Source: an uncultured beta proteobacterium (lineage in GTDB: Bacteria > Pseudomonadota > Gammaproteobacteria > Burkholderiales > Burkholderiaceae_D). From it: a stretch of 64,000 nucleotides of DNA. The notes below the pieces were generated by a model that was given only the letters and a program-made list of their open reading frames with translations, had not been told where the DNA came from and made no database searches. The number at the start of each line of letters is the position of its first letter. Within the stretch, counting starts at the first letter, position 1. The position numbers were made by a program, and so were the translations under genes. Location: NCBI GenBank assembly GCA_963722005.1, contig CAVRJS010000002.1:37190-101189 (forward strand). The letters run 5' to 3'. This document shows, one piece after another, positions 1-64,000 of the stretch.

Positions 1-1
1 C

Positions 2-445
2 GCAAGTCAATTGTCCGACGGCGCCTCTGCCTGCGTCTTGATGGAAAAGCGAATAGCTGAGCAACGCGGGCTGCAGCCGCTCGGCATCTACCGCGGCATG
101 GCCGTGGTCGGATGCGCACCAGAGGAAATGGGAATCGGCCCCATCTACGCGATTCCCAAGTTACTCCAGCGGCACGGCTTGAAGGTCTCGGACATCGGTC
201 TATGGGAATTGAACGAGGCGTTCGCTTGCCAGGCCCTGTACTGCCGCGATCACCTTGATATCGATCCTGACACGTTCAACGTCAACGGCGGCGGCATTTC
301 AATCGGACATCCGTACGGCATGACGGGCGCCCGGCTGGTAGGTCATGCCTTACTCGAAGGTAAACGGCGTGGCGTCAAATACGTTGTCGTATCGATGTGC
401 GTCGGTGGCGGCATGGGCGCTGCAGGCCTGTTCGAAGTCGCATGA
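2..445 (+). CDS. acetyl-CoA C-acyltransferase (thiolase), C-terminal fragment; gene begins upstream of the window
   Basis: Frame of ORF 11..445 is open to the window edge. Translation ends ...NGGGISIGHPYGMTGARLVGHALLEGKRRGVKYVVVSMCVGGGMGAAGLFEVA, the typical thiolase C-terminal catalytic region. Confidence 0.85.
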   Translation, partial: ASQLSDGASACVLMEKRIAEQRGLQPLGIYRGMAVVGCAPEEMGIGPIYAIPKLLQRHGLKVSDIGLWELNEAFACQALYCRDHLDIDPDTFNVNGGGISIGHPYGMTGARLVGHALLEGKRRGVKYVVVSMCVGGGMGAAGLFEVA

Positions 446-676
446 GTCACCGGTAACCGCAAGCATGAATTCGATAGCCGCAACGGCGATTGAGCGACAT
501 GGATCGGCGGTTTTCGAATTGAACCGATCGCAGTTCACGCTGTACCCAATAATAAGCATTTCAGCTTGCATAACGCTCTATCGCCATTAATCATTAAATT
601 ACTTCCGGCTACGCCGGAAGTTTTTAATACCAAGGGCGCAAAGAAGCTAGCAGCTCGCGATCTGCTTAAGGGCGGG

Positions 677-1927
677 CTACAACCTCTCTGGCGGCGTCAG
701 ATAAGCCGCCGTTTCCCCAAGCGTTTTTTGACTATTCTTAATTTCCATGCGTGCAATGGACTGCAGATGAACTTCATCTGGGCCGTCGGCGTAACGAAGT
801 GCCCGGCCCCAGGTCCAGTGGTCGGCGAGCGGCGTGTCAGGACTGATTCCCATGGCGCCAAAGGTTTGCATGGCGCGATCACAGACGGTAGTGTGAACGG
901 TAGGCACTAGCGCCTTGATCATGGATATCTCCTTGCGGGCCTCCTTGGCCCCCACGTTGTCGATCATCCAGGCAGTTTTCAATACCAGCAAGCGCGCCTG
1001 ATCGATCTCGATACGCGAGCGGGCGATCCACTCGGAAACGATGCCTTGTTGATGCAAGTATTTGCCAAATGTCCGACGTTCCTGGGCACGCGCGATCATC
1101 AACTCCAGCGCCAGCTCTGCCGCACCGATAGAGCGCATGCAATGATGAATGCGGCCCGGCCCTAACCGTGCCTGCGCCAGCGCAAAGCCACTCCCCTCCT
1201 CGCCCAGTAAATTACTCGCCGGCACCCGCACATTGCGGAATACGATCTCGCAATGCCCCTCGGGGGAGTGATGATTCATGATATTGATGTTGCGGACAAT
1301 CTCTACGCCAACCGTATCCCGCGGCACCAGAATCATGCTCTGCTGGTGATGGGATTCGGCAGTAGGGTCAGTCTTGCCCATCAGGATAAAGATCTTGCAA
1401 TTCGGATGGGCGGCATTGGTAATAAACCATTTTCGGCCATTGATGACATAGTCATCGCCATCACGCTGGATCAGGGTGGTGATATTGGTCGCATCGGAGG
1501 ATGCCACGTCCGGTTCTGTCATGGCGAACGCTGAACGGATCTCGCCGTTCAGCAACGGCAGCAGCCACTGCTCGCGTTGGGCCGGGGTGGCAAACATATG
1601 CAACAATTCCATATTGCCGGTATCGGGCGCATTGCAGTTAAACACTTCCGATGCCCAACTGATGCGCCCCATGATTTCTGCCAGCGGCGCGTATTCCAGA
1701 TTACTCAAGCCGGTGCCAGGCTCACCTTCTTTCAGATGGGGCAGAAACAGGTTCCACAGCCCTTCCGATTTCGCCAGTGCCTTCAGGTCCTCCATAAACG
1801 ATACCGGAAAGATACCGGCATGTACTTCCTCGTTGTACTGGCGTACGCGCGGCAGGATATGCTCATCCATAAAATTTCGCACGCGGGTGCGCAAGTCTTC
1901 TACCTTCGCTGTATATCCAAATTCCAT
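677..1927 (-). CDS. acyl-CoA dehydrogenase family protein (ACAD10/11 C-terminal-domain-like, LvaC-like)
   Basis: 416-aa ORF. ACAD fold signatures are present (…FAMTEPDVASSDATNI…, …GKWFITNA…, C-terminal …HLQSIARMEI…). Co-operonic with a phosphotransferase and an SDR. Confidence 0.85.
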   Translation of the reverse strand: MEFGYTAKVEDLRTRVRNFMDEHILPRVRQYNEEVHAGIFPVSFMEDLKALAKSEGLWNLFLPHLKEGEPGTGLSNLEYAPLAEIMGRISWASEVFNCNAPDTGNMELLHMFATPAQREQWLLPLLNGEIRSAFAMTEPDVASSDATNITTLIQRDGDDYVINGRKWFITNAAHPNCKIFILMGKTDPTAESHHQQSMILVPRDTVGVEIVRNINIMNHHSPEGHCEIVFRNVRVPASNLLGEEGSGFALAQARLGPGRIHHCMRSIGAAELALELMIARAQERRTFGKYLHQQGIVSEWIARSRIEIDQARLLVLKTAWMIDNVGAKEARKEISMIKALVPTVHTTVCDRAMQTFGAMGISPDTPLADHWTWGRALRYADGPDEVHLQSIARMEIKNSQKTLGETAAYLTPPERL

Positions 1928-1967
1928 GATGCGCCTCTCTATCGGGTTCGTTGTTCGCTATCGTTGA

Positions 1968-2732
1968 TTACAGGGTGGCGCCGCCGTCGACGACAATACA
2001 TTCGCCCGTGGTGTAACTGGCGGCGTCCGAGACCAGATACAGCACCGTACCGGCCATTTCCCGGGGTTCGGCATGACGTCCCATCGGCACCTGCGCGATA
2101 GCTGTGTTGTAGATTTTTTCATTCTCGAACAAGGCACCCGCGAATTTGGTCTTGGTGTAACCGGGCAGTAGTGCATTGACACGAATCCCCAATGGCGCGC
2201 ATTCCTTGGCAAAGGCCTTGGTCATGTTGACCACTGCGGCCTTGGTGATCGAGTAGATCCCTTGCATATCACCGGGCTGCAGGGCGTTGATCGACGCGGT
2301 ATTTACAATCGCGCCGCCACCGTTTTCTTTCATTATTTTTCCCGCTTCGACCGACATGAAAAAATAACCGCGAATATTCACGTCGACAGTCTTGTTGTAG
2401 ACAGCCAGATCTGTGTCCAGAATATGGCCGAAATAGGGATTGGCGGCTGCATTGTTAACCAGGATATCCAGCCTGCCGTGGACGTTCTTGATGTGGGAAA
2501 ACACCGTAGCGATATCTTCCATCGAACCGACATGACAGGCAAAGGCTTCGGCACTGCCGCCTTGCGCAATGATGGCATCCGCAACCAGCTGGCAAGCTTC
2601 CAGCTTGCGACTGGAAACAATCACATGGGCGCCTTGCTCGGCCAGCAACCTGGCGATTGCTTCGCCAATACCACGGCTGGCACCAGTCACGAGTGCGATC
2701 TTGCCGGTCAAGTCAAATAATTGTGTGCTCAT
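1968..2732 (-). CDS. SDR family oxidoreductase (short-chain dehydrogenase/reductase)
   Basis: 254 aa. N-terminal TGASRGIG Rossmann motif, NNAA motif and YxxxK (YSITKAA) catalytic motif. Confidence 0.9.
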   Translation of the reverse strand: MSTQLFDLTGKIALVTGASRGIGEAIARLLAEQGAHVIVSSRKLEACQLVADAIIAQGGSAEAFACHVGSMEDIATVFSHIKNVHGRLDILVNNAAANPYFGHILDTDLAVYNKTVDVNIRGYFFMSVEAGKIMKENGGGAIVNTASINALQPGDMQGIYSITKAAVVNMTKAFAKECAPLGIRVNALLPGYTKTKFAGALFENEKIYNTAIAQVPMGRHAEPREMAGTVLYLVSDAASYTTGECIVVDGGATL

Positions 2733-2782
2733 TTTCGTCCTACAGGAATTTGCTTTGTTTATCGAATCAATGCCCGCCTGGC

Positions 2783-3814
2783 CTAACGCTCTTTCTCCAG
2801 CAAGGCAATGGCCAACTCCGCAAGAGGCCTGGCCATCTTGCCCACTTGCACAGCTTTGTCGCTGGAAGCGTTGCCATCCAAGGCGCGTTTCAACACTCCC
2901 TGAACAATTGCCGCCAGCCGGAAAAAGCTAAACGCCAGGTAGAACTGCCAATTGTCGATGGCGCCGATACCGCGTAGCGCACAATATTGGGCGACAAGAT
3001 CGGCCTCAGTCGGGATTCCCAATTGCTCGCGATTTTTGCCGGCCAGCCCGGAAATGTGACCGCTGGAGGGCAAGCGCAAACACATGCAAAAATAAGCCAG
3101 ATCGGCGAGTGGGTGCCCCAGGGTCGAGAGCTCCCAGTCCAGCACTGCCATCACCCGCGCTTCGGCGGGATGAAATATCAGATTGTCGATACGGTAGTCG
3201 CCATGAACGATGCTGAGCTGGCCGTCATCTGCCGGCATATTGGCTGGCAACCAAGTGATCAGCGTTTCCATGGCCTCGATGGTTTCGGTTTCGGCAGCAC
3301 GGTATTGCTTGGTCCACATGCCAACTTGACGTTCGAAATAATTACCCGAGCGACCGTAATCGCCCAACCCGACCGCATTCACATCGACATCATGTAGCGT
3401 CGCCAACACCCGTATCAGCTCGCTATAAAGCGGTGCTCGCTGTTCGCGCGGCAATTCCGGCAGAGACGGATCCCAGAAAATTCTCCCCTGCTGAAAATGC
3501 ATGACATAGAACATGCTGCCGATCACCTCCCGGTCTTCGCACAAAAGATAGGGGTGGGGTACCGGCACCGCGGTTTTTCTCAGGGCATCCAATACACGGT
3601 ATTCCCGGTCCACCGCATGGGCGCCTTTCAGCAAAGCCCCGGGTGGTTGACGACGCAATACATATTCACCACTCCGCGCCTTGAGGAGGAAAGTGGGATT
3701 GGACTGTCCACCTGCAAATTTCTCAGCGGTCAGCGGCCCCTGAAAACCGTTGATCCGGGTCTCCAGGTAGGCCGCGAGTTTGAGCGTATCAAGGCTATTC
3801 ACATCAGTTATCAT
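2783..3814 (-). CDS. phosphotransferase (APH/CHK kinase-like) family protein, LvaA/ACAD10-11 kinase-domain-like
   Basis: 343 aa. Aminoglycoside-phosphotransferase-like fold motifs (…IVHGDYRIDNLIF… Brenner/HGD motif, DWELS). Sits directly upstream of the SDR and ACAD genes on the same strand. Confidence 0.8.
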   Translation of the reverse strand: MITDVNSLDTLKLAAYLETRINGFQGPLTAEKFAGGQSNPTFLLKARSGEYVLRRQPPGALLKGAHAVDREYRVLDALRKTAVPVPHPYLLCEDREVIGSMFYVMHFQQGRIFWDPSLPELPREQRAPLYSELIRVLATLHDVDVNAVGLGDYGRSGNYFERQVGMWTKQYRAAETETIEAMETLITWLPANMPADDGQLSIVHGDYRIDNLIFHPAEARVMAVLDWELSTLGHPLADLAYFCMCLRLPSSGHISGLAGKNREQLGIPTEADLVAQYCALRGIGAIDNWQFYLAFSFFRLAAIVQGVLKRALDGNASSDKAVQVGKMARPLAELAIALLEKER

Positions 3815-3838
3815 CTACCAAATCTCCGTCTTTCTTCG

Positions 3839-4510
3839 TTATCCGTGGCTGATCGAGTCCAGCCGTCCCGGCTGATCAAGGTGCGGAATATTGTTAAAAC
3901 TCGCGAGCTTGACCGACCGATTATTAAAGTAATAATGCGAAAAGCTGCTATTTTTAACCTGCAAATTGAGTTCGATGGCAGTGTTCGGAGGAGCCGCCAA
4001 TACCTGCCTGGCCATCATTCCGATAGGACCGCCGGAGCTGACGACCAGGACGCGCTGCGCTCCACATTGCTGGATAAAATGACGGGCATCTTTGACCCGC
4101 TGAGCAAAGGTTTCCCAGCTTTCCGGCAAGGTTCCCGCCAGTTGGCCAGCCGCCCAGAACTGCAGTACCTGCTTCAGCCCTTTCGAGAAGTCACGCTTAT
4201 CGCCCGATGCCAGCAGCTTTAACTCAGCATGATCTTCTCCCAGAGCGTTGAACAGCGCTGAAAAATCGTATTCGTTGAGCTCCGGATGCTCGGTGAAAAT
4301 CGGGCTACAGCCCATGCCGCGACAAATTCCCGTGGCAGTTTGGCGGTGACGCAACTGAGTGCCAATGATGACCCGATCAAATTGAATGTCGCGTTCGGCA
4401 AAATACTGCCCTAGCCAAAGGGATTGCTGCTCACCCAGCGTCGTAAGCCGATCATAGTCATCCGTTCCGAAGGACGCTTGACCGTGCCGAACCAGATAGA
4501 ACTCCCCCAT
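3839..4510 (-). CDS. histidine phosphatase (phosphoglycerate mutase) family protein
   Basis: 223 aa. N-terminal LVRHGQASF (RHG catalytic motif). First gene of the minus-strand operon. Confidence 0.8.
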   Translation of the reverse strand: MGEFYLVRHGQASFGTDDYDRLTTLGEQQSLWLGQYFAERDIQFDRVIIGTQLRHRQTATGICRGMGCSPIFTEHPELNEYDFSALFNALGEDHAELKLLASGDKRDFSKGLKQVLQFWAAGQLAGTLPESWETFAQRVKDARHFIQQCGAQRVLVVSSGGPIGMMARQVLAAPPNTAIELNLQVKNSSFSHYYFNNRSVKLASFNNIPHLDQPGRLDSISHG

Positions 4511-4521
4511 GCCGCACCTCC

Positions 4522-4560
4522 ATCGATATTAGAAACAAATAATAGCGAACGAATCGATAT
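4522..4560. promoter_or_regulatory. divergent promoter region carrying two copies of the palindromic octamer ATCGATAT (4522-4529 and 4553-4560); candidate LysR-type regulator binding sites
   Basis: Lies in the 109-bp AT-rich intergenic region between the minus-strand operon (end 4510) and the divergent LysR gene (4620). The octamer copies are spaced about 31 bp centre to centre. Confidence 0.3.
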
Positions 4561-4619
4561 CTTTGAAATTTATTGTAGTGATACATCGCTATAATTATTG
4601 GTTATGGTGATCAACTGAA

Positions 4620-5528
4620 GTGGGACTGTCCATGCGATTAAACCGAGTCGACCTCAATCTGTTTGTGGTTTTCGAGGCCATTTATGCCAAGCGCAACCTC
4701 ACCCGGGCGGCAGAAGTACTGTGTATTTCCCAGCCTGCGGTGAGTAATGCCCTGTTACGAATGCGCAAGACCTTTAACGACCAGCTGTTTGTCAGTACGC
4801 CCCAAGGCATGGTGCCCACACCAGTGGCAGAGAACATTGTCGGCCGCGTTGGCGAAGCCCTGCAGTTACTTAATGCCAGTGTTCAAGAGGCCGACCTGTT
4901 TATGCCGATCAGCGCCCAAAGGGTCTTCCGGGTCAGCATGAACGACTTGACGGAAACCCTGTTGCTGCCTGCATTGGGAGACGTGCTGCAGCGGCAGGCT
5001 CCGGGTATTCGCATCGAAAGCTACTTTAGCAACCGCCACGATGTCCCCCGTGAACTGGCAACGGGGGCGCTGGATCTGGCGATTGACGCCCCGCTCATCA
5101 ATGATCCGCAAATACGTCATGGCCATTTGATGAGCGAACGATATGTCTGTATGCTGCGCAAGGGTCACCCAATGGCTGATCAAACACTTAGTCTGGAGAA
5201 CTATCTGGCCTTGGGGCACATCCATATTTCGAGTCGTCGCGAGGGGCTGGGGTATGTGGATACAGCGCTCAACAAGCTTGGCAAACCGCGCAAAATTCAG
5301 ATGCGGGTGCAACACTATATGGTGGCGCCACTAGTCGCCATGCGCACTGACCTGGCGCTGACTGCTCCCTTAGGATTGGTGCAGGGCTATGACGCAATAC
5401 AATTGGAGCTGCCTTTTAAGCTGCCGGCGATGGAATGGCATCTGTACTGGCACCGTAGTGCCGACCGGGATCCCGCGAACGCTTGGCTACGGGACAAGCT
5501 GCTGCAGTTTATGCGCGCAGCAAAATAG
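4620..5528 (+). CDS. LysR family transcriptional regulator
   Basis: 302 aa. N-terminal HTH …LNLFVVFEAIYAKRNLTRAAEVLCISQPAVSNALLRMR… followed by a LysR substrate-binding domain. Divergent from the catabolic operon. Confidence 0.9.
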   Translation: MGLSMRLNRVDLNLFVVFEAIYAKRNLTRAAEVLCISQPAVSNALLRMRKTFNDQLFVSTPQGMVPTPVAENIVGRVGEALQLLNASVQEADLFMPISAQRVFRVSMNDLTETLLLPALGDVLQRQAPGIRIESYFSNRHDVPRELATGALDLAIDAPLINDPQIRHGHLMSERYVCMLRKGHPMADQTLSLENYLALGHIHISSRREGLGYVDTALNKLGKPRKIQMRVQHYMVAPLVAMRTDLALTAPLGLVQGYDAIQLELPFKLPAMEWHLYWHRSADRDPANAWLRDKLLQFMRAAK

Positions 5529-5768
5529 GCATGGTTCTGGTGCATATTTATCCAAGGCAATTTACCTACAATCTTCAAGTCCTCTCAATCAGTAATTGTC
5601 CCACTACCCGCTGCGATGCTACGTAGCCGTCGAATGTGATGCTGTCCGGTGCGCGGCCCGGTGTTGTGAGCACTTATGTAGAAGCTTCTGTTGAGTAAAG
5701 AATGGCAGTAGTCCTGAATGTGGCGGATATGATGGTTGAATGGTCAAGACATCCCAAAATAGACGGGC

Positions 5769-6344
5769 ATGCTGTTGACTAATAAACTAGTTTGGAAAAT
5801 ATGGGTGTTTAGTCAGATGACACATTCCGGCGCCGCATTTCTCCAGTCCCTGATCGAGGAAACCGACCGCCTCGCAAACGCGCTGGAATCAGCCAGGGTC
5901 ACCTGCGAAGCTTCTGGACGGCCGGACATCATCGAGTGGATCGCCCGGGAGCTGGCTGGCTATGATGACGGCGACACGATATTCTCCTGTCGCAAACTGC
6001 CGACCGTAGAAAAAGCGCTAATCACCAACGGCGTCGAAACGGAATGCAATCATGTCATCGGCAAATCCCATCAGTGGATCAAGGCCGCCGTCAGGGACAT
6101 ATCCACGCTTCCGGAATTGCAGGACGCCCTGCAGCAGGAGCGGGATTTTCTCATTTACGACGTGAATCCGGATCAATACTTCTATCGTCGCATGCTGTCT
6201 GCGACCAAGCCGGGCTATGCCGCGCAGCGCATATGGATGGAAGCCCCGTTGGGCGGATTATCGGATATTGTTGCGGGCATCAGTGATCGCCTGGCGCAAT
6301 TGCTGGCGGACCTGCACCGAAAACCATCCTGGGATCAATCATGA
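5769..6344 (+). CDS. hypothetical protein
   Basis: 191-aa ORF with coding-like codon usage (GC3-rich). No recognisable family. Start may be the internal Met at 5817. Confidence 0.45.
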   Translation: MLLTNKLVWKIWVFSQMTHSGAAFLQSLIEETDRLANALESARVTCEASGRPDIIEWIARELAGYDDGDTIFSCRKLPTVEKALITNGVETECNHVIGKSHQWIKAAVRDISTLPELQDALQQERDFLIYDVNPDQYFYRRMLSATKPGYAAQRIWMEAPLGGLSDIVAGISDRLAQLLADLHRKPSWDQS

Positions 6345-6404
6345 AGAAAACGCTTCTGCTGGCGATAATCGCATGCATGGCGCGCGCGCCGCAAACACGA
6401 AGCA

Positions 6405-7034
6405 TTAAAACTGCGCGCCGCCCGGCCGTGTAATGCTCGAAATGATCTGGAACGCCCGACTCACCTGCCGTACCATTTCCGCGCCGTGCCGTGAATGGAC
6501 TTTGCGGATCTCCCCCTCATCGTCATACTCGACCCGCACTGTGCCGACGCCGGCCAGTGCAACGAACACGGGCTTGCCGGCGGCATTGTAGCGGAATGTC
6601 ATGACGCGGCGTTCACCTGTGGCGCTGTCAACCAGCGCCAGGCGCCGGATTTTCTGCATGCTGCCGTATTCGAGCGACACGACCCTGCCGGCGCCGTTCT
6701 CGGCGCGTTTGAGCGTGCCGTTCTGGTTGTAGTGGTACGTCACCCTGCGGCTGCCGTTCAGCGCCAGGATCAGCTTGCCGCTGCGCGGGTGATAAATGTA
6801 TTCGATGTATCCGCCGTCGCCATTCGGCTTGCGCACGATCCGCCCCTGGTCATCGCAGACAGCGTTGCGGCAGCAAGCGCTGGTGGCGCCCGACGACGTT
6901 TGTTCCTGCGTCGCGGCCACGACATGTGGCGCATCGAGACTGGCGGTGTTGGCGTTGTCCTTGTCGGTCTTTCCGCACGCTAGGGCAATCGACGGCACGG
7001 TCAGCGCGATGGCGAACAGTTTTTTAAGTTTCAT
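6405..7034 (-). CDS. lipoprotein with YD/RHS-like repeats
   Basis: 209 aa. Signal peptide plus lipobox (…SIALAC GK…). Repeated Y-x-Y/H-x-x-x-G motifs (VTYHYNQNGTL, MTFRYNAAGKP, VRVEYDDEGEI) resembling YD repeats. Confidence 0.6.
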   Translation of the reverse strand: MKLKKLFAIALTVPSIALACGKTDKDNANTASLDAPHVVAATQEQTSSGATSACCRNAVCDDQGRIVRKPNGDGGYIEYIYHPRSGKLILALNGSRRVTYHYNQNGTLKRAENGAGRVVSLEYGSMQKIRRLALVDSATGERRVMTFRYNAAGKPVFVALAGVGTVRVEYDDEGEIRKVHSRHGAEMVRQVSRAFQIISSITRPGGAQF

Positions 7035-7370
7035 GGTCTTTCACATTAATACATACGGATGATCGGTAGATGCCCAAGCCTGAAAAGCGAATGCCTGATA
7101 CTCGAGGAAAGCGTAATTTCAAAAAATTATTTACCGATAGCTTACCCCGTGAAGCGCGGAATTCGAAACGAAAGGATGGCAATTGCCCACACCCGACTGC
7201 TCGACCGGATCATGCTACGCCCTGCGGCCGAGAAGACCAGACAGTGCAAATAGCACAAAAAAATGACATATATACAACAAGCCCATGCCGTTCCGGCGGG
7301 ATTGCAAGCCGCTTTTCGCGAGGAGTCGGCAGAAAGCGAGTAAGCTACTACTAAATAGCAAAATGCAGTC

Positions 7371-9035
7371 ATGAACCCGATACCGAAGGAACAATTCACC
7401 GACATGCTGGCGGCGGTCGCGCGCGCGCGCGGCTTGTCCGGCGTGCTCGACCTGTTCGCGCAAGCGCTGGACGCGGCGCCCGGTATTGACGGTTTCTGGA
7501 TAAATCTTCTGGACGCTTCCGGCGAAAACCTGCGATGCATGAAGATCCGGTTGATGCCGGGGTTCCGCGAAATCGAGAAAAGTTATATCGGCCAATCCGC
7601 CAACCTGTTCGATTCGCAGTTCATCTCCCGGGTTTTTAAATCACGTTCGATCTCGCGCCTGACGGCCGACAATGCCAGCGATACCGAACGAAATGTCCTG
7701 CGCTACTGGAAGGCAAACTCATTGGTCGGCATGCCGATCTGTGATCCGGACGCCCCGGGAGCAGCACCGATCGGCGTGCTGGTGCTGATGATGGAAAAAG
7801 CCAGCGACCGGATCGACACGGCGCTGCAAACGGTGTCATGCCTCATCGACGTGTATTACGCCAACATGGCCAACTGGCTGAAGCTGAGTCAGCTGGAGGA
7901 ATTGCATCAGGAAGCGCTCTCTACAGTCACCGACAATCGCCGTTTGCTCGATTTTATCCAGGAGCTGGGCGGCCTGACTTCAGTCGATAAAATTTATCAG
8001 CTGTTTAGCGCCGAACTGTTTCGTCAGCTGAAGTTTGACATCGCCGCTTTCGTAACCCTGCAGGACGAACAACTGGTGCTGGATAATATTGTCGGCGCCA
8101 ACCCTGCGATGCAGAAAATCGGCGATGCATGGCGTGCATTTCAGTCCGGGGCTGTCTACGAAATGAAGGAGACTGCCAGCGGCGCGGTGTATGTATTCAT
8201 GCATAACACCACCTTCCTCGTACACGACTTGCAGCAGGTCATGCATTTGCCCATGTCCGAGTTCGACCGCCGCAGCCTCGGCTTCCTGCCCCAGCCGCCG
8301 CGCACGCTTTTCCTGTCGGCGATCCGCTATCGCGGGCAGGCAATCGGCGCCTTCGGCCTGTACAGCCTGAATGAACCGCGGCCATTGTCGGAAAACGATC
8401 TGCACCTGCTGGAACAGCTGGCCTCGTTCCTCGGTACCGCCCTGACCAACAGCCGCCTGTATGCGACCAGCCAGGCGCAAAATGCCGAGATCGGGCGCCT
8501 GAACCTGCAATTGCAGGAGAAGGTCAGCCGGCTGGCCGAGCTGGCATCGACCGACCAGTTGACCGGCCTGTTCAATTTCCGCAGCTTCGAGCAGGAGCTC
8601 GAGCGCCGCCTGCAGGAAGCCGCACGCGCCTCGGACAAGAAGGACCTGTCGCTGGTGGCGCTGGATATCGACCACTTCAAGGATTTCAACGACCGTTACG
8701 GCCATGCTGCCGGTAACGACGTGCTGACTGCCGTTGCCAGCGAAATCAATCGCTGCATCCGCCAGACCGATATGGCTTGCCGTTACGGCGGCGAGGAATT
8801 CGTCGTGATCCTGCCGAACTGCGACCTGGAAGGCGCCCGGCTCCTGGCGGAACGCATCCGTTGGTGCGTCGAGGAGATCAGCGTGCCGACGCCCGATGGC
8901 GAGCGCCGCATCACCATTTCCGCCGGCTGCACGGTGCGCCAGCCGGAAGACACGCAACTGACCCTGTTCGGCCGCGCCGATGCCGCCTTGTACCAGGCCA
9001 AGGCACAGGGACGCAACCGCGTCTGCTGCAACTAA
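7371..9035 (+). CDS. GAF domain-containing diguanylate cyclase (GGDEF)
   Basis: 554 aa. Two GAF-like N-terminal regions, then a coiled coil, then a GGDEF domain with an intact GGEEF active site (…RYGGEEFVVILP…) and an RxxD I-site-like context. Confidence 0.85.
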   Translation: MNPIPKEQFTDMLAAVARARGLSGVLDLFAQALDAAPGIDGFWINLLDASGENLRCMKIRLMPGFREIEKSYIGQSANLFDSQFISRVFKSRSISRLTADNASDTERNVLRYWKANSLVGMPICDPDAPGAAPIGVLVLMMEKASDRIDTALQTVSCLIDVYYANMANWLKLSQLEELHQEALSTVTDNRRLLDFIQELGGLTSVDKIYQLFSAELFRQLKFDIAAFVTLQDEQLVLDNIVGANPAMQKIGDAWRAFQSGAVYEMKETASGAVYVFMHNTTFLVHDLQQVMHLPMSEFDRRSLGFLPQPPRTLFLSAIRYRGQAIGAFGLYSLNEPRPLSENDLHLLEQLASFLGTALTNSRLYATSQAQNAEIGRLNLQLQEKVSRLAELASTDQLTGLFNFRSFEQELERRLQEAARASDKKDLSLVALDIDHFKDFNDRYGHAAGNDVLTAVASEINRCIRQTDMACRYGGEEFVVILPNCDLEGARLLAERIRWCVEEISVPTPDGERRITISAGCTVRQPEDTQLTLFGRADAALYQAKAQGRNRVCCN

Positions 9036-9097
9036 GGCCCGCACCCATCCGGCATGTGTGAATGTGACCTGCAAGCAGGCAGCCGAGCAGAAAAGCC

Positions 9098-9667
9098 ATG
9101 ACCCGCCTTGAAATCGCCGCGAATGTGGCCGCCACGGTTTCCATCCTGCTTGCCGGGAGAAACAGCGTGCATACCTGGTGGACCGGCATCCTGGGATGCG
9201 CGCTGTTTGCGGCATTGTTTTACCAGTCGCACCTGTATGCCGACGTCACGCTGCAGGCCTTTTTCATCTTCACCAGCGCGATCGGCTGGCTGCACTGGCT
9301 GCGCGGCAACCAGGGCCAGGCCTTGCCGGTTTCCCATGCCGGCTGGCGCAAGCTGGCCTGGACCGTGCCGGCGGGGTTGGCTGCGACGGCAGCCTATGGC
9401 GGCATGCTGCATTACTTCACCGATGCCTACGCGCCTTTCATCGATTCCGCCATCCTCGTATTTTCCGTAATCGCGCAATTGCTGCTCATGCAAAGGCGCA
9501 TCGAGACCTGGCCATTCTGGCTGCTGGTCAACAGCATTGCCGTGCCGCTGTTCGCCAGCCGCGGCCTCTACCTGACTGCGACGCTGTATGCGGCATACTG
9601 GGTCAATGCCTGCGTTTCTTGGTGGTGGTGGCGCCGGCTCGCCGAACGCGCGCCTGCGGTCACATGA
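9098..9667 (+). CDS. pnuC: nicotinamide riboside transporter PnuC
   Basis: 189 aa polytopic membrane protein with PnuC-like N-terminus (MTRLEIAANVAATVSILLAGRNSVHTWWTGILG…). Stop overlaps the start of the next gene (ATGA). Confidence 0.8.
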   Translation: MTRLEIAANVAATVSILLAGRNSVHTWWTGILGCALFAALFYQSHLYADVTLQAFFIFTSAIGWLHWLRGNQGQALPVSHAGWRKLAWTVPAGLAATAAYGGMLHYFTDAYAPFIDSAILVFSVIAQLLLMQRRIETWPFWLLVNSIAVPLFASRGLYLTATLYAAYWVNACVSWWWWRRLAERAPAVT

Positions 9668-10716
9668 GGATGGACAAGCGCTTCCGGCGCGGACTGGTAG
9701 TCGGCAAATTCTGCCCCCTGCATCGCGGGCATGAACTGCTGATCGGTCGCGCCGTGGCGCAGTGCGACGAGGTACTCGTCATCAGTTATACCCTGCCGGA
9801 ATTCGCTGGCTGCAAACCGGCCAGGCGCGATGCCTGGCTGGCACAGCGGTTTCCGCACGTGCGCCGCCTGGTGCTCGACGCCGCTTCCTTGCAGACGCAT
9901 TGCCGGCAGCGTGGCGTGCCTTTGCGGGCAATGCCGCACAACGATGCCCCGGCCGACCTGCATCGGCAATTCTGCGCCTGGCTGTGCCGGGATTTGCTGC
10001 AACTGGAAGTGGATGCCGTGTTCACCAGCGAAGACTACGGCGATGGCTTCGCCGAAGCGCTGGGCGCCTATTTCACCGGTGTGGCCGGCGTACGCCGCGA
10101 AGTGCGGCACGTGTGCGTCGACCGGGCGCGAGTGGAAGTTCCGGTTTCCGGCACGATGCTGCGCGACGATCCGCACTTGCTGCGCGCATTCCTTGCGCCC
10201 GAGGTGTATGCCGACTTCGTCCGCCGCGCCTGTTTTCTGGGCGGCGAATCGAGCGGCAAGACCACGCTGGCACAAGCGCTGGCGCAGCGGTGCGCCACGG
10301 CCTGGGCGCCCGAATTCGGCCGCGAGTTGTGGGAAAAACAGCAAGGGCAGTTGCGGCATGCGGACATGCTGACCATTGCGCGCACCCAGGTAGCGCGGGA
10401 AGAGAGCCTGGGGCGGCAGGCAAACGGCTGGCTGTTTTGCGATACCTCGCCGCTCACCACGCTCTTTTACAGCGAGTGCATGTTCGGCGCGGCCGAGCCG
10501 GAATTGCATGAACTCGCCGGGCGGCGCTACGACCTGGTGTTTCTGTGCGCGCCGGATTTTCCGTTCGTGCAGGATGGCACGCGCCGCGACGGGCAGTTCC
10601 GCGAGCGCCAGCATGCCTGGTATGCCGACGCGCTGGCCAGGCGGGCGATGCCGCACATTGCCTTGCACGGTTCGCTGGACAAGCGGATCGACACGATATT
10701 GCGCCACCTGGGGTAA
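9664..10716 (+). CDS. nadR: NadR-type bifunctional NMN adenylyltransferase / ribosylnicotinamide kinase (no N-terminal HTH)
   Basis: 350 aa. N-terminal nucleotidyltransferase motif GKFCPLHRGH (HxGH) and downstream P-loop GGESSGKTTLAQ of the kinase domain. Translationally coupled to pnuC. The 512-aa ORF-track call (9178..) is a 5' over-extension in the same frame. Confidence 0.8.
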   Translation: MRMDKRFRRGLVVGKFCPLHRGHELLIGRAVAQCDEVLVISYTLPEFAGCKPARRDAWLAQRFPHVRRLVLDAASLQTHCRQRGVPLRAMPHNDAPADLHRQFCAWLCRDLLQLEVDAVFTSEDYGDGFAEALGAYFTGVAGVRREVRHVCVDRARVEVPVSGTMLRDDPHLLRAFLAPEVYADFVRRACFLGGESSGKTTLAQALAQRCATAWAPEFGRELWEKQQGQLRHADMLTIARTQVAREESLGRQANGWLFCDTSPLTTLFYSECMFGAAEPELHELAGRRYDLVFLCAPDFPFVQDGTRRDGQFRERQHAWYADALARRAMPHIALHGSLDKRIDTILRHLG

Positions 10717-11099
10717 CGCGCCGGGATTGTCGCTGCGGCCTCCTGCCCGGGAAGTAACGGCATCGTGACTTTGTCAGATTTCACAAATTTGGCACGCTCG
10801 TTCAGTTGCCACGGCGCCGAATATCAAGTATTTTTCCATATTCGGCTGCACACGGACCCGACACCATCTCGCCCGCTGCATCCGGCTCGCGGCGCGGTCA
10901 ACCAGACCCTGCCCGGCCCTTCCCCAGATTCCGGTATCCCGGCCGTCTGAGCGTGCAGGCGGCAAGCATTGCCTGCACCCCCGTTGCCTTGAACCCCGAT
11001 ATTTTTTCGGCATACATCCGCATTTTTTCCGGCGGCGACTCGTCGATTCCATCGCGTCCGGAAAGCGATGCCTGAACCCTGTTTACTTTCAGAATTGCC

Positions 11100-12332
11100 A
11101 TGAACACATTAAAACAACGCGCGCTGGCCTATCACGCTGCCGGCCAGCGCGGCAAGATCGCGACGCAAGTCACCAAGCCGGTAGCCACCCAGGATGACTT
11201 GTCGCTGGCCTATTCGCCCGGCGTCGCGGAGCCGTGCATCGAGATCCACAAGGACCCGCATGCTGCCTACGAATACACGGCCAAGGGCAACCTGGTCGGC
11301 GTCATCACCAACGGCACGGCGGTGCTGGGGCTGGGCGATATCGGCGCGCTGGCCGGCAAGCCTGTCATGGAAGGCAAGGCCGTGCTGTTCAAGAAATTCG
11401 CCGGCATCGATGCCTTCGATATCGAAATCGAAGAAGCCGATCCGGAAAAGCTGGTCGACATCATCGCCGCGCTGCATCCGACCTTTGGCGGCATCAACCT
11501 CGAAGACATCAAGGCGCCGGAATGCTTTTACGTCGAGCGCAAGCTGCGCGAGCGCCTGACGATCCCGGTGTTCCATGACGACCAGCACGGCACGGCGATC
11601 GTCGTCGGCGCCGGCATCCTCAATGCCCTGCACCTGACGGGACGCGACGTGGCGCAAGCCAAGGTAGTGTGCTCGGGCGCCGGCGCGGCAGCCATGGCCT
11701 GCCTGGACATGCTGGTGGACCTGGGCATCCGGCGCGAAAACGTGTACGTGTGCGACAGCCGCGGGGTGGTGACGACCGACCGCGAACTCACCGAGGAAAA
11801 ACGCGCCTGGGCACAAACGACGTCGGCAAAATGCCTGTCCGAGGTGATCGAATCGGCAGACGTCTTCCTCGGCCTGTCAGGACCCGGCCTGCTGTCGCAG
11901 GCGGACGTGCAGAAAATGGCGGCGCAGCCGATCGTTTTCGTGCTGGCCAACCCGGACCCGGAACTGCGTCCCGAACTGATCCGCGAAGTCGCGGCCGATG
12001 CCATCATCGCCACCGGCCGCTCGGATTACCCGAACCAGATCAACAATGCCTTGTGCTTTCCCTACCTGTTCCGCGCCGCTCTCGATGTCGGCGCCACCAA
12101 CATCAACCAGGAAATGAAGCGCGCCTGTGTTGCGGCGCTGGCTGAACTGGCGCGCAACGACGAACGTTTCGGCAATGAGTATGTCGTACCGGGTTTGCTG
12201 GACAAGCGCCTGCTGACCGAGGTGACGCCGCGGATTGCCACCGCTGCTGCGGCCAGCGGCGTGGCGCGCAAACCGGTCGATCTGCAGGAATACGCGGTCC
12301 GGCTGGAGACGCTGGCACAAACCCTTTTGTAG
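11100..12332 (+). CDS. NAD(P)-dependent malic enzyme (small-form malate dehydrogenase, oxaloacetate-decarboxylating)
   Basis: 410 aa. Malic enzyme N-terminal and NAD-binding domains (…[13 protein letters not shown]…, …GAGAAAMAC…). Confidence 0.85.
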
Positions 12333-12347
12333 ACGGAAGAAACGTTC

Positions 12348-12965
12348 ATGGCCGGCCCCGATCTTGATTTTTGGCAATCCCGCTTTGAAACCGGCAATAC
12401 GCCCTGGGACCGCGGCCAGGCCAATCCGCAACTGGAACGCTGGATTGCCGCCGGGACGATTGCCCCCGGCATTTCAATGATTGTGCCGGGCTGCGGCCAA
12501 GGCTGGGAAGTGGCGTCGCTTGCCGCGCACGGTATCGCGGTCACCGGTGTGGATTATGCGCCGGGTGCGCTGTCAGCCTGTGCGTCGCTGCTGCAGTCTG
12601 CCGGCCTTGCGGCCGCGCTGGTGCAGGCCGACGTGCTGGATTGGCAGCCGGCGGCGCCGGCCGATGCCGTCTACGAACAGACGTGCCTGTGCGCCATCCA
12701 TCCGGACCACTGGCGCGCCTATGCCGACCGCCTGCACGCATGGATACGTCCCGGTGGGCGCCTGTTTGCCATGTTCGTGCAGGCGCTTGCGGAAGAATCG
12801 GCGCAAGGCTTCATCAAGGGGCCCCCCTATCATTGCGACATCCATGCCATGCGGGCGCTATTCCCCGAGGCGCGCTGGGAATGGCCGGCGCCACCCTATC
12901 CACGCCTGGGCGAGCCATCCGCCCTGTTCCAGGAGCTGGCGGTCATCCTGGTACGCAAGGCCTGA
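12348..12965 (+). CDS. SAM-dependent methyltransferase, thiopurine S-methyltransferase (TPMT/Tpm) family
   Basis: 205 aa. N-terminal DFWQSRFETGNTPWD… and VPGCGQGWEV SAM-binding motif typical of TPMT-family enzymes. Confidence 0.7.
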   Translation: MAGPDLDFWQSRFETGNTPWDRGQANPQLERWIAAGTIAPGISMIVPGCGQGWEVASLAAHGIAVTGVDYAPGALSACASLLQSAGLAAALVQADVLDWQPAAPADAVYEQTCLCAIHPDHWRAYADRLHAWIRPGGRLFAMFVQALAEESAQGFIKGPPYHCDIHAMRALFPEARWEWPAPPYPRLGEPSALFQELAVILVRKA

Positions 12966-12979
12966 GCAGCGCGCCAGGG

Positions 12980-14242
12980 CTATTTGATATCCAGCCGGTA
13001 ATCGACTACCAGGCTGCCGCGGATGTATTCGAGTCCGCCATCCTTGCGAAAACGGCTGATGGTTTTTTCCGGCAGCGGGCGCTGTTCGATGCGGATGTCC
13101 TGCTGACCGGCGCCGGCAAAAGCGGCGCTGATGGCTGCCTGCACGCGCTCGCCGAGCGCCTGCTCCGCCACCAGCAGGTGATGTATGGCGTCGTAATCCC
13201 AGCCGCCCTTCGCTGCGGTTTCGCCGCTGCCGTCGCTGTCGAAGAACTGGTTCAGGGTTTGCCTGAATTCCGCGGCGGTGGTGACGCAATAGCGCAGCAC
13301 GTAATCCGGGAAATATTCCTTCACCTTGCCAGCCTCCTCGGTTTCCTCCGGATTGCGGCACATCACCGTCAGTGTGTTTTCCTGCAATTCCAGCGGCAGC
13401 CAACCCTTGCTTTCGAGATCATCGCGGGAAAAATACTGCAGCAGCGTTGACGGGCAGGCGCGTTCTTCGGCGGCGGCCACGTAAGGCACGCGGTAGAAGC
13501 GCGCCAGCGCCACGCCGATGTCGGCGCGCTGCACCTGGAATTCGTTGACCAGCACATCCTCTACGTCCAGCCCCTTGCGGTGCGCCGAGCGCCTGGCCAG
13601 GCCCAGTTCGGCCATGTCGAGAATGCCGTGCGCGACCAGCGGATCGTGCTTGTCGCGAATCACCACCGGCGGCTTCATGCGCTGGGCAAAAGCCACCGCC
13701 AGCGTGGCGCACAACGCCGCCACGGCTTCTTCCATCTGCGCGGAAAACGGCTGACCGTCGCGGCTGTTGATGAGCTGAACTACGCCCAGCAATTCGCCGC
13801 TGGCGGCATTGACCAGCGGCGCGCACAGCATCTGGCGGCTACGGTAGCCGGTGCGATCATCGACCTTGCCGGTAAATTGCAGCGGCGGCGTGTAGGTCGC
13901 CAGTTCGGCGGCATCGTAGACATCGCGCACGTTCACGGTTTTCTTGTACAAGGCGACGTGACCGGCAATGCTGTTCTCGGCGATCGCCAGGGAAAAATTG
14001 CGGAAGCCGTCCATGCCGGTCTTGACGCGCGAGCGAATCGCCGTGCGACTTTCATCCACCGCGTAGATCGTCAGGCGCTCGCACAGGAACAGGGCGCAGA
14101 TATCCTGCGACAGATCCACCATGATCTCGTCGATATTGGCAGTTGCGTGGATCTTGTTGGTAAGAGATTGCAGGCGCCTCGAAAAAACCAGCTGTTCGCT
14201 CAGCGTTGCGCCGGCGCTGGATGCCGCATCGTGTTGGTCCAA
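12980..14242 (-). CDS. GAF domain protein with C-terminal T2SS-E N-terminal-like (GspE_N/MshEN-like) domain
   Basis: 420 aa. GAF-like region (…HVALYKKTVNVRDVYDAAE…), then a segment resembling the GspE N-terminal domain (…LESKGWLPLELQENTLTVMCRNPEETEEAGKVKEYFPDYVLRYCVTTAAEFRQTL…). Confidence 0.7.
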   Translation of the reverse strand: MDQHDAASSAGATLSEQLVFSRRLQSLTNKIHATANIDEIMVDLSQDICALFLCERLTIYAVDESRTAIRSRVKTGMDGFRNFSLAIAENSIAGHVALYKKTVNVRDVYDAAELATYTPPLQFTGKVDDRTGYRSRQMLCAPLVNAASGELLGVVQLINSRDGQPFSAQMEEAVAALCATLAVAFAQRMKPPVVIRDKHDPLVAHGILDMAELGLARRSAHRKGLDVEDVLVNEFQVQRADIGVALARFYRVPYVAAAEERACPSTLLQYFSRDDLESKGWLPLELQENTLTVMCRNPEETEEAGKVKEYFPDYVLRYCVTTAAEFRQTLNQFFDSDGSGETAAKGGWDYDAIHHLLVAEQALGERVQAAISAAFAGAGQQDIRIEQRPLPEKTISRFRKDGGLEYIRGSLVVDYRLDIK

Positions 14243-14361
14243 TTTCGACTCCTGTTATGTGTATTTACAGAAACATAACAGAAAATCCGGGCTACCGACA
14301 GCTTCCCGCAACCCCTGCACGGCACGCTTACGCGTTACAGGGGCATAATCGTAGTAAGTGC

Positions 14362-14955
14362 CTACTTCCGCATCATCCGCAAGATATCGTCCAGCGCATT
14401 GCCATCGCCGTTCTGATCGAGCAGCGCGCCCAGGCCGCCAAAGCCGCCCTGGCTTGCATTGCCGCCGGCCGACGCCTGGCCACCCAACAGCCCGCCGAGC
14501 ATGCCGCCGAGTCCGCCGCTGCTGCCCAGGCCCGTGCCGCCACCGCCGCCATCCTGCGCGCCACTGCCCTGTTTTGCCATGTAGCCGGCGACCATCATGG
14601 CGACGATCGGCAACATCTTTTTCAGCAAGCCGGCATCAAGGCCGGATTGCGCTGCGGCGTTCTGCGCCACGGCGCGGCTGACATCGCGCGAGCCGAAAAT
14701 CTGCCCGAGCACGTCGTTGCCGCGGCTGACTTCGGTAGGCTGCGGCGACAGCACGTTGTCCAGCAGGCCGCCGCCCAACTGACCGAGCAAGCCGCCCAAG
14801 CCACCGCCGCCATCCGCCGCCTGCTTTTTGAAGCCGCCGAGGAGAGCCGGCATCAGCGCTTCGGCGCCGCTGGCGGCCTGGCTTTCGCTGACGCCAAGTT
14901 CACGGGCCATGGACTGGATGCCGCCCATCTGGGCGAGGATGTCGGTGATTTGCAT
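14362..14955 (-). CDS. DUF937 (YidB-like) glycine-rich protein
   Basis: About 197 aa from MQITDILAQMGG…. Gly-rich low-complexity core (GGGGLGGLLGQLGGG…). AAGGAGG-like RBS 8 nt upstream of the chosen ATG. The ORF-track start at 14994 is a likely over-extension. Confidence 0.7.
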   Translation of the reverse strand: MQITDILAQMGGIQSMARELGVSESQAASGAEALMPALLGGFKKQAADGGGGLGGLLGQLGGGLLDNVLSPQPTEVSRGNDVLGQIFGSRDVSRAVAQNAAAQSGLDAGLLKKMLPIVAMMVAGYMAKQGSGAQDGGGGGTGLGSSGGLGGMLGGLLGGQASAGGNASQGGFGGLGALLDQNGDGNALDDILRMMRK

Positions 14956-14971
14956 GGATAAGCTCCTGACG

Positions 14972-15232
14972 TCAGAAATGGGGCTGCCGGGCACTGCGGA
15001 TCGGCGCCGGCAGCAGTTTGAGAAGGGTGTGCAGCGCCAGCGGCACGATCACCAGGTCGTCAACCACGCCCAGTACCGGCACGACGTAGCTGAATGGCGC
15101 GATGGCATAGAGCGCCAGCAGAACCAGCGCCGGCAGCAGCCAGCCCGGACGCGCCGGATGGCGCAGGGCGAACCATGCCAGCCGCAGGTCGGCGCGGCTG
15201 GTGCGCCACAGGATCAGGAACAGTCTTTTCAT
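14972..15232 (-). CDS. DUF1232 (YkvA-like) small membrane protein
   Basis: 86 aa with two TM segments and a DUF1232-like core (…YAIAPFSYVVPVLGVVDDLVIVPLAL…). Immediately upstream of the DUF937 gene. Confidence 0.65.
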   Translation of the reverse strand: MKRLFLILWRTSRADLRLAWFALRHPARPGWLLPALVLLALYAIAPFSYVVPVLGVVDDLVIVPLALHTLLKLLPAPIRSARQPHF

Positions 15233-15348
15233 AGGTCATGCCTCATAAGGGTTGAAGCATTGCTTTGGATTATACCGAGCAAGCTTGGTTCACCTGCACG
15301 GGATGCCGGGAGCGGTTCCCATAGTTTGCATGCGCTTGATGCAGATAG

Positions 15349-16650
<1,302 letters not shown>

Positions 16651-16736
16651 ATTGGGAACTTTTTTGCAAGGATAATATCCAACACTTCTTGATCTTTCCT
16701 GTTGTCAATTAGCAAAATGTTATGGCAGAATGGCAT

Positions 16737-16766
16737 GCACGCGGGTTTCCCGTGTGCTTTTTTTTG
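16737..16766 (+). terminator. rho-independent terminator downstream of hmp
   Basis: GCACGCGGG-TTT-CCCGTGTGC perfect 9-bp stem followed by a T8 run. Confidence 0.75.
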
Positions 16767-16787
16767 CCGTTAACTGATACCAGAAAG

Positions 16788-17378
16788 ATGGAGGCAGGCT
16801 TGAACAATCCTTACTCGGCTCCGACCGCAACGCTGTCCGGCGCCCTCGCTGATAACGAAACTTACGATCCGAAGGTGTTTGCCGTAAATGGCCGCATCGG
16901 CCGGCTGCGCTACCTTGCCTATTCCATGCTCCTGTCGCTGGCGCTCATGGTGGTCCTGGCCATCGGCGGAGTGCTGGCTGCAACGGTGGGCGGCGATGGC
17001 GGTGGCGCAATGATTGCAATCCTCGTGATCTTCATCTACATCCCGTCGTTCGCCATCAGCTTCATCATGGCCAAGCGGCGCCTGAACGACCTCGACCACA
17101 GCGGCTGGATGTCGCTGCTGATGCTGGTGCCGCTGGTGAACGCCATCCTGGCCCTGTACCTGATTTTTGCACCCGGCACCCAGGCGGCAAACCGTTTCGG
17201 CCCGGCGCCGTCGAAAAATTCCACCCTGGTGGTCGTCGGCGCACTGCTGCTGCCGGTGATTTTCGTGGTCGGCATCCTGGCCGCAGTGGCCATCCCGGCT
17301 TACCAGGATTACACCGTCCGCGCTCAGGAGATGCAGATGGAGCAATCTCAGGACGCGCAAACGCAAGAAGCCGAATAA
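16788..17378 (+). CDS. DUF805 inner-membrane protein with C-terminal type IV pilin-like hydrophobic helix
   Basis: About 196 aa from MEAGLNNPYSAP…. DUF805-like core (…NGRIGRLRYLAYSMLL…). The C-terminus (…VVGILAAVAIPAYQDYTVRAQEMQ…) closely matches the conserved N-terminal alpha-1 helix of type IV pilins. Start chosen downstream of the hmp terminator. Confidence 0.7.
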   Translation: MEAGLNNPYSAPTATLSGALADNETYDPKVFAVNGRIGRLRYLAYSMLLSLALMVVLAIGGVLAATVGGDGGGAMIAILVIFIYIPSFAISFIMAKRRLNDLDHSGWMSLLMLVPLVNAILALYLIFAPGTQAANRFGPAPSKNSTLVVVGALLLPVIFVVGILAAVAIPAYQDYTVRAQEMQMEQSQDAQTQEAE

Positions 17379-17427
17379 GCGCCTGTCACCGCCGGGCGGG
17401 TTCCTGCCCGGCGTTTCTTCCCGCCCC

Positions 17428-18728
17428 TTACAGCTGGCCGCTTTCCTTGATATCCAGGTAGCGATTCACCAGCGACATCCCCAGCCTTTCCGGCGTAATG
17501 TCGATCAGTTGCCCGGCGCGAATGCCGAAGTGGCGTATGGCGTCGTCGCGCTGTTCCAGGTAATGCGCCGTGGCGCAATAGCGCAACGCTTCGTCGAACT
17601 GGCGCACCGGCGTCTCGATCACCGCATCGAGGCTGCGCTCGCGCAGGCTGGCGCACATCACCAGGTGCCTTGACGACAGCAGCTCGCACGCCGCGCGCAT
17701 GGCATGGTCGTCCTCGTCGCGCAGGTTGGTGATGATGACCACGAAGGCGCGCTTGCCGAGGCGGTTGAGCAGGCCGCTTGCGGCTTGCAGGTAATCTGGC
17801 GCGACCTCGCCCGCCTGCAAGTCGTATACGCCCGCCAGCAAGCGGTCCAGGCCGGTGCGGCCCTTGGCCGGACTCAGCCAGCGCGTCTGCGCGCCGAAAC
17901 TCAGCAGCCCCACCGCATCGCCCTGCTTCTGCGCCACAAACCCCAGCGTCAGCACGGCATTGAGGGCATGGTCGAAATGCGAAGAAACGCCATCCCTGGC
18001 CAGCATGCGCCGGCCGGTGTCAAGCAGGAACACCACCTGCTGGTCGCGCTCTTCGCGGTATTCGCGGGTGATCGGCCTTTGCAGGCGCGACGTCGCCTTC
18101 CAGTCGATCGCGCGCATGCTGTCGCCCTGGCGGTATTCGCGTAGCTGGCGGAAATCCGTGCCTTCGCCGCGCCGGCGCTTGCGTATCGCCCCCGCCGCCG
18201 GCGAACGCCGGTCAGTCGCGGTGAGCGCATGGCCGAGCAGCTTGGAATAGTCCGGAAACACCTTGACCTCGGTGATCTCGCCCAAACGCAGGTGGCGCCG
18301 CCACAGGCCCAGCGGCGAACGCACGCGCACGTGCGCGACGCCGAAGACGGCGTCGCCGCGCCGGTCCGGGCACAGGCGGTAGCCGACCGCGGCGAAACGT
18401 CCCGGCGCAATGCGCGTGGCATACGGCAAACCCTCCATGCCCCAGGCGCCAGGGTAATCGTCCAGCAGCTCGACTGCCAGCGCCCGCCCGCCTTCATTGT
18501 GCAGCGTGACCGTGGCGCCATTCCAGACATCCACGGGCCAGACGCCGGAGACTTGTCGCTCCACGCGCAAGGCCGGCGCTTTCCACGCCAGCAGGGCATC
18601 GGCAATGCCAATCAGCAGCAACGCCAGGCCGGCGCCCTGCCAGAACGGCGCCACCCCCGGCCACCAGCCGGCGGCAAACCCCAGCAGCGCCCACGCGGAC
18701 GCCGCCAGCAACAATCGGCGCGACGGGG

Positions 18729-18732
<4 letters not shown>
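17428..18732 (-). CDS. DUF58 domain protein (vWA-like), MoxR partner
   Basis: 434 aa. N-terminal TM segments. Typical DUF58 genes follow MoxR ATPases. Start overlaps the MoxR stop (ATGA). Confidence 0.8.
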
Positions 18733-19767
<1,035 letters not shown>

Positions 19768-19778
<11 letters not shown>

Positions 19779-21027
19779 AGGTTTTCCTCAGTAGTCGAAG
19801 TGTATGGATCTGGCGGGTAAACTGTATCGGTGTCTTGCCGGGCGGGTCCCGCAAGGCGGCGATCACGCTGGCTTTGGGCAGCTTGCTGTCCTCTGCCAGG
19901 CTATCGATCTGCTGGTCCGGATGCTGGCGCAGCAAGTGCGGCGCGCGCTGACGCCAGGCCTTGCTGGCGGCGGCGCGGGCAGCGTTGAGCAGGATTTCGC
20001 GCCCGCCCGGCACACGCCACAGCCAGCGCCCGCTGGCGTCGATATGCTCGACCAGCGAGCGGCGCTCCAGCAGCGGTTCTGGCAGCGGCGTGCCGAAGCG
20101 GCGCATCGACATCCACAGGAACAGCGCCAGTACGCAGACCGCGCCGATCAGACCTTCCTTGAAATTGGTCCATAGCGCCTGGTGCCACTTGGGCATCTCC
20201 AGCCCCTGCACGATGATGAAGTGCTTGCCGGATGTGCCGGCAATGCCAAGCAGCAGTTCCGCATGGTCGCTGCCGACCAGTTGGTTGTTTTCGAAATATT
20301 GCTGCGCCAACAAAACGACGCGCCCGCGCCCTTCCTGGTAGATGCGCACCACTTCACCGTTGGCATCGGCATGTGTCGGCACGTGGCCTTCGCGAAACGT
20401 CCACAGCGCCGAATAACCGTGCTCGATCTGCAGCGGATAGACGCCGCCTGGCAGCGTGAATTCGACGACATCGCGTTTGATTGCCTGCCCCGGTTTGCGC
20501 GCAGAGTCCGCCGGATTTTGACGGCGGTTCAGCGAAACGCCATAGCGGCCGCCGAAGGGGTCACGCGTAGCCGATCTTTCACCGTCCTCGTCTTCGGTTG
20601 CCTGCTCATCGTCGTCTTCGTACTCGCCATCGTCGCCGGCATCTTCACCGTCGCTGTCGTCGTTCGTGCTGGCGCTGCCGCTGCGCCATTTCGGCTGCGC
20701 GATCAATGTATTGCCCTGCCTGACCCAGGCCAGAAGGCGTTGCTCCTGTTCCTTGCCGAGCAGGCCGCCGTTCTGGGCGATCAGGATCGTGCCCTGGGGC
20801 GGCAAGTCGAGCAGCGCTTCATGCAGCATGGGATGCGTGTCGATCTTGTAGCCGCGCGCAGTCAACAGCCGCTCGGCCGCCAGCAGGGGATTGTCGCTCC
20901 ATGCCTTGGGAACGTGGCGCTTTGCTTCGACGCGCTGCTCGAAGTTGGCAAACCACCACGCCGCGGTTGCCGCGCATACCAGCAGCGACAGGATGCCCAG
21001 CAGCCATTGTCTTTGTGTATGACTCAT
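19768..21027 (-). CDS. DUF4350-like membrane protein with acidic low-complexity insert
   Basis: 419 aa. N-terminal TM. D/E-rich tract ([28 protein letters not shown]). Its position between the DUF4129-like and MoxR genes matches the conserved cluster. Confidence 0.65.
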
Positions 21028-22631
21028 GCGGCCTCCACGGATGTGCGTGCGCCGCCGTCAAAGCTGACGCGCCAGTCCTGGCACAACGCCTCGACCTTTT
21101 CGTCCTGCGGCCAGCGGTTGCCGTAGGCGCCGTCCAGCCACACTGATGTCACCGCGGTGGCGACGCGCAGCCTGCCGGCGTCGAGCCGTTGCATGCGCGC
21201 CGCGCGGTTGGCCAGGCGCAGGCAATCCGCTTCGGTGGCACCCCGGGTCAGAAGCAGCCCGTTTTCATTGATCAGGCGCGACACCGTGGCGCGATAGAGC
21301 AGCGCCAGGGCAGCGCGATGCTCGTCCTTGCGCCACAATGCGAGCACGTTGCTGCTGACATCGTCGGGCAGGCTTTCCGGCCTGATGTCGAGGCCGCCGA
21401 TTTCAGTGGCCAGTTCCGGGTTGCGTTGGCCAAACAGCGTCGAGAAATTGCCGCGGAAGCGGTACAGCAGCCATACCACGCCGACGATGGCGAGGGTGAT
21501 CAGCAGCAGCCGCACCACGGCGGCATAGGCTTCCATGTCTGGCGGCGGCGAATTTTTTTTCTTTTCTTCCTTTTCTTTTTCTTCCTTCTTTTTCTCGTTC
21601 GGCTTCGGCTTGCGCACCCAGGTTTCTTCGCAGCGGTAATTGCGCAGATCGTCGTCGCGGTAGAGCTGGTCGACTTCTTCGCGCAGGCGCTTCTGCGTCT
21701 CGTTGCGCGCAGGCGCGCGTTCATTGCCCAGCGTGAGCGACCACTCTGGCTCTTTGCACGCCTCCACGGCAGCACGCGCCGTCTGCGGCTGCATTGCCAC
21801 CAGCAGCACGCAGGCGAGCAGCGCCAGCGCCGCTTTCGCGCCCGGCACGAGCGCGCCGGCGCGCTCCTGCGGCGAGGCCGGCTTGAGCTGGCGCAGCGCG
21901 ATTTCGATATCCCAGGCTTCCAACGTCGCACGCCGGTTCAGGTAGAGCGTAAAGCAGCCGGCGGCATACACCGGGCCGATGATGCCGCCGCACAGCGCAT
22001 AGCAGATATAGGTGACCACGGTCAGCATCGTTTCTTGTTTCTCGCCGAAACTGAACAGGAATTTGAATGGATTGATAGCACCTTCATCCGCAAGAAAGAT
22101 GCCGATAAAAGCTACCGTACCGATCTGTATGACCGCCTCCAGGTGGGCGCAAACGATGCCGTACCAGTATGCCGACCCCGCCGTGCCGGCGGCGCCGATC
22201 ACCCGGCGGCGCTGGGCGGCTTCCCTGCCGCGCGCGCCTTCCAGTTGCCAGATGGGCTGAAACAGGCCGCGGCCCGGCATGAACGGGCGCCACCAAGTCA
22301 GCAGGCGGAACCAGCCGCCGCCGAGCTGGCGCGGCCAGGCGCGCAGCGCTCCCTGCCAGGTTACCTCTTCGCCGAATACCCGGCGCGCGAGAATGTACAG
22401 CGGCGCCCTTTCCAGCAGCGGCCGCAGCCACCACGGCAGCAGCAGCCACCAGGTGGCGCCGTCAGGAAACAGCCACGCCAGGGCCGCCGTCAGCAACATC
22501 AGCGGCAGCCACAGCGCCAGCCAGGCCTTGTAGACGGTGGCGGCATTGGCGCGCAACAGCGCCAGGCCCAGTTCGAGCGCCTGCGCATTCGGTCGCGGCC
22601 GCAAGTCGATCTGCAGTTTGTCCAGCCGCAT
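21024..22631 (-). CDS. DUF4129-like membrane protein with K/E-rich tract
   Basis: About 536 aa starting MRLDKLQIDLRPRPN…. Start overlaps the upstream gene's stop (TGATG). The ORF-track 729-aa call (to 23213) is an artefact: its first 194 codons are an alternate frame across the DUF95 gene. Confidence 0.6.
   Translation of the reverse strand: MRLDKLQIDLRPRPNAQALELGLALLRANAATVYKAWLALWLPLMLLTAALAWLFPDGATWWLLLPWWLRPLLERAPLYILARRVFGEEVTWQGALRAWPRQLGGGWFRLLTWWRPFMPGRGLFQPIWQLEGARGREAAQRRRVIGAAGTAGSAYWYGIVCAHLEAVIQIGTVAFIGIFLADEGAINPFKFLFSFGEKQETMLTVVTYICYALCGGIIGPVYAAGCFTLYLNRRATLEAWDIEIALRQLKPASPQERAGALVPGAKAALALLACVLLVAMQPQTARAAVEACKEPEWSLTLGNERAPARNETQKRLREEVDQLYRDDDLRNYRCEETWVRKPKPNEKKKEEKEKEEKKKNSPPPDMEAYAAVVRLLLITLAIVGVVWLLYRFRGNFSTLFGQRNPELATEIGGLDIRPESLPDDVSSNVLALWRKDEHRAALALLYRATVSRLINENGLLLTRGATEADCLRLANRAARMQRLDAGRLRVATAVTSVWLDGAYGNRWPQDEKVEALCQDWRVSFDGGARTSVEAA
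21553..21596. repeat. 44-nt pure polypyrimidine (T/C) tract on the top strand, polypurine on the coding strand, encoding KKKEEKEKEEKKK
   Basis: Top-strand sequence ttttttttcttttcttccttttctttttcttccttctttttctc lies inside the DUF4129-like CDS. Confidence 0.9.
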
Positions 22632-23581
22632 CAGCCGTCCCTCCTTCCGGCCAGCGCAAAGAAGGCAATCAGCGACGCCCAGCAAATGCCGCCGACGATG
22701 TACTTCACCATCGGCGCGATATCGGGGTCGGCAGACCAGAATGCCTCGAAAAAGGCCGCCAGCACGGTCAGAATGGCAGCGCCGACGAGTACCGGGAACA
22801 TGCGCCTGCCGTCCTCCACCAGCGCCTGGCGACGGGTCAGGCGCCCCGGCGAAAGCAGCGACCAGCCCAGCCGCATGCCGGCCACGCCGGACAGCAGCAG
22901 GCCGAAGACTTCGAAGCTGGCGTGCGTGATCACGAAGGTCCAGAAAGTATCGCGCGTGACCGGATCGCGGCTCAGCCAGCTGGCAACCACGCCGAAATGC
23001 ATGCCGTTGAAGGTGATGCTGATCAGCGCCGGAATGCCGGCAAACAGTCCGCCGGCAAAGGTGCGGAAATCGATCGATACGTTGTTCCAGATGTAAAAGC
23101 CGAACATCAGCACGTCGCTTTCCTCGCTGCCGCGGCCGAGATCGATCTTGCCGGGCTGGTACATGGAATGGTAGCGCTGCAGGTCGCCGGGCGACATGAA
23201 GGCATACGCCCACTCCGGCTCATACCAGACCAGCGCGCCGATGCCCAGGCCGACGCCGAAGAACGCCAATACCGTCAGCAACAGCAGGCGCCATTCGCGC
23301 CGCACCTGGCGCGGCATTTCCACCAGCAGCCAGTGCCGCAAGGTCAGCGGACGCTCGGCAGCAGCGCCATACAGGCGCCTGTGGCAATCGCTCACCATGT
23401 TTTGCAGGTAAGCAGTGAGCGCCGGGGAATAGCCGCGCTGCCCCGCCAGCGCCAGGCACTGGCACAGGCGCCGGTAGAGCGCCGGCAATTCCGTGGCGCC
23501 GTCGCGCGTCGCGCCCTTCAGGATCGCCTGGATCCTGTCCCACAATGGCGCGTACTCGATCTCGAACTGGTTCTGCTTCAT
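22631..23581 (-). CDS. DUF95 / stage II sporulation protein M-like membrane protein
   Basis: 316 aa polytopic membrane protein (MKQNQFEIEYAPLWDRI…). Its position between the RDD and DUF4129-like genes matches the conserved cluster. Overlaps the RDD gene (ATGA). Confidence 0.7.
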   Translation of the reverse strand: MKQNQFEIEYAPLWDRIQAILKGATRDGATELPALYRRLCQCLALAGQRGYSPALTAYLQNMVSDCHRRLYGAAAERPLTLRHWLLVEMPRQVRREWRLLLLTVLAFFGVGLGIGALVWYEPEWAYAFMSPGDLQRYHSMYQPGKIDLGRGSEESDVLMFGFYIWNNVSIDFRTFAGGLFAGIPALISITFNGMHFGVVASWLSRDPVTRDTFWTFVITHASFEVFGLLLSGVAGMRLGWSLLSPGRLTRRQALVEDGRRMFPVLVGAAILTVLAAFFEAFWSADPDIAPMVKYIVGGICWASLIAFFALAGRRDG

Positions 23582-24270
23582 TTCATCAACCCTGCAAGAA
23601 TGCCGCGCAACTGTTCCACGGATGCCGCGCCGGTACGCCCGGTCAATGGCTCAGCCAGCGTGCCCAGCTCTTCCAGGCGCTCGGTCGAGAGCCTGCGCTC
23701 GCGCTCGAACAGGTCGGCGAGGATACGTTGCTGCTCCGGCGTGAGAGGATATGGCGGCGCCAGCGGCGCCACGTCGGCGACGGCAGCGGCGACATTGTCG
23801 CGCTTTTCGCGCTTGTCGCGATAGATCACCTGGGTGCCGGCGACGATATCGCCGAGCCGCCGGCTGCGGCCATCGCACAGCATGGAAACGAGGCCGGCAA
23901 AGTACATGGCCGGGAGAAAATCCGCCACCAGCAACAGGTTGCGCAGGGCCGATTCACGCCAGCCGACCGGCAGGCCGTCCGCGCGCACCACCTCGATGCC
24001 GAGCATGCGTTTGCCGAGCGTGCGGCCGCCGCAATAGACTTCGCACAGGATCGGATAGCCCCAGTAGCTGACGAACAGCATCACCAGATAGATACCCTGG
24101 CCGAGATCGGTGCCCAGCAAGGCCAGCGCCAGTATCCAGATCACCACCAGCCAGATGACGAAATCGATCATCCAGGCTGCCGCGCGCGTGACCGGTCCCA
24201 CCGGCGTCATCAGCAGGCGCACGCCCTCCGGCGTGGTCTGCGAGACGCGCTCGTCGATGACCGCACTCAT
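23578..24270 (-). CDS. RDD family membrane protein
   Basis: About 230 aa from MSAVIDERV…. RDD-like TM core (…AAWMIDFVIWLVVIW…GRTLGKRMLGIEV…). Start overlaps the PLD gene's stop (TGATG). The ORF-track start at 24309 would overlap by 40 nt. Confidence 0.75.
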   Translation of the reverse strand: MSAVIDERVSQTTPEGVRLLMTPVGPVTRAAAWMIDFVIWLVVIWILALALLGTDLGQGIYLVMLFVSYWGYPILCEVYCGGRTLGKRMLGIEVVRADGLPVGWRESALRNLLLVADFLPAMYFAGLVSMLCDGRSRRLGDIVAGTQVIYRDKREKRDNVAAAVADVAPLAPPYPLTPEQQRILADLFERERRLSTERLEELGTLAEPLTGRTGAASVEQLRGILAGLMK

Positions 24271-24992
24271 CACGCGCTCCTTGCGGACGGTTCGTAAAAT
24301 GCGCTCCACAGCAGCGCAAACTGCGCGGAAAAAGCGCTCACCAGCGCTGCATCGTTGGTCATGATCACGTTCTCTTCATTGTGTTCGCTGGCGCTGCGCG
24401 TCCAGTTGTAACTGCCGTTGATCAGCCACTGGCTGTCGAACAGGGCAAATTTGTGGTGCATGTGCGCCGGACTGCGATCCACCGCCACGGGCACGCCGGC
24501 ATGCCGCAGCCTGTCGATGTCGCTGCCGGCGTCGAATTCCTTGTCATTGTCGGTCAGCAGACGCACCTTGACGCCACGCCGGTGCGCCGCCAGCACATCC
24601 TCGCTGATGCGGTCGTCGGACAGCGTGAAGACGCAGATGTCGATGCTGTCGCGTGCGGCGCGCAGGCGCTGCTGGATCGCGCGCAGGCAAGACAGACCCG
24701 GACTGAAAAAAGCCTCATTGCGCAGGGCCGCCACCGGCGCGCGTACGGCGTCGAGCGCGCGCGCCACGCCGTCCAGCCATTTCAGCAGCGATTGCTGCTC
24801 CGCGCCGTCCAGGCGCGCGCGCACCAGGTCGAAGGCGCGGTTGCGCACCTGACGCAAGCCTTCCTCGGGCGTCGCGGCGGCGCGCAGCAGCGTCATCAGC
24901 TCGCGCCTTTCGTCATCGCTCAGGCGCGCATCGGCAATGCTGGCTTCCAGGTGCGCCAGCACGTCGTCGATGGAAACCGCTGCCGTGCTCAT
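24270..24992 (-). CDS. phospholipase D-like (HKD) domain protein
   Basis: 240 aa with a single HKD motif (…HMHHKFALFDSQWLINGSYNWTRSA…), as in Nuc/PLD-superfamily enzymes that act as dimers. Confidence 0.8.
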   Translation of the reverse strand: MSTAAVSIDDVLAHLEASIADARLSDDERRELMTLLRAAATPEEGLRQVRNRAFDLVRARLDGAEQQSLLKWLDGVARALDAVRAPVAALRNEAFFSPGLSCLRAIQQRLRAARDSIDICVFTLSDDRISEDVLAAHRRGVKVRLLTDNDKEFDAGSDIDRLRHAGVPVAVDRSPAHMHHKFALFDSQWLINGSYNWTRSASEHNEENVIMTNDAALVSAFSAQFALLWSAFYEPSARSA

Positions 24993-25019
24993 GCGCGCGG
25001 GCGGCAGGCGCGCCGGGCG

Positions 25020-28000
25020 CTATTTACCGTCATCATGTTTGTCATCCTGTTTTCTGGCATGGGGCCTGGAGGCGAGCGGCTTTTGTTCTGCGGCCGGTTC
25101 CATCAGCGGCTTCAGGCGCCCCAGCCGTTTCTCCAGTTCTTTCATGTTGGCCGACATTTCGCGCACGCCATCCCAGATGCTGTGATCCAGCCGCATCTTG
25201 TGGTTCATGGCGTTCACCATCGGCATCAGGGTTTTCTCATAGCTGTCCGTCAGGCGGGTCAGCAAGCCCTGCAGCGCCTTCTGCTCCGGCACCTTGACGT
25301 TCACCTCGGGCTGCAGGCGCTGGCCGAGCGCGGCGATCTGCTGGCTGACGTCGCCCAGCAGGTTGGCGATCTTCGTGGCGCCATCGGCATCGGCGCCGCC
25401 CTGCTTGCGCAGGCGCACGAAATCCTGACGCAGCGCCTGCCAGCGCGCCTGCTCGTCCGCCGCCGGCTGACCCAGCAGGTGCGCCAGCTTGAGCAGGTTT
25501 TCCTCGGCGCCGCTGGTCAGCGTCTGCGCCTCGCCGCGATAGTGGTCGCGCAGCAGACTGTCGATTTCGTCGTCGCGCATGATGGCCGATATCTTCGGCG
25601 CCAGCTTGCTCATGTTGCGGTAACTGCCTTGCAGCCGGAACGGCGGCTCGTCACGGTAGGCGTCATCCTGCGCCGCCGAGGCGATATAGGCCAGGTTCAC
25701 TTTCAGCAGCGCGTCGCGCACCTTGAACAGGCGCTGCAGCACGCCGCGGATCTCGGCGACTTCCTGGGCGCTGTAGGCATGCTTAAGCTCGCTGGCCGGC
25801 AGCGGTTCGCCGGCGGCCATGCGCAGCAGCGTGTAAATATCCTGCGGGTCGCGTGCCGCCAGCGGCTGCAGCACCGGATGCGAAGTCAGCGAGTTCTCGA
25901 TATAAGACATCGCGAAGGCTTCTTCGCGCCCCGACAGCACGTCGCCAAGGTTATAGATATCGGCGCGGTTGGCCAGCATGTCGGGGATCTTGAAGACGTC
26001 GCCCGATTCGGTGTACGGGTTGCCGGCCATGACGACCGCGAAGCGCTTGCCGCGCATGTCGTAGCTGCGCGCCTCGCCGCGCCAGACGCCTTCGACGCGA
26101 CGCGTGCCGTCGGCCAGCGAAATGAATTTCTGCAGGAACTCCGGATGCGTGTGCTGGATATCGTCGAGGTACAGCATGACGTTGTTACCCATCGCCAAGC
26201 CAAGATTGAGCTTTTCCAGCTCGACGCGCGCCGCGCTGTTGGCGGCCTGCGCCGGGTCCAGCGAAGTCACGCCATGCCCCAGCACAGGGCAATTGACGCG
26301 CACGAAGATCATGCCCAGGCGGTCTGCAAGGTATTCCATCAGGGTGGTCTTGCCATAGCCCGGCGGCGAAATCAGCAGCAGCATGCCCATCGAATCGGTG
26401 CGGCGCTGTTCGCCGGCGGCGCCGATCTGCTTGGCCAGGTTGTCGCCCACCAGCGGTAGGTAAACCTCGTCGAGCAGGCGGTTGCGCACAAAGGAAGACA
26501 GCGGCTTGGCCTGGAACTGTTCCAGCCGCAGACGCGCCTTCTCTTCCTGCCCCAGGGCCTGGCGCAGCTGCTGCAGGCGCTCGTACGCCGGCACGGTCAC
26601 CTGGACGTGATGCTGCAGGCGGCGCGTGAAATCGTTCAGCTGCAATTCGCTTGCCTGGTCGACGATGCGCGGGTGCTCACCCAGCAAACCGTCCACCCTG
26701 ACGCGCAGATCGGCCGCCTGCAGCCGGCGCGGCAGCGCGCACAGCAGGCCGGCGGCAGCTTCCGGCAACAGGCCGGCATCGAGTTCGCGATTGGCGATAT
26801 AGGCGTGCAGCCATTCGCGCGCCAGCTGCCAGCGCTCGCGCCACGACAGCGTGTCGTCCTTCCATGGCAGCGCAATATTGTTGCGTGCCAGGTGCTGCAG
26901 CAAGCCCTGCGCGATCTCGTCAGCGCCGCGACTCTGCACCCATTCGTGGGCCGCGGCGCGCGGCGCCGCCTCCGCTGCGCCGCCGAGCTCCTCCAGCAGA
27001 TAGGCGGCCGCCTGTTGTTGCAGCAGCTCCGCCGATTCGCTGTTGGCATCCAGCAGTTCGACAATGTCGATCTGCTGCTGCGCCAGAAATTTCTGCAGCG
27101 CCAGCTGCAGCTGCGCGACCAGCTGCAGCCACAGCCGCTCGCTGCCGAACTGGCGCCGCATCAGGCCGGCCTGCTCGGCCTGGTGGCGCAGGGTTTGCGC
27201 AGCCAGTTGCAGGCTGGGCGTGGCGGACAGGTCTTGCCAGTACAGCAGCGCGACGGCGCGCGGCAGCGGCGCGAAGCGCAGCAGGCCGGCGCCATCCCAC
27301 AGCGGCGCCAGCTTGCGCAGGATGCGCGCGGCGTCGTGGTCGTGGATGCCCTTCTGGTAGCCTTCGTGGTAGCGCGGCGCGGCAAAGCGGCGCACCTTGT
27401 CTTCAAGCGCACCGTCTTCCTGGCGCGCCGCCTGCAGCAGCGCGTCCAGGCTCCACTCGTCAGTGCCGGCCTGTGCCGCCAGCAGGATTTGCCAGGCAAG
27501 GTACTCGCCGCGATACACCTGGCGGTTTTCCGCCGGCCCTTCCTGGCCCCAGTATTCCTGTAACTCGGCCAGGCGGGGATCGTCCAGCGCGGCGAAATAA
27601 TCGGTGCCGGTGAGATGAAAAGCCAGCTTCTCGCGATGCGGCACGATGGTCAGATCGAGCGTCTGCTGGCTGATGGTGAAGGCATGCCGCCCAAGGCGGA
27701 TGGTATTGCCGCTGACCAGTTCGGTGCGGTCGCGCAGGGCGCGCTGGCCCTGCTCGCGCAGACTTTTTAGCTGGCCGGCAAGGTCGTCAGCGGCGACATG
27801 GTTGCCGATCTTGCGCAACTCCTCGATGCTGCCCTTGAGCTTGCCGAGCAGCGCGTCCGAAGCGAAGTAAGCTTCCAGCTGCGCGGCTTCGCGCAGCTGC
27901 GCCAGCCGCTTTGGCACGCCGGCGAGGATGCGCCGGGCCGCGTCGGCGATGGCCTGCGCGCGCCTTGCGCGCGCATCCAGCAGCGCCTGCTTGCGGGTTT

Positions 28001-30395
28001 CCATGGCTTCGTACACGGCTTCGCGCTTTTGCGCGATCTCGGCGATGTAATCTTCCTGTTCGGCGAAGCGTCCTTCCAGTTCTTCCAGCTGCGCCAGCAG
28101 CCGCGTCAGCAGTTCGTCGCAGCGCTCCGGCGTTTCGGCCTGCTCCAGCGCGCTTTCCACGCCCTGCGCAAACAGCTTGAACTGGGCGGCAAACTCGGCC
28201 GCGGACTCTCCCTGCGACAGCTGCTTCTTGCGCTGGCGCGCTTCGGCACGCAGCTTGTTGACATCGCCATAGATGGCGGAGATGGCATCGAGAATGCGCG
28301 TGCGCAGGGTGGGGTCGCCCACCGACAGCGTGCCGAGCAATTCGTTGAGGCCGTCGAGGCTGCGCGCGGTGCGGTCCAGCTCCTCGTGCAGCGGCGCCAG
28401 TTGCGCCGTGGTCTGCATGGCGGGCAACTCGGCGCGCTGGCGCGCCAGCGCCTCGTTAATGCGCACGAACGCGTCATCCTGCGAGAGGAACTGCACGGTA
28501 CGCTCGGATACGCGCGCCTCTTCCTCGCCAAGCTGGCCGTCGAGCTGGGCCAGCCGCGCCACGTCCATGTAGCGCTGTTCCTTCAGGCTGGCCAGGCGAC
28601 CGCGCGCCAGGCGCAGCTTTTCCAGGGCTTCGATGAAGTCGGTCGGCAGCTGCCACATGCGACTGGCAGTCTCGGTCAGCAGCTGGCGCTGCGCCAGTTC
28701 GGTCTGCTGCAGCGTGCGCTGCGCTTCCTGGCGGATGGCGGCGACCTTGTCGAATTCGTCGAGCGTGGCGCCGGCCACCTCGATCAGGCCGCGCACTGCG
28801 GCCGCAGCCTGCTGCGCCTCGGGCGCCTCCAGCCAGGGATAGGCATCGACGACCCGGCGGCATTGCCGTACCAGGGTTTCATAGACAAAGCGCGTCGGCA
28901 GGCTGTCGCGGCCGCCCTCGCCCTGTTCGCGCACCAGCCGCGCCACCGAGTACAGTTCGGACAAGCCGCGCACCAGTTCGCGGTTGCCGATCTTGCCGAA
29001 GAAAGTCTGGCGCGGCGCCTGGCGCGCGGCATGCTCGTCGCTGAGGAACGGCGTCTGCCACAGCTGCATCGGATGGTTGCGGGTCGGCTCGTCGCTTTCC
29101 ACCGCGAACAGCAGCGCGCGGCCGTCGCCGTAGCGGGCGAATCCGTGCGTCAGCAACGGCTTGGAGAGCGTCTTGTCGATCAGGTTGTAGGTCAGCAGCG
29201 CATAGATGCCGGACTCGACGTTGTAAAACACGTACAGCACGTCCTCGCCGTTCGGCGCCAGCAGGCGGCGCTTGAATTGCAGGCCCTGCGGCATGTCGTC
29301 GAACAGCTTGGCGTCGCCGTTTTGCAGCACGTAGCCGCCCGGGAAGACGATGCCGTGGTCTTCCGGCAGCTGCACGCAGGACGCGCCGATGGCATCGATG
29401 CGCCGCACTTCGCTGTTGCGGCGGTTGTACACCAGGTAGCGGACGGTCGTCTCGCGGTAAGGCTTGATGCGCAGCAGGATCAGCTCGCCGACGGCGGCGT
29501 AGGCGATTTCGGCGTCGTTCAGCGACTGGTTGCGGTCTTCCACCGGCTCGGTGTAGATGCCCAGCCCGGATTCGGTGTTGTCCTCGACCTTGATGGTCAG
29601 GTCGCCGCCGATGGTTTCGACGAACAGGGTATCGAGCACGTTGACATGCGGATGCTTGCCCAGCACGTGCTGGTCGCGCGTGGCGACCGTCCATTCGAAG
29701 TCGTGCGCGGGCGGCAGCGCAATGTCGCGTTCGCCGCGGTTGTCGATGTAACTGACTTCGCCCGATTCGCGCAGCTGCCAGCGGAACACGCGCACGTCGC
29801 TGATGCGTTCGCCGATCTTGAACGCCGCCAGCAGCTTGCCCTGGGTGACGCGCAGCTGCACCAGCTGCGCGTTGCGGTAATAGTTGTAAAGCTCGCGGAA
29901 TTCGGCGATGAAGCGGGCGTCGTCGAGGAAGGTGTTTTCCAGCGGCAGCGCTTCCAGCTCGTCGTGGCCGTCGCCGGCGCGCAGGCGATACAGGCCGAAG
30001 ACGTCGCCCACGCGCGTTTCCTGGCGCAAGCCGATGAAGACGTTGTAACCGAACACCAGGGTGTCGCCGACCAGAACCAGGTCGCGCGCCACGCAATTGT
30101 TTTCGGTGCGCGCACGCGTGCGCGCCAGCAGGGTCAGCTCTTCGCGGCCGAATTCGTCCAGGCGGGCTTGATTGACGCGCCCGGCCTTGTCCAGCAATTC
30201 CTTGCCCTGTTCCGCCAGGCGCCGGCGCAGCAGGTCGAAACTGCTGGAGCCGGCGACTGCCTGCGCAACGGCGGTGTCGCCTGCGTCCGGCTGGCCGGTT
30301 ACGGTATTTGCTACGCTGTTCGCTTCACTCATTGACTGGTTTTCCGCTCGGATATTGGACGTGAGACGATGCGCTTCAATCCGTCCGGGCGGCAA
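25020..30395 (-). CDS. 1791-aa protein: N-terminal globular domain, about 600-aa coiled coil, C-terminal MoxR-like AAA+ ATPase
   Basis: Single uninterrupted frame. C-terminal Walker A LLISPPGYGKTTLMEYL, Walker B VMLYLDDIQH, and VVMAGNPYTESGD sensor region (MoxR/AAA_5-like). Central heptad-like L/Q/E/A/R-rich coiled coil. The ORF-track start is an alternative codon. An ATG at 30332 (MSEANSV…) is the likelier start. Confidence 0.8.
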   Translation of the reverse strand: MPPGRIEAHRLTSNIRAENQSMSEANSVANTVTGQPDAGDTAVAQAVAGSSSFDLLRRRLAEQGKELLDKAGRVNQARLDEFGREELTLLARTRARTENNCVARDLVLVGDTLVFGYNVFIGLRQETRVGDVFGLYRLRAGDGHDELEALPLENTFLDDARFIAEFRELYNYYRNAQLVQLRVTQGKLLAAFKIGERISDVRVFRWQLRESGEVSYIDNRGERDIALPPAHDFEWTVATRDQHVLGKHPHVNVLDTLFVETIGGDLTIKVEDNTESGLGIYTEPVEDRNQSLNDAEIAYAAVGELILLRIKPYRETTVRYLVYNRRNSEVRRIDAIGASCVQLPEDHGIVFPGGYVLQNGDAKLFDDMPQGLQFKRRLLAPNGEDVLYVFYNVESGIYALLTYNLIDKTLSKPLLTHGFARYGDGRALLFAVESDEPTRNHPMQLWQTPFLSDEHAARQAPRQTFFGKIGNRELVRGLSELYSVARLVREQGEGGRDSLPTRFVYETLVRQCRRVVDAYPWLEAPEAQQAAAAVRGLIEVAGATLDEFDKVAAIRQEAQRTLQQTELAQRQLLTETASRMWQLPTDFIEALEKLRLARGRLASLKEQRYMDVARLAQLDGQLGEEEARVSERTVQFLSQDDAFVRINEALARQRAELPAMQTTAQLAPLHEELDRTARSLDGLNELLGTLSVGDPTLRTRILDAISAIYGDVNKLRAEARQRKKQLSQGESAAEFAAQFKLFAQGVESALEQAETPERCDELLTRLLAQLEELEGRFAEQEDYIAEIAQKREAVYEAMETRKQALLDARARRAQAIADAARRILAGVPKRLAQLREAAQLEAYFASDALLGKLKGSIEELRKIGNHVAADDLAGQLKSLREQGQRALRDRTELVSGNTIRLGRHAFTISQQTLDLTIVPHREKLAFHLTGTDYFAALDDPRLAELQEYWGQEGPAENRQVYRGEYLAWQILLAAQAGTDEWSLDALLQAARQEDGALEDKVRRFAAPRYHEGYQKGIHDHDAARILRKLAPLWDGAGLLRFAPLPRAVALLYWQDLSATPSLQLAAQTLRHQAEQAGLMRRQFGSERLWLQLVAQLQLALQKFLAQQQIDIVELLDANSESAELLQQQAAAYLLEELGGAAEAAPRAAAHEWVQSRGADEIAQGLLQHLARNNIALPWKDDTLSWRERWQLAREWLHAYIANRELDAGLLPEAAAGLLCALPRRLQAADLRVRVDGLLGEHPRIVDQASELQLNDFTRRLQHHVQVTVPAYERLQQLRQALGQEEKARLRLEQFQAKPLSSFVRNRLLDEVYLPLVGDNLAKQIGAAGEQRRTDSMGMLLLISPPGYGKTTLMEYLADRLGMIFVRVNCPVLGHGVTSLDPAQAANSAARVELEKLNLGLAMGNNVMLYLDDIQHTHPEFLQKFISLADGTRRVEGVWRGEARSYDMRGKRFAVVMAGNPYTESGDVFKIPDMLANRADIYNLGDVLSGREEAFAMSYIENSLTSHPVLQPLAARDPQDIYTLLRMAAGEPLPASELKHAYSAQEVAEIRGVLQRLFKVRDALLKVNLAYIASAAQDDAYRDEPPFRLQGSYRNMSKLAPKISAIMRDDEIDSLLRDHYRGEAQTLTSGAEENLLKLAHLLGQPAADEQARWQALRQDFVRLRKQGGADADGATKIANLLGDVSQQIAALGQRLQPEVNVKVPEQKALQGLLTRLTDSYEKTLMPMVNAMNHKMRLDHSIWDGVREMSANMKELEKRLGRLKPLMEPAAEQKPLASRPHARKQDDKHDDGK

Positions 30396-30404
30396 GGAAA
30401 GCGA

Positions 30405-30905
30405 TCATTTCCGCAGCATTGGGCCGATCCTGGAGCCACTGCCTGATGCGCTGCAATTCATCGAAATCGTCGCCAAAGCGGCCGCGCTGGGCCGCGCTAC
30501 GCGTGCGCGCGACGCCGCCGTCTGCAGGTTGCGCTGCCAGCGCTCCGACACCACGTCATCCAGCTGACGTTCCAGGCCCAGCGACAGCAGCACTTCCCAT
30601 TCGCCTTGGTCGAGCCAGACTCCCTGGGCCGGCGCACTGTAGTCGAGCCGGAACGGTGTCTCGTTGGTGACCTTTACGCGCATCATCAGGCGCCCGGTCT
30701 TCGGACAAAGCCGCGCCATGTCGCCGTCATCCTCTATTTCTGCAGCATGCAACGGCTCCGGCGACTCGACCACCAGGTGGCGCCAGGCGCGGTAGATATC
30801 GAGATCGACCCAGATGCCGTGGCAAGCCGTGCAGCTCAACACCGGCAAATCGCCGTGCACCAGTACCTGGTTAAATTCCCTTGCAGCGCAAGCAGGACAA
30901 CGCAT
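30405..30905 (-). CDS. zinc-ribbon domain protein
   Basis: 166 aa. N-terminal CPAC…(16)…CTAC four-cysteine zinc ribbon and a second CPKTG half-site. Lies between the flotillin and giant ATPase genes. Confidence 0.6.
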   Translation of the reverse strand: MRCPACAAREFNQVLVHGDLPVLSCTACHGIWVDLDIYRAWRHLVVESPEPLHAAEIEDDGDMARLCPKTGRLMMRVKVTNETPFRLDYSAPAQGVWLDQGEWEVLLSLGLERQLDDVVSERWQRNLQTAASRARVARPSAAALATISMNCSASGSGSRIGPMLRK

Positions 30906-30919
30906 CGGTGCGCCCTTTC

Positions 30920-33082
30920 CTATTTCGGCATGGACGACGCATCGCCGTCCGGCTTGAAGTTTTGCAGCAGGCGATTCAGCGCCGCCTTCTGCTGGCCGTT
31001 GCCCTCCCTGCTCACCTTGGCCAGCAAGCCGGCCACCGTCAGGTCCTGCAGTTCCGAGGCGCTGCCGCCGAGGGCGCCGATCAGGCCCTGCAGATCGCCG
31101 ACCATGTCGCGCTCGCCGTTCAGGTGGTCTTTCAGGCCGACCTGCAGGGTCTTGCTCTTGGCGATGGTGGCATCGATGCCCTTGCCGATCGACAGCGCGT
31201 TGACGAAGCGGTCGAAGTAATCGCCCTCGCCGCCGACGATGTCGATCTTGGCATTCTGCAGCGCCTTGCCCAGCACTTCGGCCTGCTCGCGGGCGATGCT
31301 GGTCTGCGCTTCGATGCCCTTGATGATCTGCTGATTGGCGATTTCCAGCTGCATGCGGTATTCCTCGTGGGCACGGGTGTCGGTGCTCATCGCCGCCATG
31401 GCCTCGAACTTCTGGCGCAGGCCGGTCGATTCCGCCTCGAACTTGGCCTGGATGACGCTCGCCTCGGCCTGGCCGTGACGCGTCACGGCATCGGCGTCGG
31501 CGGTCTTGACAGCGGCTTCGGCAAAACCGAGCTGCTCGTTGCCCCTGGCTTGTGCCTCCAGCTGCAGGCGCGTGGCTTCCGCCTGGGCTGCGCCCTGGCG
31601 CAGGACGGCTTCGGAATCGGCCACCTTGCCTTTGGCTTCGGCTTCCATGCGCAGGCGAATCGCTTCGGCTTCGGCCGCGCCCTGCTTGAGGATGGCTTCG
31701 GATTCAGCAATCTTGACGCGGGCGTCGGCCAGGCCTTCGGCCGCCAGTTCGGCTTCCTTGCCCTCGGCTTCGCGCTTCTTGGCTTCGGCCGCCTTTTCCG
31801 CCACTTTCAGACGCGCCTCGGCGAGCGTCAGCTCCTGCTGCGCCTTGTGCTTGGCCGAGCGCTCTTCCGCTTCGGCTGCCTTGACGGTCAACACCATTTT
31901 CTCTTCGGCGCTGGCTTCGGCGGTGATCACCACGGACTTCTTCTGGCGATCCGCTTCGGACACCACGCGCACTTCCTTGATCGCTTCTTCCTGCTCGGCC
32001 ACCGTGCGCTCGACCACGATGCGTTCGCGGATGACATCGGCAATCGCCTTCTTCTGCACCTCGATCGCCTTTTCCTTCTCGATGGTCTGCAATGCCACTT
32101 CGCGCTCGCGCTCGACGATTTCCAGCTGACGGGCGCGGGTGACGCGCTCTTCCTCGATGGCGATGGCGCGCTTGCGATTGTTTTCCGCGACTTCCTTTTC
32201 GCGCTGGGTGTTTTCCTGCTGCACCAGGATCAGCTGCTCGGCCTGCAGGCGCGCCAGTTCGGACTTGGCGTGCTCTTCCGCTTGCACCTTCTCGGTTTCG
32301 GCCTGTTCACGCGCGCGCACCGAGCCGACTTCACGGCCCTGGCGCGATTCGGCGTCGGCCTGCTGGCGTTCCAGTTCGAGGATGGCTTCGCGCGTTTCCA
32401 CGTCCTTCTTCTTGATGCGCATCTGTTCGTCGCGCCGCAGCTCATTGGTGCGCACGCTCTCGACTGCGGTCAGCTCGGTGATTTTCTTGATACCCTGGGC
32501 ATCGAGGATATTCTGGCCATCCAGCTTGTCCATCGGCGTTTGTTCCAGGTAATCGATCGCCGCATCTTCCAGCACGTAGCCGGACAGGTCGTCGCCGATC
32601 TGGCGGATGATCTCGTCGCGGAAGCGGTCGCGCGCCTGGTACAACTCGACGAAATCCATCGACTTGCCCACTGTTTTCAGGGCCTCGGCAAATTTGGCAG
32701 AAAACAGGCTTTCCAGCGTCTCCTGGTTGGAGGCGCGCGCGCAACCGACCGCTTGCGCCACCCGCAGCACGTCTTCCGCGGTCTTGTTGACGCGAATGAA
32801 GAAGGTCACCTTGATATCGGCGCGGATATTGTCCTGGCAAATCAGGCCCTCCTTGCCGAAGCGGTCGATCTCGATGGTCTTGAGCGAGATTTCCATCAAT
32901 TCCCGCTTGTGGATGATGGGGTAGACCATGCCGCCGGTGAAAGTCACTTCCGGCTCCGAGCGCAGCGTGTTGATGATCATGGCATGACCCTGCTCCACCT
33001 TGTGGTAGAACTTGGCGAACATGGCCAGCAATCCGAACAGCACGAGAGTGCCGACGCCTATCGAGAGCAGCATGATATCCAT
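30920..33082 (-). CDS. flotillin (SPFH/band-7) family protein, YqiK-like
   Basis: About 720 aa from MDIMLLSIGVGTLV…. SPFH domain, then a long E/A/K/R-rich flotillin coiled coil with repeated AEAE/EAEA motifs. AAGGAAA RBS upstream of the chosen ATG. The ORF-track start at 33250 is an over-extension. Confidence 0.85.
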   Translation of the reverse strand: MDIMLLSIGVGTLVLFGLLAMFAKFYHKVEQGHAMIINTLRSEPEVTFTGGMVYPIIHKRELMEISLKTIEIDRFGKEGLICQDNIRADIKVTFFIRVNKTAEDVLRVAQAVGCARASNQETLESLFSAKFAEALKTVGKSMDFVELYQARDRFRDEIIRQIGDDLSGYVLEDAAIDYLEQTPMDKLDGQNILDAQGIKKITELTAVESVRTNELRRDEQMRIKKKDVETREAILELERQQADAESRQGREVGSVRAREQAETEKVQAEEHAKSELARLQAEQLILVQQENTQREKEVAENNRKRAIAIEEERVTRARQLEIVEREREVALQTIEKEKAIEVQKKAIADVIRERIVVERTVAEQEEAIKEVRVVSEADRQKKSVVITAEASAEEKMVLTVKAAEAEERSAKHKAQQELTLAEARLKVAEKAAEAKKREAEGKEAELAAEGLADARVKIAESEAILKQGAAEAEAIRLRMEAEAKGKVADSEAVLRQGAAQAEATRLQLEAQARGNEQLGFAEAAVKTADADAVTRHGQAEASVIQAKFEAESTGLRQKFEAMAAMSTDTRAHEEYRMQLEIANQQIIKGIEAQTSIAREQAEVLGKALQNAKIDIVGGEGDYFDRFVNALSIGKGIDATIAKSKTLQVGLKDHLNGERDMVGDLQGLIGALGGSASELQDLTVAGLLAKVSREGNGQQKAALNRLLQNFKPDGDASSMPK

Positions 33083-33141
33083 GGGTTTCCTTCTTGTCTG
33101 GTTGGGTGGTTCTGGGGATATGGAAAGATTTGCCGGGAAAC

Positions 33142-33762
33142 TCAGCCGTCGGCCGGCGCCGCCGCCACTTCGTACTGCTGGCGGGCGTCGTCGTAGTCGA
33201 GGATGACTGCGGTGGAATTCTTGCCAAGGGTATTGGGCGCCTTCGCCCACACGCGGATGTTGAGGCTGACGCCGCTGTCGCTGACTTCGGCGCGGCCGAA
33301 CTTTTCATCGACGCTGCCGGTCACGATGCGGCAATGCAGGCCGACCAGGCTGCGGTTGCTGCGCGCCTGGTGCTTGACGAACAGTCCGCGCAAGGGCCGG
33401 ATGGCGCGCGCCGACAAGGGAATGGCCAGGCCTGCCGCCAGCAGCAGCACGCCGGCGCCGGCCAGCAGCTGCAGCGGCAGCGTTGGCACCCACACCAGCA
33501 CGTACTGGTGCGCCAGCGCGGTAAACAGCCAGGTGAAAAAGACCAGCACCGTGAGCGCAATCGAGATCGGCACGCCCCCCAGGCCCAGGGCCACCAGGTA
33601 ACCCGCCAGGGAATGCAGGTCGTGATCGCCGACTTCGAATTCGAGGCTGTCGCCCAGGTCGACCAGGCCGACAATGGAAAACAGCCAGTAAACGAGCAGG
33701 ACGGCGAGCACGACCGTGGGCACGGCGCTTGGAAAGCTGCTGAGCAACGCCCAGGTCGACAT
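33142..33762 (-). CDS. YqiJ/DUF1449 (NfeD-like) membrane protein
   Basis: About 206 aa from MSTWALLSSFPSAV…. Multiple TM helices plus a C-terminal soluble OB-like region. The classic yqiJ-yqiK arrangement directly upstream of flotillin. Confidence 0.7.
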   Translation of the reverse strand: MSTWALLSSFPSAVPTVVLAVLLVYWLFSIVGLVDLGDSLEFEVGDHDLHSLAGYLVALGLGGVPISIALTVLVFFTWLFTALAHQYVLVWVPTLPLQLLAGAGVLLLAAGLAIPLSARAIRPLRGLFVKHQARSNRSLVGLHCRIVTGSVDEKFGRAEVSDSGVSLNIRVWAKAPNTLGKNSTAVILDYDDARQQYEVAAAPADG

Positions 33763-33853
33763 CGTCCATTCCCCTATAAAAATGCACATCGTTACCGGGC
33801 TCGTCGGCCGCGGCGCGCTTTGCCGGCACCGGCAAACTGATGCCTATTATTTA

Positions 33854-34186
33854 TTATTTCTTTTTTGAAACTTGCTTTTTCGCAAAGTTTATCAGTTCCT
33901 GATGCAAAACTTCCTTGATTCGTCGTTTATCTTCCACATCGATACCAAATCGCTGCGCCAGCAAGACGTAATCGGCATCGCTCAGGCTGACCGTCAGGCG
34001 CGGACGCTGCGGTCGCGCGGTGCAGGGCAGGCCGAGGATCGTGCGGATCTGGTCGGGTTGCGACAGGTGGTTCACATAGGCGGCATAGCGCACCGCCTCG
34101 ATGACCTGCTCTTCGACGTCGAACGCCACCTGCACTGCGCGCAAGGCGGCGTCCGACCCCGACCAGCGCGAAGAACTGCGCACCAT
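33854..34186 (-). CDS. small hypothetical protein, possible ribbon-helix-helix
   Basis: 110-aa ORF. The segment …RPRLTVSLSDADYVLLAQRFGID… resembles an RHH beta-strand/helix. The true start may be an internal Met. Confidence 0.4.
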   Translation of the reverse strand: MVRSSSRWSGSDAALRAVQVAFDVEEQVIEAVRYAAYVNHLSQPDQIRTILGLPCTARPQRPRLTVSLSDADYVLLAQRFGIDVEDKRRIKEVLHQELINFAKKQVSKKK

Positions 34187-34199
34187 GCCGCGACTCCCC

Positions 34200-34940
34200 T
34201 CAGGATCTTTCCGGAGCCGCGCCGTCCGCGCCCGCCGCCTTGCCGGCGTCGCCGCTCATGCGTGCCTGCAGGCGCGCCATGACGGCGTTCTTGCGGCTGG
34301 CATTTTCGCCGATGCCGGCGGCGGCCAGCTTACCCTCCAGCGCGCGCCCGCCCATTTCGCCGTCCAGCGCTTCGGCCGCCTGCATGCGGTCGGCCAGGTC
34401 CTGGTGACGCTGCTTGATGCGCTCCAGCGATTCCTTGGCGCTCATCAGCTTGGAGCCGCTTGAGCCCATGCTTTGCGAAATGGTCGCCGTGGCCTTGTAG
34501 ACGCTTTCGGTAGTCTTGGCCATGGTCAGCTGGCGTTCGTGCTCGCGCAAATCGGCCTCGGCGTTGCGGATCATTTCCTTCAGGCGCGCGACATGCGCGG
34601 CAAATTCGGTGCGCGCGGCGGCCTGCTCGGCGCTGGCCTGCTCGAGGTTGGCGACCTTGCCGGCGACTTCCTCTGCCAGCGCAGCCTCGCCCTTTTGCAG
34701 GGCTTGCATGGCCAGCTCCTCGTACTTGCGGATTTCGCCCGCCAGGCGCTCGATTTCACGCCCGGCCTGCATTTCCTTGGCCATGACCGCGGTCAGGTCA
34801 TGGCGCGCAACGGCGACATGGCGGCGGGAATCGACGATTTCCTGCTCGTAAATGGTGGTGGCATTGTTGTCGACCACGCTTTGACCGATATCGCGCAGGT
34901 TACCGCGCAGCATGGTCAGGATTTTCGAAAAGACAGCCAT
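34200..34940 (-). CDS. PspA/IM30 family protein (YjfJ-like)
   Basis: About 246 aa from MAVFSKILTMLRGNLRDIGQS…. Long coiled coil typical of PspA/Vipp1. AAGGAGG RBS 8 nt upstream. The ORF-track start at 35060 is an over-extension. Confidence 0.85.
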   Translation of the reverse strand: MAVFSKILTMLRGNLRDIGQSVVDNNATTIYEQEIVDSRRHVAVARHDLTAVMAKEMQAGREIERLAGEIRKYEELAMQALQKGEAALAEEVAGKVANLEQASAEQAAARTEFAAHVARLKEMIRNAEADLREHERQLTMAKTTESVYKATATISQSMGSSGSKLMSAKESLERIKQRHQDLADRMQAAEALDGEMGGRALEGKLAAAGIGENASRKNAVMARLQARMSGDAGKAAGADGAAPERS

Positions 34941-34950
34941 GAGGACCTCC

Positions 34951-35379
34951 TTATTTGAGATAGTCGGCAAACACTTCGAGGGCTTCGATGGCGTTGTCCG
35001 CCACCATGGCCACGTCTTTGGCAATGGCGTCGACGCCGGCATCCGGCGCCAGCGCGCCATAGATCACGTAGCGCTCGCCGATGCGGCCGAAATCGGACAG
35101 CGGAATCGAAATGTTCAGGTCGATCATCGCTTCGAGCATGTCGGCGCGCCGCTCAGTGCGCACTTCGGCCTCGGTCCACAGGTAGCTGATGCACAGCACC
35201 TGGGTAGGCGTGACAGTGACGAACACCGGCAATTCTTCCTGCCCCTCGAAGCTGATGCGCATCACCGGCACGCCATCCGCATCGGCCGGCGGCAGCACAG
35301 AGGTACTCACCGGGGATGCGGCGCGATGCTGCGCCAGCGCTTGTTCGATGCCCTGCAACTGAATCATGCCCTGCTCCAT
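34951..35379 (-). CDS. YjfI/DUF2170 family protein
   Basis: About 142 aa from MEQGMIQLQGIEQ…. DUF2170-like. Classic yjfI-yjfJ pairing with the PspA-family gene. AGGGGGA RBS. Confidence 0.7.
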   Translation of the reverse strand: MEQGMIQLQGIEQALAQHRAASPVSTSVLPPADADGVPVMRISFEGQEELPVFVTVTPTQVLCISYLWTEAEVRTERRADMLEAMIDLNISIPLSDFGRIGERYVIYGALAPDAGVDAIAKDVAMVADNAIEALEVFADYLK

Positions 35380-35668
35380 GCTTCCCCCTTCGTTGTTAGA
35401 GTGATGCGACGACATAATATGTCAACGTTAGCGATGCTGACATAAAATGTCAAGCATTCTGCAAACAATTTTATCAACCGTGCAAGCACGCTACGATTTG
35501 TGCCTTTTCGGGTTTAAATATCTTTAACATTTACCTCGGCAAAAATGATTTTATTTCCACAAGGAATTATCTATCATGGGGTGTATGGATTGGCCGTGCA
35601 TGCATGCCACATATTCATTGCAAATAATCAATAAAATCATTCTTTTCAGGAAACTCAGATAGAATGAA

Positions 35669-36874
35669 ATGCTGTCGGTTGCCGCATGCGGCAGACCGGT
35701 GCAATCCCTTGCGGGACCTGCGCTGCGCCAACCGTTCACAGAATTTGTCGCCGACATGTGTGTGCCACCCGGCCTGGCGCAAACCGGTGCAACAGGAATC
35801 CGGTACATGGATGCGCAGATGGCCCAGACACCGAGTATGGAAAATCTATTAAAACATCTGGTTGAAATTACGGGGCACCGTGATCACAACCTGCTGGACA
35901 TTTCCGTCATTTCCGCGCTGAGCGACCTGGTAGGCGCCAAGCAGGCGCGCGTGCTCGAGATTTTCCGCGTGCGCGACGAAATGTTCGTGCGGCCCCGGGT
36001 GTGGCTCAAGGATGGCGCCGCCGTGTCGCTGGAAGACCACGTCGAAGGCGACCTGTCGGGCGATCCGCTCACCGCCTATCCTGCCATCGTCGCCTGCATC
36101 GAACGGCATCTCGACTGCTACGAAGAATTCGGCGGCGGCCCGGAACATGCGCTGTGGATTCCCGTGTGGCTCAATGAAAAGGTCGGCACCTGCCTGCACA
36201 TCGTCAACTCGACGCCTTATACGCAAGCGATGAAGGATGTGATGGGCGGCATCCTCAGCGTCTATCGCAATTTCCAGAACCTGCTGGATTACAGCGAACG
36301 CGATTCCCTGACAGGCCTGCTGAACCGCAAGACCTTCGACGAAAAATTCTCGAAGATGACCGCTTACGTGCCGCCGCCGGACGGCACCGGCCAGGAAGGC
36401 GATGAGCGGCAATGCAGCGAGGAGCCGCGCGAACACTGGATGGCGATGGTCGACATCGACCATTTCAAGCGCATCAACGATTCCTTCGGCCATCTCTATG
36501 GCGACGAAGTGCTGATCCTGGTGGCCAACCTGCTGCGCGCCTCGTTCCGCACCCAGGACCGCATTTTCCGTTTCGGCGGCGAAGAATTCATGATCCTGCT
36601 GCGCTCGGCCACGCTGGACGACGCGCGCCGGATCTTCGAGCGCTTTCGCGCCAGCGTCGAGCAGCACAACTTTCCCCAGGTGGGCCGGGTCACCATCAGC
36701 CTGGGCTTCGTCAAGATTACGGCGCAAACTCCGGTGGTGCTGCTTGGCCGCGCCGATCAGGCGCTGTACTATGCCAAAGCCCACGGCCGCAACCAGATCT
36801 GCCAGTATGAGGACCTGATCGAGCGCGGCCTGCTCCACTCCCGCGTTGCCAACGACAGCGTCGAATTCTTCTAA
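35669..36874 (+). CDS. diguanylate cyclase (GGDEF) with N-terminal GAF-like sensor
   Basis: GGDEF domain with RFGGEEFMILL active site. The N-terminal about 170 aa looks GAF-like. An alternative start (MDAQMAQ…) at 35807 is plausible. Confidence 0.8.
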   Translation: MLSVAACGRPVQSLAGPALRQPFTEFVADMCVPPGLAQTGATGIRYMDAQMAQTPSMENLLKHLVEITGHRDHNLLDISVISALSDLVGAKQARVLEIFRVRDEMFVRPRVWLKDGAAVSLEDHVEGDLSGDPLTAYPAIVACIERHLDCYEEFGGGPEHALWIPVWLNEKVGTCLHIVNSTPYTQAMKDVMGGILSVYRNFQNLLDYSERDSLTGLLNRKTFDEKFSKMTAYVPPPDGTGQEGDERQCSEEPREHWMAMVDIDHFKRINDSFGHLYGDEVLILVANLLRASFRTQDRIFRFGGEEFMILLRSATLDDARRIFERFRASVEQHNFPQVGRVTISLGFVKITAQTPVVLLGRADQALYYAKAHGRNQICQYEDLIERGLLHSRVANDSVEFF

Positions 36875-36920
36875 GGACGTCCCCTGCGCGTCGCTGCAAA
36901 ATGAAGTACAGCATAATCTG

Positions 36921-37808
36921 ATGGCCAGATCCGGTCTGCTCACCGCCGCCGCGGCCTATATCGTCTGGGGTCTGTTTCCCCTGTACTTCAAGTCGGTGCA
37001 GGACATTGCGCCGCTCGAAGTGCTGATGCACCGCGCCGTCTGGTCGCTGGTGTTTCTGGTCGCCGTGCTGGCCGCGCGCCGCCAGTGGGCCTGGCTCGGC
37101 CCCGCCCTGCGCGACCGCAAGGTGCTGGGCGGCTTTGCCGCCAGCGCCCTGCTGCTGTCGCTGAACTGGTTCGTGTACATCTGGGCCGTCAATCACGGGC
37201 GCGTGGTCGATGCCAGCCTGGGCTATTTCATTACGCCGCTGGTCAATATCCTGCTCGGCTTTATCGTCCTGGGTGAGCGGCTGCGGCCGCTGCAGTGGGG
37301 CGCAGTCGGCCTGGCGGCGGCGGGCGTAGTCTGGCTCGCCTGGGACAGCGGCAGCCTGCCCTGGATCGGCCTCTTGCTGGCGCTGACCTTCGGCGCTTAC
37401 GGCCTCTTGCGCAAGACTGCCAGCCTGGGGGCGCTCGAGGGCCTGGTGCTGGAAACCCTGCTGATGTTCCCGCTGGCGTTCGGCTACCTGGCCTGGCTGG
37501 GCGCTGCCGGCGCCGACGGTTTCAGCGGTGCGCCATGGTCAACGCAACTGCTGCTGGCCGCGGCCGGCCCGATCACCGCCATTCCGCTGCTGATGTTCGC
37601 CAGCGGCGCGCGGCGCATCCCGCTTTCCGTGCTGGGTTTGCTCCAGTACATCGCGCCGAGCATACAATTAGTGCTGGGCGTGTTGCTCTACCACGAACCC
37701 TTCGGCGGCGCCCGCCTGGCCGGCTTCGTGCTGATCTGGAGCGGCCTGGCGCTTTACACACTTGAAAGCTTGTGGCGCAACCGCAGCGGCACGCCGCTTT
37801 CCTCCTGA
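36921..37808 (+). CDS. rarD: RarD (EamA/DMT family) transporter
   Basis: About 295 aa from MARSGLLTAAAAYIVWGLFPLYFK…, typical RarD N-terminus, with 10 TM segments. Confidence 0.8.
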   Translation: MARSGLLTAAAAYIVWGLFPLYFKSVQDIAPLEVLMHRAVWSLVFLVAVLAARRQWAWLGPALRDRKVLGGFAASALLLSLNWFVYIWAVNHGRVVDASLGYFITPLVNILLGFIVLGERLRPLQWGAVGLAAAGVVWLAWDSGSLPWIGLLLALTFGAYGLLRKTASLGALEGLVLETLLMFPLAFGYLAWLGAAGADGFSGAPWSTQLLLAAAGPITAIPLLMFASGARRIPLSVLGLLQYIAPSIQLVLGVLLYHEPFGGARLAGFVLIWSGLALYTLESLWRNRSGTPLSS

Positions 37809-37879
37809 ACGGGCCCCATGAAAAAGCCGGCCTTGCGGCCGGCTTTCTCTCCACTATTTCACAACTCCGGCACTGCTCG

Positions 37880-38491
37880 TCAGAAGCGATAACCCACACC
37901 GACGCCGATCAGCAGCGGATCAACTTTCACGCGGGTGAGATGCGCGCCATTCAGGGTGGCGTCAGCGCGGATCTGTACTTTCTTGATATCGAAGTTGATC
38001 GACCAGTGCTTATCCAACTTGTAATCGACACCGGCCTGCAGGGCAAAACCGAAGCTGTCGTTATCCAGGTCGGCAGCGCCGCCCAGCAGCTTGACGCTGG
38101 AAATGCGCGTGTAATTGATGCCGGCGCCGACATAGGGGCTGAACTTTGCATCCGGCATGAAATGGTATTGCAGCGTCAGCGTCGGCGGCAAATGCTTGAA
38201 GGAGCCGATATGTGTGCCGGACAGGTAAACATCATGCTTTTGCGGAACGGTCAGAATCAGTTCGGCTGCCCAGTTCGGCGTGAAGAAATAGGAAATGTCG
38301 ATTTCCGGAATGGTCTTGTCGCTGACGGAAATAGCGTTTGCACCGACCATGCCCGGAATGGCATTGGACTTGTCGGCCGGCTCGATGTGCACGGCGCGGG
38401 CACGGATCTGCCAGGGACTTTGCTGGGCCGCGGCCTGGCCGGCAGCCATGCCGAAGACGGACATTGCTAGAACGATTGCGGTTTTTTTCAT
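37880..38491 (-). CDS. ompW: OmpW family outer-membrane protein
   Basis: About 203 aa from MKKTAIVLAMSVFGMAAG… (signal peptide). OmpW beta-barrel ending in …GVGVGYRF. AAAGGAGAAGGA RBS. Confidence 0.85.
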   Translation of the reverse strand: MKKTAIVLAMSVFGMAAGQAAAQQSPWQIRARAVHIEPADKSNAIPGMVGANAISVSDKTIPEIDISYFFTPNWAAELILTVPQKHDVYLSGTHIGSFKHLPPTLTLQYHFMPDAKFSPYVGAGINYTRISSVKLLGGAADLDNDSFGFALQAGVDYKLDKHWSINFDIKKVQIRADATLNGAHLTRVKVDPLLIGVGVGYRF

Positions 38492-38664
38492 GATGCTTCC
38501 TTCTCCTTTGCTAAAATTACTAACATAGAAGTTAATTCCGCAATTCAATAATTGACTTGATACAAATCAACCGTTCCCGACTGAAATGATGGGATTTGGG
38601 TTCGCGTCGCCGATGGGGTATCCTTGCAGTCTTCATTTTCACTGGAGTTACCCCGGTATTTGCC

Positions 38665-40332
<1,668 letters not shown>

Positions 40333-40339
40333 CAAGTCC

Positions 40340-40370
40340 GGGACGGCAGCGACCGTCCCGTTTTTCTTTT
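40340..40370. terminator. rho-independent terminator after ettA, possibly bidirectional
   Basis: GGGACGG-cagcga-CCGTCCC stem followed by TTTTTCTTTT. Confidence 0.7.
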
Positions 40371-40590
40371 ACTCGTCCATACCGTTGAGCGATTCGATAT
40401 CGCCGATTGCCAGCTTGAGCATCATGGCCGGCGTGGCTTCCTTGAGCGGCATTCCGGTCATCAGGGAATCGGGGAAGGATTTTTTCATGAGGCCGTTGTG
40501 GCGGATGAAATACTCGCCTGCATCGTACTCGATGACATAGGTCAGCCGCTTGCCGCCGCGGCGCGTATATTCTTGGACAGGCATGATCAT
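40369..40590 (-). CDS. small hypothetical protein
   Basis: 73-aa ORF (MIMPVQEYTRRGGKRLTYVIEYDAGEYFIRHNG…) in a moderate-GC stretch. No family recognised. Confidence 0.35.
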   Translation of the reverse strand: MIMPVQEYTRRGGKRLTYVIEYDAGEYFIRHNGLMKKSFPDSLMTGMPLKEATPAMMLKLAIGDIESLNGMDE

Positions 40591-40728
40591 CCTCCATATG
40601 CATATGGCGTATTTTCATGTTACCCGAGCCGGCGAACGCGTGCAATCGCATTGCGGTCGGCGCTGCCGGCAAAATTTTCTGCCAGTCCTGCTTATCATTT
40701 GCCTATCGTTTGCCTATCGCTGCTCGCC

Positions 40729-40983
40729 ATGCCGTCCCGCATCATAGATCAATATGAACTCGAATACGAAGGCCTGCACCTGCCCGAAAAGGAAGGCTGG
40801 GGCGCTTTCGTGACCGTGTACGGTCCCTCCTCCAATCCCATGCATCGCCACAGCATCATTCCGCAGCAGCACGTCAGCGTGACGGCAGTTTTTCCAACGC
40901 AGCAATTGGCCGAGGCAGAGGCATACCGCGTCGCCATGGCCATGCTGCAGGGTCATCGCACACCGCCTGCAGGCTCGCTCTGA
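40729..40983 (+). CDS. small hypothetical protein
   Basis: 84 aa (MPSRIIDQYELEYEGLHLPEKEGWGAFVTVYG…). An internal start within ORF 40498..40983. Confidence 0.3.
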   Translation: MPSRIIDQYELEYEGLHLPEKEGWGAFVTVYGPSSNPMHRHSIIPQQHVSVTAVFPTQQLAEAEAYRVAMAMLQGHRTPPAGSL

Positions 40984-41064
40984 ACGCAGGCATGCCGTCG
41001 TCAGAGACAAGGAACAATTGCCTGCATTGCATGCCTAATTAGCTGTGCGCGCGTATTCATACGC

Positions 41065-41418
41065 ATGGAGGCGGAAATGAGCATTGCAAAACTGCAAAAG
41101 GAAGCATGGCACCCTTACTTTGATGCCATGTCGAAAGAGCTTACCGGCAAAACTGCGGAAATCGCCGTGGATTCCCTCAAACTTGGCCACCAGATCGAGG
41201 CGGACTGGCTGCCCCTGTACGGCCTGGTTTACGATCAGAAAAGCGATATCTTCGAAGTGGTGATGGAAGGGCTGGACCACATGATTCCGCATCCGCAGGA
41301 AATTTATGTCGATGTGGATGTCAATGGCCTCAACAGCGTGGAAGTGATCGATGAAGACGATGTGCGCCAGATCATCAGCCTGCGCGCGCCCCTGCTGCTG
41401 CAACAGCCGCTGCACTGA
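41065..41418 (+). CDS. small conserved hypothetical protein (DUF5335-like)
   Basis: 117 aa. An alternative start at 41077 (MSIAKLQ…) is possible. No TM. Acidic. Confidence 0.55.
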   Translation: MEAEMSIAKLQKEAWHPYFDAMSKELTGKTAEIAVDSLKLGHQIEADWLPLYGLVYDQKSDIFEVVMEGLDHMIPHPQEIYVDVDVNGLNSVEVIDEDDVRQIISLRAPLLLQQPLH

Positions 41419-41447
41419 CAAGCGGTGCCGGCCGGCACACCAGCACC

Positions 41448-44889
<3,442 letters not shown>

Positions 44890-44909
<20 letters not shown>

Positions 44910-46101
44910 CGACGACAGGTTTGCGCTGCAACTGCTGTCGCGCCAGCTGGCCAATCTCGGCTTTTCCAGCATTGTCCAGTGCATGCGCGCCCGCGAGGCG
45001 CTGGCGCTGCTGGAAGGGGATGCCGCTGGCTTTGCCCTGGTGTTTTGCGACTTGCAGATGCCGGAAATGGATGGCGTCGAGTTCGTGCGTCAGCTGGTGC
45101 AGATCGGTTACCGCGGTTGCCTGGCGCTGGTGAGCGGCGAGGACGAGCGGGTTTTGCGCACGGCAGAAAGGCTGGCGCGGGCACATCGACTGGACGTGCT
45201 GGGCGCACTGCACAAGCCGGTTGCGCCGCAATCCCTGCAGGAACTGCTGTCGCGGCAAACTGCCTGCGGAGACAACGCGCCGCGCGCCGCGCGCCGCATG
45301 TATACGCCGCCGCAACTGGCGCTGGCCATCAACCAGGGCCAGCTGCGCAACCACTATCAGCCGAAGGTCAGCCTGGCCAGCGGCGCCCTGGTCGGCGTCG
45401 AAACCCTGGTGCGTTGGCAACACCCGGACGACGGCCTGGTGGAACCGGAAGATTTCATCGGCATCGCCGAAGAATATGGCCTGATCGACGATCTCACGCG
45501 CGTGGTGTTGGCCGCCGCCTTGCGCCAGGGTGGCAGCTGGCATACAGGCGGCCTGCCGCTGCAGGTTGCCGTCAACATCTCCATGGACAATCTCCATGCG
45601 CTCGACCTGCCCGACGTGATCGAGCGCGAGGCGGCGGCGGCCGGCATGCCGCTCACGCACCTGGTGCTGGAAGTGACCGAAAGCCGCCTGATGAAGGATC
45701 CGCTGGCGCCGCTGGATATCCTGACGCGCCTGCGCCTGAAACACATCGGCCTGTCGATCGACGATTTCGGCACCGGCCACTCGTCGCTGGCGCAACTGCG
45801 CGACATTCCCTTCACCGAACTGAAGATCGACCGCGGCTTCGTGCATGGCGCCAGCCGCAGCGCCTATCTGCGGGTGATCCTGGAAGCCAGTCTCGGCATG
45901 GCACGGCAGATGGGCATGAGTACGGTGGCAGAGGGCGTGGAAGAACGGGCCGACTGGGATCTGCTGCGCACCTCGGGATGCGATGTGGCGCAAGGCTACC
46001 TGGTCGGCAAGCCGATGGCAGCGGCGGCATTGCCCGCCTGGATGCGCAAGTGGGAAAGCCGCCGGACGAAATTGGCCGCCGGTGCGGCATCAGCCGGGTG
46101 A
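44890..46101 (+). CDS. response regulator with EAL domain (c-di-GMP phosphodiesterase)
   Basis: About 403 aa from MKILLVDDDRFALQLL… (REC, phospho-acceptor D in FCDLQMPEMDG). EAL domain with YQPKV…, EVTES and DDFGTG motifs. Overlaps the kinase gene by about 20 nt. Confidence 0.85.
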
Positions 46102-46150
46102 CCGGCGTTTATACTTGCCCATACCCGATTGCCAGCCATGTACTGCGCCG

Positions 46151-46471
46151 ATGAAAACCGTTAACCTGTTCGATAACATTCCACAAAAACTGCCGGCAGA
46201 AATCGCCGAAACGCTCGTCACCTCGGGCCCCGTACGCATCGAACGCATCGTCTCCCGCGGCCACTGCTCGCCCCCCGGTTTCTGGTACGACCAGGAACAG
46301 ACCGAATGGGTACTGCTGCTCAAGGGCGAGGCCAGCCTGCGCATCGCCGGACGCGACGAGCCGCTACGGCTCGTTCCCGGCGACTATCTTTGCATTCCGG
46401 CGCGGCTAAAGCACCGCGTCGAATCAACCAGTGCAACCGAAGATACGGTATGGCTGGCCGTTTTCTGCTAG
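46151..46471 (+). CDS. cupin domain protein
   Basis: 106 aa from MKTVNLFDNIPQKLPAEIAETL…. Small-barrel cupin motif (…GDYLCIPARLKHRVE…). Confidence 0.7.
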   Translation: MKTVNLFDNIPQKLPAEIAETLVTSGPVRIERIVSRGHCSPPGFWYDQEQTEWVLLLKGEASLRIAGRDEPLRLVPGDYLCIPARLKHRVESTSATEDTVWLAVFC

Positions 46472-46669
46472 GACGCCAAAAACTTTCCCAAATCCGCGGG
46501 CACATGCGACAATCGCCCATATTGTTTCAGCCAAGCAATTTTCTATGCGACGCGATACCCTGGTCTATTGCAATTGTGCCAACTCGCCCGAGCCTTCCTG
46601 CGCCCTGCCGGGTACTAGCTTCCCACTGCTGCAAATCGCCGGGTCGTCCGGAAACGCGCAGGTGCACGC

Positions 46670-47797
46670 ATGAGCAGCGTCGTCCGCCCCCGCAAAAGCC
46701 GCTGGCGCCGGCTGGCGCTGGTCACCCTGATCCTGGTGCTGGTGCTGTCGATTGCCGCCATCGTCGGTTTGCGCTATGCCGCTGGGCTGCTGAAGGAACA
46801 GATCGAAACTGCGCTGGGGGAAAACAGTGAAGTCGCCGCCATCGAGATCGGCTGGTCTGGCATCGAAATACAGGGCTTGCGCATCCGCGCGCCGCGCGAC
46901 TGGCCGGCAAAGGAAACCCTGCATGCGGAACGGATTACCGTCGTGCCGGATCTGCGCGGCCTGCTGTCGGATCGCTCGCGCATCCGCATCCAGCGGATTA
47001 CGGTCGACAATCCCTACCTGTCGGTGCTGCGCTCCAGCAATGGCAAGCTTCGTTTGCTGCCCAGCCTGCTGGAAGCGCCCCGCAGCAAGGAGGGCAAGGA
47101 CGCTTCCATGCCCGTCGAAGTCATTCTCGGCAAGGTGGAGTTGCGCGGCGGGCGCATGGAGTTTTTCGATGCCAGCATCCGCAGGCCGGCACACCGCATT
47201 GCCCTGGAAGAGTTGCATATCGAAGTAGAAAATCTGCAAGTCCCCAGCCTGTCCGGCCGCACTGCGCTGTCGATCGCCGGCACCATCAAGGGCGTGCGGC
47301 GCGACGGCAAGCTGGCGAGCGCCGGCTGGATGGAAATCGCCGACAAGAATTCGCGGCTCGACACCCGGCTCTCTGGCATCGACCTGCTGGTGCTGCAACC
47401 TTACCTCATCAAGGCGACGGAAACCGGCGTCAAGCGTGGCACACTCGATCTGCAACTGCAATCGACCCTGAAAAAAAACCAGTTGCACGCGCCCGGCACG
47501 CTGACGCTGAAGGACCTGGAGCTGCGCGAAAAAGGCGGAGCAATGAGTACTTTCATGGGCTTGCCGCGACAGGCAGTGCTGACGGGCCTGAAAGACAACG
47601 ATAACCGCATCACGGTACGCTTCACCCTGGAAGGCAATCTCAACGACCCGCGCTTTTCTCTCAACGAAAGCTTTGCCAAGAGCATAGGTACGGCCACTGC
47701 CGGCTTGCTCGGGATCAGCATCGAAGGCCTGGCGAAGCAGCTCGGCAACGCGCCGCAAGCCATCGGCTCGACGCTGCGCAGCCTGTTCGGCGATTGA
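46670..47797 (+). CDS. DUF748 domain membrane-anchored protein
   Basis: 375 aa. N-terminal signal anchor (LALVTLILVLVLSIAAIVGL). DUF748/AsmA-like repeats. Confidence 0.7.
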   Translation: MSSVVRPRKSRWRRLALVTLILVLVLSIAAIVGLRYAAGLLKEQIETALGENSEVAAIEIGWSGIEIQGLRIRAPRDWPAKETLHAERITVVPDLRGLLSDRSRIRIQRITVDNPYLSVLRSSNGKLRLLPSLLEAPRSKEGKDASMPVEVILGKVELRGGRMEFFDASIRRPAHRIALEELHIEVENLQVPSLSGRTALSIAGTIKGVRRDGKLASAGWMEIADKNSRLDTRLSGIDLLVLQPYLIKATETGVKRGTLDLQLQSTLKKNQLHAPGTLTLKDLELREKGGAMSTFMGLPRQAVLTGLKDNDNRITVRFTLEGNLNDPRFSLNESFAKSIGTATAGLLGISIEGLAKQLGNAPQAIGSTLRSLFGD

Positions 47798-47867
47798 CCA
47801 GCCCCAGGGCGCCGAACTTCCCTGCCTTGCGCGACTCCATATGTTTTAAAGCGCAAGGAGTAGCATC

Positions 47868-48470
47868 ATGGAAAACGATCAGGAACTGGCAGGCTTGCGC
47901 GCGGCAATCCTGGTGACGGATGGCTTTGAACAGTCAGAATTCACCGGCCCGCGCGAAGCATTGCAACAGGCAGGCGTCAGTGTCAGCGTCATTTCCACCC
48001 ACCTGGGCAAGGTGCAGGGCTTTCAGCACACGGACAAGGTCGATGCCTTCGATGTCGACCTCACCTTCGATGACGCCGACGCCGAAGATTTCGACGTCGT
48101 CGTCCTGCCTGGCGGCGTGGTCAATGCCGACCAGTTGCGCATCGTGCCGCAGGCCCAGCAGTTCGTGCGCAGCGCCCATGATGCCGGCAAAACCATCGCC
48201 GTGATCTGCCACGGCGCATGGCTGCTGGTCTCGGCCGGGCTGGTGCAGGGGCGCACGCTGACCAGCTGGCCGACCCTGCAGGACGATATCCGCAATGCCG
48301 GCGGCAAGTGGGTGAACCAGCAAGTGGCTGTGGACGGCAACTGGATCAGCAGCCGGCGTCCCGGCGACATTCCCGCCTTTAACGAAAAATTGCTGGAGAC
48401 TCTCGCTACCCGCCTGCACCGCAGCGTGCGCGGCACGGCGGACGAGCAGCGCCCAGGATTGAGCAGCTGA
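47868..48470 (+). CDS. DJ-1/PfpI family protein (type 1 glutamine amidotransferase-like)
   Basis: 200 aa. Nucleophile-elbow …AVICHGAWLL… cysteine typical of DJ-1/PfpI. Confidence 0.85.
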   Translation: MENDQELAGLRAAILVTDGFEQSEFTGPREALQQAGVSVSVISTHLGKVQGFQHTDKVDAFDVDLTFDDADAEDFDVVVLPGGVVNADQLRIVPQAQQFVRSAHDAGKTIAVICHGAWLLVSAGLVQGRTLTSWPTLQDDIRNAGGKWVNQQVAVDGNWISSRRPGDIPAFNEKLLETLATRLHRSVRGTADEQRPGLSS

Positions 48471-48534
48471 ACCGTGACGTCTGCGTGTGGCACCAAACCG
48501 GTGCGCCCTCATCTCCGGTGCGCCTGGTAAGCGT

Positions 48535-48804
48535 TTAGCGGCGTTCGCCGCCTTCGGGCATGCTTTCCGGCTGCCCGGCGGGCAGCTTTTGCTTGCGCAC
48601 TGTTTCTTCCACGCCACGCGCACCGCGCAGATCAGTATCCACCAGGCCCCGGTCGAGGTCTTTATAGGCTTGCTGCATGTCTTCGCGCGGTCCGCTGCTG
48701 CCGCTGTCGTGAGACTCGTCATGCTCGTGCGGCAGGCGCGGCGCGGCATCGTGCCGGGCAGGGCGCCTGGCGTTGATCTGGCGCTGCTTGATACGGGTAC
48801 GCAT
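48535..48804 (-). CDS. small charged hypothetical protein (weak)
   Basis: 89 aa from MRTRIKQRQINARR…. Highly charged and likely disordered. Internal start of ORF 48535..48924. Confidence 0.3.
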   Translation of the reverse strand: MRTRIKQRQINARRPARHDAAPRLPHEHDESHDSGSSGPREDMQQAYKDLDRGLVDTDLRGARGVEETVRKQKLPAGQPESMPEGGERR

Positions 48805-48979
48805 AAGGATTCCCGGCTGGTCGACAATATCCCTGCTGCATGCAACGACCGTACCAGTGGCGCAAAGCGCCGGCATGCCCTGTACGGCCTCACCCAGGCA
48901 CGCCGGGCGTGGACATCTGCGCAAGTCTTACCGGTTGCCGGGAAAATCCTGCACGGTGCGCATACCCTGGCTGCACATG

Positions 48980-49948
48980 CTACAGGCGCAGCCTGGCGCG
49001 GGCGGCGCGGTATTCGCGCTCGAGCCGGTCGGCCACCTCGCTTGCCGGCGGCGCATCGGCAATCAGGCCGACACCCTGGCCGGCGCCCCAGATATCGCGC
49101 CAGGCCTTGGCCGAACTGTCGCCGCCGGAACCGAAATCCATCTTGGATTTGTCAGCCACGGGCAAATTGTCGGGATCGAGTCCGGCGGCGATAATGGATT
49201 GCTTCAGGTAATTACCGTGCACGCCGGTAAACAGGTTGGTATAGACGATATCGGCAGCGCTGGCGTCAACCAGCGTCTGCCGGTAAGCCTCGCTGACATT
49301 CGCTTCCCGGGTTGCAAGCCAGCGCGAGCCGACATAGGCGAAATCGGCGCCCATGGCCTGCGCCGCCAGGATCGCGTCGCCGGTAGCAATGGCGCCTGAC
49401 AGCGCCAGCGGCCCGTCGAAGATGCGGCGCACCTCGCCCACCAGGGCAAAAGGCGACAACATGCCGGCATGGCCGCCGGCGCCGGCAGCCACCAGAATCA
49501 GGCCATCCACGCCGGCTTCGAGGGCCTTTTCCGCGTGGCGAATGGAAATGACATCGTGCAGGACGATGCCGCCATAGCCATGGATGGCATCGAGCATCTC
49601 GGCAGGCGGCGCGCGCAGGCTGGAAATGATGATCGGCACCTTGTGCCGCACGCAGGTCTCGACATCTTCTGCCAGCCGCGCATTGGACTGGTGCACGATC
49701 TGGTTGACCGCGATCGGGCCGATGACGGCATCGGGATGCGCGGCACGATGCGCGGCCAGTGCCGCCTGCAAGTCGGTCAGCCAGCGATCCAGCAAGGCAG
49801 CCGGTCGCGCATTCAAGGCGGGAAAAGCGCCGACCAGGCCGGCCTTGCATTGCGCCAGCACCAGCTCGGGTCCGCTGGCAATGAACATCGGCGCACAGAT
49901 CACGGGCAAGCGCAGGTCTTGCAATACGGCGGGTATTGCCATCATCAA
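48980..49948 (-). CDS. NAD(P)H-dependent flavin oxidoreductase / nitronate monooxygenase family
   Basis: 322 aa. …PVICAPMFIASGPELVLAQCKAGLVGAFPA… and TIM-barrel FMN-binding motifs. Confidence 0.85.
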   Translation of the reverse strand: MMMAIPAVLQDLRLPVICAPMFIASGPELVLAQCKAGLVGAFPALNARPAALLDRWLTDLQAALAAHRAAHPDAVIGPIAVNQIVHQSNARLAEDVETCVRHKVPIIISSLRAPPAEMLDAIHGYGGIVLHDVISIRHAEKALEAGVDGLILVAAGAGGHAGMLSPFALVGEVRRIFDGPLALSGAIATGDAILAAQAMGADFAYVGSRWLATREANVSEAYRQTLVDASAADIVYTNLFTGVHGNYLKQSIIAAGLDPDNLPVADKSKMDFGSGGDSSAKAWRDIWGAGQGVGLIADAPPASEVADRLEREYRAARARLRL

Positions 49949-49974
49949 ATCCTTTCAAAAGCAACGCCGCTGTT

Positions 49975-50424
49975 TCAGCGGGTATTCTGATAAGCCAGCG
50001 TAATCCGGGCGAATTCGATCAGCAATTCCTGCGTGCCGCCATTGAAGGTCATGAAGGCATTACCGGTGCGAACCACCAGGCGCGGCGGAAAAATCCAGCT
50101 GGCGTAGGGTACGCCCAGCATTTTCACACCGCGCACATCCGCCCAGCCGACCTGGCGCGTATACAGCCAGGTTTGCCGGATACCCTTGTCATCGATGGTG
50201 GTGCGCGCTCGCAAGAACCAGTAATAACTGACTGCCAGCATCAGGGCCGCCGCCAGCAACAGCATCTTGACGCCGAATCCATACTGCAGCAAGGGAAAGC
50301 GCAGCGTCACCGATATGCCATACGCCACCAGCCCCACGGCGACGACCGTCGCCAGGACCTTAAACAAGGGACTGTAGGAAGGTCCTTCTATTGCCCGTTC
50401 AGGCTGGTACCACCGTAAACTCAT
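49975..50424 (-). CDS. membrane protein with PH-like (bPH/YdbS-like) domain
   Basis: 149 aa. Two TM helices, then a beta-rich region (…IDDKGIRQTWLYTRQVGWADVRGVKM…). Confidence 0.55.
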   Translation of the reverse strand: MSLRWYQPERAIEGPSYSPLFKVLATVVAVGLVAYGISVTLRFPLLQYGFGVKMLLLAAALMLAVSYYWFLRARTTIDDKGIRQTWLYTRQVGWADVRGVKMLGVPYASWIFPPRLVVRTGNAFMTFNGGTQELLIEFARITLAYQNTR

Positions 50425-50724
50425 TTACTTTAATTTCCGTCAATACAATTGTTTATCAATACTGCAACATGCCGGCCAAGCTCAGTTTGCGCATCTCGCC
50501 AGCATTATGCCGGCAAATTCCTGTCAGCAAGCCCCTTCGGTCCTGCCTTGCCAGAATTGCCTGTCGCGACACAGCATTTTTACCAGTAGACACTCGCCTG
50601 CCCCAGAGGTAGACTTTTTGTGATGATAAAAATGCAATCACCCAGGTCCGGGACGGATTGCGGAGACAGGGCTTGAAAGTTTCCCGAACAACACTTTCAC
50701 AAGCCTCACCACAAGGAGAAATGC

Positions 50725-52305
50725 ATGACCGACGCGCGGAATTACGATGCGCTGCCGATGGAGTGGATCGGCGATTATTCAGGCAAGAAGGCGATGCTGA
50801 CGCCCAACCTCGAAGCCATTTTCGATCCCCATACGAGTGTGACCTATACTTGCAAGCAGATCGACGACCGCGCTAACCGGCTCGCCACATATCTGGTCGA
50901 CCAGCTGGGCATCCGCAAGGGCGACCGGGTCACCCTGATTTCGCGCAACCGCATGGAATGCATCGACTTGTTCTTTGCCTGTGGCAAGATCGGTGCCATT
51001 CTCGCCCCCATTTCCTACCGCTTGCAAAAGCCGGAAGTGCAGGACCTCATGGCGCGCGAGCAACCCAAGGCGCTGTTCGTCGAGGATGTCTGCGCCGCCC
51101 TGGCCGACGCCGCCGTGCTGCCTTCGCCGGCGCCCGCCGTGATTGTCTTCGGCGATGGCGTCGATGCCTGGGATACGATCCTGGCCACGCCGGCGCGCGA
51201 TGTCCGCGTGCCGCTGGCCCTGAATGATCCCTTCCTGTATATCCATACCGGCGGCACCACGGCCGTGCCCAAGGTTTGTATTATTTCGCACCGGCAAATG
51301 GTCTGGAACGCCTTCGAAGCCCTGCTCATGTCGGCGGGCTCAGGGCGCAGCAAGGAACTTGTGCTGTTCCCGCTGTTCCACATCGGCGGCTGGAACGTCT
51401 TCTTTTGCCTGTTCATGCGCAACAGCCTGGCGATCCCGCTGCGGCAATTCGATGCCGGCCAGATTCTCGACATGATCGACAGCAAGCAGATCACGCGCCT
51501 GGGCGTGGTCGAAGCCATGCTGCAGATGATCACGGCGCACCCGAAATTCGAGCAGACCGATTTCTCGACGATGGAATTGATCACCACCGCCGCCGCGCCG
51601 TGCGCCGCCGAAACACTGCAGCCCTACTGGGACCGTGGCATCCTCACCAACCAGGCTTACGGCATGACCGAGGCCGGCCCGTCCAATTTCGCTTTTCTGC
51701 CGCGCGAACCGGGCATCGAGCATATCCGCGCAAATGCGCGCAAGGTGGGCACGCCCTTCTACTGCTGCGACTACAAGATCGTCGCCGAAGACGATCCTGC
51801 GCGCTGCCTGCCCGCCGGGCAAATCGGCGTGCTGTACCTGCGCAGCTTTCACAACTTCGACGGTTACCTGAATGACCCCGAACGCACCGCCAAGGTGCTG
51901 GATGCGGATGGCTGGATCTGCACCGGCGACCTGGCCGTATGCGACGACGAAGGCCTGGTGTCCGTAGTGGGCCGCGCCGACAACATGTTCATCACCGGCG
52001 GCGAAAACGTTTCGCCGGAAGAGATCGAGACTGCCCTGCGCACGCATCCGGCCGTGGCAGCGGCGATCTGCGCCGGCATCCCCGACAAGAAATGGGGCGA
52101 GGTGCCGGTTTCCATCGTCGTACTCAACCCCGGCCAGCAGGCTTCCGAAGCGGAATTGCGCTCGCACTGCAAGGAATTGCTGGCGGCGTATAAGGTACCC
52201 AGGGTGGTCGCCATCCGTGACGCCATCCCGCTGACCCCGGTCGGCAAGCTCGACCGCAAGGCCCTCAAGACCTACTTCACCAGCCAGGAACCGGTCGCCG
52301 GCTGA
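50725..52305 (+). CDS. AMP-binding acyl-CoA synthetase (fatty-acid--CoA ligase family)
   Basis: 526 aa. AMP-binding motifs YIHTGGTTAVPKVCIISH and …ITGGENVSPEEIE…. Confidence 0.85.
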   Translation: MTDARNYDALPMEWIGDYSGKKAMLTPNLEAIFDPHTSVTYTCKQIDDRANRLATYLVDQLGIRKGDRVTLISRNRMECIDLFFACGKIGAILAPISYRLQKPEVQDLMAREQPKALFVEDVCAALADAAVLPSPAPAVIVFGDGVDAWDTILATPARDVRVPLALNDPFLYIHTGGTTAVPKVCIISHRQMVWNAFEALLMSAGSGRSKELVLFPLFHIGGWNVFFCLFMRNSLAIPLRQFDAGQILDMIDSKQITRLGVVEAMLQMITAHPKFEQTDFSTMELITTAAAPCAAETLQPYWDRGILTNQAYGMTEAGPSNFAFLPREPGIEHIRANARKVGTPFYCCDYKIVAEDDPARCLPAGQIGVLYLRSFHNFDGYLNDPERTAKVLDADGWICTGDLAVCDDEGLVSVVGRADNMFITGGENVSPEEIETALRTHPAVAAAICAGIPDKKWGEVPVSIVVLNPGQQASEAELRSHCKELLAAYKVPRVVAIRDAIPLTPVGKLDRKALKTYFTSQEPVAG

Positions 52306-52318
52306 ACCCTGCCATGCC

Positions 52319-52349
52319 GCCATGGTGCGCATCCCTTGCGCACCATGGC
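52319..52349 (+). terminator. stable hairpin downstream of the acyl-CoA synthetase gene (terminator or RNA element)
   Basis: 13-bp perfect inverted repeat GCCATGGTGCGCA-tccct-TGCGCACCATGGC. No T-run follows. Confidence 0.5.
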
Positions 52350-52532
52350 CCGCCGCGCCCTGCCATTTCGGCATATTCGCGGCGTTTATGCCAATTAAAT
52401 GACCATTTGACGGTCTTTAACGATTACCGCCGTCAACAAACCGGTACAATAAAATTTCGTGCAGACGCCGGCCATCGACCAATAAGAGCCGCGCGCCGCA
52501 CCAAATAATTATCAAAAATACTGGACGAGACT

Positions 52533-54029
52533 TTGGCAATGAAACTGGCGAACTTGAGCATTCGGGTACGGTTGTGCCTCGGATTCGGCATCCTGCTGTC
52601 CTTTCTGGCGACCATGACGATCCTGGCCCTTGCAGGCACCGCAGACAACCGCGGCCTGATCGGCGGCCTCGGGATTCTCATGCTGGCGGCAGGCGTCGGC
52701 TGCGCATGGTGGGTTTGCCGCGGCATCGTCGGCCCGCTGCAGGAAGTCATTGCCATCGGCAAGCGCATGGCCGACGGCGACATCAGCGAACCGTTCGTCG
52801 CCCGCGGCCACGGAGAATTGCTGGAATTGCAGCTGCTGCTGCAGGAACTGGGCGAGCGCATGTTCCTGATCGTCTCCAAGGTGCGCTCCGGCACGACCGC
52901 CGTGGCCACCACCGTGGGCTTCCTCAACGCCGACAATACCGCGCTGTCCGGACGCACCGAGGCGCAGGCCAGCTCGCTGGAAGAAACCGCTTCGTCGATG
53001 GAGGAACTCACTTCCACCGTGCGTCAGAACGCCGACAATGCGCGCCAGGCCAATACCCTGGTAGCGTCCGCCGCCGAGTCCGCCGTCAAGGGCGGTGACG
53101 TGGTCGGCAACGTGGTCGTCACGATGGGCTCGATCAAGGATAGCTCGCGCAAGATCGTCGACATCATTTCCGTCATCGACGGCATCGCCTTCCAGACCAA
53201 TATCCTCGCGCTCAATGCTGCCGTCGAAGCCGCGCGCGCCGGCGAACAGGGTCGTGGTTTCGCCGTGGTGGCGGCGGAAGTGCGCACGCTGGCGCAGCGC
53301 TCGGCAGGCGCCGCCAAGGAAATCAAGGCGCTGATCGCCGACTCGGTCGGCAAGGTCGATGCCGGCGGCCAGCTGGTGGACGAGGCCGGGCGCACCATGC
53401 AAGAGATCGTCACCAGCGTCAAGCGCGTGCAGGACATCATGAGCGAAATTGCCGCCGCCAGCAGCGAGCAAAGCAGCGGCATCGAGGAAATCAACAAAGC
53501 CGTCATGCAGATCGACGGCATGACCCAGCAGAACGCGTCGCTGGTGGAACAGGCGGCGCAAACCGCCGCCAGCCTGCAGGACCAGGCGGTCACGCTGTCG
53601 GAAGTGGTATCGATCTTCAATCTCGGCGCGCGCGAATTCGGCACCGCCGAGGAAGCCCAGGCCATGGTGCACCACTGCCTGGAATTCATCCACGCGCACG
53701 GCGTTCAGCGCGCCATGGCCGAAATCAGCAACCCGCAAGGCCAGTTCATCGACCGCGACCTCTATCTCGGCATGTGCGACAAGACCGGCAAAATCATCGC
53801 CAACGGCGGCAATCCGCGCGTCATCGGCGCCGACGGCAGCAAGGTCAAGGATATCGACGGCAAGTTCTTCGTCATGGAAATGAAGAAAATGGCCGACGGC
53901 CCCGGCGACGGCTGGTGCTCCTACAAGTGGATCCACCCGGTGTCGAAGCAGACCATGACCAAGACGGCTTACGTATCGACGGTCGGCATCGACGGCCTGT
54001 TCATTTCCTGCGGATTTTTCTCGGAATAG
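52533..54029 (+). CDS. methyl-accepting chemotaxis protein with minimal periplasmic loop and a C-terminal Cache/PAS-like domain
   Basis: About 498 aa. Two TM segments separated by about 10 residues. HAMP and MCP signalling domain (…[38 protein letters not shown]…). An extra about 130-aa C-terminal domain follows (…[34 protein letters not shown]…[11 protein letters not shown]…). Confidence 0.85.
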
Positions 54030-54065
54030 CGCCAACCAGGAGAGCGCCTGCGGCATTGCGCCAAT

Positions 54066-54878
54066 TTACGCGCTGGCGATAAAGGCTTCCAGGCGGGCAT
54101 TGAATTCGGCTGCCTTTTCCTCGAACAGGATATGCCCGGCCTGCTCGAACAGGGCCAGTTCGGCATGCGCGCCGATCCCCTTGACCAGGGTATGCGCATT
54201 CTGCAGCGGCCAGACCCGGTCATCGATGCCGTGCATGACCAGCACCGGCACCCGTATCTGTTTCAGCCATTTGTAATAGGGACGCGTATCCTGCACGGCC
54301 TTGAGCTGCGCCTGCGCCGCATGCTCGGGCTGGGCGCCGATGCGGGCGTACAGCTTTTGCGCCTGCTCGTACACTTCCGGATGCGCCTGCAGATACTGCG
54401 GGTGGTAATACACGCCGTACAGCGTTTCCAGGCGCTGGCGCGGCGTCGCACCGGGCGAGAGCAGCTTTTGCAGCACCGCCATCGGCGGCAGGGTGATGTG
54501 CGGATCGCCGCCGGACACCCCGGTGGATGCCAGCACCAGCTGCGCCACCCGCTCGGGGTGATGGTGGATGAAGCACTGCACCAGCACGCCGCCCATGGAC
54601 GTGCCCACCAGGCGCACCGGTTCGTCGATGCCGAGCGCATCGAGCAGCCCGGCCAGGTCGGCTGCCATGTCGTCCATGCTGTAGGGGCCGGGCGGCTTGC
54701 TGCTGCGGCCGGCGCCGCGGTTATCCAGCGAAATGACGCGATAGCTGCGCGCGAAATAATCGATTTGCCGGCGCCACGACTCGACCGTGCCGCCCATGCC
54801 GGGCACCAGCACCAGCGGCGCGCCGGCGCCGGCCTCTTCGTAATACAGGTCGATTTCGTTGATGTGGAGAACTGGCAT
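54066..54878 (-). CDS. alpha/beta hydrolase fold protein
   Basis: About 270 aa from MPVLHINEIDLYYEEAGAGAPLVLVPGMGG…. GTSMGG nucleophile elbow. The ORF-track 381-aa call is extended through an unrelated upstream frame. Confidence 0.8.
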   Translation of the reverse strand: MPVLHINEIDLYYEEAGAGAPLVLVPGMGGTVESWRRQIDYFARSYRVISLDNRGAGRSSKPPGPYSMDDMAADLAGLLDALGIDEPVRLVGTSMGGVLVQCFIHHHPERVAQLVLASTGVSGGDPHITLPPMAVLQKLLSPGATPRQRLETLYGVYYHPQYLQAHPEVYEQAQKLYARIGAQPEHAAQAQLKAVQDTRPYYKWLKQIRVPVLVMHGIDDRVWPLQNAHTLVKGIGAHAELALFEQAGHILFEEKAAEFNARLEAFIASA

Positions 54879-54889
54879 GCGAACTCGTC

Positions 54890-55211
54890 TCAGTGGCTGC
54901 GCTGCTGCACCAGGATCCATGGCTTGACTACCACGGTCCAGAGGGCGGCATCGGCTTCCAGCCACGCTTGCGCCTGCGCATCGGATACCCCGCCGAGCTG
55001 GCCGGCCGCCATCCAGTGCGCGACGGCTTCCTTGTTGTCGCGGGCAATTTGCACGGCCACGTCCACCAGGTCCAGGGACATCGTCCACCGCGATCACCGT
55101 GCCCGCGGCGAAAAACCGCTGCAATTCTTTCCAGGCAAAGCGCGCGGTTTCGCCGTTGAGGGTGGCGCGCAAGGCGGCGTCCCGGTCATGCGGGGCAAGG
55201 GAATCAGTCAT
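54890..55211 (-). pseudogene. DUF2288 family gene interrupted by a single-nucleotide frameshift near 55079
   Basis: N-terminal 44 codons (MTDSLAPHDRDAALRATLNGETARFAWKELQRFFAAGTVIAVDD) are in one frame, from 55211. The C-terminal 63 codons (SLDLVDVAVQIARDNKEAVAHWMAAGQLGG…KPWILVQQRSH) are in another frame (54890..55081). Joined, they give a DUF2288-like protein of about 107 aa. Confidence 0.5.
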
Positions 55212-55274
55212 ATCGGAAGCATTGCAATAAAAGTTGCCGGTGCGCCTATTCTAGCCGCTTGCGGCCGGACCGCG

Positions 55275-55625
55275 CTATCGGTTCACCAGCACCAGCAGGG
55301 ATACGCAGGCAGCCACTACGGACACCACCATCGACAGCATGCAGGCGCGCCGCAGGCGCCGCGCCTTGACTTCGGCCGCTTCGGCCGCCTGCTCGAGCGC
55401 CTTGACAGTTGCCTCCAGCTGCGCCGCCAGTTCACGGATATGGGCATCGTTTTGCGCGGCCACCGCCTGCAGTTCGGCGATCTGCTGCTGCACGGGGGCA
55501 TCCGCCGGCAGGCTGGTGGCGGTCTCCTTGCTGCGCGTGCGGGTAAAGATCGGCCTGGCTGCGGAGACGATGTCGCCGACATGCGGCAGGATCGCTTTCA
55601 GGGCGGGGATAATCCAGGGGGACAT
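55275..55625 (-). CDS. small hypothetical protein with coiled coil and C-terminal TM anchor
   Basis: 116 aa. …QQQIAELQAVAAQNDAHIRELAAQLEATVKALEQAAEAAEVKARR… then the hydrophobic tail MLSMVVSVVAACVSLLVLV. Confidence 0.45.
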   Translation of the reverse strand: MSPWIIPALKAILPHVGDIVSAARPIFTRTRSKETATSLPADAPVQQQIAELQAVAAQNDAHIRELAAQLEATVKALEQAAEAAEVKARRLRRACMLSMVVSVVAACVSLLVLVNR

Positions 55626-55811
55626 GCAAAGCTCCTTGCGCGCACGGGATACGAGCGCCAGTGTATCAAGTTTATGTCGCCGGATACTGCGCTATTCGAG
55701 GCCGGATCGATGCTCGTTCAGCCGTGCGTGCCCGGCGTTTTTTCCGCGTGCGCCACGACAGGCGCATTCAATGGTCTAATAAAGGCTTTTCAAGGCAAGG
55801 AAAGGTACGGC

Positions 55812-56045
55812 ATGAGCAGCAAGCGAAGTGAACCCGAAGACGACGATTCGATCTGGGTCGTGTATGAAGCGCCGCCAGATTTTCCCGACCAGTACGTTGC
55901 GCGCCGCTTGCACATGAACCGGCGCACCGCTGATTTCGTCGTCGGCAATACCCTGATCGAGGTTCGCAGCAAGCTGCCTCCGAACCTGTTTCGCATCGAG
56001 CGCAGCGAACGCGACGACCCGATGATCCGCGAATCCTGGATCTGA
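55812..56045 (+). CDS. small hypothetical protein
   Basis: 77 aa (MSSKRSEPEDDDSIWVVYEAPPDFPDQYVARRLHMNRRTADFVVGNTLIEVRSKLPPNLFRIERSERDDPMIRESWI). Internal start within a spurious 637-aa ORF. Confidence 0.45.
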   Translation: MSSKRSEPEDDDSIWVVYEAPPDFPDQYVARRLHMNRRTADFVVGNTLIEVRSKLPPNLFRIERSERDDPMIRESWI

Positions 56046-56100
56046 GGCACACCCCTGCACGTCCCGGCGCGGCGCGTCTGAGGCGCTCGCCGCGGCCGCC

Positions 56101-56730
56101 TCAGACGCCTGCCGGCACGCCGTCGAAGAATTCCACCACGCCGGTTTCCAGCGAATATTCGGCGCCGACCACCAGCAATCCTTCGCTGGCAATCAATTGC
56201 TCGATCACTTGCGAACCGTGCCGCAGCTGGTTGGTAGAGGTGCGGATATTGGCGCGTACAGCGTGATGCACCAGGGCGGCATGGTCATGCCGCAACTCGG
56301 TTTCCATCAGCGACTCCACCGAAGGCCGCACGCGGCCGACGATGGATTGCAGATTGCGCGACTGGTTTTCGACCGGTTGCTGCAATTCCTCGATGGTGGC
56401 CTGGATAGCGCCGCAGCTGGAGTGGCCGAGCACCACGACCAGTGGGGTGCGGTAGCGCGCAGCGGCAAATTCGACACTGTCCACCTGCGAGGGCGCAACG
56501 ATGTTGCCCGCCACGCGAATCACGAACAGGTCGCCCAGCCCCTGATCGAAAATGATTTCCGCCGGCACGCGCGAGTCGGAGCAGCCGAGAATAATGGCAA
56601 AGGGTTCCTGCCCGGCCGCAAGCTCGCTGCGGCGCGTCTGGCTGGAAAGGGAAGCGATGCTCTTGGCATCGGAAGCGAAGCGGCTGTTGCCAGCTTGCAA
56701 GCGTTTAAGGGCTTCAATTGCCGAAATCAT
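56101..56730 (-). CDS. beta-class carbonic anhydrase
   Basis: About 209 aa from MISAIEALKRLQAGNSRF…. CSDSR and HSSCGA zinc-ligand motifs. AAAGGAAAA RBS. Confidence 0.85.
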   Translation of the reverse strand: MISAIEALKRLQAGNSRFASDAKSIASLSSQTRRSELAAGQEPFAIILGCSDSRVPAEIIFDQGLGDLFVIRVAGNIVAPSQVDSVEFAAARYRTPLVVVLGHSSCGAIQATIEELQQPVENQSRNLQSIVGRVRPSVESLMETELRHDHAALVHHAVRANIRTSTNQLRHGSQVIEQLIASEGLLVVGAEYSLETGVVEFFDGVPAGV

Positions 56731-56931
56731 GTCAATTTTCCTTTTCTTAATAGATCTGGGATGAAATTGTAAAGCAGGCCAGCTTCGGCAGCATTTGACA
56801 TGCAGTATCAGCGATGCAAACCGCAAGTATCACCTGCCGAGACTCCGTAAAGATTGCCCATTCGACAGTATTATTCATGCGATAATATTTGTCATTTTTA
56901 TAATCTATTGGCGCGCACGGAGGAATCCGCT

Positions 56932-59900
56932 ATGGTCTGGTTAGGCGCTTTGCTGGGACTGCTGCTGGGCGCAGCATTCGAATCGTTCATGGCCGCCATC
57001 ATGCTGGCGATCATCGGCGCGGTCATCGGCTACATCATTACGCACACGGGGCGGTCCTCCGGTGCGCCCCAGGCAGAGTCGACGGATGGCGTCATCAGCA
57101 CGCTGCGGGTCGAAGTGCGCGTGCTGCAGGACCAGGTCAACAAGATGTCGCGGCGCCTGACCGCCCTCGAGGCGCAGCAGGGCGATGCCGCCGGCGCACG
57201 GGCGGCAGACGCCCTGGCTGCCGAAATGGCGGCGGCGATGGAAATGCCTGCCTCGACCTATGTGCCGCTGACCCCGCAGAAGCCGCCTGCAGCAACGCCA
57301 TCGCCGGCGCCTGCCCCGAAACCGGCAATGGCGGCAGCGAAAAATACCGCCGCTGCACCGGCAGTTGCCTCGACGATTCCTGCCGCACCGGCACCGGCAA
57401 GCACCGCCGCCCCGGCAGCCGCTGCAGCAAAGGCCACAGCGCCGCAACCGCAGCAGCCGGCTCAGGCATCGCAACCGGCACCAGCGCCACAACCACCGCA
57501 ACCGCCGCGCAAGCCCCCCGTTGCCGACGAACCGTCGCGCCTGCAGCAACTGGTGCAGCGCTGGGTATTCGGCGGCAATCCGCTGGTGAAGATCGGCGTG
57601 CTGATCCTCTTCCTCGGCCTGGCCTTCCTGCTGCGCTATGTCGCCGAACATACCGTGGTGCCGATCGGCCTGCGTTATGCCGGCGTCGCCGCCACTGCGA
57701 TCGGCCTGCTGCTGGGCGGCTGGCGCTGGCGCAACCGCGCCGACAATTACGGCCTGATCCTGCAGGGCGCCGGCATCGGCGCGCTGTACCTGACCACGCT
57801 GGCGGCGATGCGCCTGCACCCGCTGATCCCGATGGAGTTCGGCTTTGCGGTGCTGATCGGCGTGGCGCTGTGCGCGGCGCTGCTGGCCATCCTGCAGAAC
57901 GCGCTGTCGCTGGCCATCGTCGGCACGCTGTTCGGCTTTGCCGCGCCGGTACTGGCATCCACCGGCAGCGCCAACCATGTCGGCCTGTTTTCCTACCTGG
58001 CGCTGCTCAACCTGGGCATTGTCGCCATTGCCTGGTTCAAGGCCTGGCGCGTGCTGAACCTGCTGGGCTTTGCCTGCTCGGTGCTGCTGGGCTGCGCCTG
58101 GGGCGTCAAGTATTACCGCCCCGATCTGTTTGTTACCAGCGAGCCTTTCCTGCTGCTGCTGTTCGGCCTGTACGTGCTGGTCACCTTCCTGTTCGCGCGC
58201 CGCACCCTGGCCGATGCGCCCGCCGCGCCGACAGACAGTTTCGAGGCGCACGTGCGCCAGGCAGCGCCGCAGCTGGGTTATGTCGATGGCACGCTGGCGT
58301 TCGGCGTGCCGCTGACCTGCTTCGGCCTGCAGTTGCTGCTGACCCGGCATTTCGAATACGGCGCCGCCTTCAGCGCGCTGGGCTTCGGCCTGTTCTACGT
58401 GCTGGCGGGATTCCTGCTTTTCCGCAGGAGCGGCATGCGCTTTGCTCTGCTCAATGAAACCCTGCTGGCGCTGGGCGTCATTTTCGGCAGCCTGGCGATC
58501 CCGCTGGGGCTGGAGCAGCAATGGACCTCGGCCGCCTGGGCGGTGGAAGCCGCCGGCGTCTACTGGATCGGCATCCGCCAGGGACGCGTGCATGCCCGCC
58601 TGTTCGCGTTGCTGCTGCTGTTCGGCTCGGCGGTGTATTTCGCCCTCGGCGTGCGCCCGGCCTCCGCCGGCGCCGTGCTGGACGGCTCGCTGATCGGCAG
58701 TGCGTTGCTGGCCGCCAGCATCTGGTTCTGCTACCGCCTGCTGCGGCGCACGCCGGTGGAATCACTGCATGCCTTCGAGCCGGCAATGCGTCCGTGGATG
58801 ATCGCCTTTGGCGCCTTCTTCATCGCGCTGGCGCCCTTTTTCATCTGGCGGCTGGATTGGGCCAGCACGGCGCTGGCGATCCTCGGCGCGCTGGGCGTAT
58901 GGGCCGCCACGCGCCTGGCCGAACGCAGCCTGATGGGCTGGGGCATGGCGTACCAGGCGCTGGCCGGCGCGCTGTTCCTCATCACCTTGCGCAGCGGCCA
59001 GAGCGGCGCGGCGCTGTCGAGCGGCTGGGCCGGCCTGCTGGCGGCCGGGCTGATCGGCACGGCGATGCTGGCGGCGGTCTGGGTAATGGTGCGCGCCAGT
59101 GATCCGGCCGCCGTGGCGCGGACCAGTGGCGCCGGTACGGAAGGCGATCGTGCCGTCCGCGTCGGTGGCATGGCCAACCTTGGCCTGCTGGCCGGCCTCG
59201 CCTTCCTCAACCTGGCACCGCTGTTCGTGCTGCCATTGCGCTACGCCGTCATGGTGTGGCCGCTGGCTGGCCTGGCGACGCTGTGGTGGGCGTTGCGCGC
59301 GCGCCATGGGCTGACGACCACTTTTGCCCTGATCATCCAGGTAATCGCCGGTGTCGGGCTGATTGGCAGCCACGCAAACATTTTCACCCCCGGCGAGCCC
59401 CTCTATCAGGCCGGCGCCTTTGCGCATACGGGCTTCTGGGGGCCGCTGCTGATTTCCTGCGCCGCCTTCCTGTGCGCGCGCCTGCTGCAACGCCAGACCT
59501 GGCCGGTAGTGGAGCGACCGCTGGCGGCAGTCGCCCTGCTCTGGGGCGGCACCTGGTGGGCGCTGGCCTGGGGCGCGGAAAGCGTGCGCGTGGCGCCGCC
59601 GGATACCGCCATCCCGGTGCTGCTGGCAGTCACGCTCGCCTCTGCATGGCTGTGGAGCACGCTGGCGCGGCGCCTGCAATGGCTGCAACTCGGCCAGGCC
59701 ACGCTGGCCTACGTGCCGGTGCTGGTGCTGCTGGCCGGCGCCGGCCTGAGCGGACCGTACGCGCATCCTCTGGCCGGCTGGGGCGCGCTGGCATGGCCGG
59801 CGGCGCTGGCGATGCACGTGCTGCTGCTGCGCCGCCAGCAAGCCTGGGCGCCGAACATCGCGCTGCAGCTGGCGCACGTGGGTGGCGCCTGGCTGTTCCT

Positions 59901-60735
59901 GGTGCTCGCCGCCCTGGAATTGCGCTGGCTGTTCGGCCACTGGGGCGATGCTGCCAGCGCCTGGCCGCTGCTGGGCTGGATGATTGCGCCGATCGCCTGG
60001 CTGGCCCTGCTGACCAGCCAGCGCCTGCGCCAGCGCTGGCCGCTGCGCGACTACACGGATGCCTACGTGCTGGTATCGGCAGCGCCGGTGGCGCTGTACC
60101 TGCTGCTATGGACCTGGGTCACCAATGGCGTCAGCAGCGGCGCCGCCGCGCCCCTCCCCTACGTGCCGCTGCTCAACCCGCTGGAGCTGGCGCAGTTCGC
60201 GGTGCTGGCGGCGGTGGCGCTGTGGCGCCTGTCCTTGCGCGCGCATCCGCGCATGCCGTCGGCCAACATTGCCGGCATCGTGCTCGGCGCCACCGCCTTC
60301 GCGCTGGTGACCGGCATGGTGGTGCGCACCTGCCACCACTGGGGCGGCGTGCCCTGGCAATCGGGGGTGCTGCAAGCCTCGACGCTGGTGCAGACTTCGC
60401 TGTCGATTGTCTGGAGCATCATCGCCATCGGCCTGATGCTGTTCGCGCACCGCCATCGCACGCGCTGGGTCTGGATCGTCGGCGCCAGCCTGGTCGGCGT
60501 CGTGGTGGTCAAGCTGTTCCTGGTCGACATGGCGGCGCGCGGCAGCGTCACGCGCATCGTTTCCTTCATCGGCGTCGGCCTGCTGCTGCTGGTGGTCGGC
60601 TACTTCGCGCCGCTGCCGCCGCGCCGCGACGACGACGATAGCGGCGACGCCGCACAGCCCGCGCCGGGCACATCCGGCACCCGACGGCCAGACCGGCGCC
60701 CGCCAGGAATCCGAACTTGCAGGAGTCAACGCATC
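56932..60735 (+). CDS. DUF2339-type polytopic membrane protein (N-terminal TM, coiled coil, Pro/Ala-rich linker, about 25 TM helices); no in-frame stop before the next gene
   Basis: Start at MVWLGALLGLLLGAAF… with a GGAGGA RBS. Coiled coil (…LRVEVRVLQDQVNKMSRRLTALEAQQ…). PA-rich linker, then a long run of hydrophobic helices. The frame continues uninterrupted into the DUF3999-like ORF. Confidence 0.8.
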
Positions 60736-62205
60736 ATGAAATCGCTATTGAAACCCGGCCTGGCCTTGCTCGCCGCCGCCGCATTCGCCGCCACGGCGCT
60801 GGCTGCACCGGCGGCGCCCGCGGTCACGCCGGAGCAGTTCCGCCATCGCACCGGTATTTTGATGGACGGCCCCGGGCCTTACCACCAGGTGGCGCTGCCG
60901 CTGCCGGTCTACCTCGGCGTCACGCAAGCCGGTCTTGGAGATTTGCGGGTGTTCAATGGCAAGGGCGAAGCCGTGCCGCATGCCCTGCTGCGCAGCAGCG
61001 CCAGCACCGTGTCCAGCAGCGATGAAGTGAGTCTGCCGCTGTTCCCCGTCACGGCGCCGGCCGGGCACCCCGGCGCAGCGGAAAACTTTGCGGTGGACGT
61101 GCGCCGCGGCGCGGACGGCACCCTGGTCAGCATCCGCGAAACGCCGTCTGTGCGCACCGGTACGTCGCAGCGCGGCGTCGTGGTCGATGCCAGCAAGGTG
61201 AAGGATGGCATCCGTTCGCTGCGCCTGGAAGTCGGCCCGACCGCCACGCCTTTCCATGCCTACTCGGTGGAAACCAGCGACGACCTGCAGCAATGGCGGC
61301 CGCTGGCCTACGATGCGCAGTTCGTGCGGCTGGAGCATGATGGCCAGCGCGTGCAGAACGACACCGTCGAATGGAGCGACGACGCCGGCAAATACCTGCG
61401 CATCCTGTGGCGCGACCCGCACACGGCGCCAGCCATCCAGGCGGTTGCCGCGCGCGTCGTGCGCACGCAGACCAGCCGCGCGCCGATGGTCTGGAGCGAA
61501 CCGCTGGCAGGCGCCGCGGCAGGCCAGCATGCCTACGAGTACGCGCTGCCGGGACGTCTGCCGCTGGAGCAGTTGCGCATCAACCTGCCGCAGGCCAATA
61601 CCCTGGCGCCGCTGCAGATCCAGCAGTATGTGCGCGATGCCGACCGCCACCGCGAACGCGGGCATTGGCAGACCATGGCGCAAGCGGTCGTGTTCCGGCT
61701 GCAATCGCCGCAGGGCGAAGTGCGCTCGCCCGACATCGCCTTGCAGAGCGCGCCTCTGGAGCGGCTGCGGCTGACGGTGGATGCGCGCGGCGGCGGCATC
61801 GGCGGCGAAGCGCCAACGCTGCAGGTCGGCTTCGTGCCGCACCTCCTGGTTTTCCTGCCGCGCGGCGAGGGCCCGTTCACTCTGGCCTGGGGCGCCGAAG
61901 GCGTTACCGATGCAGCGCTGCCGCTTGCCACCCTGATGCCGGGCTATGTCACCGAACGCCAGCTGGCAGCCTCGCCAGCGGCGCTGCAGGCGATCGCGGC
62001 GCCGCCGGCTGCCGCGGCGGCGGCCTCACCTGTCGCGGCCGCGCCCGAGGCGCCGCAAGGCTTGCCGAAACTGGCGTTGTGGGGAATCCTGGTGGCCGGC
62101 GTGCTGGTGCTGGGCGGCATGGTCATGCTGCTGTTGCGGCAGATGAAGAGGGATACAGCAAGTGGCGGATCGCAACCCCCTACCTCCACGCCAGGCGCAC
62201 GGTAA
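60736..62205 (+). CDS. DUF3999-type secreted/anchored protein
   Basis: Internal ATG with an AGGAG RBS 8 nt upstream. Signal peptide MKSLLKPGLALLAAAAFAATALAAPA…. C-terminal TM anchor (…LALWGILVAGVLVLGGMVMLLL…). Canonical partner of DUF2339 genes. Confidence 0.7.
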   Translation: MKSLLKPGLALLAAAAFAATALAAPAAPAVTPEQFRHRTGILMDGPGPYHQVALPLPVYLGVTQAGLGDLRVFNGKGEAVPHALLRSSASTVSSSDEVSLPLFPVTAPAGHPGAAENFAVDVRRGADGTLVSIRETPSVRTGTSQRGVVVDASKVKDGIRSLRLEVGPTATPFHAYSVETSDDLQQWRPLAYDAQFVRLEHDGQRVQNDTVEWSDDAGKYLRILWRDPHTAPAIQAVAARVVRTQTSRAPMVWSEPLAGAAAGQHAYEYALPGRLPLEQLRINLPQANTLAPLQIQQYVRDADRHRERGHWQTMAQAVVFRLQSPQGEVRSPDIALQSAPLERLRLTVDARGGGIGGEAPTLQVGFVPHLLVFLPRGEGPFTLAWGAEGVTDAALPLATLMPGYVTERQLAASPAALQAIAAPPAAAAAASPVAAAPEAPQGLPKLALWGILVAGVLVLGGMVMLLLRQMKRDTASGGSQPPTSTPGAR

Positions 62206-62327
62206 AGCTTATCCCACCGATGTCCATTGCTGCTTGGGTTGCTTGTGATATAAATTAACATTATTGCAATTAATTAATATTACATTAATTGCATTGAAGT
62301 TCATTTCATGACATCCATGGGGAGCAC

Positions 62328-62876
62328 ATGCACCTGAAATTGTCTATCCTCGCGCTACTACTGTCGCCCTCATTCTCCACGGCGGCCTCCTGTATCGTCC
62401 CGGAATTCACTGAATTCACACTCAGCAGCGCGGATACAAGGCATAAGACCATACGCACCAGTGTGGCCGGCATGATGAAAATATCCCTGCCCAGGGAATT
62501 CGACGGCATTGCCCTTTCTGGCGATGGCACCGTGTTCGGCTACCTGAATAATGTCCGTATCGTTATTGGTCTCGAAACTTCCGCAGCCATTGCACCACAC
62601 AAACGCAATGCCAAACCGGAACCTTTTTACCGTGACATCTTCATGGGAAGAACCCGCCTGGGGTGCAAGTATCTGCAGGCCTACCAACTGGAACAGCAAG
62701 ATTACCGTATCCGCAGCAAGGCAGGCGCCATGGATATTTTTTCATACGGAAAGGGCGGTACGCACGAGGTAATCGTCTTGAATTCAGACAGGCCGGACGC
62801 CGTGATTCGCATGCGCTTCAACGGCTATGACCGGCAATCGCTGGAAGCGATTCTTTCAACCATTACGCCGCAATAA
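62328..62876 (+). CDS. secreted hypothetical protein (low-GC islet)
   Basis: 182 aa. Signal peptide MHLKLSILALLLSPSFSTAAS. No family recognised. Local GC is clearly below the window average. AT-rich palindromic upstream region. Confidence 0.5.
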   Translation: MHLKLSILALLLSPSFSTAASCIVPEFTEFTLSSADTRHKTIRTSVAGMMKISLPREFDGIALSGDGTVFGYLNNVRIVIGLETSAAIAPHKRNAKPEPFYRDIFMGRTRLGCKYLQAYQLEQQDYRIRSKAGAMDIFSYGKGGTHEVIVLNSDRPDAVIRMRFNGYDRQSLEAILSTITPQ

Positions 62877-62888
62877 GGGAGCCAGAAA

Positions 62889-63221
62889 ATGGATCATATT
62901 ACGGAAGATGAAGCGCAAGAAATGAGAAGAATCCTTGAAAAACTCTTTGGTCCGCAAGTACAGGGATGGGCTATTACGTTTGCAACCTATGACACGCTAG
63001 GCGGCCTGATTATCGAGAGCAGACAATGCACCCAAGCCATGCACCTGGTTCCGCGCCCCTACGATTTTTCGAGCCCGCTGAAATGGACACAAAAGCAGGT
63101 CCGCCAGGCTCTCAGGCGTTATCTCGGGACACCTGAAGGCAAGCATTACCTGCTTTGCATGCGCACCACGGCATTAAAAATGAAAACCCAATTCTGGGAA
63201 TCCCAGTATGCCCTGCCTTAA
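62889..63221 (+). CDS. cytoplasmic hypothetical protein (low-GC islet)
   Basis: 110 aa, with no signal peptide. Starts 12 nt after the preceding gene. Confidence 0.5.
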   Translation: MDHITEDEAQEMRRILEKLFGPQVQGWAITFATYDTLGGLIIESRQCTQAMHLVPRPYDFSSPLKWTQKQVRQALRRYLGTPEGKHYLLCMRTTALKMKTQFWESQYALP

Positions 63222-63279
63222 TTAACGGCAAATGGTGGGCATGACCCACCACTCCTCTCAGCACCTGCTCAGTGTTCTC

Positions 63280-64000
63280 TCAGTGATCGATTTCGCAGCG
63301 CGCGTCCACCGCCGTGCCGCGCGCCGTCATGCCGAGCTTGTCCAGCAGGGCGCGGTCGGCATCGATGTCCGGGTTGCCGGTGGTGAGCAGCTTTTCGCCG
63401 TAGAAGATCGAATTGGCGCCGGCCACGAAGCATAGCGCCTGCACCGTCTCGCCCATCTCGCGGCGTCCTGCCGACAGGCGCACCCGCGCCTTGGGCATGG
63501 TGATGCGCGCCACGGCGATCGTGCGCACGAATTCCAGCGGATCCAGCGGCTCGGAGCCGTGCAGGGGCGTGCCCTCGACTTGCACCAGGTTATTCACAGG
63601 CACCGACTCCGGGTACGGTTCCATGTTGGCCAGCTGGGCAATCAGCCCGGCACGCTGCAGCCGCGATTCACCCATGCCGACGATGCCGCCGCTGCATACC
63701 TTGATGCCGGCGCCGCGTACCCGCTGCAAGGTATCCAGGCGATCCTGGTATTCTCGCGTGGAAATAACGTTGCCATAGAACTCAGGCGCCGTATCGAGAT
63801 TGTGGTTGTAGTAATCCAGGCCGGCATCGCGCAGGCGCTCGACCTGGTTTTCGCTCAGCATGCCCAGGGTGCAGCAGGTTTCCAGACCAAGCGCCTTGAC
63901 CTCGCGCACCATCTCTTCGACCTGTTCCATGTCGCGGTCCTTGGGCTCGCGCCAGGCTGCGCCCATGCAGAAGCGGTTGGCGCCAAGCGCCTGGGCGTCG
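63280..64000 (-). CDS. bioB: biotin synthase BioB (C-terminal two thirds; gene continues beyond the window end)
   Basis: …[53 protein letters not shown]…GIVGMGE… matches the BioB radical-SAM core and C-terminal region. The ORF is open to the window edge. Confidence 0.85.

Follow-up and report, generated by a model that had tools for sequence, protein, structure and literature searches.

Gene content and organization of the locus

The window (the whole 64,000-nucleotide stretch of DNA that was analyzed) carries near its start a set of four co-directional minus-strand genes, which encode a histidine phosphatase, an APH-fold kinase, a short-chain dehydrogenase (SDR) and an acyl-CoA dehydrogenase (ACAD). 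A LysR gene, divergent from the set, lies on one side, and part of a convergent thiolase gene on the other; the open reading frames matched this predicted arrangement exactly, and Pfam confirmed all families at the locus by wide margins over the gathering cut-offs. The gaps among the four genes were 40, 50 and 24 nt, and a terminator scan between them found nothing convincing; both results are consistent with a single operon. The same type of scan, by consensus match only, located a candidate terminator in the stretch that separates the stop codons of thiolase and ACAD, two convergent genes: a GC-rich hairpin followed by a T-run (601–621, unstranded). Neither an acyl-CoA synthetase nor a transporter was found in the operon.

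The thiolase fragment (11–445, plus strand, 144 aa) is the C-terminal part of an acetyl-CoA C-acyltransferase of the PRK07108 type, truncated by the start of the window (Thiolase_C, 147 bits in Pfam; PRK07108, 266 bits in NCBIfam for the partial protein). Relatives of this thiolase accompany similar genes elsewhere: a Sulfitobacter protein 73% identical to that of the window is encoded directly upstream of a phosphatase-kinase pair, and in a Zoogloeaceae locus a 79% identical thiolase lies ~2.9 kb upstream.

The LysR-type regulator (4620–5528, plus strand, 302 aa; HTH_1 and LysR_substrate in Pfam) is divergent from the operon. Its open reading frame begins with GTG, and the in-frame ATG at 4632 is the likelier start. 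The best NCBIfam model was BsrA, whose 218 bits fell below the cut-off of 480. The divergent promoter/operator region (4511–4619, unstranded) contains octamers, an AT-rich block and the phosphatase ribosome-binding site, GGAGG, 8 nt before the ATG. Repeated octamers had been predicted in this shared promoter, and two exact copies of ATCGATAT are indeed there (4522–4529 and 4553–4560). Their repetition was neither significant nor conserved: the window held three copies against 1.05 expected, a count of three or more was reached in 10 of 100 shuffles, and across six related loci just the distal copy was partly conserved. In an alignment of seven related intergenic regions the best-conserved element was the AT-rich block at 4566–4583 (AAATTTATTGTAGTGATA), which is distinct from the octamers.

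The kinase and the ACAD

The kinase (2783–3814, minus strand, 343 aa; APH, 177 bits in Pfam) is a small-molecule kinase of the ACAD10/11 type and a predicted 4-hydroxyacyl-CoA 4-kinase. Its catalytic motifs, HGDYRIDN (204–211) and DWE (226–228), are intact and correspond to those described in PMC13596139. The closest solved structure was PDB 3dxp (E = 4.9e-116, 53% identity), an APH-fold protein of Cupriavidus pinatubonensis that is, however, a structural-genomics entry without an assigned function. The kinase domain of mouse ACAD11 followed (E = 4.6e-89, 45% identity), and the comparison with the C. thermarum kinase 9o56 gave E = 3.6e-54. An antibiotic APH was ruled out, as the NCBIfam APH(3') model reached 30.6 bits where its cut-off is 205 and the best solved relatives were 3dxp and the ACAD11 kinase domain.

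The ACAD (677–1927, minus strand, 416 aa; Acyl-CoA_dh_N/M/1 in Pfam) is of the ACAD10/ACAD11/LvaC type and is predicted to eliminate phosphate from 4-phosphoacyl-CoA. It scored 411 bits against mouse ACAD11 and at most 142 bits against ordinary ACADs, and its match to ACAD11 structure 8v3u extended over 391 aligned residues (E = 3.7e-122, 50% identity). The position of the canonical catalytic Glu is occupied by Asp381 (in YADGPDEVH), as in ACAD10, ACAD11 and LvaC. Entry 8v3v has the sequence of 8v3u but carries Asn where this Asp aligns. The motifs NAPDTGN (99–105) and RLGPG (254–258) include the APDTGN and RLGPG of Paquay's supplementary table, which covers ACAD10, ACAD11, LvaC and the Burkholderia enzyme, and the hallmark motifs are kept in module ACADs from other phyla. 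Given these scores, the Asp at the catalytic position and the motifs of the phosphate pocket, a FadE-type ACAD was ruled out. The ACAD10/ACAD11 signature proposed for this pair of genes is thus borne out in both proteins.

The SDR and the histidine phosphatase

The SDR (1968–2732, minus strand, 254 aa) is a classical member of its family with the motifs TGASRGIG, NNAA, S147 and YSITK (adh_short_C2, 216 bits in Pfam; NCBIfam equivalog PRK07035, 472 bits, cut-off 373). We predict a 4-oxoacyl-CoA/4-hydroxyacyl-CoA oxidoreductase, analogous to LvaD. The best solved relative was DHRS4 (E = 1e-53; PDB 3o4r, 2zat, 5ojg), a peroxisomal carbonyl reductase; it and the operon's enzyme are both classical SDRs, with carbonyl reduction predicted for the latter as well. 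The lead of DHRS4 over the next SDR was modest (185 vs 163 bits) and does not establish orthology. The SDRs of distant modules were 25–37% identical to the operon SDR and non-orthologous, so its specific role rests on analogy.

The histidine-phosphatase-fold protein (3839–4510, minus strand, 223 aa; His_Phos_1, 69 bits in Pfam) belongs to a distinct, uncharacterized His_Phos_1 subfamily that comprises no fewer than 892 clusters at 50% identity. The predicted fold was confirmed, but one of the four canonical catalytic residues is missing: R8-H9-G10, R54 and E80 are present, and S159 (VVSSGG) stands where the second catalytic His would be. This pattern typifies the subfamily. R8 and H9 were found in 147 of 148 representatives, R54 and E80 likewise in 147 of 148 (the exceptions being one Lys and one Asp), and S159 in all 148. 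The Branch-1 histidine phosphatases (PhoE 1h2e, CobC, SixA and the phosphoserine phosphatase PspA) were at most 26% identical to the operon protein and differ from it in this invariant Ser; its subfamily is without a characterized member. Since the second catalytic His is absent, phosphatase activity may be weak or different.

Conservation and comparison with known systems

All four genes occurred in 54 of 80 genome loci seeded with the phosphatase. The kinase was present in 65 of these loci, the SDR in 72 (74–93% conserved) and the LysR gene in 59 (59–97% identical). The phosphatase adjoins an ACAD10/11-type kinase in Beta-, Gamma- and Alphaproteobacteria, Deinococcus and Streptomyces, and modules of ACAD, SDR, kinase and phosphatase were also found in Deinococcus radiodurans, Streptomyces and Pseudoalteromonas. 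In Georgfuchsia and Azoarcus the operon that holds the module also encodes an acyl-CoA ligase, a thiolase and a further ACAD. The gene neighborhood shared with lva-like and ACAD10/11-like clusters is conserved in many genomes, and the postulated trio of kinase, phosphatase and ACAD recurs across phyla.

Both halves of mammalian ACAD11/ACAD10 (PDB 8v3u, 8v3v, 2wbi) are homologous to the operon's kinase and ACAD, and HGD..DN and DWE in the kinase and the catalytic Asp, APDTGN and RLGPG in the ACAD are common to the operon and ACAD11. ACAD10/11 convert 4-hydroxyacyl-CoA via 4-phosphoacyl-CoA to 2-enoyl-CoA (PMC12440821; PMC11342911). ACAD10, like the operon, unites kinase, ACAD and phosphatase-fold parts; whereas the mammalian proteins are fusions, the operon has these activities on separate polypeptides and adds an SDR and a LysR regulator to the unit. 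The phosphatase parts are analogous, not homologous, because that of the operon has the His_Phos_1 fold and that of ACAD10 the HAD fold.

Pseudomonas putida KT2440 lvaABCDE (Rand et al. 2017, per PMC12440821, PMC11342911 and PMC6692424) likewise encodes a kinase, a phosphate-eliminating ACAD and an SDR, and its enzymes turn 4-oxo/4-hydroxy acyl-CoA into a beta-oxidation intermediate. The operon differs from it in having an extra histidine phosphatase and a LysR regulator, and in lacking LvaB, LvaE, LvaFG and the sigma-54 regulator LvaR. The one published cluster we found with a histidine phosphatase gene beside a kinase, an LvaC-like ACAD and an LvaD-like SDR is the levulinate-induced cluster of Pseudomonas citronellolis LA18T, which has no LvaB (PMC6692424, 2019). 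In contrast to the operon, its gene order is kinase-phosphatase-ACAD-SDR, its kinase is LvaA-like (59% identical to LvaA) and an LvaR homologue regulates it (PMC6692424). Burkholderia pseudomallei, like the operon, has an ACAD10/11-type kinase and ACAD on separate polypeptides, and these two proteins, Q63VL0 (kinase) and Q63VL1 (ACAD), stand in for the ACAD10 domains in vitro (Paquay et al. 2024, PMC11342911). The accessions are consecutive and, judging by usual accession assignment, the genes may be adjacent. The B. pseudomallei ACAD has EIAQGRLGPG and NMET where the operon ACAD has LAQARLGPG and NMEL, so that this is possibly a paralogous pair and not of the phosphatase-kinase-SDR-ACAD operon type.

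Proposed function and alternatives

From the ACAD hallmarks and the relatives of the kinase, we infer that the core of the operon is a 4-hydroxyacyl-CoA kinase and a phosphate-eliminating ACAD. The locus is probably a LysR-controlled operon of a Collimonas-like betaproteobacterium that channels acyl-CoA thioesters with a 4-hydroxy (gamma-hydroxy) group, and probably those with a 4-oxo group too, into beta-oxidation. By analogy with LvaD, the SDR would interconvert 4-oxoacyl-CoA and 4-hydroxyacyl-CoA. The kinase would then phosphorylate the 4-hydroxyl with ATP, as its close homology to the ACAD11 kinase domain suggests, a domain for which this reaction has been shown (PMC12440821; PMC11342911). 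The Asp base and FAD of the ACAD, which has all hallmark residues of ACAD11, would eliminate phosphate to give 2-enoyl-CoA, and ordinary beta-oxidation with the neighboring thiolase would complete the pathway.

A narrower function, as a strict levulinate operon for the C5 substrates levulinate and 4-hydroxyvalerate, appears rather unlikely, even though the core logic is shared with lvaA, lvaC and lvaD, the levulinate-induced Pseudomonas cluster has a histidine phosphatase too (PMC6692424), and levulinate is reported as a PHA co-substrate for Burkholderia and Cupriavidus strains. An LvaB open reading frame cannot fit in gaps of 24–50 nt, LvaE, the LvaFG transporter and LvaR are absent, with LysR in place of the last, and the kinase is closer to the ACAD11 kinase domain than LvaA is, for which 29% identity to the ACAD10/11 kinase domains is reported (Paquay's figures, PMC11342911). 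Moreover, ACAD10/11 accept substrates of C6 and longer, so the chain-length range may extend beyond C5. Of the predicted lva signature, then, the kinase/ACAD/SDR logic stands, but without LvaB, LvaE and LvaR the cluster does not qualify as a true lva operon like that of P. putida. We regard it as quite improbable that the operon serves lipid salvage or remodeling, with the kinase and the phosphatase acting as a pair on glycerolipids (1-O-alkyl- or 1-acyl-glycerol). Such a pairing was put forward recently for the kinase and HAD domains within ACAD10, and the adjacent phosphatase and kinase genes mirror it. ACAD10-type kinases, prokaryotic ones among them, are reported to phosphorylate 1-O-alkylglycerols in vitro (PMC13596139, a 2026 preprint), several of the prokaryotic domains acting on chimyl alcohol and some being stimulated by acetyl-CoA; the match to 9o56 fits this picture, and the physiological substrate of the kinase may accordingly differ from 4-hydroxyacyl-CoA. 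That work leaves the relation between the two activities undecided, however, and the conserved partners are all acyl-CoA enzymes (the phosphate-eliminating ACAD, thiolase, acyl-CoA ligase, enoyl-CoA hydratase and, in relatives, MaoC and PaaI). The ACAD also retains all residues tied to 4-phosphoacyl-CoA chemistry, and the phosphatase fold is unlike the ACAD10 HAD domain. Ether lipids are not known from Burkholderiales.

The histidine phosphatase, a widely conserved yet unstudied partner, is the part of the locus that adds most to the picture. It is dispensable for the kinase/ACAD chemistry of the 4-hydroxyacyl-CoA pathway. Considering its conserved linkage and its conserved, evidently selected active site, we speculate that it acts on phospho-intermediates of the pathway, as the functional equivalent of the HAD domain in ACAD10; it might hydrolyze unproductive or excess phosphoacyl-CoA, or the free phosphoacid, and so prevent CoA trapping and dead-end products. 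A role confined to the kinase product is hard to reconcile with ~15 Ralstonia species in which phosphatase and SDR are paired without a kinase or ACAD nearby. The protein could instead be an accessory or regulatory kinase subunit and no pathway hydrolase. It would then correspond either to LvaB, the 12-kDa protein that partners LvaA in P. putida, or to the HAD domain of ACAD10, for which an allosteric role is proposed and which had negligible phosphatase activity yet restrained the kinase (Paquay et al., PMC11342911). The invariant Ser at the position of the second catalytic His would suit such a subunit, as would phosphatase and kinase genes that overlap or are separated by 1–2 nt in Deinococcus, Pseudoalteromonas, Azoarcus and Georgfuchsia, and a P. 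citronellolis cluster that has the phosphatase and no LvaB (PMC6692424). We nevertheless consider this unlikely, as in Ralstonia and C. metallidurans the phosphatase gene has no kinase gene in its vicinity and zero phosphatase-kinase fusions were seen among the top 150 representatives. Furthermore, the nucleophile His, both Arg and the Glu are nearly invariant even though the family members share only ~38% identity with the protein of the window, a pattern that argues for catalysis over a dead scaffold.

Layout of the operon

An ORF scan of the window located four minus-strand genes, encoding a histidine phosphatase (3839–4510, 223 aa), an APH-fold kinase (2783–3814, 343 aa), a short-chain dehydrogenase or SDR (1968–2732, 254 aa) and an acyl-CoA dehydrogenase or ACAD (677–1927, 416 aa). 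Read from the ACAD gene to the phosphatase gene, the spacers were 40, 50 and 24 nt. A divergent LysR gene (4620–5528, plus strand) encoded a 302-aa protein with an N-terminal HTH_1 domain and a LysR substrate-binding domain, and a C-terminal thiolase fragment (11–445, plus strand), which extends past the window start, was convergent with the ACAD gene. The positions of all four genes and of LysR were identical to those in the original prediction, and Pfam agreed with the family that it had assigned to each protein, at scores well over the curated cut-offs (APH at 177 bits for the kinase; Acyl-CoA_dh_N, _M and _1 all above cut-off for the ACAD). GC content was even over positions 1–6000 (0.535–0.565); thus, a recent insertion was not indicated.

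Identity of the ACAD and the kinase

We compared the ACAD with all PDB sequences. The best match was mouse ACAD11 (8v3u; E 3.7e-122, 411 bits), at 50% identity over 391 aligned positions, and further top matches were the dehydrogenase domain of human ACAD11 (2wbi) and a Mycobacterium abscessus protein (4hr3, 386 bits). Conventional ACADs (FadE3, SCAD, MCAD and others) scored at most 142 bits in the same search, against 411 bits for ACAD11, which ruled out an ordinary FadE-type ACAD. The original prediction had raised the question of the catalytic Glu context: the canonical Glu was absent, and Asp381 was found instead, as in ACAD10, ACAD11 and LvaC of Pseudomonas putida. Residue D381 (in YADGPDEVH) aligned with an Asp of ACAD11, at a position that is Asn in 8v3v, unlike 8v3u. 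Because D381 aligns with this Asn, and because in the published ACAD-dead mutant the catalytic Asp is replaced with Asn (Rashan et al., PMC12440821), we concluded that the window ACAD has an Asp base. The motifs around P463 and R627 of ACAD11 are family-specific and are tabulated in the supplement of Paquay et al. (2024; PMC11342911); the window ACAD carried both, as FNCNAPDTGNMEL and AQARLGPG. By its sequence the protein is of the ACAD10/ACAD11/LvaC type, and it is predicted to turn 4-phosphoacyl-CoA into 2-enoyl-CoA.

The operon ACADs of Burkholderia loci L032, L041, L042, L048, L060 and L066 in our phosphatase-seeded genome survey were just 53–54% identical to the window ACAD, yet they kept the ACAD10/11 motifs in the variant FNCSAPDTGNME / IAQGRLGPG, which is the form printed for P. 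putida LvaC (supplement of PMC11342911). Two ACAD subtypes are therefore possible in one operon slot.

The closest solved relative of the kinase was 3dxp from Cupriavidus pinatubonensis (E 4.9e-116, 53% identity). It also matched the kinase domain of mouse ACAD11 (E 4.6e-89, 45% identity) and the ACAD10-like kinase of Caldalkalibacillus thermarum (9o56; E 3.6e-54). The catalytic motifs of the 9o56 type are HxD with a downstream Asn, plus a metal-binding DWE (2026 preprint, PMC13596139), and both were intact in the window kinase (HGDYRIDN, residues 204–211; DWE, residues 226–228). The NCBIfam APH(3') resistance model gave 30.6 bits, and because this is far under the cut-off of 205 we ruled out that the protein is an antibiotic-resistance kinase. 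LvaA, the P. putida kinase, shares only 29% identity with the kinase domains of ACAD10/11, whereas other bacterial kinases reach up to 51% identity to ACAD10 and up to 38% to ACAD11 (PMC11342911); by those figures, the window kinase would group with the ACAD10/11-like bacterial kinases and not with LvaA. It shares its operon with an ACAD10/11-type ACAD, a linkage kept in 61 of the 80 best survey loci and in other phyla, and we predict that it is a 4-hydroxyacyl-CoA kinase of the ACAD10/11 type.

The SDR

The third protein was a classical SDR that exceeded the equivalog cut-off of NCBIfam PRK07035, and its best solved relatives were DHRS4 of human, pig and C. elegans. DHRS4 is a peroxisomal carbonyl reductase, and ACAD11 is also peroxisomal. 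The likeness provides a lead, namely that the missing eukaryotic partner of ACAD11, a 4-oxoacyl-CoA reductase, might be DHRS4. With LvaD as the model, the window SDR would reduce 4-oxoacyl-CoA to 4-hydroxyacyl-CoA, an assignment to which we give roughly even chances. The SDRs of comparable modules in Deinococcus, Streptomyces and Pseudoalteromonas were 25–37% identical to that of the window, which ruled out orthology across phyla. As evidence, the LvaD analogy is weak.

An atypical histidine phosphatase

The phosphatase had the fold of histidine phosphatase branch 1 (PF00300), with the RHG nucleophile motif, a second Arg (R54) and a Glu (E80). The second catalytic His of the family, in the SHG motif, was replaced by S159: the stretch VVSSGG aligned with VSHQG of CobC. 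When 1.84 billion cluster representatives were searched with a profile, 892 clusters matched at E ≤ 1e-30. We aligned the window protein with 147 of the top 150 representatives (at least 190 aa; n = 148); the representatives had mutual identities below 50% and a median identity of 38% to the window protein. Ser159 was kept in all 148 sequences, and R8 and H9 in 147 (the remaining sequence had a gap); R54 and E80 were likewise kept in 147, with one Lys and one Asp, respectively. Such near-invariance is to be expected if the enzyme is active and its phosphate pocket deliberately altered, and would not suit a decayed pseudoenzyme. The top 150 family representatives were all 157–263 aa long, and none was fused to a kinase or an ACAD.

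The only literature precedent that we found was the work of Habe et al. (2019; PMC6692424), who used RNA-seq of levulinate-grown Pseudomonas citronellolis LA18T and described a cluster with homologues of LvaA, LvaC and LvaD plus a histidine phosphatase family protein, and with LvaB absent. These authors speculated on phosphate removal from 4-phosphovaleryl-CoA and urged functional analysis.

The phosphatase gene also occurred in other settings. At a Ralstonia locus (L010, 7001–8484) and about 14 others, the phosphatase and an orthologous SDR (78–81% identity) formed a two-gene unit, with neither kinase nor ACAD within 7 kb; its neighbors were an M20 peptidase, CopD and a PLD-like protein. The chromid of Cupriavidus metallidurans CH34 held a lone phosphatase paralogue (L090, 7001–7675; 44% identity), which had no kinase within 7 kb, the kinase homologue of that replicon lying far away. 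This paralogue was flanked by genes for a TetR regulator, a TctC-type receptor, a LysE exporter and an NDP-forming acyl-CoA synthetase.

Conservation of the operon

For the synteny survey we took one genome per species, used the phosphatase as seed, and mapped the window proteins onto the best 80 loci. The kinase lay immediately downstream of the phosphatase in 65 of these, a window-type SDR was present in 72 (74–93% identity), an ACAD10/11-type ACAD in 61, and a window-type LysR in 59 (59–97% identity). A complete set of four operon genes was found in 54/80; the gene neighborhood is conserved in many genomes. The loci came from Collimonas, Janthinobacterium, Burkholderia, Paraburkholderia, Caballeronia, Pandoraea, Limnobacter, Zoogloeaceae and Oceanospirillaceae, and the closest among the best 80 was in Collimonas (86–97% protein identity), which places the window in a related member of the Oxalobacteraceae. 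By cluster look-up, Collimonas sp. OK607 was the nearest relative with a name. An additional second SDR occurred in 37 loci; one possibility is that it serves epimerization of the 4-hydroxy group through a 4-oxo intermediate. A longer co-directional cluster in Georgfuchsia and Azoarcus had the four genes at its distal end and ran ACAD, DUF5938, AMP-dependent ligase, thiolase, phosphatase, kinase, SDR, ACAD.

A wider survey, by tblastn against annotated plasmids and chromids, found an ACAD, one or two SDRs, a kinase and a phosphatase together in Deinococcus radiodurans, a Streptomyces and a Pseudoalteromonas. In these modules the genes for kinase and phosphatase frequently overlapped, and the ACADs kept APDTGN, RLGPG and DGPD(E/I)VH. 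Thiolase, phosphatase and kinase genes were consecutive in Sulfitobacter, and kinase–ACAD pairs without the phosphatase were found in Sphingobium, Acinetobacter soli and the archaeon Halogeometricum. Given this distribution, in the 80 loci and in the tblastn modules, the core of the module is the kinase plus the ACAD, with the phosphatase as a common accessory whose link to the kinase has persisted across at least three phyla.

Comparison with the lva operon

The published reaction of ACAD10 and ACAD11 is phosphorylation of 4-hydroxyacyl-CoA, followed by loss of the phosphate to yield 2-enoyl-CoA (PMC12440821, PMC11342911), a logic that came to light first in P. putida, in the lva operon, as these two papers describe it. 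Separately encoded kinase and ACAD proteins of B. pseudomallei can each substitute for the matching ACAD10 domain in vitro (PMC11342911). The motif variants of the tested B. pseudomallei ACAD (Q63VL1) differ slightly from those of the window ACAD and match the second ACAD subtype of some Burkholderia loci.

The proposed likeness of the window operon to lva stood for the kinase/ACAD/SDR logic, but did not extend to LvaB, LvaE, LvaFG or LvaR. The LvaB gene lies beside the kinase gene in P. putida, whereas the gaps of 24–50 nt in the window operon leave no space for an extra ORF. The lva operon includes the LvaE acyl-CoA synthetase and the LvaFG transporter; the window operon is without both, and the ORF scan and Pfam found no AMP-binding or transporter ORF between thiolase and LysR. 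In contrast to the sigma-54-dependent LvaR of P. putida, the adjoining regulator in the window is of the LysR type. RB-TnSeq and levulinate literature yielded no genetic evidence for the Burkholderiales operon.

Regulatory region

Across related loci the LysR gene was either divergent from or downstream of the operon, and its co-conservation with the operon supports a role as dedicated regulator. Repeated ATCGATAT octamers had been proposed in the shared intergenic region (4511–4619). Two copies do exist, but they were neither significantly enriched nor conserved in relatives, and we dropped them as the LysR operator. A 7-bp inverted repeat (4542–4548 / 4586–4592) was also dropped, because one arm was unconserved in relatives. 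Seven related intergenic regions shared a strongly conserved element, TATCAnTAyAATAAAyTT, on the opposite strand at window positions 4566–4583, which is a better operator/promoter candidate than the octamers.

Proposed function

We consider it likely that the operon is an entry module that brings 4-hydroxy- and 4-oxoacyl-CoA into beta-oxidation. In this scheme the SDR would convert 4-oxoacyl-CoA to 4-hydroxyacyl-CoA, the kinase would phosphorylate the latter to 4-phosphoacyl-CoA, and the ACAD would eliminate phosphate to leave 2-enoyl-CoA. The phosphatase may selectively hydrolyze non-productive phosphoacyl-CoA, for example species of the wrong enantiomer or position, or surplus 4-phosphoacyl-CoA in which CoA is trapped. 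Because the kinase/ACAD chemistry is established in P. putida and mammals, the core is a confident functional annotation and not a discovery: the chemistry is already known, and the operon is an uncharacterized variant of it. What is substantively new is the conserved atypical phosphatase partner.

Our reading of that partner is tentative, and we would sooner bet against it than for it: the Ser-for-His phosphatase would be a dedicated fourth enzyme of 4-hydroxyacid catabolism in bacteria, forming a proofreading or relief-valve cycle with the kinase, and the unrelated HAD domain of ACAD10 would be an independent reinvention of this cycle in animals. The observation that fits such a role least is the set of phosphatase–SDR pairs in about 15 Ralstonia species. 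The main rival is that the kinase/phosphatase pair acts on glycerolipids, an activity reported for ACAD10 and some prokaryotic kinases (PMC13596139); the genomic context here, made up of acyl-CoA enzymes throughout, speaks against that. Alternatively, the phosphatase could be a non-hydrolytic partner of the kinase, in the manner of LvaB. The loss of the catalytic His to Ser and the tight coupling of the phosphatase and kinase genes agree with this second rival, whereas the invariance of the catalytic residues and the same stand-alone Ralstonia pairs argue against it.

The role of the phosphatase domain of ACAD10, which that protein acquired independently, is disputed: one group holds it to be regulatory, another reports alkylacetylglycerophosphatase activity. 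If the proofreading or relief-valve role is true, then the pairing of a kinase with a phosphatase is a general principle of how the pathway is built, and the bacterial operon would be a simple system in which to settle the dispute. A tractable four-gene operon could reveal what a phosphatase contributes where a hydroxyl is phosphorylated only for elimination. With the annotation, thousands of proteins that carry the generic label ‘phosphotransferase family protein’ or ‘histidine phosphatase family protein’ would be named more precisely; the annotation is also relevant to engineering the conversion of levulinate, gamma-valerolactone and 4-hydroxyacids in PHA-producing Burkholderiales.

Surrounding sequence

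A GC-rich hairpin with a 9-bp stem and a T-run (601–621) lay between the stop codons of the convergent thiolase and ACAD genes; its other side was AT-rich, and it may be a terminator for both directions of transcription. Just 3' of LysR, a 191-aa ORF (5769–6344, plus strand) had a weak match to the abortive-infection-like AbiTii family (29.6 bits; Pfam cut-off 27.6). Another ORF (6405–7034, minus strand; 209 aa) had a lipoprotein-like N-terminus (…ALACGK) and several short repeats that looked YD/RHS-like by eye, and Pfam gave no match. A GAF-GGDEF diguanylate cyclase was encoded at 7371–9035 (plus strand); because GC content is high, the long ORF antisense to it (7980–9215) is likely to be spurious. 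Farther along, a minus-strand block (17428–30395) encoded a DUF58 protein (17428–18732), a 729-aa protein for which Pfam returned no match (21024–23213), and a 1791-aa giant ATPase with DUF3686, DUF7902 and AAA_5 domains (25020–30395). The block looks like an uncharacterized multi-gene system.

Follow-up and report, generated by a model that had tools for sequence, protein, structure and literature searches.

A bac-class operon encoding DUF2170, PspA, NfeD-like, flotillin, giant AAA+ ATPase and PLD6-like proteins in an uncultured betaproteobacterium

A stretch of 64,000 nucleotides from an uncultured beta proteobacterium (the window) contained eight genes on the minus strand that encoded, in order, a DUF2170 protein, PspA, a 110-aa protein, a YqiJ-like NfeD protein, a YqiK-type flotillin, a protein with a double zinc ribbon, a DUF3686-AAA+ ATPase and a PLD6-like HKD protein (Table 1). 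The last five open reading frames had been noted in the original prediction and were all present at the coordinates given there. That prediction let the unit start at 33762; the operon was found to reach approximately 35379, with three more co-directional genes upstream that encode the DUF2170 (CesT/YjfI-like), PspA/IM30 and 110-aa proteins. Gene starts were chosen on the basis of ribosome binding sites (RBS) and database gene models. The DUF2170 gene started with an ATG at 35379 that was preceded by the RBS GAAGGGGGA, and the PspA gene, located 10 nt from the DUF2170 gene on the same strand, had the RBS AAGGAGG. The predicted spacing of at most 15 nt applied to the flotillin and zinc-ribbon genes (14 nt) and, if a TTG start is used, to the zinc-ribbon and giant ATPase genes (9 nt). 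It did not apply from the ATG of the ATPase gene (72 nt), nor between the YqiJ-like and flotillin genes (59 nt) or the ATPase and PLD genes (27 nt).

Table 1. Features of the operon and its borders, with positions in the window.
Feature	Position	Strand	Evidence
Promoter-like region 5' of the first operon gene	35414..35577	-	Two sigma-70-like matches (9/12), consensus only
DUF2170 / YjfI-like protein, CesT/Tir-type chaperone fold, BacA-like; first gene	34951..35379	-	Pfam DUF2170 5e-23
PspA/IM30 family, ESCRT-III superfamily, BacB-like	34200..34940	-	Pfam PspA_IM30 1.7e-33
Conserved 110-aa protein, between the PspA and YqiJ-like genes	33854..34186	-	
YqiJ/YuaF-like short NfeD, 3 TM + C-terminal OB-like domain, BacC-like	33142..33762	-	
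YqiK-type flotillin, BacD/PaFlo3-like	30920..33082	-	BLASTP and hhalign against E. coli YqiK
Protein with two PF13453 zinc-ribbon modules	30405..30905	-	PF13453 1e-7
Giant DUF3686/AAA+ ATPase, BacE/PA3728-like	25020..30332	-	Pfam; 1770 aa
Single-HKD PLD-family hydrolase, PLD6/MitoPLD/Zucchini-like, BacF-like	24270..24992	-	PLDc_2 2e-31
RDD-family membrane protein	23578..24270	-	Pfam RDD 2e-18; first gene of RDD-SpoIIM-DUF4350-MoxR-DUF58 cluster

At the downstream end, the stop codon of the PLD gene was overlapped by 1 nt by the ATG of the RDD gene. The RDD gene, the first of the RDD-SpoIIM-DUF4350-MoxR-DUF58 cluster (17428–24270), is probably co-transcribed with the operon. None of the gene families of the cluster lay beside the giant ATPase gene in 84 other loci, and the cluster was rejected as a part of the system. 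No RNA families were detected across the window with Rfam.

Direct searches against Pfam, PDB sequences and PDB profiles gave no significant match for the flotillin or the YqiJ-like protein, and the Pfam model Band_7 failed to detect this flotillin. The E. coli prototypes YqiJ and YqiK for comparison were taken from NC_000913.3. The flotillin matched YqiK with BLASTP (E = 2e-36, 29% identity over 450 aa) and with hhalign (99.9%), and the YqiJ-like family matched YqiJ with hhalign (92.9%, E = 3.7e-7), which confirmed the predicted pair of a YqiJ/NfeD-like protein and a flotillin. The YqiJ-like protein contained three hydrophobic segments, and a Hymenobacter homologue is annotated as DUF1449. 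The flotillin consisted of a single N-terminal transmembrane (TM) segment (residues 1–26), an SPFH domain, an EA-rich coiled-coil region and a conserved C-terminal domain, and was approximately 170 aa longer than E. coli YqiK. Both yqiJ-yqiK of E. coli and yuaF-floT of B. subtilis are NfeD-SPFH pairs; the flotillin of the window is homologous to YqiK and its 3-TM/OB protein is related to YqiJ. Unlike the pair in the window, yqiJK of E. coli is isolated, and genes for an ATPase, PspA or PLD do not adjoin it.

The protein encoded next to the flotillin had been described as a zinc ribbon, in agreement with its PF13453 match (Table 1) and a CxxC...CxxC motif. A second PF13453 module, which matched PDB 8yoz with the family profile (7e-6), has lost its cysteines in the lineage of the window. 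The conserved C-terminus of the zinc-ribbon protein was encoded in another frame (30376–30486), and the gene appears to be frameshifted at this end. For the 110-aa protein, no Pfam or PDB match was obtained. Its homologues were located at the equivalent position in 12 of 69 loci, mostly from Burkholderiales. A by-eye impression of a tandem ribbon-helix-helix protein was supported by no search and was abandoned.

The giant ATPase, when started at its ATG, was identical to a database protein (P0001). Its Pfam domains were DUF3686 (residues 66–519, E = 1e-191), DUF7902 and AAA/AAA_5, of which AAA_5 scored 31.9 bits against a cut-off of 22 and was covered from profile position 2 to 127 of 139. Both Walker motifs named in the original prediction were present, as SPPGYGKTT (A) and LYLDD (B), and were invariant across phyla, as were sensor 1 and the Arg finger. 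From the sequence, this invariance implies an active enzyme. Walker B was of the DD rather than the DE type. The middle region, where the original prediction had placed a coiled coil of about 600 aa, comprised conserved blocks without the look of a coiled coil and with the invariant residues G881, E935, R941, G995, H997, D1000 and R1025. The DUF3686 region (approximately residues 45–500) was modelled as a helical bundle with a beta-propeller-like part; all top Foldseek matches of the AF2 model of this N-domain (pLDDT 81) were beta-propellers. The AF2 model of the AAA+ module was of low confidence (pLDDT 69) and did not assign the module to a clade, with NorQ as the top Foldseek match, MCM and RuvB among the other top matches, and MCM, RuvB and ClpB scoring alike. 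In this low-pLDDT model, Walker B and sensor 1 were separated by a beta-hairpin. No TM segment, protease domain or MIT-like domain was detected in the protein. An NfeD1b-DUF3686 fusion (P0312) was considered as a Rosetta-stone link and discarded; its residues 240–490 (approximately) were low-complexity R/A/G/P sequence, typical of a mis-framed gene call.

The label "MoxR-like" is plausible for the giant ATPase. The module was an AAA+ domain, probably of the MoxR/dynein-related AAA_5 type, and its MAGNPYTE...ANRAD stretches resemble the N-P-x-E sensor-1 region and R finger of MoxR-class ATPases. The cognate VWA/DUF58 partner was missing: neither VWA nor DUF58 genes recurred beside the giant ATPase gene, and the DUF58 gene of the window (17428–18732) was paired with a separate, bona fide MoxR gene (18729–19778).

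The PLD-family protein contained the expected single HKD motif (HHKFALFD, at residue 179; Table 1). Its closest solved relative was the mitochondrial cardiolipin hydrolase, mammalian PLD6 (2e-30, 58 of 136 positions identical (43%) in an ungapped alignment), which was far nearer than Nuc (5e-9) or NucT (1.5e-6). The similarity to PLD6 was a family-wide property, at 90–112 bits in 20 of 21 operon-adjacent PLD matches. The protein shares with PLD6/MitoPLD/Zucchini the single HKD domain and similarity along the whole catalytic domain, but is encoded in a bacterial operon. The animal proteins are TM-anchored, whereas no TM or hydrophobic segment was found in the protein of the window, which instead carries a soluble, helical N-terminal domain of approximately 95 aa. 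By analogy with the cardiolipin hydrolase, we favour as the putative activity the formation of phosphatidic acid from cardiolipin or a different phospholipid over cleavage of nucleic acid. Nuclease activity is proven for some of the nearest relatives (Zucchini/MitoPLD, a piRNA nuclease as well as a cardiolipin hydrolase; Nuc; NucT), which counts against a lipid substrate.

The gene neighbourhood was compared in loci of 80 species from the Beta-, Gamma- and Zetaproteobacteria, Myxococcota, Actinobacteria and Acidobacteriota and one Clostridia MAG, with evaluable loci as denominators. The flotillin gene lay 5' of the giant ATPase gene in 73 of 73 loci and the YqiJ-like gene in 70 of 70, from several phyla. 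The giant ATPase was found in at least 584 species, and the operon genes co-occur in hundreds of species. DUF2170 with PspA (33 of 69 loci), PLD (16 of 69) and a zinc-ribbon gene between the flotillin and ATPase genes (11 of 70) were, among the sampled loci, confined to Beta- and Gammaproteobacteria. The evolutionary core of the operon is the triad of NfeD-like protein, flotillin and giant ATPase; DUF2170 with PspA, PLD and the zinc-ribbon gene are accessory. All-against-all clustering of the flanking open reading frames yielded no further broadly conserved partner, and the largest cluster (13 loci) represented lineage synteny. The order YqiJ-like–flotillin–zinc ribbon–ATPase–PLD, as in the window, was also observed in the loci L007, L010, L012, L017, L046 and L078. 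A conserved synteny of the ATPase unrelated to flotillin was not observed, since the two were always side by side. The ATPase and the PLD had been framed as an effector pair, which does not fit the scarcity of the PLD; the invariant pair is flotillin and ATPase.

The recurrence of this gene order in 70–73 of 70–73 evaluable loci goes far beyond what chance would produce. The idea that five independent genes are adjacent by accident draws on the gaps of 59–72 nt between some of them and nothing more. It is effectively refuted by the order kept across phyla. The co-transcription of the P. aeruginosa homologues also speaks against it, as does the lack of intergenic terminators, none of which were found within the operon. 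The genes are supported as a genuine conserved unit of co-transcribed appearance, built on the NfeD-like/flotillin pair.

The same neighbourhoods bear on a role in DNA repair, in which the ATPase would act with a PLD-family nuclease and have no functional tie to the adjacent membrane genes. Pfam describes DUF3686 as "ATPase involved in DNA repair", NCBI uses the name "DNA repair ATPase", and there were marginal matches to the RuvB P-loop. However, the RuvB similarity was confined to approximately 50 residues around Walker A and stayed under family thresholds, no DNA-repair gene was among the conserved neighbours, and the invariant partners were two membrane proteins. No published support for a repair role was found, and a full-text literature search for "DUF3686" returned no papers. 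We consider a repair function extremely unlikely.

Giant ATPases and PLD nucleases are recurrent components of defence systems, which counts for an anti-phage or anti-plasmid role with the ATPase as sensor or motor and the PLD as a nuclease effector that the flotillin would keep at the membrane. Additionally, the PLD weakly matched the Mokosh MkoB (2e-8), DISARM DrmC and DpdK models and the NucT nucleases. However, the PADLOC matches of the components were no better than generic P-loop or HKD similarity, and the PLD was missing from 53 of 69 loci. There were no matches in 50,697 phage genomes and none in IMG/VR, and the 13 matching plasmid records (of 72,556) were mostly megaplasmids or chromids. 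Approximately five of 139 flanking proteins from 30 loci matched PADLOC models at 1e-10, the flanks in the window consisted of ordinary metabolic and signalling genes with an even GC content, and the gene order was stable over many phyla. The suggestion of phage defence made in the original prediction is very unlikely on this evidence. The locus belongs to an operon class that has been described before, most likely for membrane stress, and is not a new system.

The combination had also been presented as undescribed, but the same operon class, with an optional PLD, has already been reported by Ravi et al. 2024 (PMC11237479), who proposed sub-membrane assembly and remodelling. Their "abbreviated operon" corresponds to the NfeD-like–flotillin–ATPase core seen here in non-proteobacterial phyla. 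That paper gives no experimental function and does not mention the zinc-ribbon and 110-aa genes or a PLD6 affinity for the operon; the PLD6 affinity of the operon PLD is a new detail in comparison with it, and the apparent frameshift of the zinc-ribbon gene is likewise new. P. aeruginosa has an operon with a matching gene order, the "biofilm-associated cluster" bacABCDEF (PA3732-PA3727 / PA14_16140-16200), with genes for DUF2170, PspA, a short NfeD (PA14_16160), an SPFH/flotillin protein (PA14_16180), the giant ATPase (PA3728, annotated "ATPase") and a sixth protein (PMC10948618, PMC13086221, PMC8190622). Here, bacE and bacF were equated with the ATPase and PLD genes from annotation and from synteny in other Pseudomonas species, rather than from the P. 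aeruginosa sequence. The order DUF2170-PspA-YqiJ-flotillin-ATPase-PLD was present in five Pseudomonas loci (L021, L022, L029, L035, L078).

The eight-gene operon belongs to this bac, or CesT-PspA-flotillin-AAA+, class, and the five genes of the original prediction form its downstream part. The class features present were the DUF2170-PspA 5' end, the 3-TM NfeD followed by a flotillin with TM, SPFH and coiled-coil regions, the DUF3686-AAA+ giant and the HKD PLD. In the class, the giant directly follows the flotillin, whereas one zinc-ribbon gene is intercalated in the window. Compared with P. aeruginosa bac, the window has the additional 110-aa and zinc-ribbon genes and runs without a gap into the RDD-MoxR cluster. 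It thereby adds one more example to the class, a variant specific to its lineage in which two small genes are additional. The accessory PLD is a near relative of animal MitoPLD/Zucchini. A sigma-54 promoter has been proposed for bacA, whereas a simple consensus scan (TGGCAC-N5-TTGCA, up to three mismatches) found none in the 300 nt upstream of the first gene in the window. This feature has been proposed for one species only, and a sigma-54-like site with up to two mismatches was present in one of 39 other loci.

In bacteria, flotillins and proteins of the PspA family have central roles in organising and repairing membranes. The upstream DUF2170-PspA dyad, overlooked in the original prediction, is the strongest functional clue, and the membrane-remodelling part of that prediction fits the gene context. 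With a probability of roughly 55%, we infer that the operon encodes a machine for cytoplasmic-membrane maintenance or envelope stress, in which the ATPase would remodel assemblies of flotillin and NfeD (and PspA). The flotillin, with its one TM anchor, and the NfeD-like protein, with its three TM segments, would oligomerise together at the inner membrane face. The giant ATPase, a soluble protein, would dock via its N-terminal beta-propeller/helical-bundle domain, oligomerise via the C-terminal AAA+ module and spend ATP to assemble, remodel or dismantle this scaffold, a client suggested by the gene neighbourhood only. A recruited, ESCRT-III-like PspA polymer may be a further substrate of the ATPase in proteobacteria, and the DUF2170 protein may be a chaperone or regulator of PspA. 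Where present, the PLD would act locally at the flotillin platform on cardiolipin or another phospholipid and form phosphatidic acid, as proposed for MitoPLD. The zinc-ribbon and 110-aa proteins may be lineage-specific adaptors or regulators. The DD Walker B, the low-confidence AAA+ model, the weak matches of the PLD to MkoB and DrmC, its missing TM anchor and the lack of a sigma-54 site in the scan count against this reading. HflK/C-FtsH, with FtsH enclosed in SPFH cages, and ESCRT-III/Vps4 both combine a scaffold or polymer with a dedicated AAA+ ATPase, and serve as working analogies. The giant ATPase nonetheless belongs to neither the FtsH nor the Vps4 family, as it has no TM, protease or MIT domain, and its AAA+ module resembles AAA_5/MoxR and carries a Walker B of the DD type.

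Alternatively, the ATPase could be a Vps4-like disassembly factor for PspA, encoded in the operon or elsewhere, with flotillin and NfeD as a mere membrane platform. PspA and DUF2170 genes were directly upstream in 33 of 69 loci and divergent in three more, and a Bacteroidota example had genes for a Tir-chaperone, PspA, DUF1449, flotillin and the ATPase in this order. Besides the ESCRT-III/Vps4 precedent, Ravi et al. suggest that abbreviated operons use PspA encoded elsewhere (PMC11237479). However, all 20 evaluable loci of the Myxococcota, Actinobacteria, Acidobacteriota, Clostridia MAG and Zetaproteobacteria were without a linked PspA and kept flotillin and NfeD. Furthermore, no MIT-like domain was detected, and the AAA+ module resembled AAA_5 more than the classic Vps4 clade. 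We regard PspA as the principal client as possible but rather unlikely.

The giant ATPase, placed invariably beside one flotillin family, offers an experimental handle on the turnover of flotillin/PspA assemblies. It is tempting, though quite doubtful, to see in it the long-missing dedicated ATP-driven remodeller of flotillin/NfeD (and linked PspA), with a PLD6-like partner that would make phosphatidic acid from cardiolipin and so drive membrane repair or fusion. If this were true, bacterial flotillins would gain a defined biochemical cycle, and the operon would be a bacterial forerunner of the membrane-fusion function of MitoPLD.

For the operon class, phenotypes in virulence and biofilm formation are already known from P. 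aeruginosa, in which the bac operon is co-transcribed and mutation of bacA raises the levels of its products jointly. BacB was increased upon osmotic shock, and bac mutants lost biofilm formation, rhamnolipid production, swarming and virulence. Deletion of paFlo3 lowered biofilm by just approximately 20%, which counts against the reading of the operon as an envelope machine. In B. subtilis, an SPFH protein provides the link between PspA and the membrane (PMC8581546).

The YqiJ-like, flotillin-like, zinc-ribbon, giant ATPase and phospholipase D family (PLD) genes of the original prediction were all present within 24270–33789, co-directional on the minus strand. Gene starts were chosen from ribosome-binding sites together with the gene model in the database. 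Intergenic gaps of 59, 14, 72 and 27 nt indicated close spacing only, not the claimed maximum of 15 nt; the 72-nt gap before the giant ATPase gene shrinks to 9 nt if TTG is its start. The five-gene extent was also too short, as three further same-strand genes, 10–91 nt apart, lay immediately upstream.

Features of the operon and its surroundings, with the fraction of evaluable loci encoding a homologue near the giant ATPase
Feature	Position	Strand	Loci	Distribution
GC-rich hairpin	17390–17413
RDD-to-DUF58 cluster	17428–24270	minus
PLD	24270–24992	minus	16/69	Beta/Gammaproteobacteria only
Giant ATPase (1770 aa, identical to database protein P0001)	25020–30332	minus
Walker B (residues 1390–1391)	26160–26170	minus
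Zn-ribbon	30405–30905	minus	11/70	Beta/Gammaproteobacteria only
Apparent frameshift, Zn-ribbon gene	30376–30500	minus
Second zinc-ribbon module (residues 66–109)	30600–30720	minus
Flotillin-like	30920–33082	minus	73/73 (directly upstream)	all phyla sampled
YqiJ-like	33142–33762	minus	70/70	all phyla sampled
Conserved 110-aa gene	33854–34186	minus	12/69	Beta/Gammaproteobacteria only
PspA/IM30	34200–34940	minus	33/69 (with DUF2170)	Beta/Gammaproteobacteria only
DUF2170 (YjfI/CesT-like)	34951–35379	minus	33/69 (with PspA)	Beta/Gammaproteobacteria only
GGDEF diguanylate cyclase	35669–36874	plus
DUF2339/DUF3999 ORF (1783 aa)	56854–62205	plus

The DUF3686 domain family of the giant ATPase comprised 718 clusters at 50% identity, and with each species represented by one genome, a pattern scan detected at least 584 stretches that code for a relative. 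Eighty loci from Beta-, Gamma- and Zetaproteobacteria, Myxococcota, Actinobacteria, Acidobacteriota and one Clostridia MAG were kept, and homologues of every window gene were mapped by jackhmmer. The counts revealed an invariant triad (NfeD-like protein, flotillin, giant ATPase) with lineage-specific additions; no further broadly conserved partner was found among the loci. The five genes also co-occurred in other species, and the synteny of the ATPase was tied to flotillin at every evaluable locus; the five-gene observation is real and non-random. Three comparison loci (L007, L010 and L017) repeated the full window arrangement, and a fourth (L078) did so except for the 110-aa gene. The order chaperone–PspA–DUF1449–flotillin–ATPase was also found on a Bacteroidota plasmid. 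In eight loci without PLD (e.g. L025:15177–15776), an ORF of approximately 199 aa directly followed the giant ATPase gene with a slight overlap.

The linkage pattern in these counts is exactly that described by Ravi et al. 2024 (PMC11237479), in which CesT/Tir–PspA is combined with three further components in one operon. The operon had already been described, and it adds one more member to a published class rather than representing an uncharacterised system. The Pseudomonas aeruginosa bacABCDEF operon consists of six co-transcribed genes starting with DUF2170 and PspA (PMC10948618); it includes a short NfeD (PA14_16160) and the SPFH protein PaFlo3 (PA14_16180) (PMC13086221), and PA3728 has been entered as an ATPase (PMC8190622). 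Other Pseudomonas loci had the six-gene order DUF2170–PspA–YqiJ-like–flotillin–giant ATPase–PLD, from which we infer that bacE and bacF encode the giant ATPase and the PLD, respectively. Mutants in bacA or bacB are reportedly reduced in biofilm, rhamnolipid, swarming and virulence, the bacA mutant has raised levels of the other Bac proteins, and a paFlo3 mutant has only a modest biofilm defect. To this class the window adds the Zn-ribbon and 110-aa genes (common to other Burkholderiales), the PLD6 affinity of its PLD, the apparent Zn-ribbon frameshift and an unusual read-through into a MoxR cluster. On the Pseudomonas megaplasmid pQBR103 (NC_009444.1, 1–12211), the triad was directly preceded by a yjfJ-type PspA–rhomboid–DUF2491–DUF350–DUF1190–glutathionylspermidine-synthase-like operon, uniting two PspA contexts kept separate by Ravi et al.

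The flotillin-like and YqiJ-like proteins had no match in Pfam, PDB sequence or PDB profile searches, and both predicted labels were upheld by direct comparison with the Escherichia coli K-12 yqiJ–yqiK locus. The alignment of the flotillin-like protein, which has a single N-terminal TM segment, with YqiK covered 450 residues, among them the entire SPFH domain (BLASTP 2e-36, 29% identity; hhalign 99.9%). YqiJ matched a 24-member family profile of the YqiJ-like protein (hhalign 92.9% probability, E 3.7e-7), which has three hydrophobic segments and a C-terminal domain; its Hymenobacter homologue is annotated as DUF1449.

The giant protein matched DUF3686 (1e-191), DUF7902 and AAA/AAA_5 in Pfam. 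Both predicted motifs were found, Walker A as SPPGYGKTT and Walker B as LYLDD, and were invariant in an alignment spanning 33–80% identity. Walker B was of the form hhhhDD (LYLDDIQH) across phyla; its invariant DD in place of DE puts the identity of the water-activating residue in question. The middle region, predicted to be a 600-aa coiled coil, contained conserved blocks that did not resemble one. The AlphaFold2 model of residues 1–539 (pLDDT 81, pTM 0.75) placed an all-beta region of approximately 360 residues between N- and C-terminal helices. The weaker AAA+ model (pLDDT 69) had a beta-hairpin between Walker B and sensor 1 and resembled NorQ (a MoxR-class ATPase), MCM, RuvB, NtrX and ClpB about equally. 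Together with the full-length AAA_5 match, it makes 'MoxR/dynein-related' a reasonable provisional description. No cognate VWA partner was found for the giant ATPase, nor any basis for the name 'DNA repair ATPase'.

The PLD protein matched PLDc_2 (Pfam, 2e-31), and its nearest solved relative by far was the mitochondrial cardiolipin hydrolase PLD6/MitoPLD/Zucchini (2e-30, 58/136 ungapped residues identical, vs 5e-9 for Nuc and 1.5e-6 for NucT). A PLD6 fragment scored 90–112 bits for 20 of the 21 PLD hits adjoining the operon. PLD6 has a membrane anchor, whereas the window protein has a soluble helical N-terminal domain. Since PLD6 relatives include a proposed lipid hydrolase as well as proven nucleases, either substrate class is possible.

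The small protein contained a PF13453 zinc ribbon (Pfam). The cysteines of a second module were lost in the window and its closest relatives (L005–L007); other Burkholderiales keep all four. The approximately 37 C-terminal residues conserved in homologues (RFGDDFDELQRIRQWLQDRPNAAEMIAFLAARTD) were out of frame with the remainder of the ORF, which points to a genuine mutation or to an indel introduced during sequencing of this GC-rich stretch.

A role in phage defence, one option originally raised, is unlikely. Components had no PADLOC matches beyond generic P-loop or HKD similarity, and few flanking proteins matched any defence model at 1e-10 (approximately 5 of 139 sampled across 30 diverse loci). 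Relatives of the giant ATPase were absent from 50,697 phage genomes and IMG/VR; among 72,556 plasmid records there were 13 with one, for the most part megaplasmids or chromids. The window flanks were even in GC and carried ordinary genes of metabolism and signalling.

The membrane-remodelling interpretation was broadly right: the operon most likely encodes an envelope-stress, membrane-maintenance machine. A flotillin/NfeD scaffold would form at the inner face of the cytoplasmic membrane, where the soluble giant ATPase could dock via its propeller/helical N-region and, acting as an oligomeric AAA+ machine, assemble, remodel or recycle the scaffold. Another possible target in proteobacteria is a PspA polymer brought in by the DUF2170 chaperone, and PLD would modify lipids (less likely nucleic acids) at the scaffold site. 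Gene identities, their conserved linkage and the conserved ATPase motifs are established; all substrates and contacts between proteins in this model are inferred.

Downstream, the start of an RDD gene overlapped the PLD stop codon by 1 nt and opened an RDD–SpoIIM–unknown (538 aa)–DUF4350–MoxR(AAA_3)–DUF58 cluster, whose genes showed no linkage to the giant ATPase in any of 84 other loci. No minus-strand intergenic terminator was seen ahead of the GC-rich hairpin closing these approximately 18 kb of co-directional genes. The GGDEF gene, divergent from the operon's promoter region, is noteworthy given the effect on biofilm of the operon's Pseudomonas homologue. GC was 0.54–0.58 at 1–8000 and 62001–64000 and 0.60–0.70 elsewhere in the window. 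The GC-richest part (0.70; AT skew −0.33) held the single ORF combining DUF2339 (membrane protein) and DUF3999, which may represent two fused genes.

What the first reader, a model, noticed from the sequence alone, without database searches (positions are those of the whole stretch)
25020..30395. Giant 1791-aa protein: N-terminal globular domain, long coiled coil, C-terminal MoxR-like ATPase
Residues about 60-480 form a beta-rich region of no recognised family. Residues about 520-1150 are almost pure heptad coiled coil (L/Q/E/A/R-rich) that could span tens of nanometres. The C-terminus is an AAA_5/MoxR-like ATPase with a helical lid (…VVMAGNPYTESGDVFKIPDMLANRADIY…). In overall plan it resembles an SMC- or dynein-stalk-like mechanochemical protein, but with a single AAA module. 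A second MoxR ATPase (18729..19778) is encoded 6 kb downstream in the same transcription direction.
Basis: seen in the sequence. Interest (0 to 1): 0.7.

Follow-up and report, generated by a model that had tools for sequence, protein, structure and literature searches.

The report
Giant flotillin-operon MoxR-like AAA+ ATPase (BacE)
This 1770-residue protein is real but not new: it is the ortholog of Pseudomonas aeruginosa BacE/PA3728, the propeller + helical + AAA+ ATPase already described by comparative genomics in flotillin/PspA membrane-stress operons, and nobody has yet shown what it does.

Summary
The outline of the domain plan is right. The details are not.

- **N-terminal domain:** a roughly 7-bladed beta-propeller that is a recognised Pfam family (DUF3686, E=1e-191).
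- **"Coiled coil":** about 430 residues of helices broken into 16-58-residue segments.
- **Middle region:** a confidently folded, family-specific domain of about 425 residues follows the helices.
- **C-terminus:** a single AAA+ module closest in fold to MoxR ATPases (CbbQ, NorQ). All catalytic residues and an arginine-finger candidate are invariant in 81 sequences.

In 75 of 75 informative genomes the gene directly follows a flotillin (SPFH) gene, and usually a YqiJ/NfeD-like gene. PspA plus YjfI accompany it in about 40% of loci and a PLD-family gene in about 20%. The "second MoxR" belongs to an unrelated cluster (0 of 80).

Ravi et al. 2024 described this architecture and operon. In P. aeruginosa it is bacABCDEF (PA3732-PA3727).

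The most likely role is an ATP-driven remodeller of flotillin/PspA membrane scaffolds. This is inferred, not shown. The "DNA repair ATPase" name has no visible support. Already known; moderate interest.

The parts
25020..30332 (-). Gene for the 1770-aa propeller + helical + AAA+ ATPase (BacE/PA3728 ortholog).
   Evidence: ORF list and translation. The 100% identical database protein P0001 is 1770 aa. Start-region sequence.
30150..30290 (-). N-terminal helical hairpin (aa 15-61, P0001 numbering)
   Evidence: AF2 model m587bf81a2310, helices 15-27 and 30-61
29055..30134 (-). Beta-propeller, about 28 strands or roughly 7 blades (aa 67-426); core of Pfam DUF3686
   Evidence: Pfam PF12458 at E=1.1e-191. 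AF2 pLDDT mostly 80-92. Foldseek hits to WD40-type and prolyl-oligopeptidase propellers, PON1, DDB1 and the clathrin terminal domain.
27714..29003 (-). Segmented all-helical region (aa 444-873), including Pfam DUF7902 (aa about 620-704)
   Evidence: AF2 helices of 16-58 residues with breaks. Pfam PF25472 at E=4.7e-23. Patchy heptad signal.
26433..27710 (-). Family-specific middle domain (aa 875-1300): small beta unit plus a helical domain
   Evidence: AF2 pLDDT above 93. No Pfam, PDB-sequence or fold-search match to this domain. In the 1.84-billion representative library it occurs only at about 850-1300 of 1600-1900-aa proteins; 573 clusters match.
25938..26387 (-). AAA+ alpha/beta core (aa 1316-1465) with a pre-sensor-1 beta-hairpin
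26343..26360 (-). Walker A, GYGKTT (aa 1325-1330)
   Evidence: Invariant in 81/81 sequences from several phyla
26160..26165 (-). Walker B acidic pair D1390-D1391 (LYLDDIQH): DD rather than DE
   Evidence: Invariant in 81/81
25965..25967 (-). R1456 (ANRAD), arginine-finger candidate
   Evidence: Invariant in 80/80. It sits where the R of the MoxR 'LDRF' motif sits in the window's own MoxR.
25116..25925 (-). AAA+ lid and C-terminal helical domain (aa 1470-1739), with sensor-2 candidate R1572 in GSYRNM
   Evidence: AF2 model. R1572 is invariant in 80/80.
30920..33082 (-). Flotillin/SPFH membrane protein (TM + SPFH + long coiled coil), invariant upstream partner; ortholog of P. aeruginosa PaFlo3/BacD
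   Evidence: Found upstream in 75/75 loci that have upstream DNA, and in 74/80 by unbiased clustering. Weak NCBIfam FloT hit at E=1.2e-4. The pQBR103 ortholog is annotated as an SPFH domain protein. PaFlo3 = PA14_16180.
33142..33789 (-). YqiJ/YuaF-type 3-TM protein with an NfeD-like C-terminus; ortholog of BacC/PA14_16160
   Evidence: Present in 67-70 of 80 loci, always just upstream of the flotillin gene. Translation. Called 'short NfeD' in PMC13086221.
34200..34943 (-). PspA/IM30 (ESCRT-III superfamily) protein; BacB/YjfJ type
   Evidence: Pfam PspA_IM30 at E=2.8e-33. Present in 33-34 of 80 loci.
34951..35415 (-). YjfI/DUF2170 (CesT/Tir-like) protein; BacA type; first gene of the cluster
   Evidence: Pfam DUF2170 at E=5.3e-23. 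Present in 33-34 of 80 loci.
33854..34186 (-). 110-aa protein of unknown family; lineage-specific insert
   Evidence: No Pfam hit. Present in 12-15 of 80 loci.
30405..30905 (-). 166-aa Zn-ribbon protein between the flotillin and ATPase genes; lineage-specific insert
   Evidence: Pfam Zn_ribbon_TFIIB at E=1.2e-7. Present in 11 of 80 loci.
24270..24992 (-). Single-HKD PLD-family hydrolase (Nuc/NucT-like); BacF type
   Evidence: Pfam PLDc_2 at E=2.2e-31. Directly downstream in 17 of 80 loci. Same position in P. aeruginosa.

Best explanation
The gene encodes the ortholog of P. aeruginosa BacE (PA3728/PA14_16190). It is a cytoplasmic protein of about 195 kDa. In order, it has an N-terminal helical hairpin, a roughly 7-bladed beta-propeller (DUF3686), about 430 residues of segmented helices, a family-specific domain of about 425 residues, and one C-terminal MoxR/AAA_5-like AAA+ module.

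It is the ATPase of a conserved three-gene membrane module: YqiJ/NfeD-like protein, flotillin (SPFH), ATPase. Here that module sits inside the longer YjfI - PspA - ... - PLD operon described as a PSP (phage-shock/envelope-stress) variant.

Inferred mechanism:
1. The AAA+ modules assemble into a ring, probably a hexamer.
2. The long N-terminal arms with their propellers dock onto the flotillin scaffold, and onto PspA polymers where present, at the cytoplasmic face of the inner membrane.
3. ATP binding and hydrolysis is used to assemble, disassemble or extract components of these scaffolds during membrane stress.

This would resemble Vps4 acting on ESCRT-III, RavA arms docking on LdcI, or FtsH working inside HflK/C cages.

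Shown here: identity, architecture, intact catalytic motifs and gene linkage. Shown in P. aeruginosa by others: co-transcription and co-regulation. Inferred only: ring formation, physical contact with flotillin or PspA, and remodelling activity.
For: Architecture:
- Pfam finds DUF3686, DUF7902 and AAA/AAA_5.
- The AF2 models are confident: pLDDT 85.6 and 83.5.
- The N-terminal domain gives propeller hits.
- The AAA+ module is nearest to CbbQ and NorQ (MoxR), then midasin, ClpA/B and dynein. CbbQ, NorQ and the Clp ATPases work as rings; midasin and dynein carry their AAA+ modules as a ring within a single chain.

Active ATPase:
- Walker A, Walker B, sensor 1, R1456 and R1572 are invariant in 80-81 sequences from Proteobacteria, Myxococcota, Actinobacteria, Acidobacteriota and others.
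- The AAA+ region is the most conserved part of the protein.

Linkage:
- A flotillin gene lies immediately upstream in 75/75 informative loci. YqiJ-like is present in 67-70, PspA and YjfI in 33-34, and PLD in 17. No other common neighbour was found.
- Flotillin and ATPase divergence are correlated (r=0.92).

Literature:
- Ravi et al. 2024 describe the same operon and architecture and propose ATP-dependent membrane remodelling and chaperone-like roles.
- In P. aeruginosa the six genes are co-transcribed, and all are raised 6-13-fold in a bacA mutant.
- BacE is this family: primer-encoded peptides and the genomic context both match.
- PA3728-PA3732 are induced in all phage-infected samples in one study.
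- A 2025 review states that no Vps4-like ATPase is known for bacterial PspA.
Against: - No experiment on this protein was found in any organism: no ATPase assay, no localisation, no interaction data, no mutant.
- Ring formation and contact with flotillin or PspA are inferred from fold relatives and gene order only.
- The Walker B is DD, not DE. This may mean slow, switch-like hydrolysis rather than a motor.
- There is no aromatic pore-loop motif typical of polypeptide translocases in the beta2-alpha2 loop (NCPxLGH).
- MoxR ATPases normally work with a VWA partner, and none is among the conserved neighbours.
- PspA is absent from about 60% of the loci, so a Vps4-like role on PspA cannot be the core function.
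- The paFlo3 (flotillin) mutant of P. aeruginosa has only a marginal biofilm phenotype.
Confidence: 0.55

Rival explanations
1. It is a nucleotide-dependent switch or scaffold rather than a motor. ATP binding, with slow hydrolysis, controls whether the large propeller and helical arms organise or cap flotillin microdomains. No substrate is unfolded or pulled.
For: The Walker B is DD in 81/81 sequences instead of DE, as in slow initiator-type AAA+ proteins such as DnaA (my own knowledge). There is no aromatic pore loop. About 1,300 residues are non-ATPase structural domains.
Against: An arginine finger candidate, sensor 1 and sensor 2 are all invariant, which argues for real hydrolysis in an oligomer. 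The closest folds, CbbQ and NorQ, are active remodellers.
Confidence: 0.2
2. It is part of an anti-phage defence (abortive infection) module. The flotillin/PspA part senses membrane damage by phage, and the ATPase activates the PLD-family nuclease.
For: PA3728-PA3732 are upregulated in all phage-infected P. aeruginosa samples in one study. The adjacent PLD protein gives weak hits to the defence proteins DrmC, MkoB and DpdK and to NucT nuclease. Large ATPases are common in defence systems.
Against: - The ATPase, flotillin, YqiJ-like and PspA proteins have no PADLOC match beyond trivial P-loop hits.
- PLD is present in only 17/80 loci.
- The gene is core in P. aeruginosa: one 90% cluster holds 3,222 member sequences and sits among thrC, recJ and lasB.
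- It is absent from phages and is found only on megaplasmids or chromids.
- PspA systems are induced by any membrane stress.
Confidence: 0.1
3. It is an SMC- or dynein-stalk-like mechanochemical protein with a coiled coil tens of nanometres long.
Against: - The helices are 16-58 residues long with frequent breaks. pTM values of 0.60 and 0.73 suggest folded-back bundles rather than one rod.
- There is no ABC-type head, no hinge and no SMC_N hit.
- Residues 875-1300 are globular.
- There is one AAA module, not six.
Confidence: 0.08
4. It is a DNA repair ATPase, as its NCBI and Pfam names say.
For: - The name is carried by Pfam PF12458 and PGAP.
- There are weak RuvB-like P-loop hits and a DnaA-like DDIQ Walker B.
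- A Nuc-like PLD gene and a Zn-ribbon gene lie nearby.
- recJ lies 2 genes downstream in P. aeruginosa.
Against: - No DNA-binding or nuclease domain was found in the protein.
- Its obligate neighbours are membrane proteins.
- No paper was found that links the family to DNA repair. Searches for 'DUF3686', and for 'DNA repair ATPase' together with 'flotillin', returned nothing.
- The RuvB hits cover only the P-loop.
Confidence: 0.04
5. It works together with the MoxR/DUF58 cluster 6 kb downstream as a two-ATPase system.
For: The two are on the same strand, with no terminator-like hairpin between the PLD gene and 17390..17413.
Against: None of RDD, SpoIIM-like, DUF4350, MoxR or DUF58 is found near the ATPase in 80 other loci. 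The pairwise similarity of the two ATPases is marginal (E=0.005 in a single comparison, P-loop region only).
Confidence: 0.03

Closest known systems
P. aeruginosa BacE (PA3728 / PA14_16190) in the bacABCDEF 'biofilm-associated cluster'
   Same: Full-length collinear homolog: about 48-50% identity to Pseudomonas members over about 88-98% of the length. The Pfam set is the same. The gene order is the same: DUF2170 - PspA - NfeD-like - flotillin - ATPase - PLD.
   Different: The window's operon carries two extra small genes, a 110-aa protein and a Zn-ribbon protein, found only in Burkholderiales. No sigma-54 -24/-12 consensus was found upstream here, whereas one was proposed for P. aeruginosa. 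BacE itself has never been studied functionally.
'Betapropeller + Coiled-coil + AAA-ATPase' of the CesT/Tir-PspA-flotillin-YqiJ operon (Ravi et al., mSystems 2024)
   Same: The architecture and operon composition are identical, including the optional PLD/HKD gene in Proteobacteria and the widespread abbreviated flotillin + YqiJ + ATPase form.
   Different: Nothing substantive differs. This report adds the ~7-blade count, the family-specific middle domain, the MoxR-type fold assignment, the invariant motifs including DD, and the quantified linkage.
MoxR-family AAA+ ATPases (CbbQ, NorQ, RavA)
   Different: There is no AAA_3 or AAA_lid_2 match and no VWA partner among the conserved neighbours. 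The Walker B is DD. A 1,300-residue N-terminal extension is present. Sequence similarity to a true MoxR is marginal.
Vps4 / CdvC with ESCRT-III
   Same: An AAA+ ATPase genetically linked to an ESCRT-III-superfamily polymer (PspA), so a similar 'disassemblase' logic is plausible.
FtsH with HflK/C, and m-AAA protease with prohibitin (SPFH cage + AAA+ machine)
   Same: A pairing of an SPFH-family membrane scaffold with an AAA+ ATPase. The SPFH partner has an NfeD-type companion.

Membership tests
Pfam DUF3686 / NCBI 'DNA repair ATPase' family | Match to PF12458 above its gathering score (25 bits) | tested here: met
   637.7 bits, E=1.1e-191, covering profile positions 1-447 of 448
Pfam DUF3686 / NCBI 'DNA repair ATPase' family | Full-length collinear architecture DUF3686 + DUF7902 + C-terminal AAA, about 1700-1800 aa | tested here: met
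   The top 120 hits of each of the two searches carry the same Pfam set; all but three (1486-1652 aa) are 1709-1918 aa long
BacE / PSP-flotillin operon (Ravi 2024; Wallart 2024) | Flotillin/SPFH gene immediately upstream on the same strand | tested here: met
   In the window: 30920..33082. In other genomes: 75/75 informative loci. The orthologs are PaFlo3 and an 'SPFH domain-containing protein'. Pfam itself gives no hit for the window protein; there is only a weak NCBIfam FloT hit.
BacE / PSP-flotillin operon (Ravi 2024; Wallart 2024) | YqiJ/YuaF-type 3-TM (short NfeD) gene upstream of the flotillin gene | tested here: met
   In the window: 33142..33789. Present in 67-70 of 80 loci. No Pfam hit; the assignment rests on orthology to PA14_16160 and on the sequence.
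BacE / PSP-flotillin operon (Ravi 2024; Wallart 2024) | CesT/Tir-like DUF2170 + PspA_IM30 dyad at the head of the operon | tested here: met
   DUF2170 at E=5.3e-23. PspA_IM30 at E=2.8e-33.
BacE / PSP-flotillin operon (Ravi 2024; Wallart 2024) | Optional PLD/HKD hydrolase downstream (Proteobacteria) | tested here: met
   PLDc_2 at E=2.2e-31 at 24270..24992
AAA+ superfamily | Walker A GxxGxGK[ST]; Walker B hhhhD[DE]; sensor-1 polar residue; arginine finger; sensor-2 arginine in the lid | tested here: met
   GYGKTT, LYLDD, N1438, R1456 and R1572 are all invariant. The Walker B second acidic residue is D, not E. The AAA+ fold is confirmed.
MoxR family (AAA+ clade 7) | Closest fold relatives are MoxR proteins | tested here: met
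MoxR family (AAA+ clade 7) | Pre-sensor-1 beta-hairpin | tested here: met
   Strands 563-568 and 571-576 of the C-terminal model lie between alpha3 and beta4
MoxR family (AAA+ clade 7) | Helix-2 beta-hairpin insert and pre-sensor-2 helix insert | tested here: inconclusive
   The model shows a conserved 14-18-residue loop (PxLGH...DP) but no beta-hairpin in helix 2, and an extra 33-residue helix before the sensor-2 helix.
MoxR family (AAA+ clade 7) | Sequence membership (AAA_3 / AAA_lid_2 profiles) | tested here: not met
   Only the generic AAA and AAA_5 profiles match, at 32-35 bits. There is no AAA_3 or AAA_lid_2 hit, whereas the window's true MoxR scores 219 and 76 bits. Pairwise E=0.005.
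MoxR family (AAA+ clade 7) | Cognate VWA/MIDAS-domain partner encoded nearby | tested here: not met
   Unbiased clustering of neighbours in 80 loci finds no further common family. The DUF58/VWA gene in the window belongs to the other MoxR cluster.
Vps4-type ESCRT-III disassemblase | N-terminal MIT domain and a classical-clade AAA with a second region of homology | tested here: not met
SMC / Rad50-type coiled-coil ATPases | Split ABC-type head, long antiparallel coiled coil, hinge or zinc hook | tested here: not met
   No SMC_N or ABC hit. The ATPase is an undivided AAA+ module at the C-terminus. The helices are segmented.
Known anti-phage defence systems (PADLOC 2.0) | Match of the ATPase or its core partners to a defence-system model | tested here: not met
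   The ATPase gives only P-loop-level hits, 29-34 residues long, at E of 3e-4 or weaker. The flotillin protein gives none. The YqiJ-like and PspA proteins were not scanned against PADLOC.
Ring-forming (hexameric) AAA+ machine | Oligomerisation into a closed ring with inter-subunit arginine finger contact | not testable with these tools
   Only monomer prediction was available. Inferred from the invariant R1456 and from ring-forming fold relatives.

The most novel reading that the evidence does not exclude
This family is the missing ATP-driven partner of bacterial membrane scaffolds. In this reading it forms a MoxR-like hexamer whose six propeller-tipped arms grip the flotillin/NfeD cage, and PspA polymers where these are co-encoded. 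It then disassembles or recycles them after membrane damage. That would make it a non-homologous functional analog of Vps4 (for ESCRT-III) and of FtsH-in-HflK/C, and the first dedicated flotillin remodeller in any organism.
Probability: 0.3. Interest if true: 0.75.

Novelty: already known. Interest (0 to 1): 0.35.

Why it matters
Bacterial flotillins and PspA/ESCRT-III polymers are known to form large membrane assemblies. How those assemblies are taken apart or regulated is open, and a 2025 review notes that no Vps4-like ATPase is known in bacteria.

This conserved giant AAA+ protein is fixed next to flotillin in at least six phyla and is core in P. aeruginosa. That makes it the obvious untested candidate. 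Its operon in P. aeruginosa has been tied to biofilm, rhamnolipid and virulence phenotypes and responds to phage infection.

The practical value of this check is mostly corrective:
- The protein is not a new kind of object.
- Its database name ('DNA repair ATPase') is probably misleading.
- The neighbouring MoxR is a coincidence.

Tried and rejected
- **PDB by sequence:** searches with the single protein and with a 75-sequence profile found nothing significant. No member of the family has a solved structure.
- **Flotillin and YqiJ-like proteins:** PDB sequence search (flotillin only) and Pfam (both) gave no hits. Their identity rests on orthology and a weak NCBIfam hit.
- **Literature:** searches for 'DUF3686', and for 'DNA repair ATPase' with 'flotillin', returned nothing.
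- **Sigma-54 promoter:** a consensus scan found no site upstream of the first gene, and the match count was at chance level.
- **Exact-protein contig lookup for P0001:** The closest relatives are Oxalobacteraceae (Massilia, Janthinobacterium, Duganella).
- **Middle domain:** the fold searches were swamped by AAA+ hits, so its fold relatives remain unknown.
- **CBASS-PspA paper:** checked and found irrelevant to this protein.
- **Second giant ORF (56854..62205):** the idea that it is a paralog was rejected. It is DUF2339 + DUF3999.
- **Linkage to the downstream MoxR:** rejected (0/80).
Full report
**1. The observation**

The window holds one uninterrupted ORF on the minus strand from 30395 (TTG) to 25020. 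A 100% identical database protein is 1770 aa long (P0001). The TTG lies only 10 nt after the stop of the upstream gene, and an ATG follows 21 codons later. The gene is real: two searches each returned more than 5,000 homologs, almost all 1,700-1,800 aa long and with the same Pfam composition.

**2. Anatomy**

Pfam finds:
- DUF3686 (PF12458, 'ATPase involved in DNA repair') over residues about 45-498, at E=1.1e-191.
- DUF7902 over about 620-704.
- Weak but above-threshold AAA and AAA_5 matches at about 1318-1445.

So the N-terminal domain does belong to a recognised family, though only a DUF.

Two AlphaFold2 models built on 75-sequence alignments cover the whole protein at good confidence (mean pLDDT 85.6 and 83.5). 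They show, in order:
- A helical hairpin (15-61).
- A beta-rich domain of about 28 strands (67-426). Foldseek matches it to WD40-type, prolyl-oligopeptidase, PON1, DDB1 and clathrin-terminal-domain propellers at about 10% identity. This indicates a propeller of roughly 7 blades.
- An all-helical region (444-873) made of helices 16-58 residues long with regular breaks.
- A very confidently predicted domain (875-1300, pLDDT above 93) with a small beta unit and many helices.
- An AAA+ alpha/beta core (1316-1465) with a pre-sensor-1 beta-hairpin.
- A lid plus a further helical domain (1470-1739).
- A disordered tail.

Heptad periodicity is strong only in patches. About 430 residues are helical and segmented. 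The longest helix would span about 9 nm, by arithmetic from its 58 residues. The following 425 residues are a globular domain.

That middle domain has no Pfam, PDB-sequence or fold match. In a library of 1.84 billion representatives it occurs only at the same position of proteins with the same length class (573 clusters at E<=1e-3). It appears to be specific to this family.

**3. The ATPase**

The sensor-1 segment FAVVMAGNPYTESGDVFKIPDMLANRAD lines up with [26 protein letters not shown] of the window's own canonical MoxR. Overall sequence similarity to that MoxR is marginal, though (E=0.005, P-loop region only), and the AAA_3 and AAA_lid_2 profiles do not match.

I extracted the protein from 80 genomes spanning Beta-, Gamma- and Zetaproteobacteria, Myxococcota, Actinobacteria, Acidobacteriota and a Clostridia MAG, and aligned them with the window protein. 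The following are invariant:
- Walker A GYGKTT.
- Walker B LYLDDIQH.
- Sensor-1 N1438.
- R1456, in the arginine-finger position.
- R1572, in the sensor-2 position.

The AAA+ region is also the most conserved part of the protein.

Two oddities stand out. The Walker B pair is DD rather than DE, and the beta2-alpha2 loop (NCPxLGH...DP) lacks the aromatic pore-loop motif of polypeptide translocases.

**4. Surroundings**

On the same strand, with gaps of about 7-72 nt, lie:
- A DUF2170/YjfI-like gene (34951..35415).
- A PspA/IM30 gene (34200..34943).
- A 110-aa gene.
- A YqiJ/YuaF-type 3-TM gene (33142..33789).
- A TM + SPFH + coiled-coil flotillin-type gene (30920..33082).
- A Zn-ribbon gene (30405..30905).
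- The ATPase.
- A single-HKD PLD-family gene (24270..24992).

In the 80 other loci:
- The flotillin gene precedes the ATPase in 75 of 75 cases where upstream DNA is available.
- The YqiJ-like gene is present in 67-70 loci.
- YjfI and PspA are present in 33-34.
- PLD is present in 17.
- The 110-aa and Zn-ribbon genes are present in 11-15, mainly in Burkholderiales and other Betaproteobacteria.

An unbiased all-against-all clustering of neighbouring ORFs found no other recurrent partner, and in particular no VWA protein. Flotillin and ATPase divergence are tightly correlated (r=0.92).

The RDD / SpoIIM-like / DUF4350 / MoxR / DUF58 genes downstream never accompany the ATPase elsewhere (0/80). 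The 'second MoxR' is a neighbour by accident of this genome, although no terminator-like hairpin separates the two clusters.

The family is absent from 50,697 phage records. Among plasmids it occurs only on megaplasmids, chromids and mislabelled chromosomes.

**5. What is already known**

Ravi et al. (mSystems 2024, PMC11237479) describe precisely this system. [quoted passage not shown] A PLD/HKD hydrolase is present in some Proteobacteria, and abbreviated flotillin + YqiJ + ATPase operons are widespread. Their table writes the architecture as 'Betapropeller+Coiled-coil+AAA-ATPase'.

In P. aeruginosa the operon is the 'biofilm-associated cluster' bacABCDEF. Wallart et al. 2024 (PMC10948618) showed co-transcription of PA14_16140 to PA14_16200 and 6-13-fold accumulation of BacB-F in a bacA mutant. 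Earlier work tied bacA and bacB to biofilm, rhamnolipid, swarming and virulence.

I verified that BacE is this family:
- The P. aeruginosa protein P0280 is 1746 aa long, represents 3,222 member sequences, and has DUF3686 + DUF7902 + AAA.
- It sits in the order DUF2170 - PspA - 213 aa - 688 aa - P0280 - PLDc_2 - YaeQ - RecJ - LasB.
- The published RT-PCR primers encode its peptides TENNCIA and LIKVMDR.

Other reports:
- PA14_16180 is PaFlo3 and PA14_16160 is a short NfeD. The paFlo3 mutant loses only about 20% of biofilm (PMC13086221).
- PA3728 ('ATPase') recurs among genes mutated in CF isolates (PMC8190622).

I found no experiment on the ATPase itself, no solved structure, and no basis in the searched literature for the name 'DNA repair ATPase'.

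**6. Most likely mechanism**

The constant three-gene core (NfeD-like, flotillin, ATPase) is found in both Gram-negative and Gram-positive lineages. This places the protein's job at the cytoplasmic face of the inner membrane, together with the SPFH scaffold. PspA is a frequent but dispensable addition.

The invariant catalytic set and the arginine finger point to a working oligomeric AAA+ ring. The nearest folds, CbbQ and NorQ, are ring remodellers that act on a bound partner rather than threading whole polypeptides. The propeller is a typical docking platform.

I therefore favour a MoxR-like ring whose long arms dock on flotillin (and PspA) assemblies and use ATP to remodel or recycle them under membrane stress. 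I give this overall confidence 0.55:
- Identity and module membership: about 0.9.
- Remodeller mechanism: about 0.45.

The DD Walker B and the missing pore loop keep a slower 'switch/scaffold' variant alive (0.2). The other rivals score lower, for the reasons given in their entries:
- Defence: 0.1.
- SMC/dynein-like rod: 0.08.
- DNA repair: 0.04.
- Partnership with the downstream MoxR: 0.03.

**7. Verdict**

MoxR-like, a single AAA module and an arginine finger are correct. The SMC/dynein analogy, the unrecognised N-terminal domain and the link to the second MoxR are not.

The object is already known as a family and as an operon component, but it is functionally uncharacterised. Interest is moderate (0.35). 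It is ordinary as a discovery. It remains a good experimental target, because it is the obvious candidate for an ATP-driven partner of bacterial flotillin/PspA scaffolds.

Noticed in passing
window 17428..24309 (-): A second, canonical MoxR system lies directly downstream on the same strand: RDD protein, SpoIIM-like membrane protein, a protein of about 540-730 aa with no Pfam hit (21024..~22640), DUF4350, MoxR (AAA_3) and DUF58/VWA. The only terminator-like hairpin is at 17390..17413, so read-through from the flotillin operon is possible. Even so, none of these genes neighbours the ATPase in 80 other genomes.
   Followed up: partly
window 56854..62205 (+): Another giant ORF (1783 aa) combines DUF2339 (predicted membrane protein) and DUF3999. 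It sits in a stretch with GC 0.70 and AT skew -0.33. It is not related to the finding.
   Followed up: partly
window 26160..26165 (-), Walker B of the ATPase: The Walker B acidic pair is Asp-Asp (LYLDDIQH) in 81/81 family members rather than Asp-Glu. This is unusual for a MoxR-like AAA+ and hints at slow or regulated hydrolysis.
   Followed up: partly
window 33854..34186 (-) and 30405..30905 (-): Two small genes, a 110-aa protein with no family and a 166-aa TFIIB-type Zn-ribbon protein, are inserted in the operon only in Burkholderiales-type loci (11-15 of 80). Their role is unknown.
   Followed up: partly
L081 (pQBR103, NC_009444.1 85431-104620): On the P. fluorescens SBW25 megaplasmid pQBR103, the flotillin + ATPase pair is fused to the other PspA theme in one gene string: PspA, rhomboid, DUF2491, DUF350, DUF1190, glutathionylspermidine-synthase-like. 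An MvaT/MvaU gene lies next to it.
   Followed up: no
window 24270..24992 (-): The PLD-family protein has a roughly 100-residue helical N-terminal extension before its single HKD domain. It scores weakly against both nucleases (NucT) and the defence proteins DrmC, MkoB and DpdK. Whether it cuts lipid or nucleic acid is open.
   Followed up: no
window 35416..35668 and 35669..36874 (+): An AT-rich 250-bp intergenic region with two sigma-70-like sites precedes the operon. It is shared divergently with a GGDEF diguanylate cyclase gene. No sigma-54 consensus was seen there, unlike the proposal for P. aeruginosa bacA.
   Followed up: partly
window 1..8000: GC content is 0.54-0.57 here, against 0.60-0.70 in the rest of the window. 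This may be a compositionally distinct segment.
   Followed up: no
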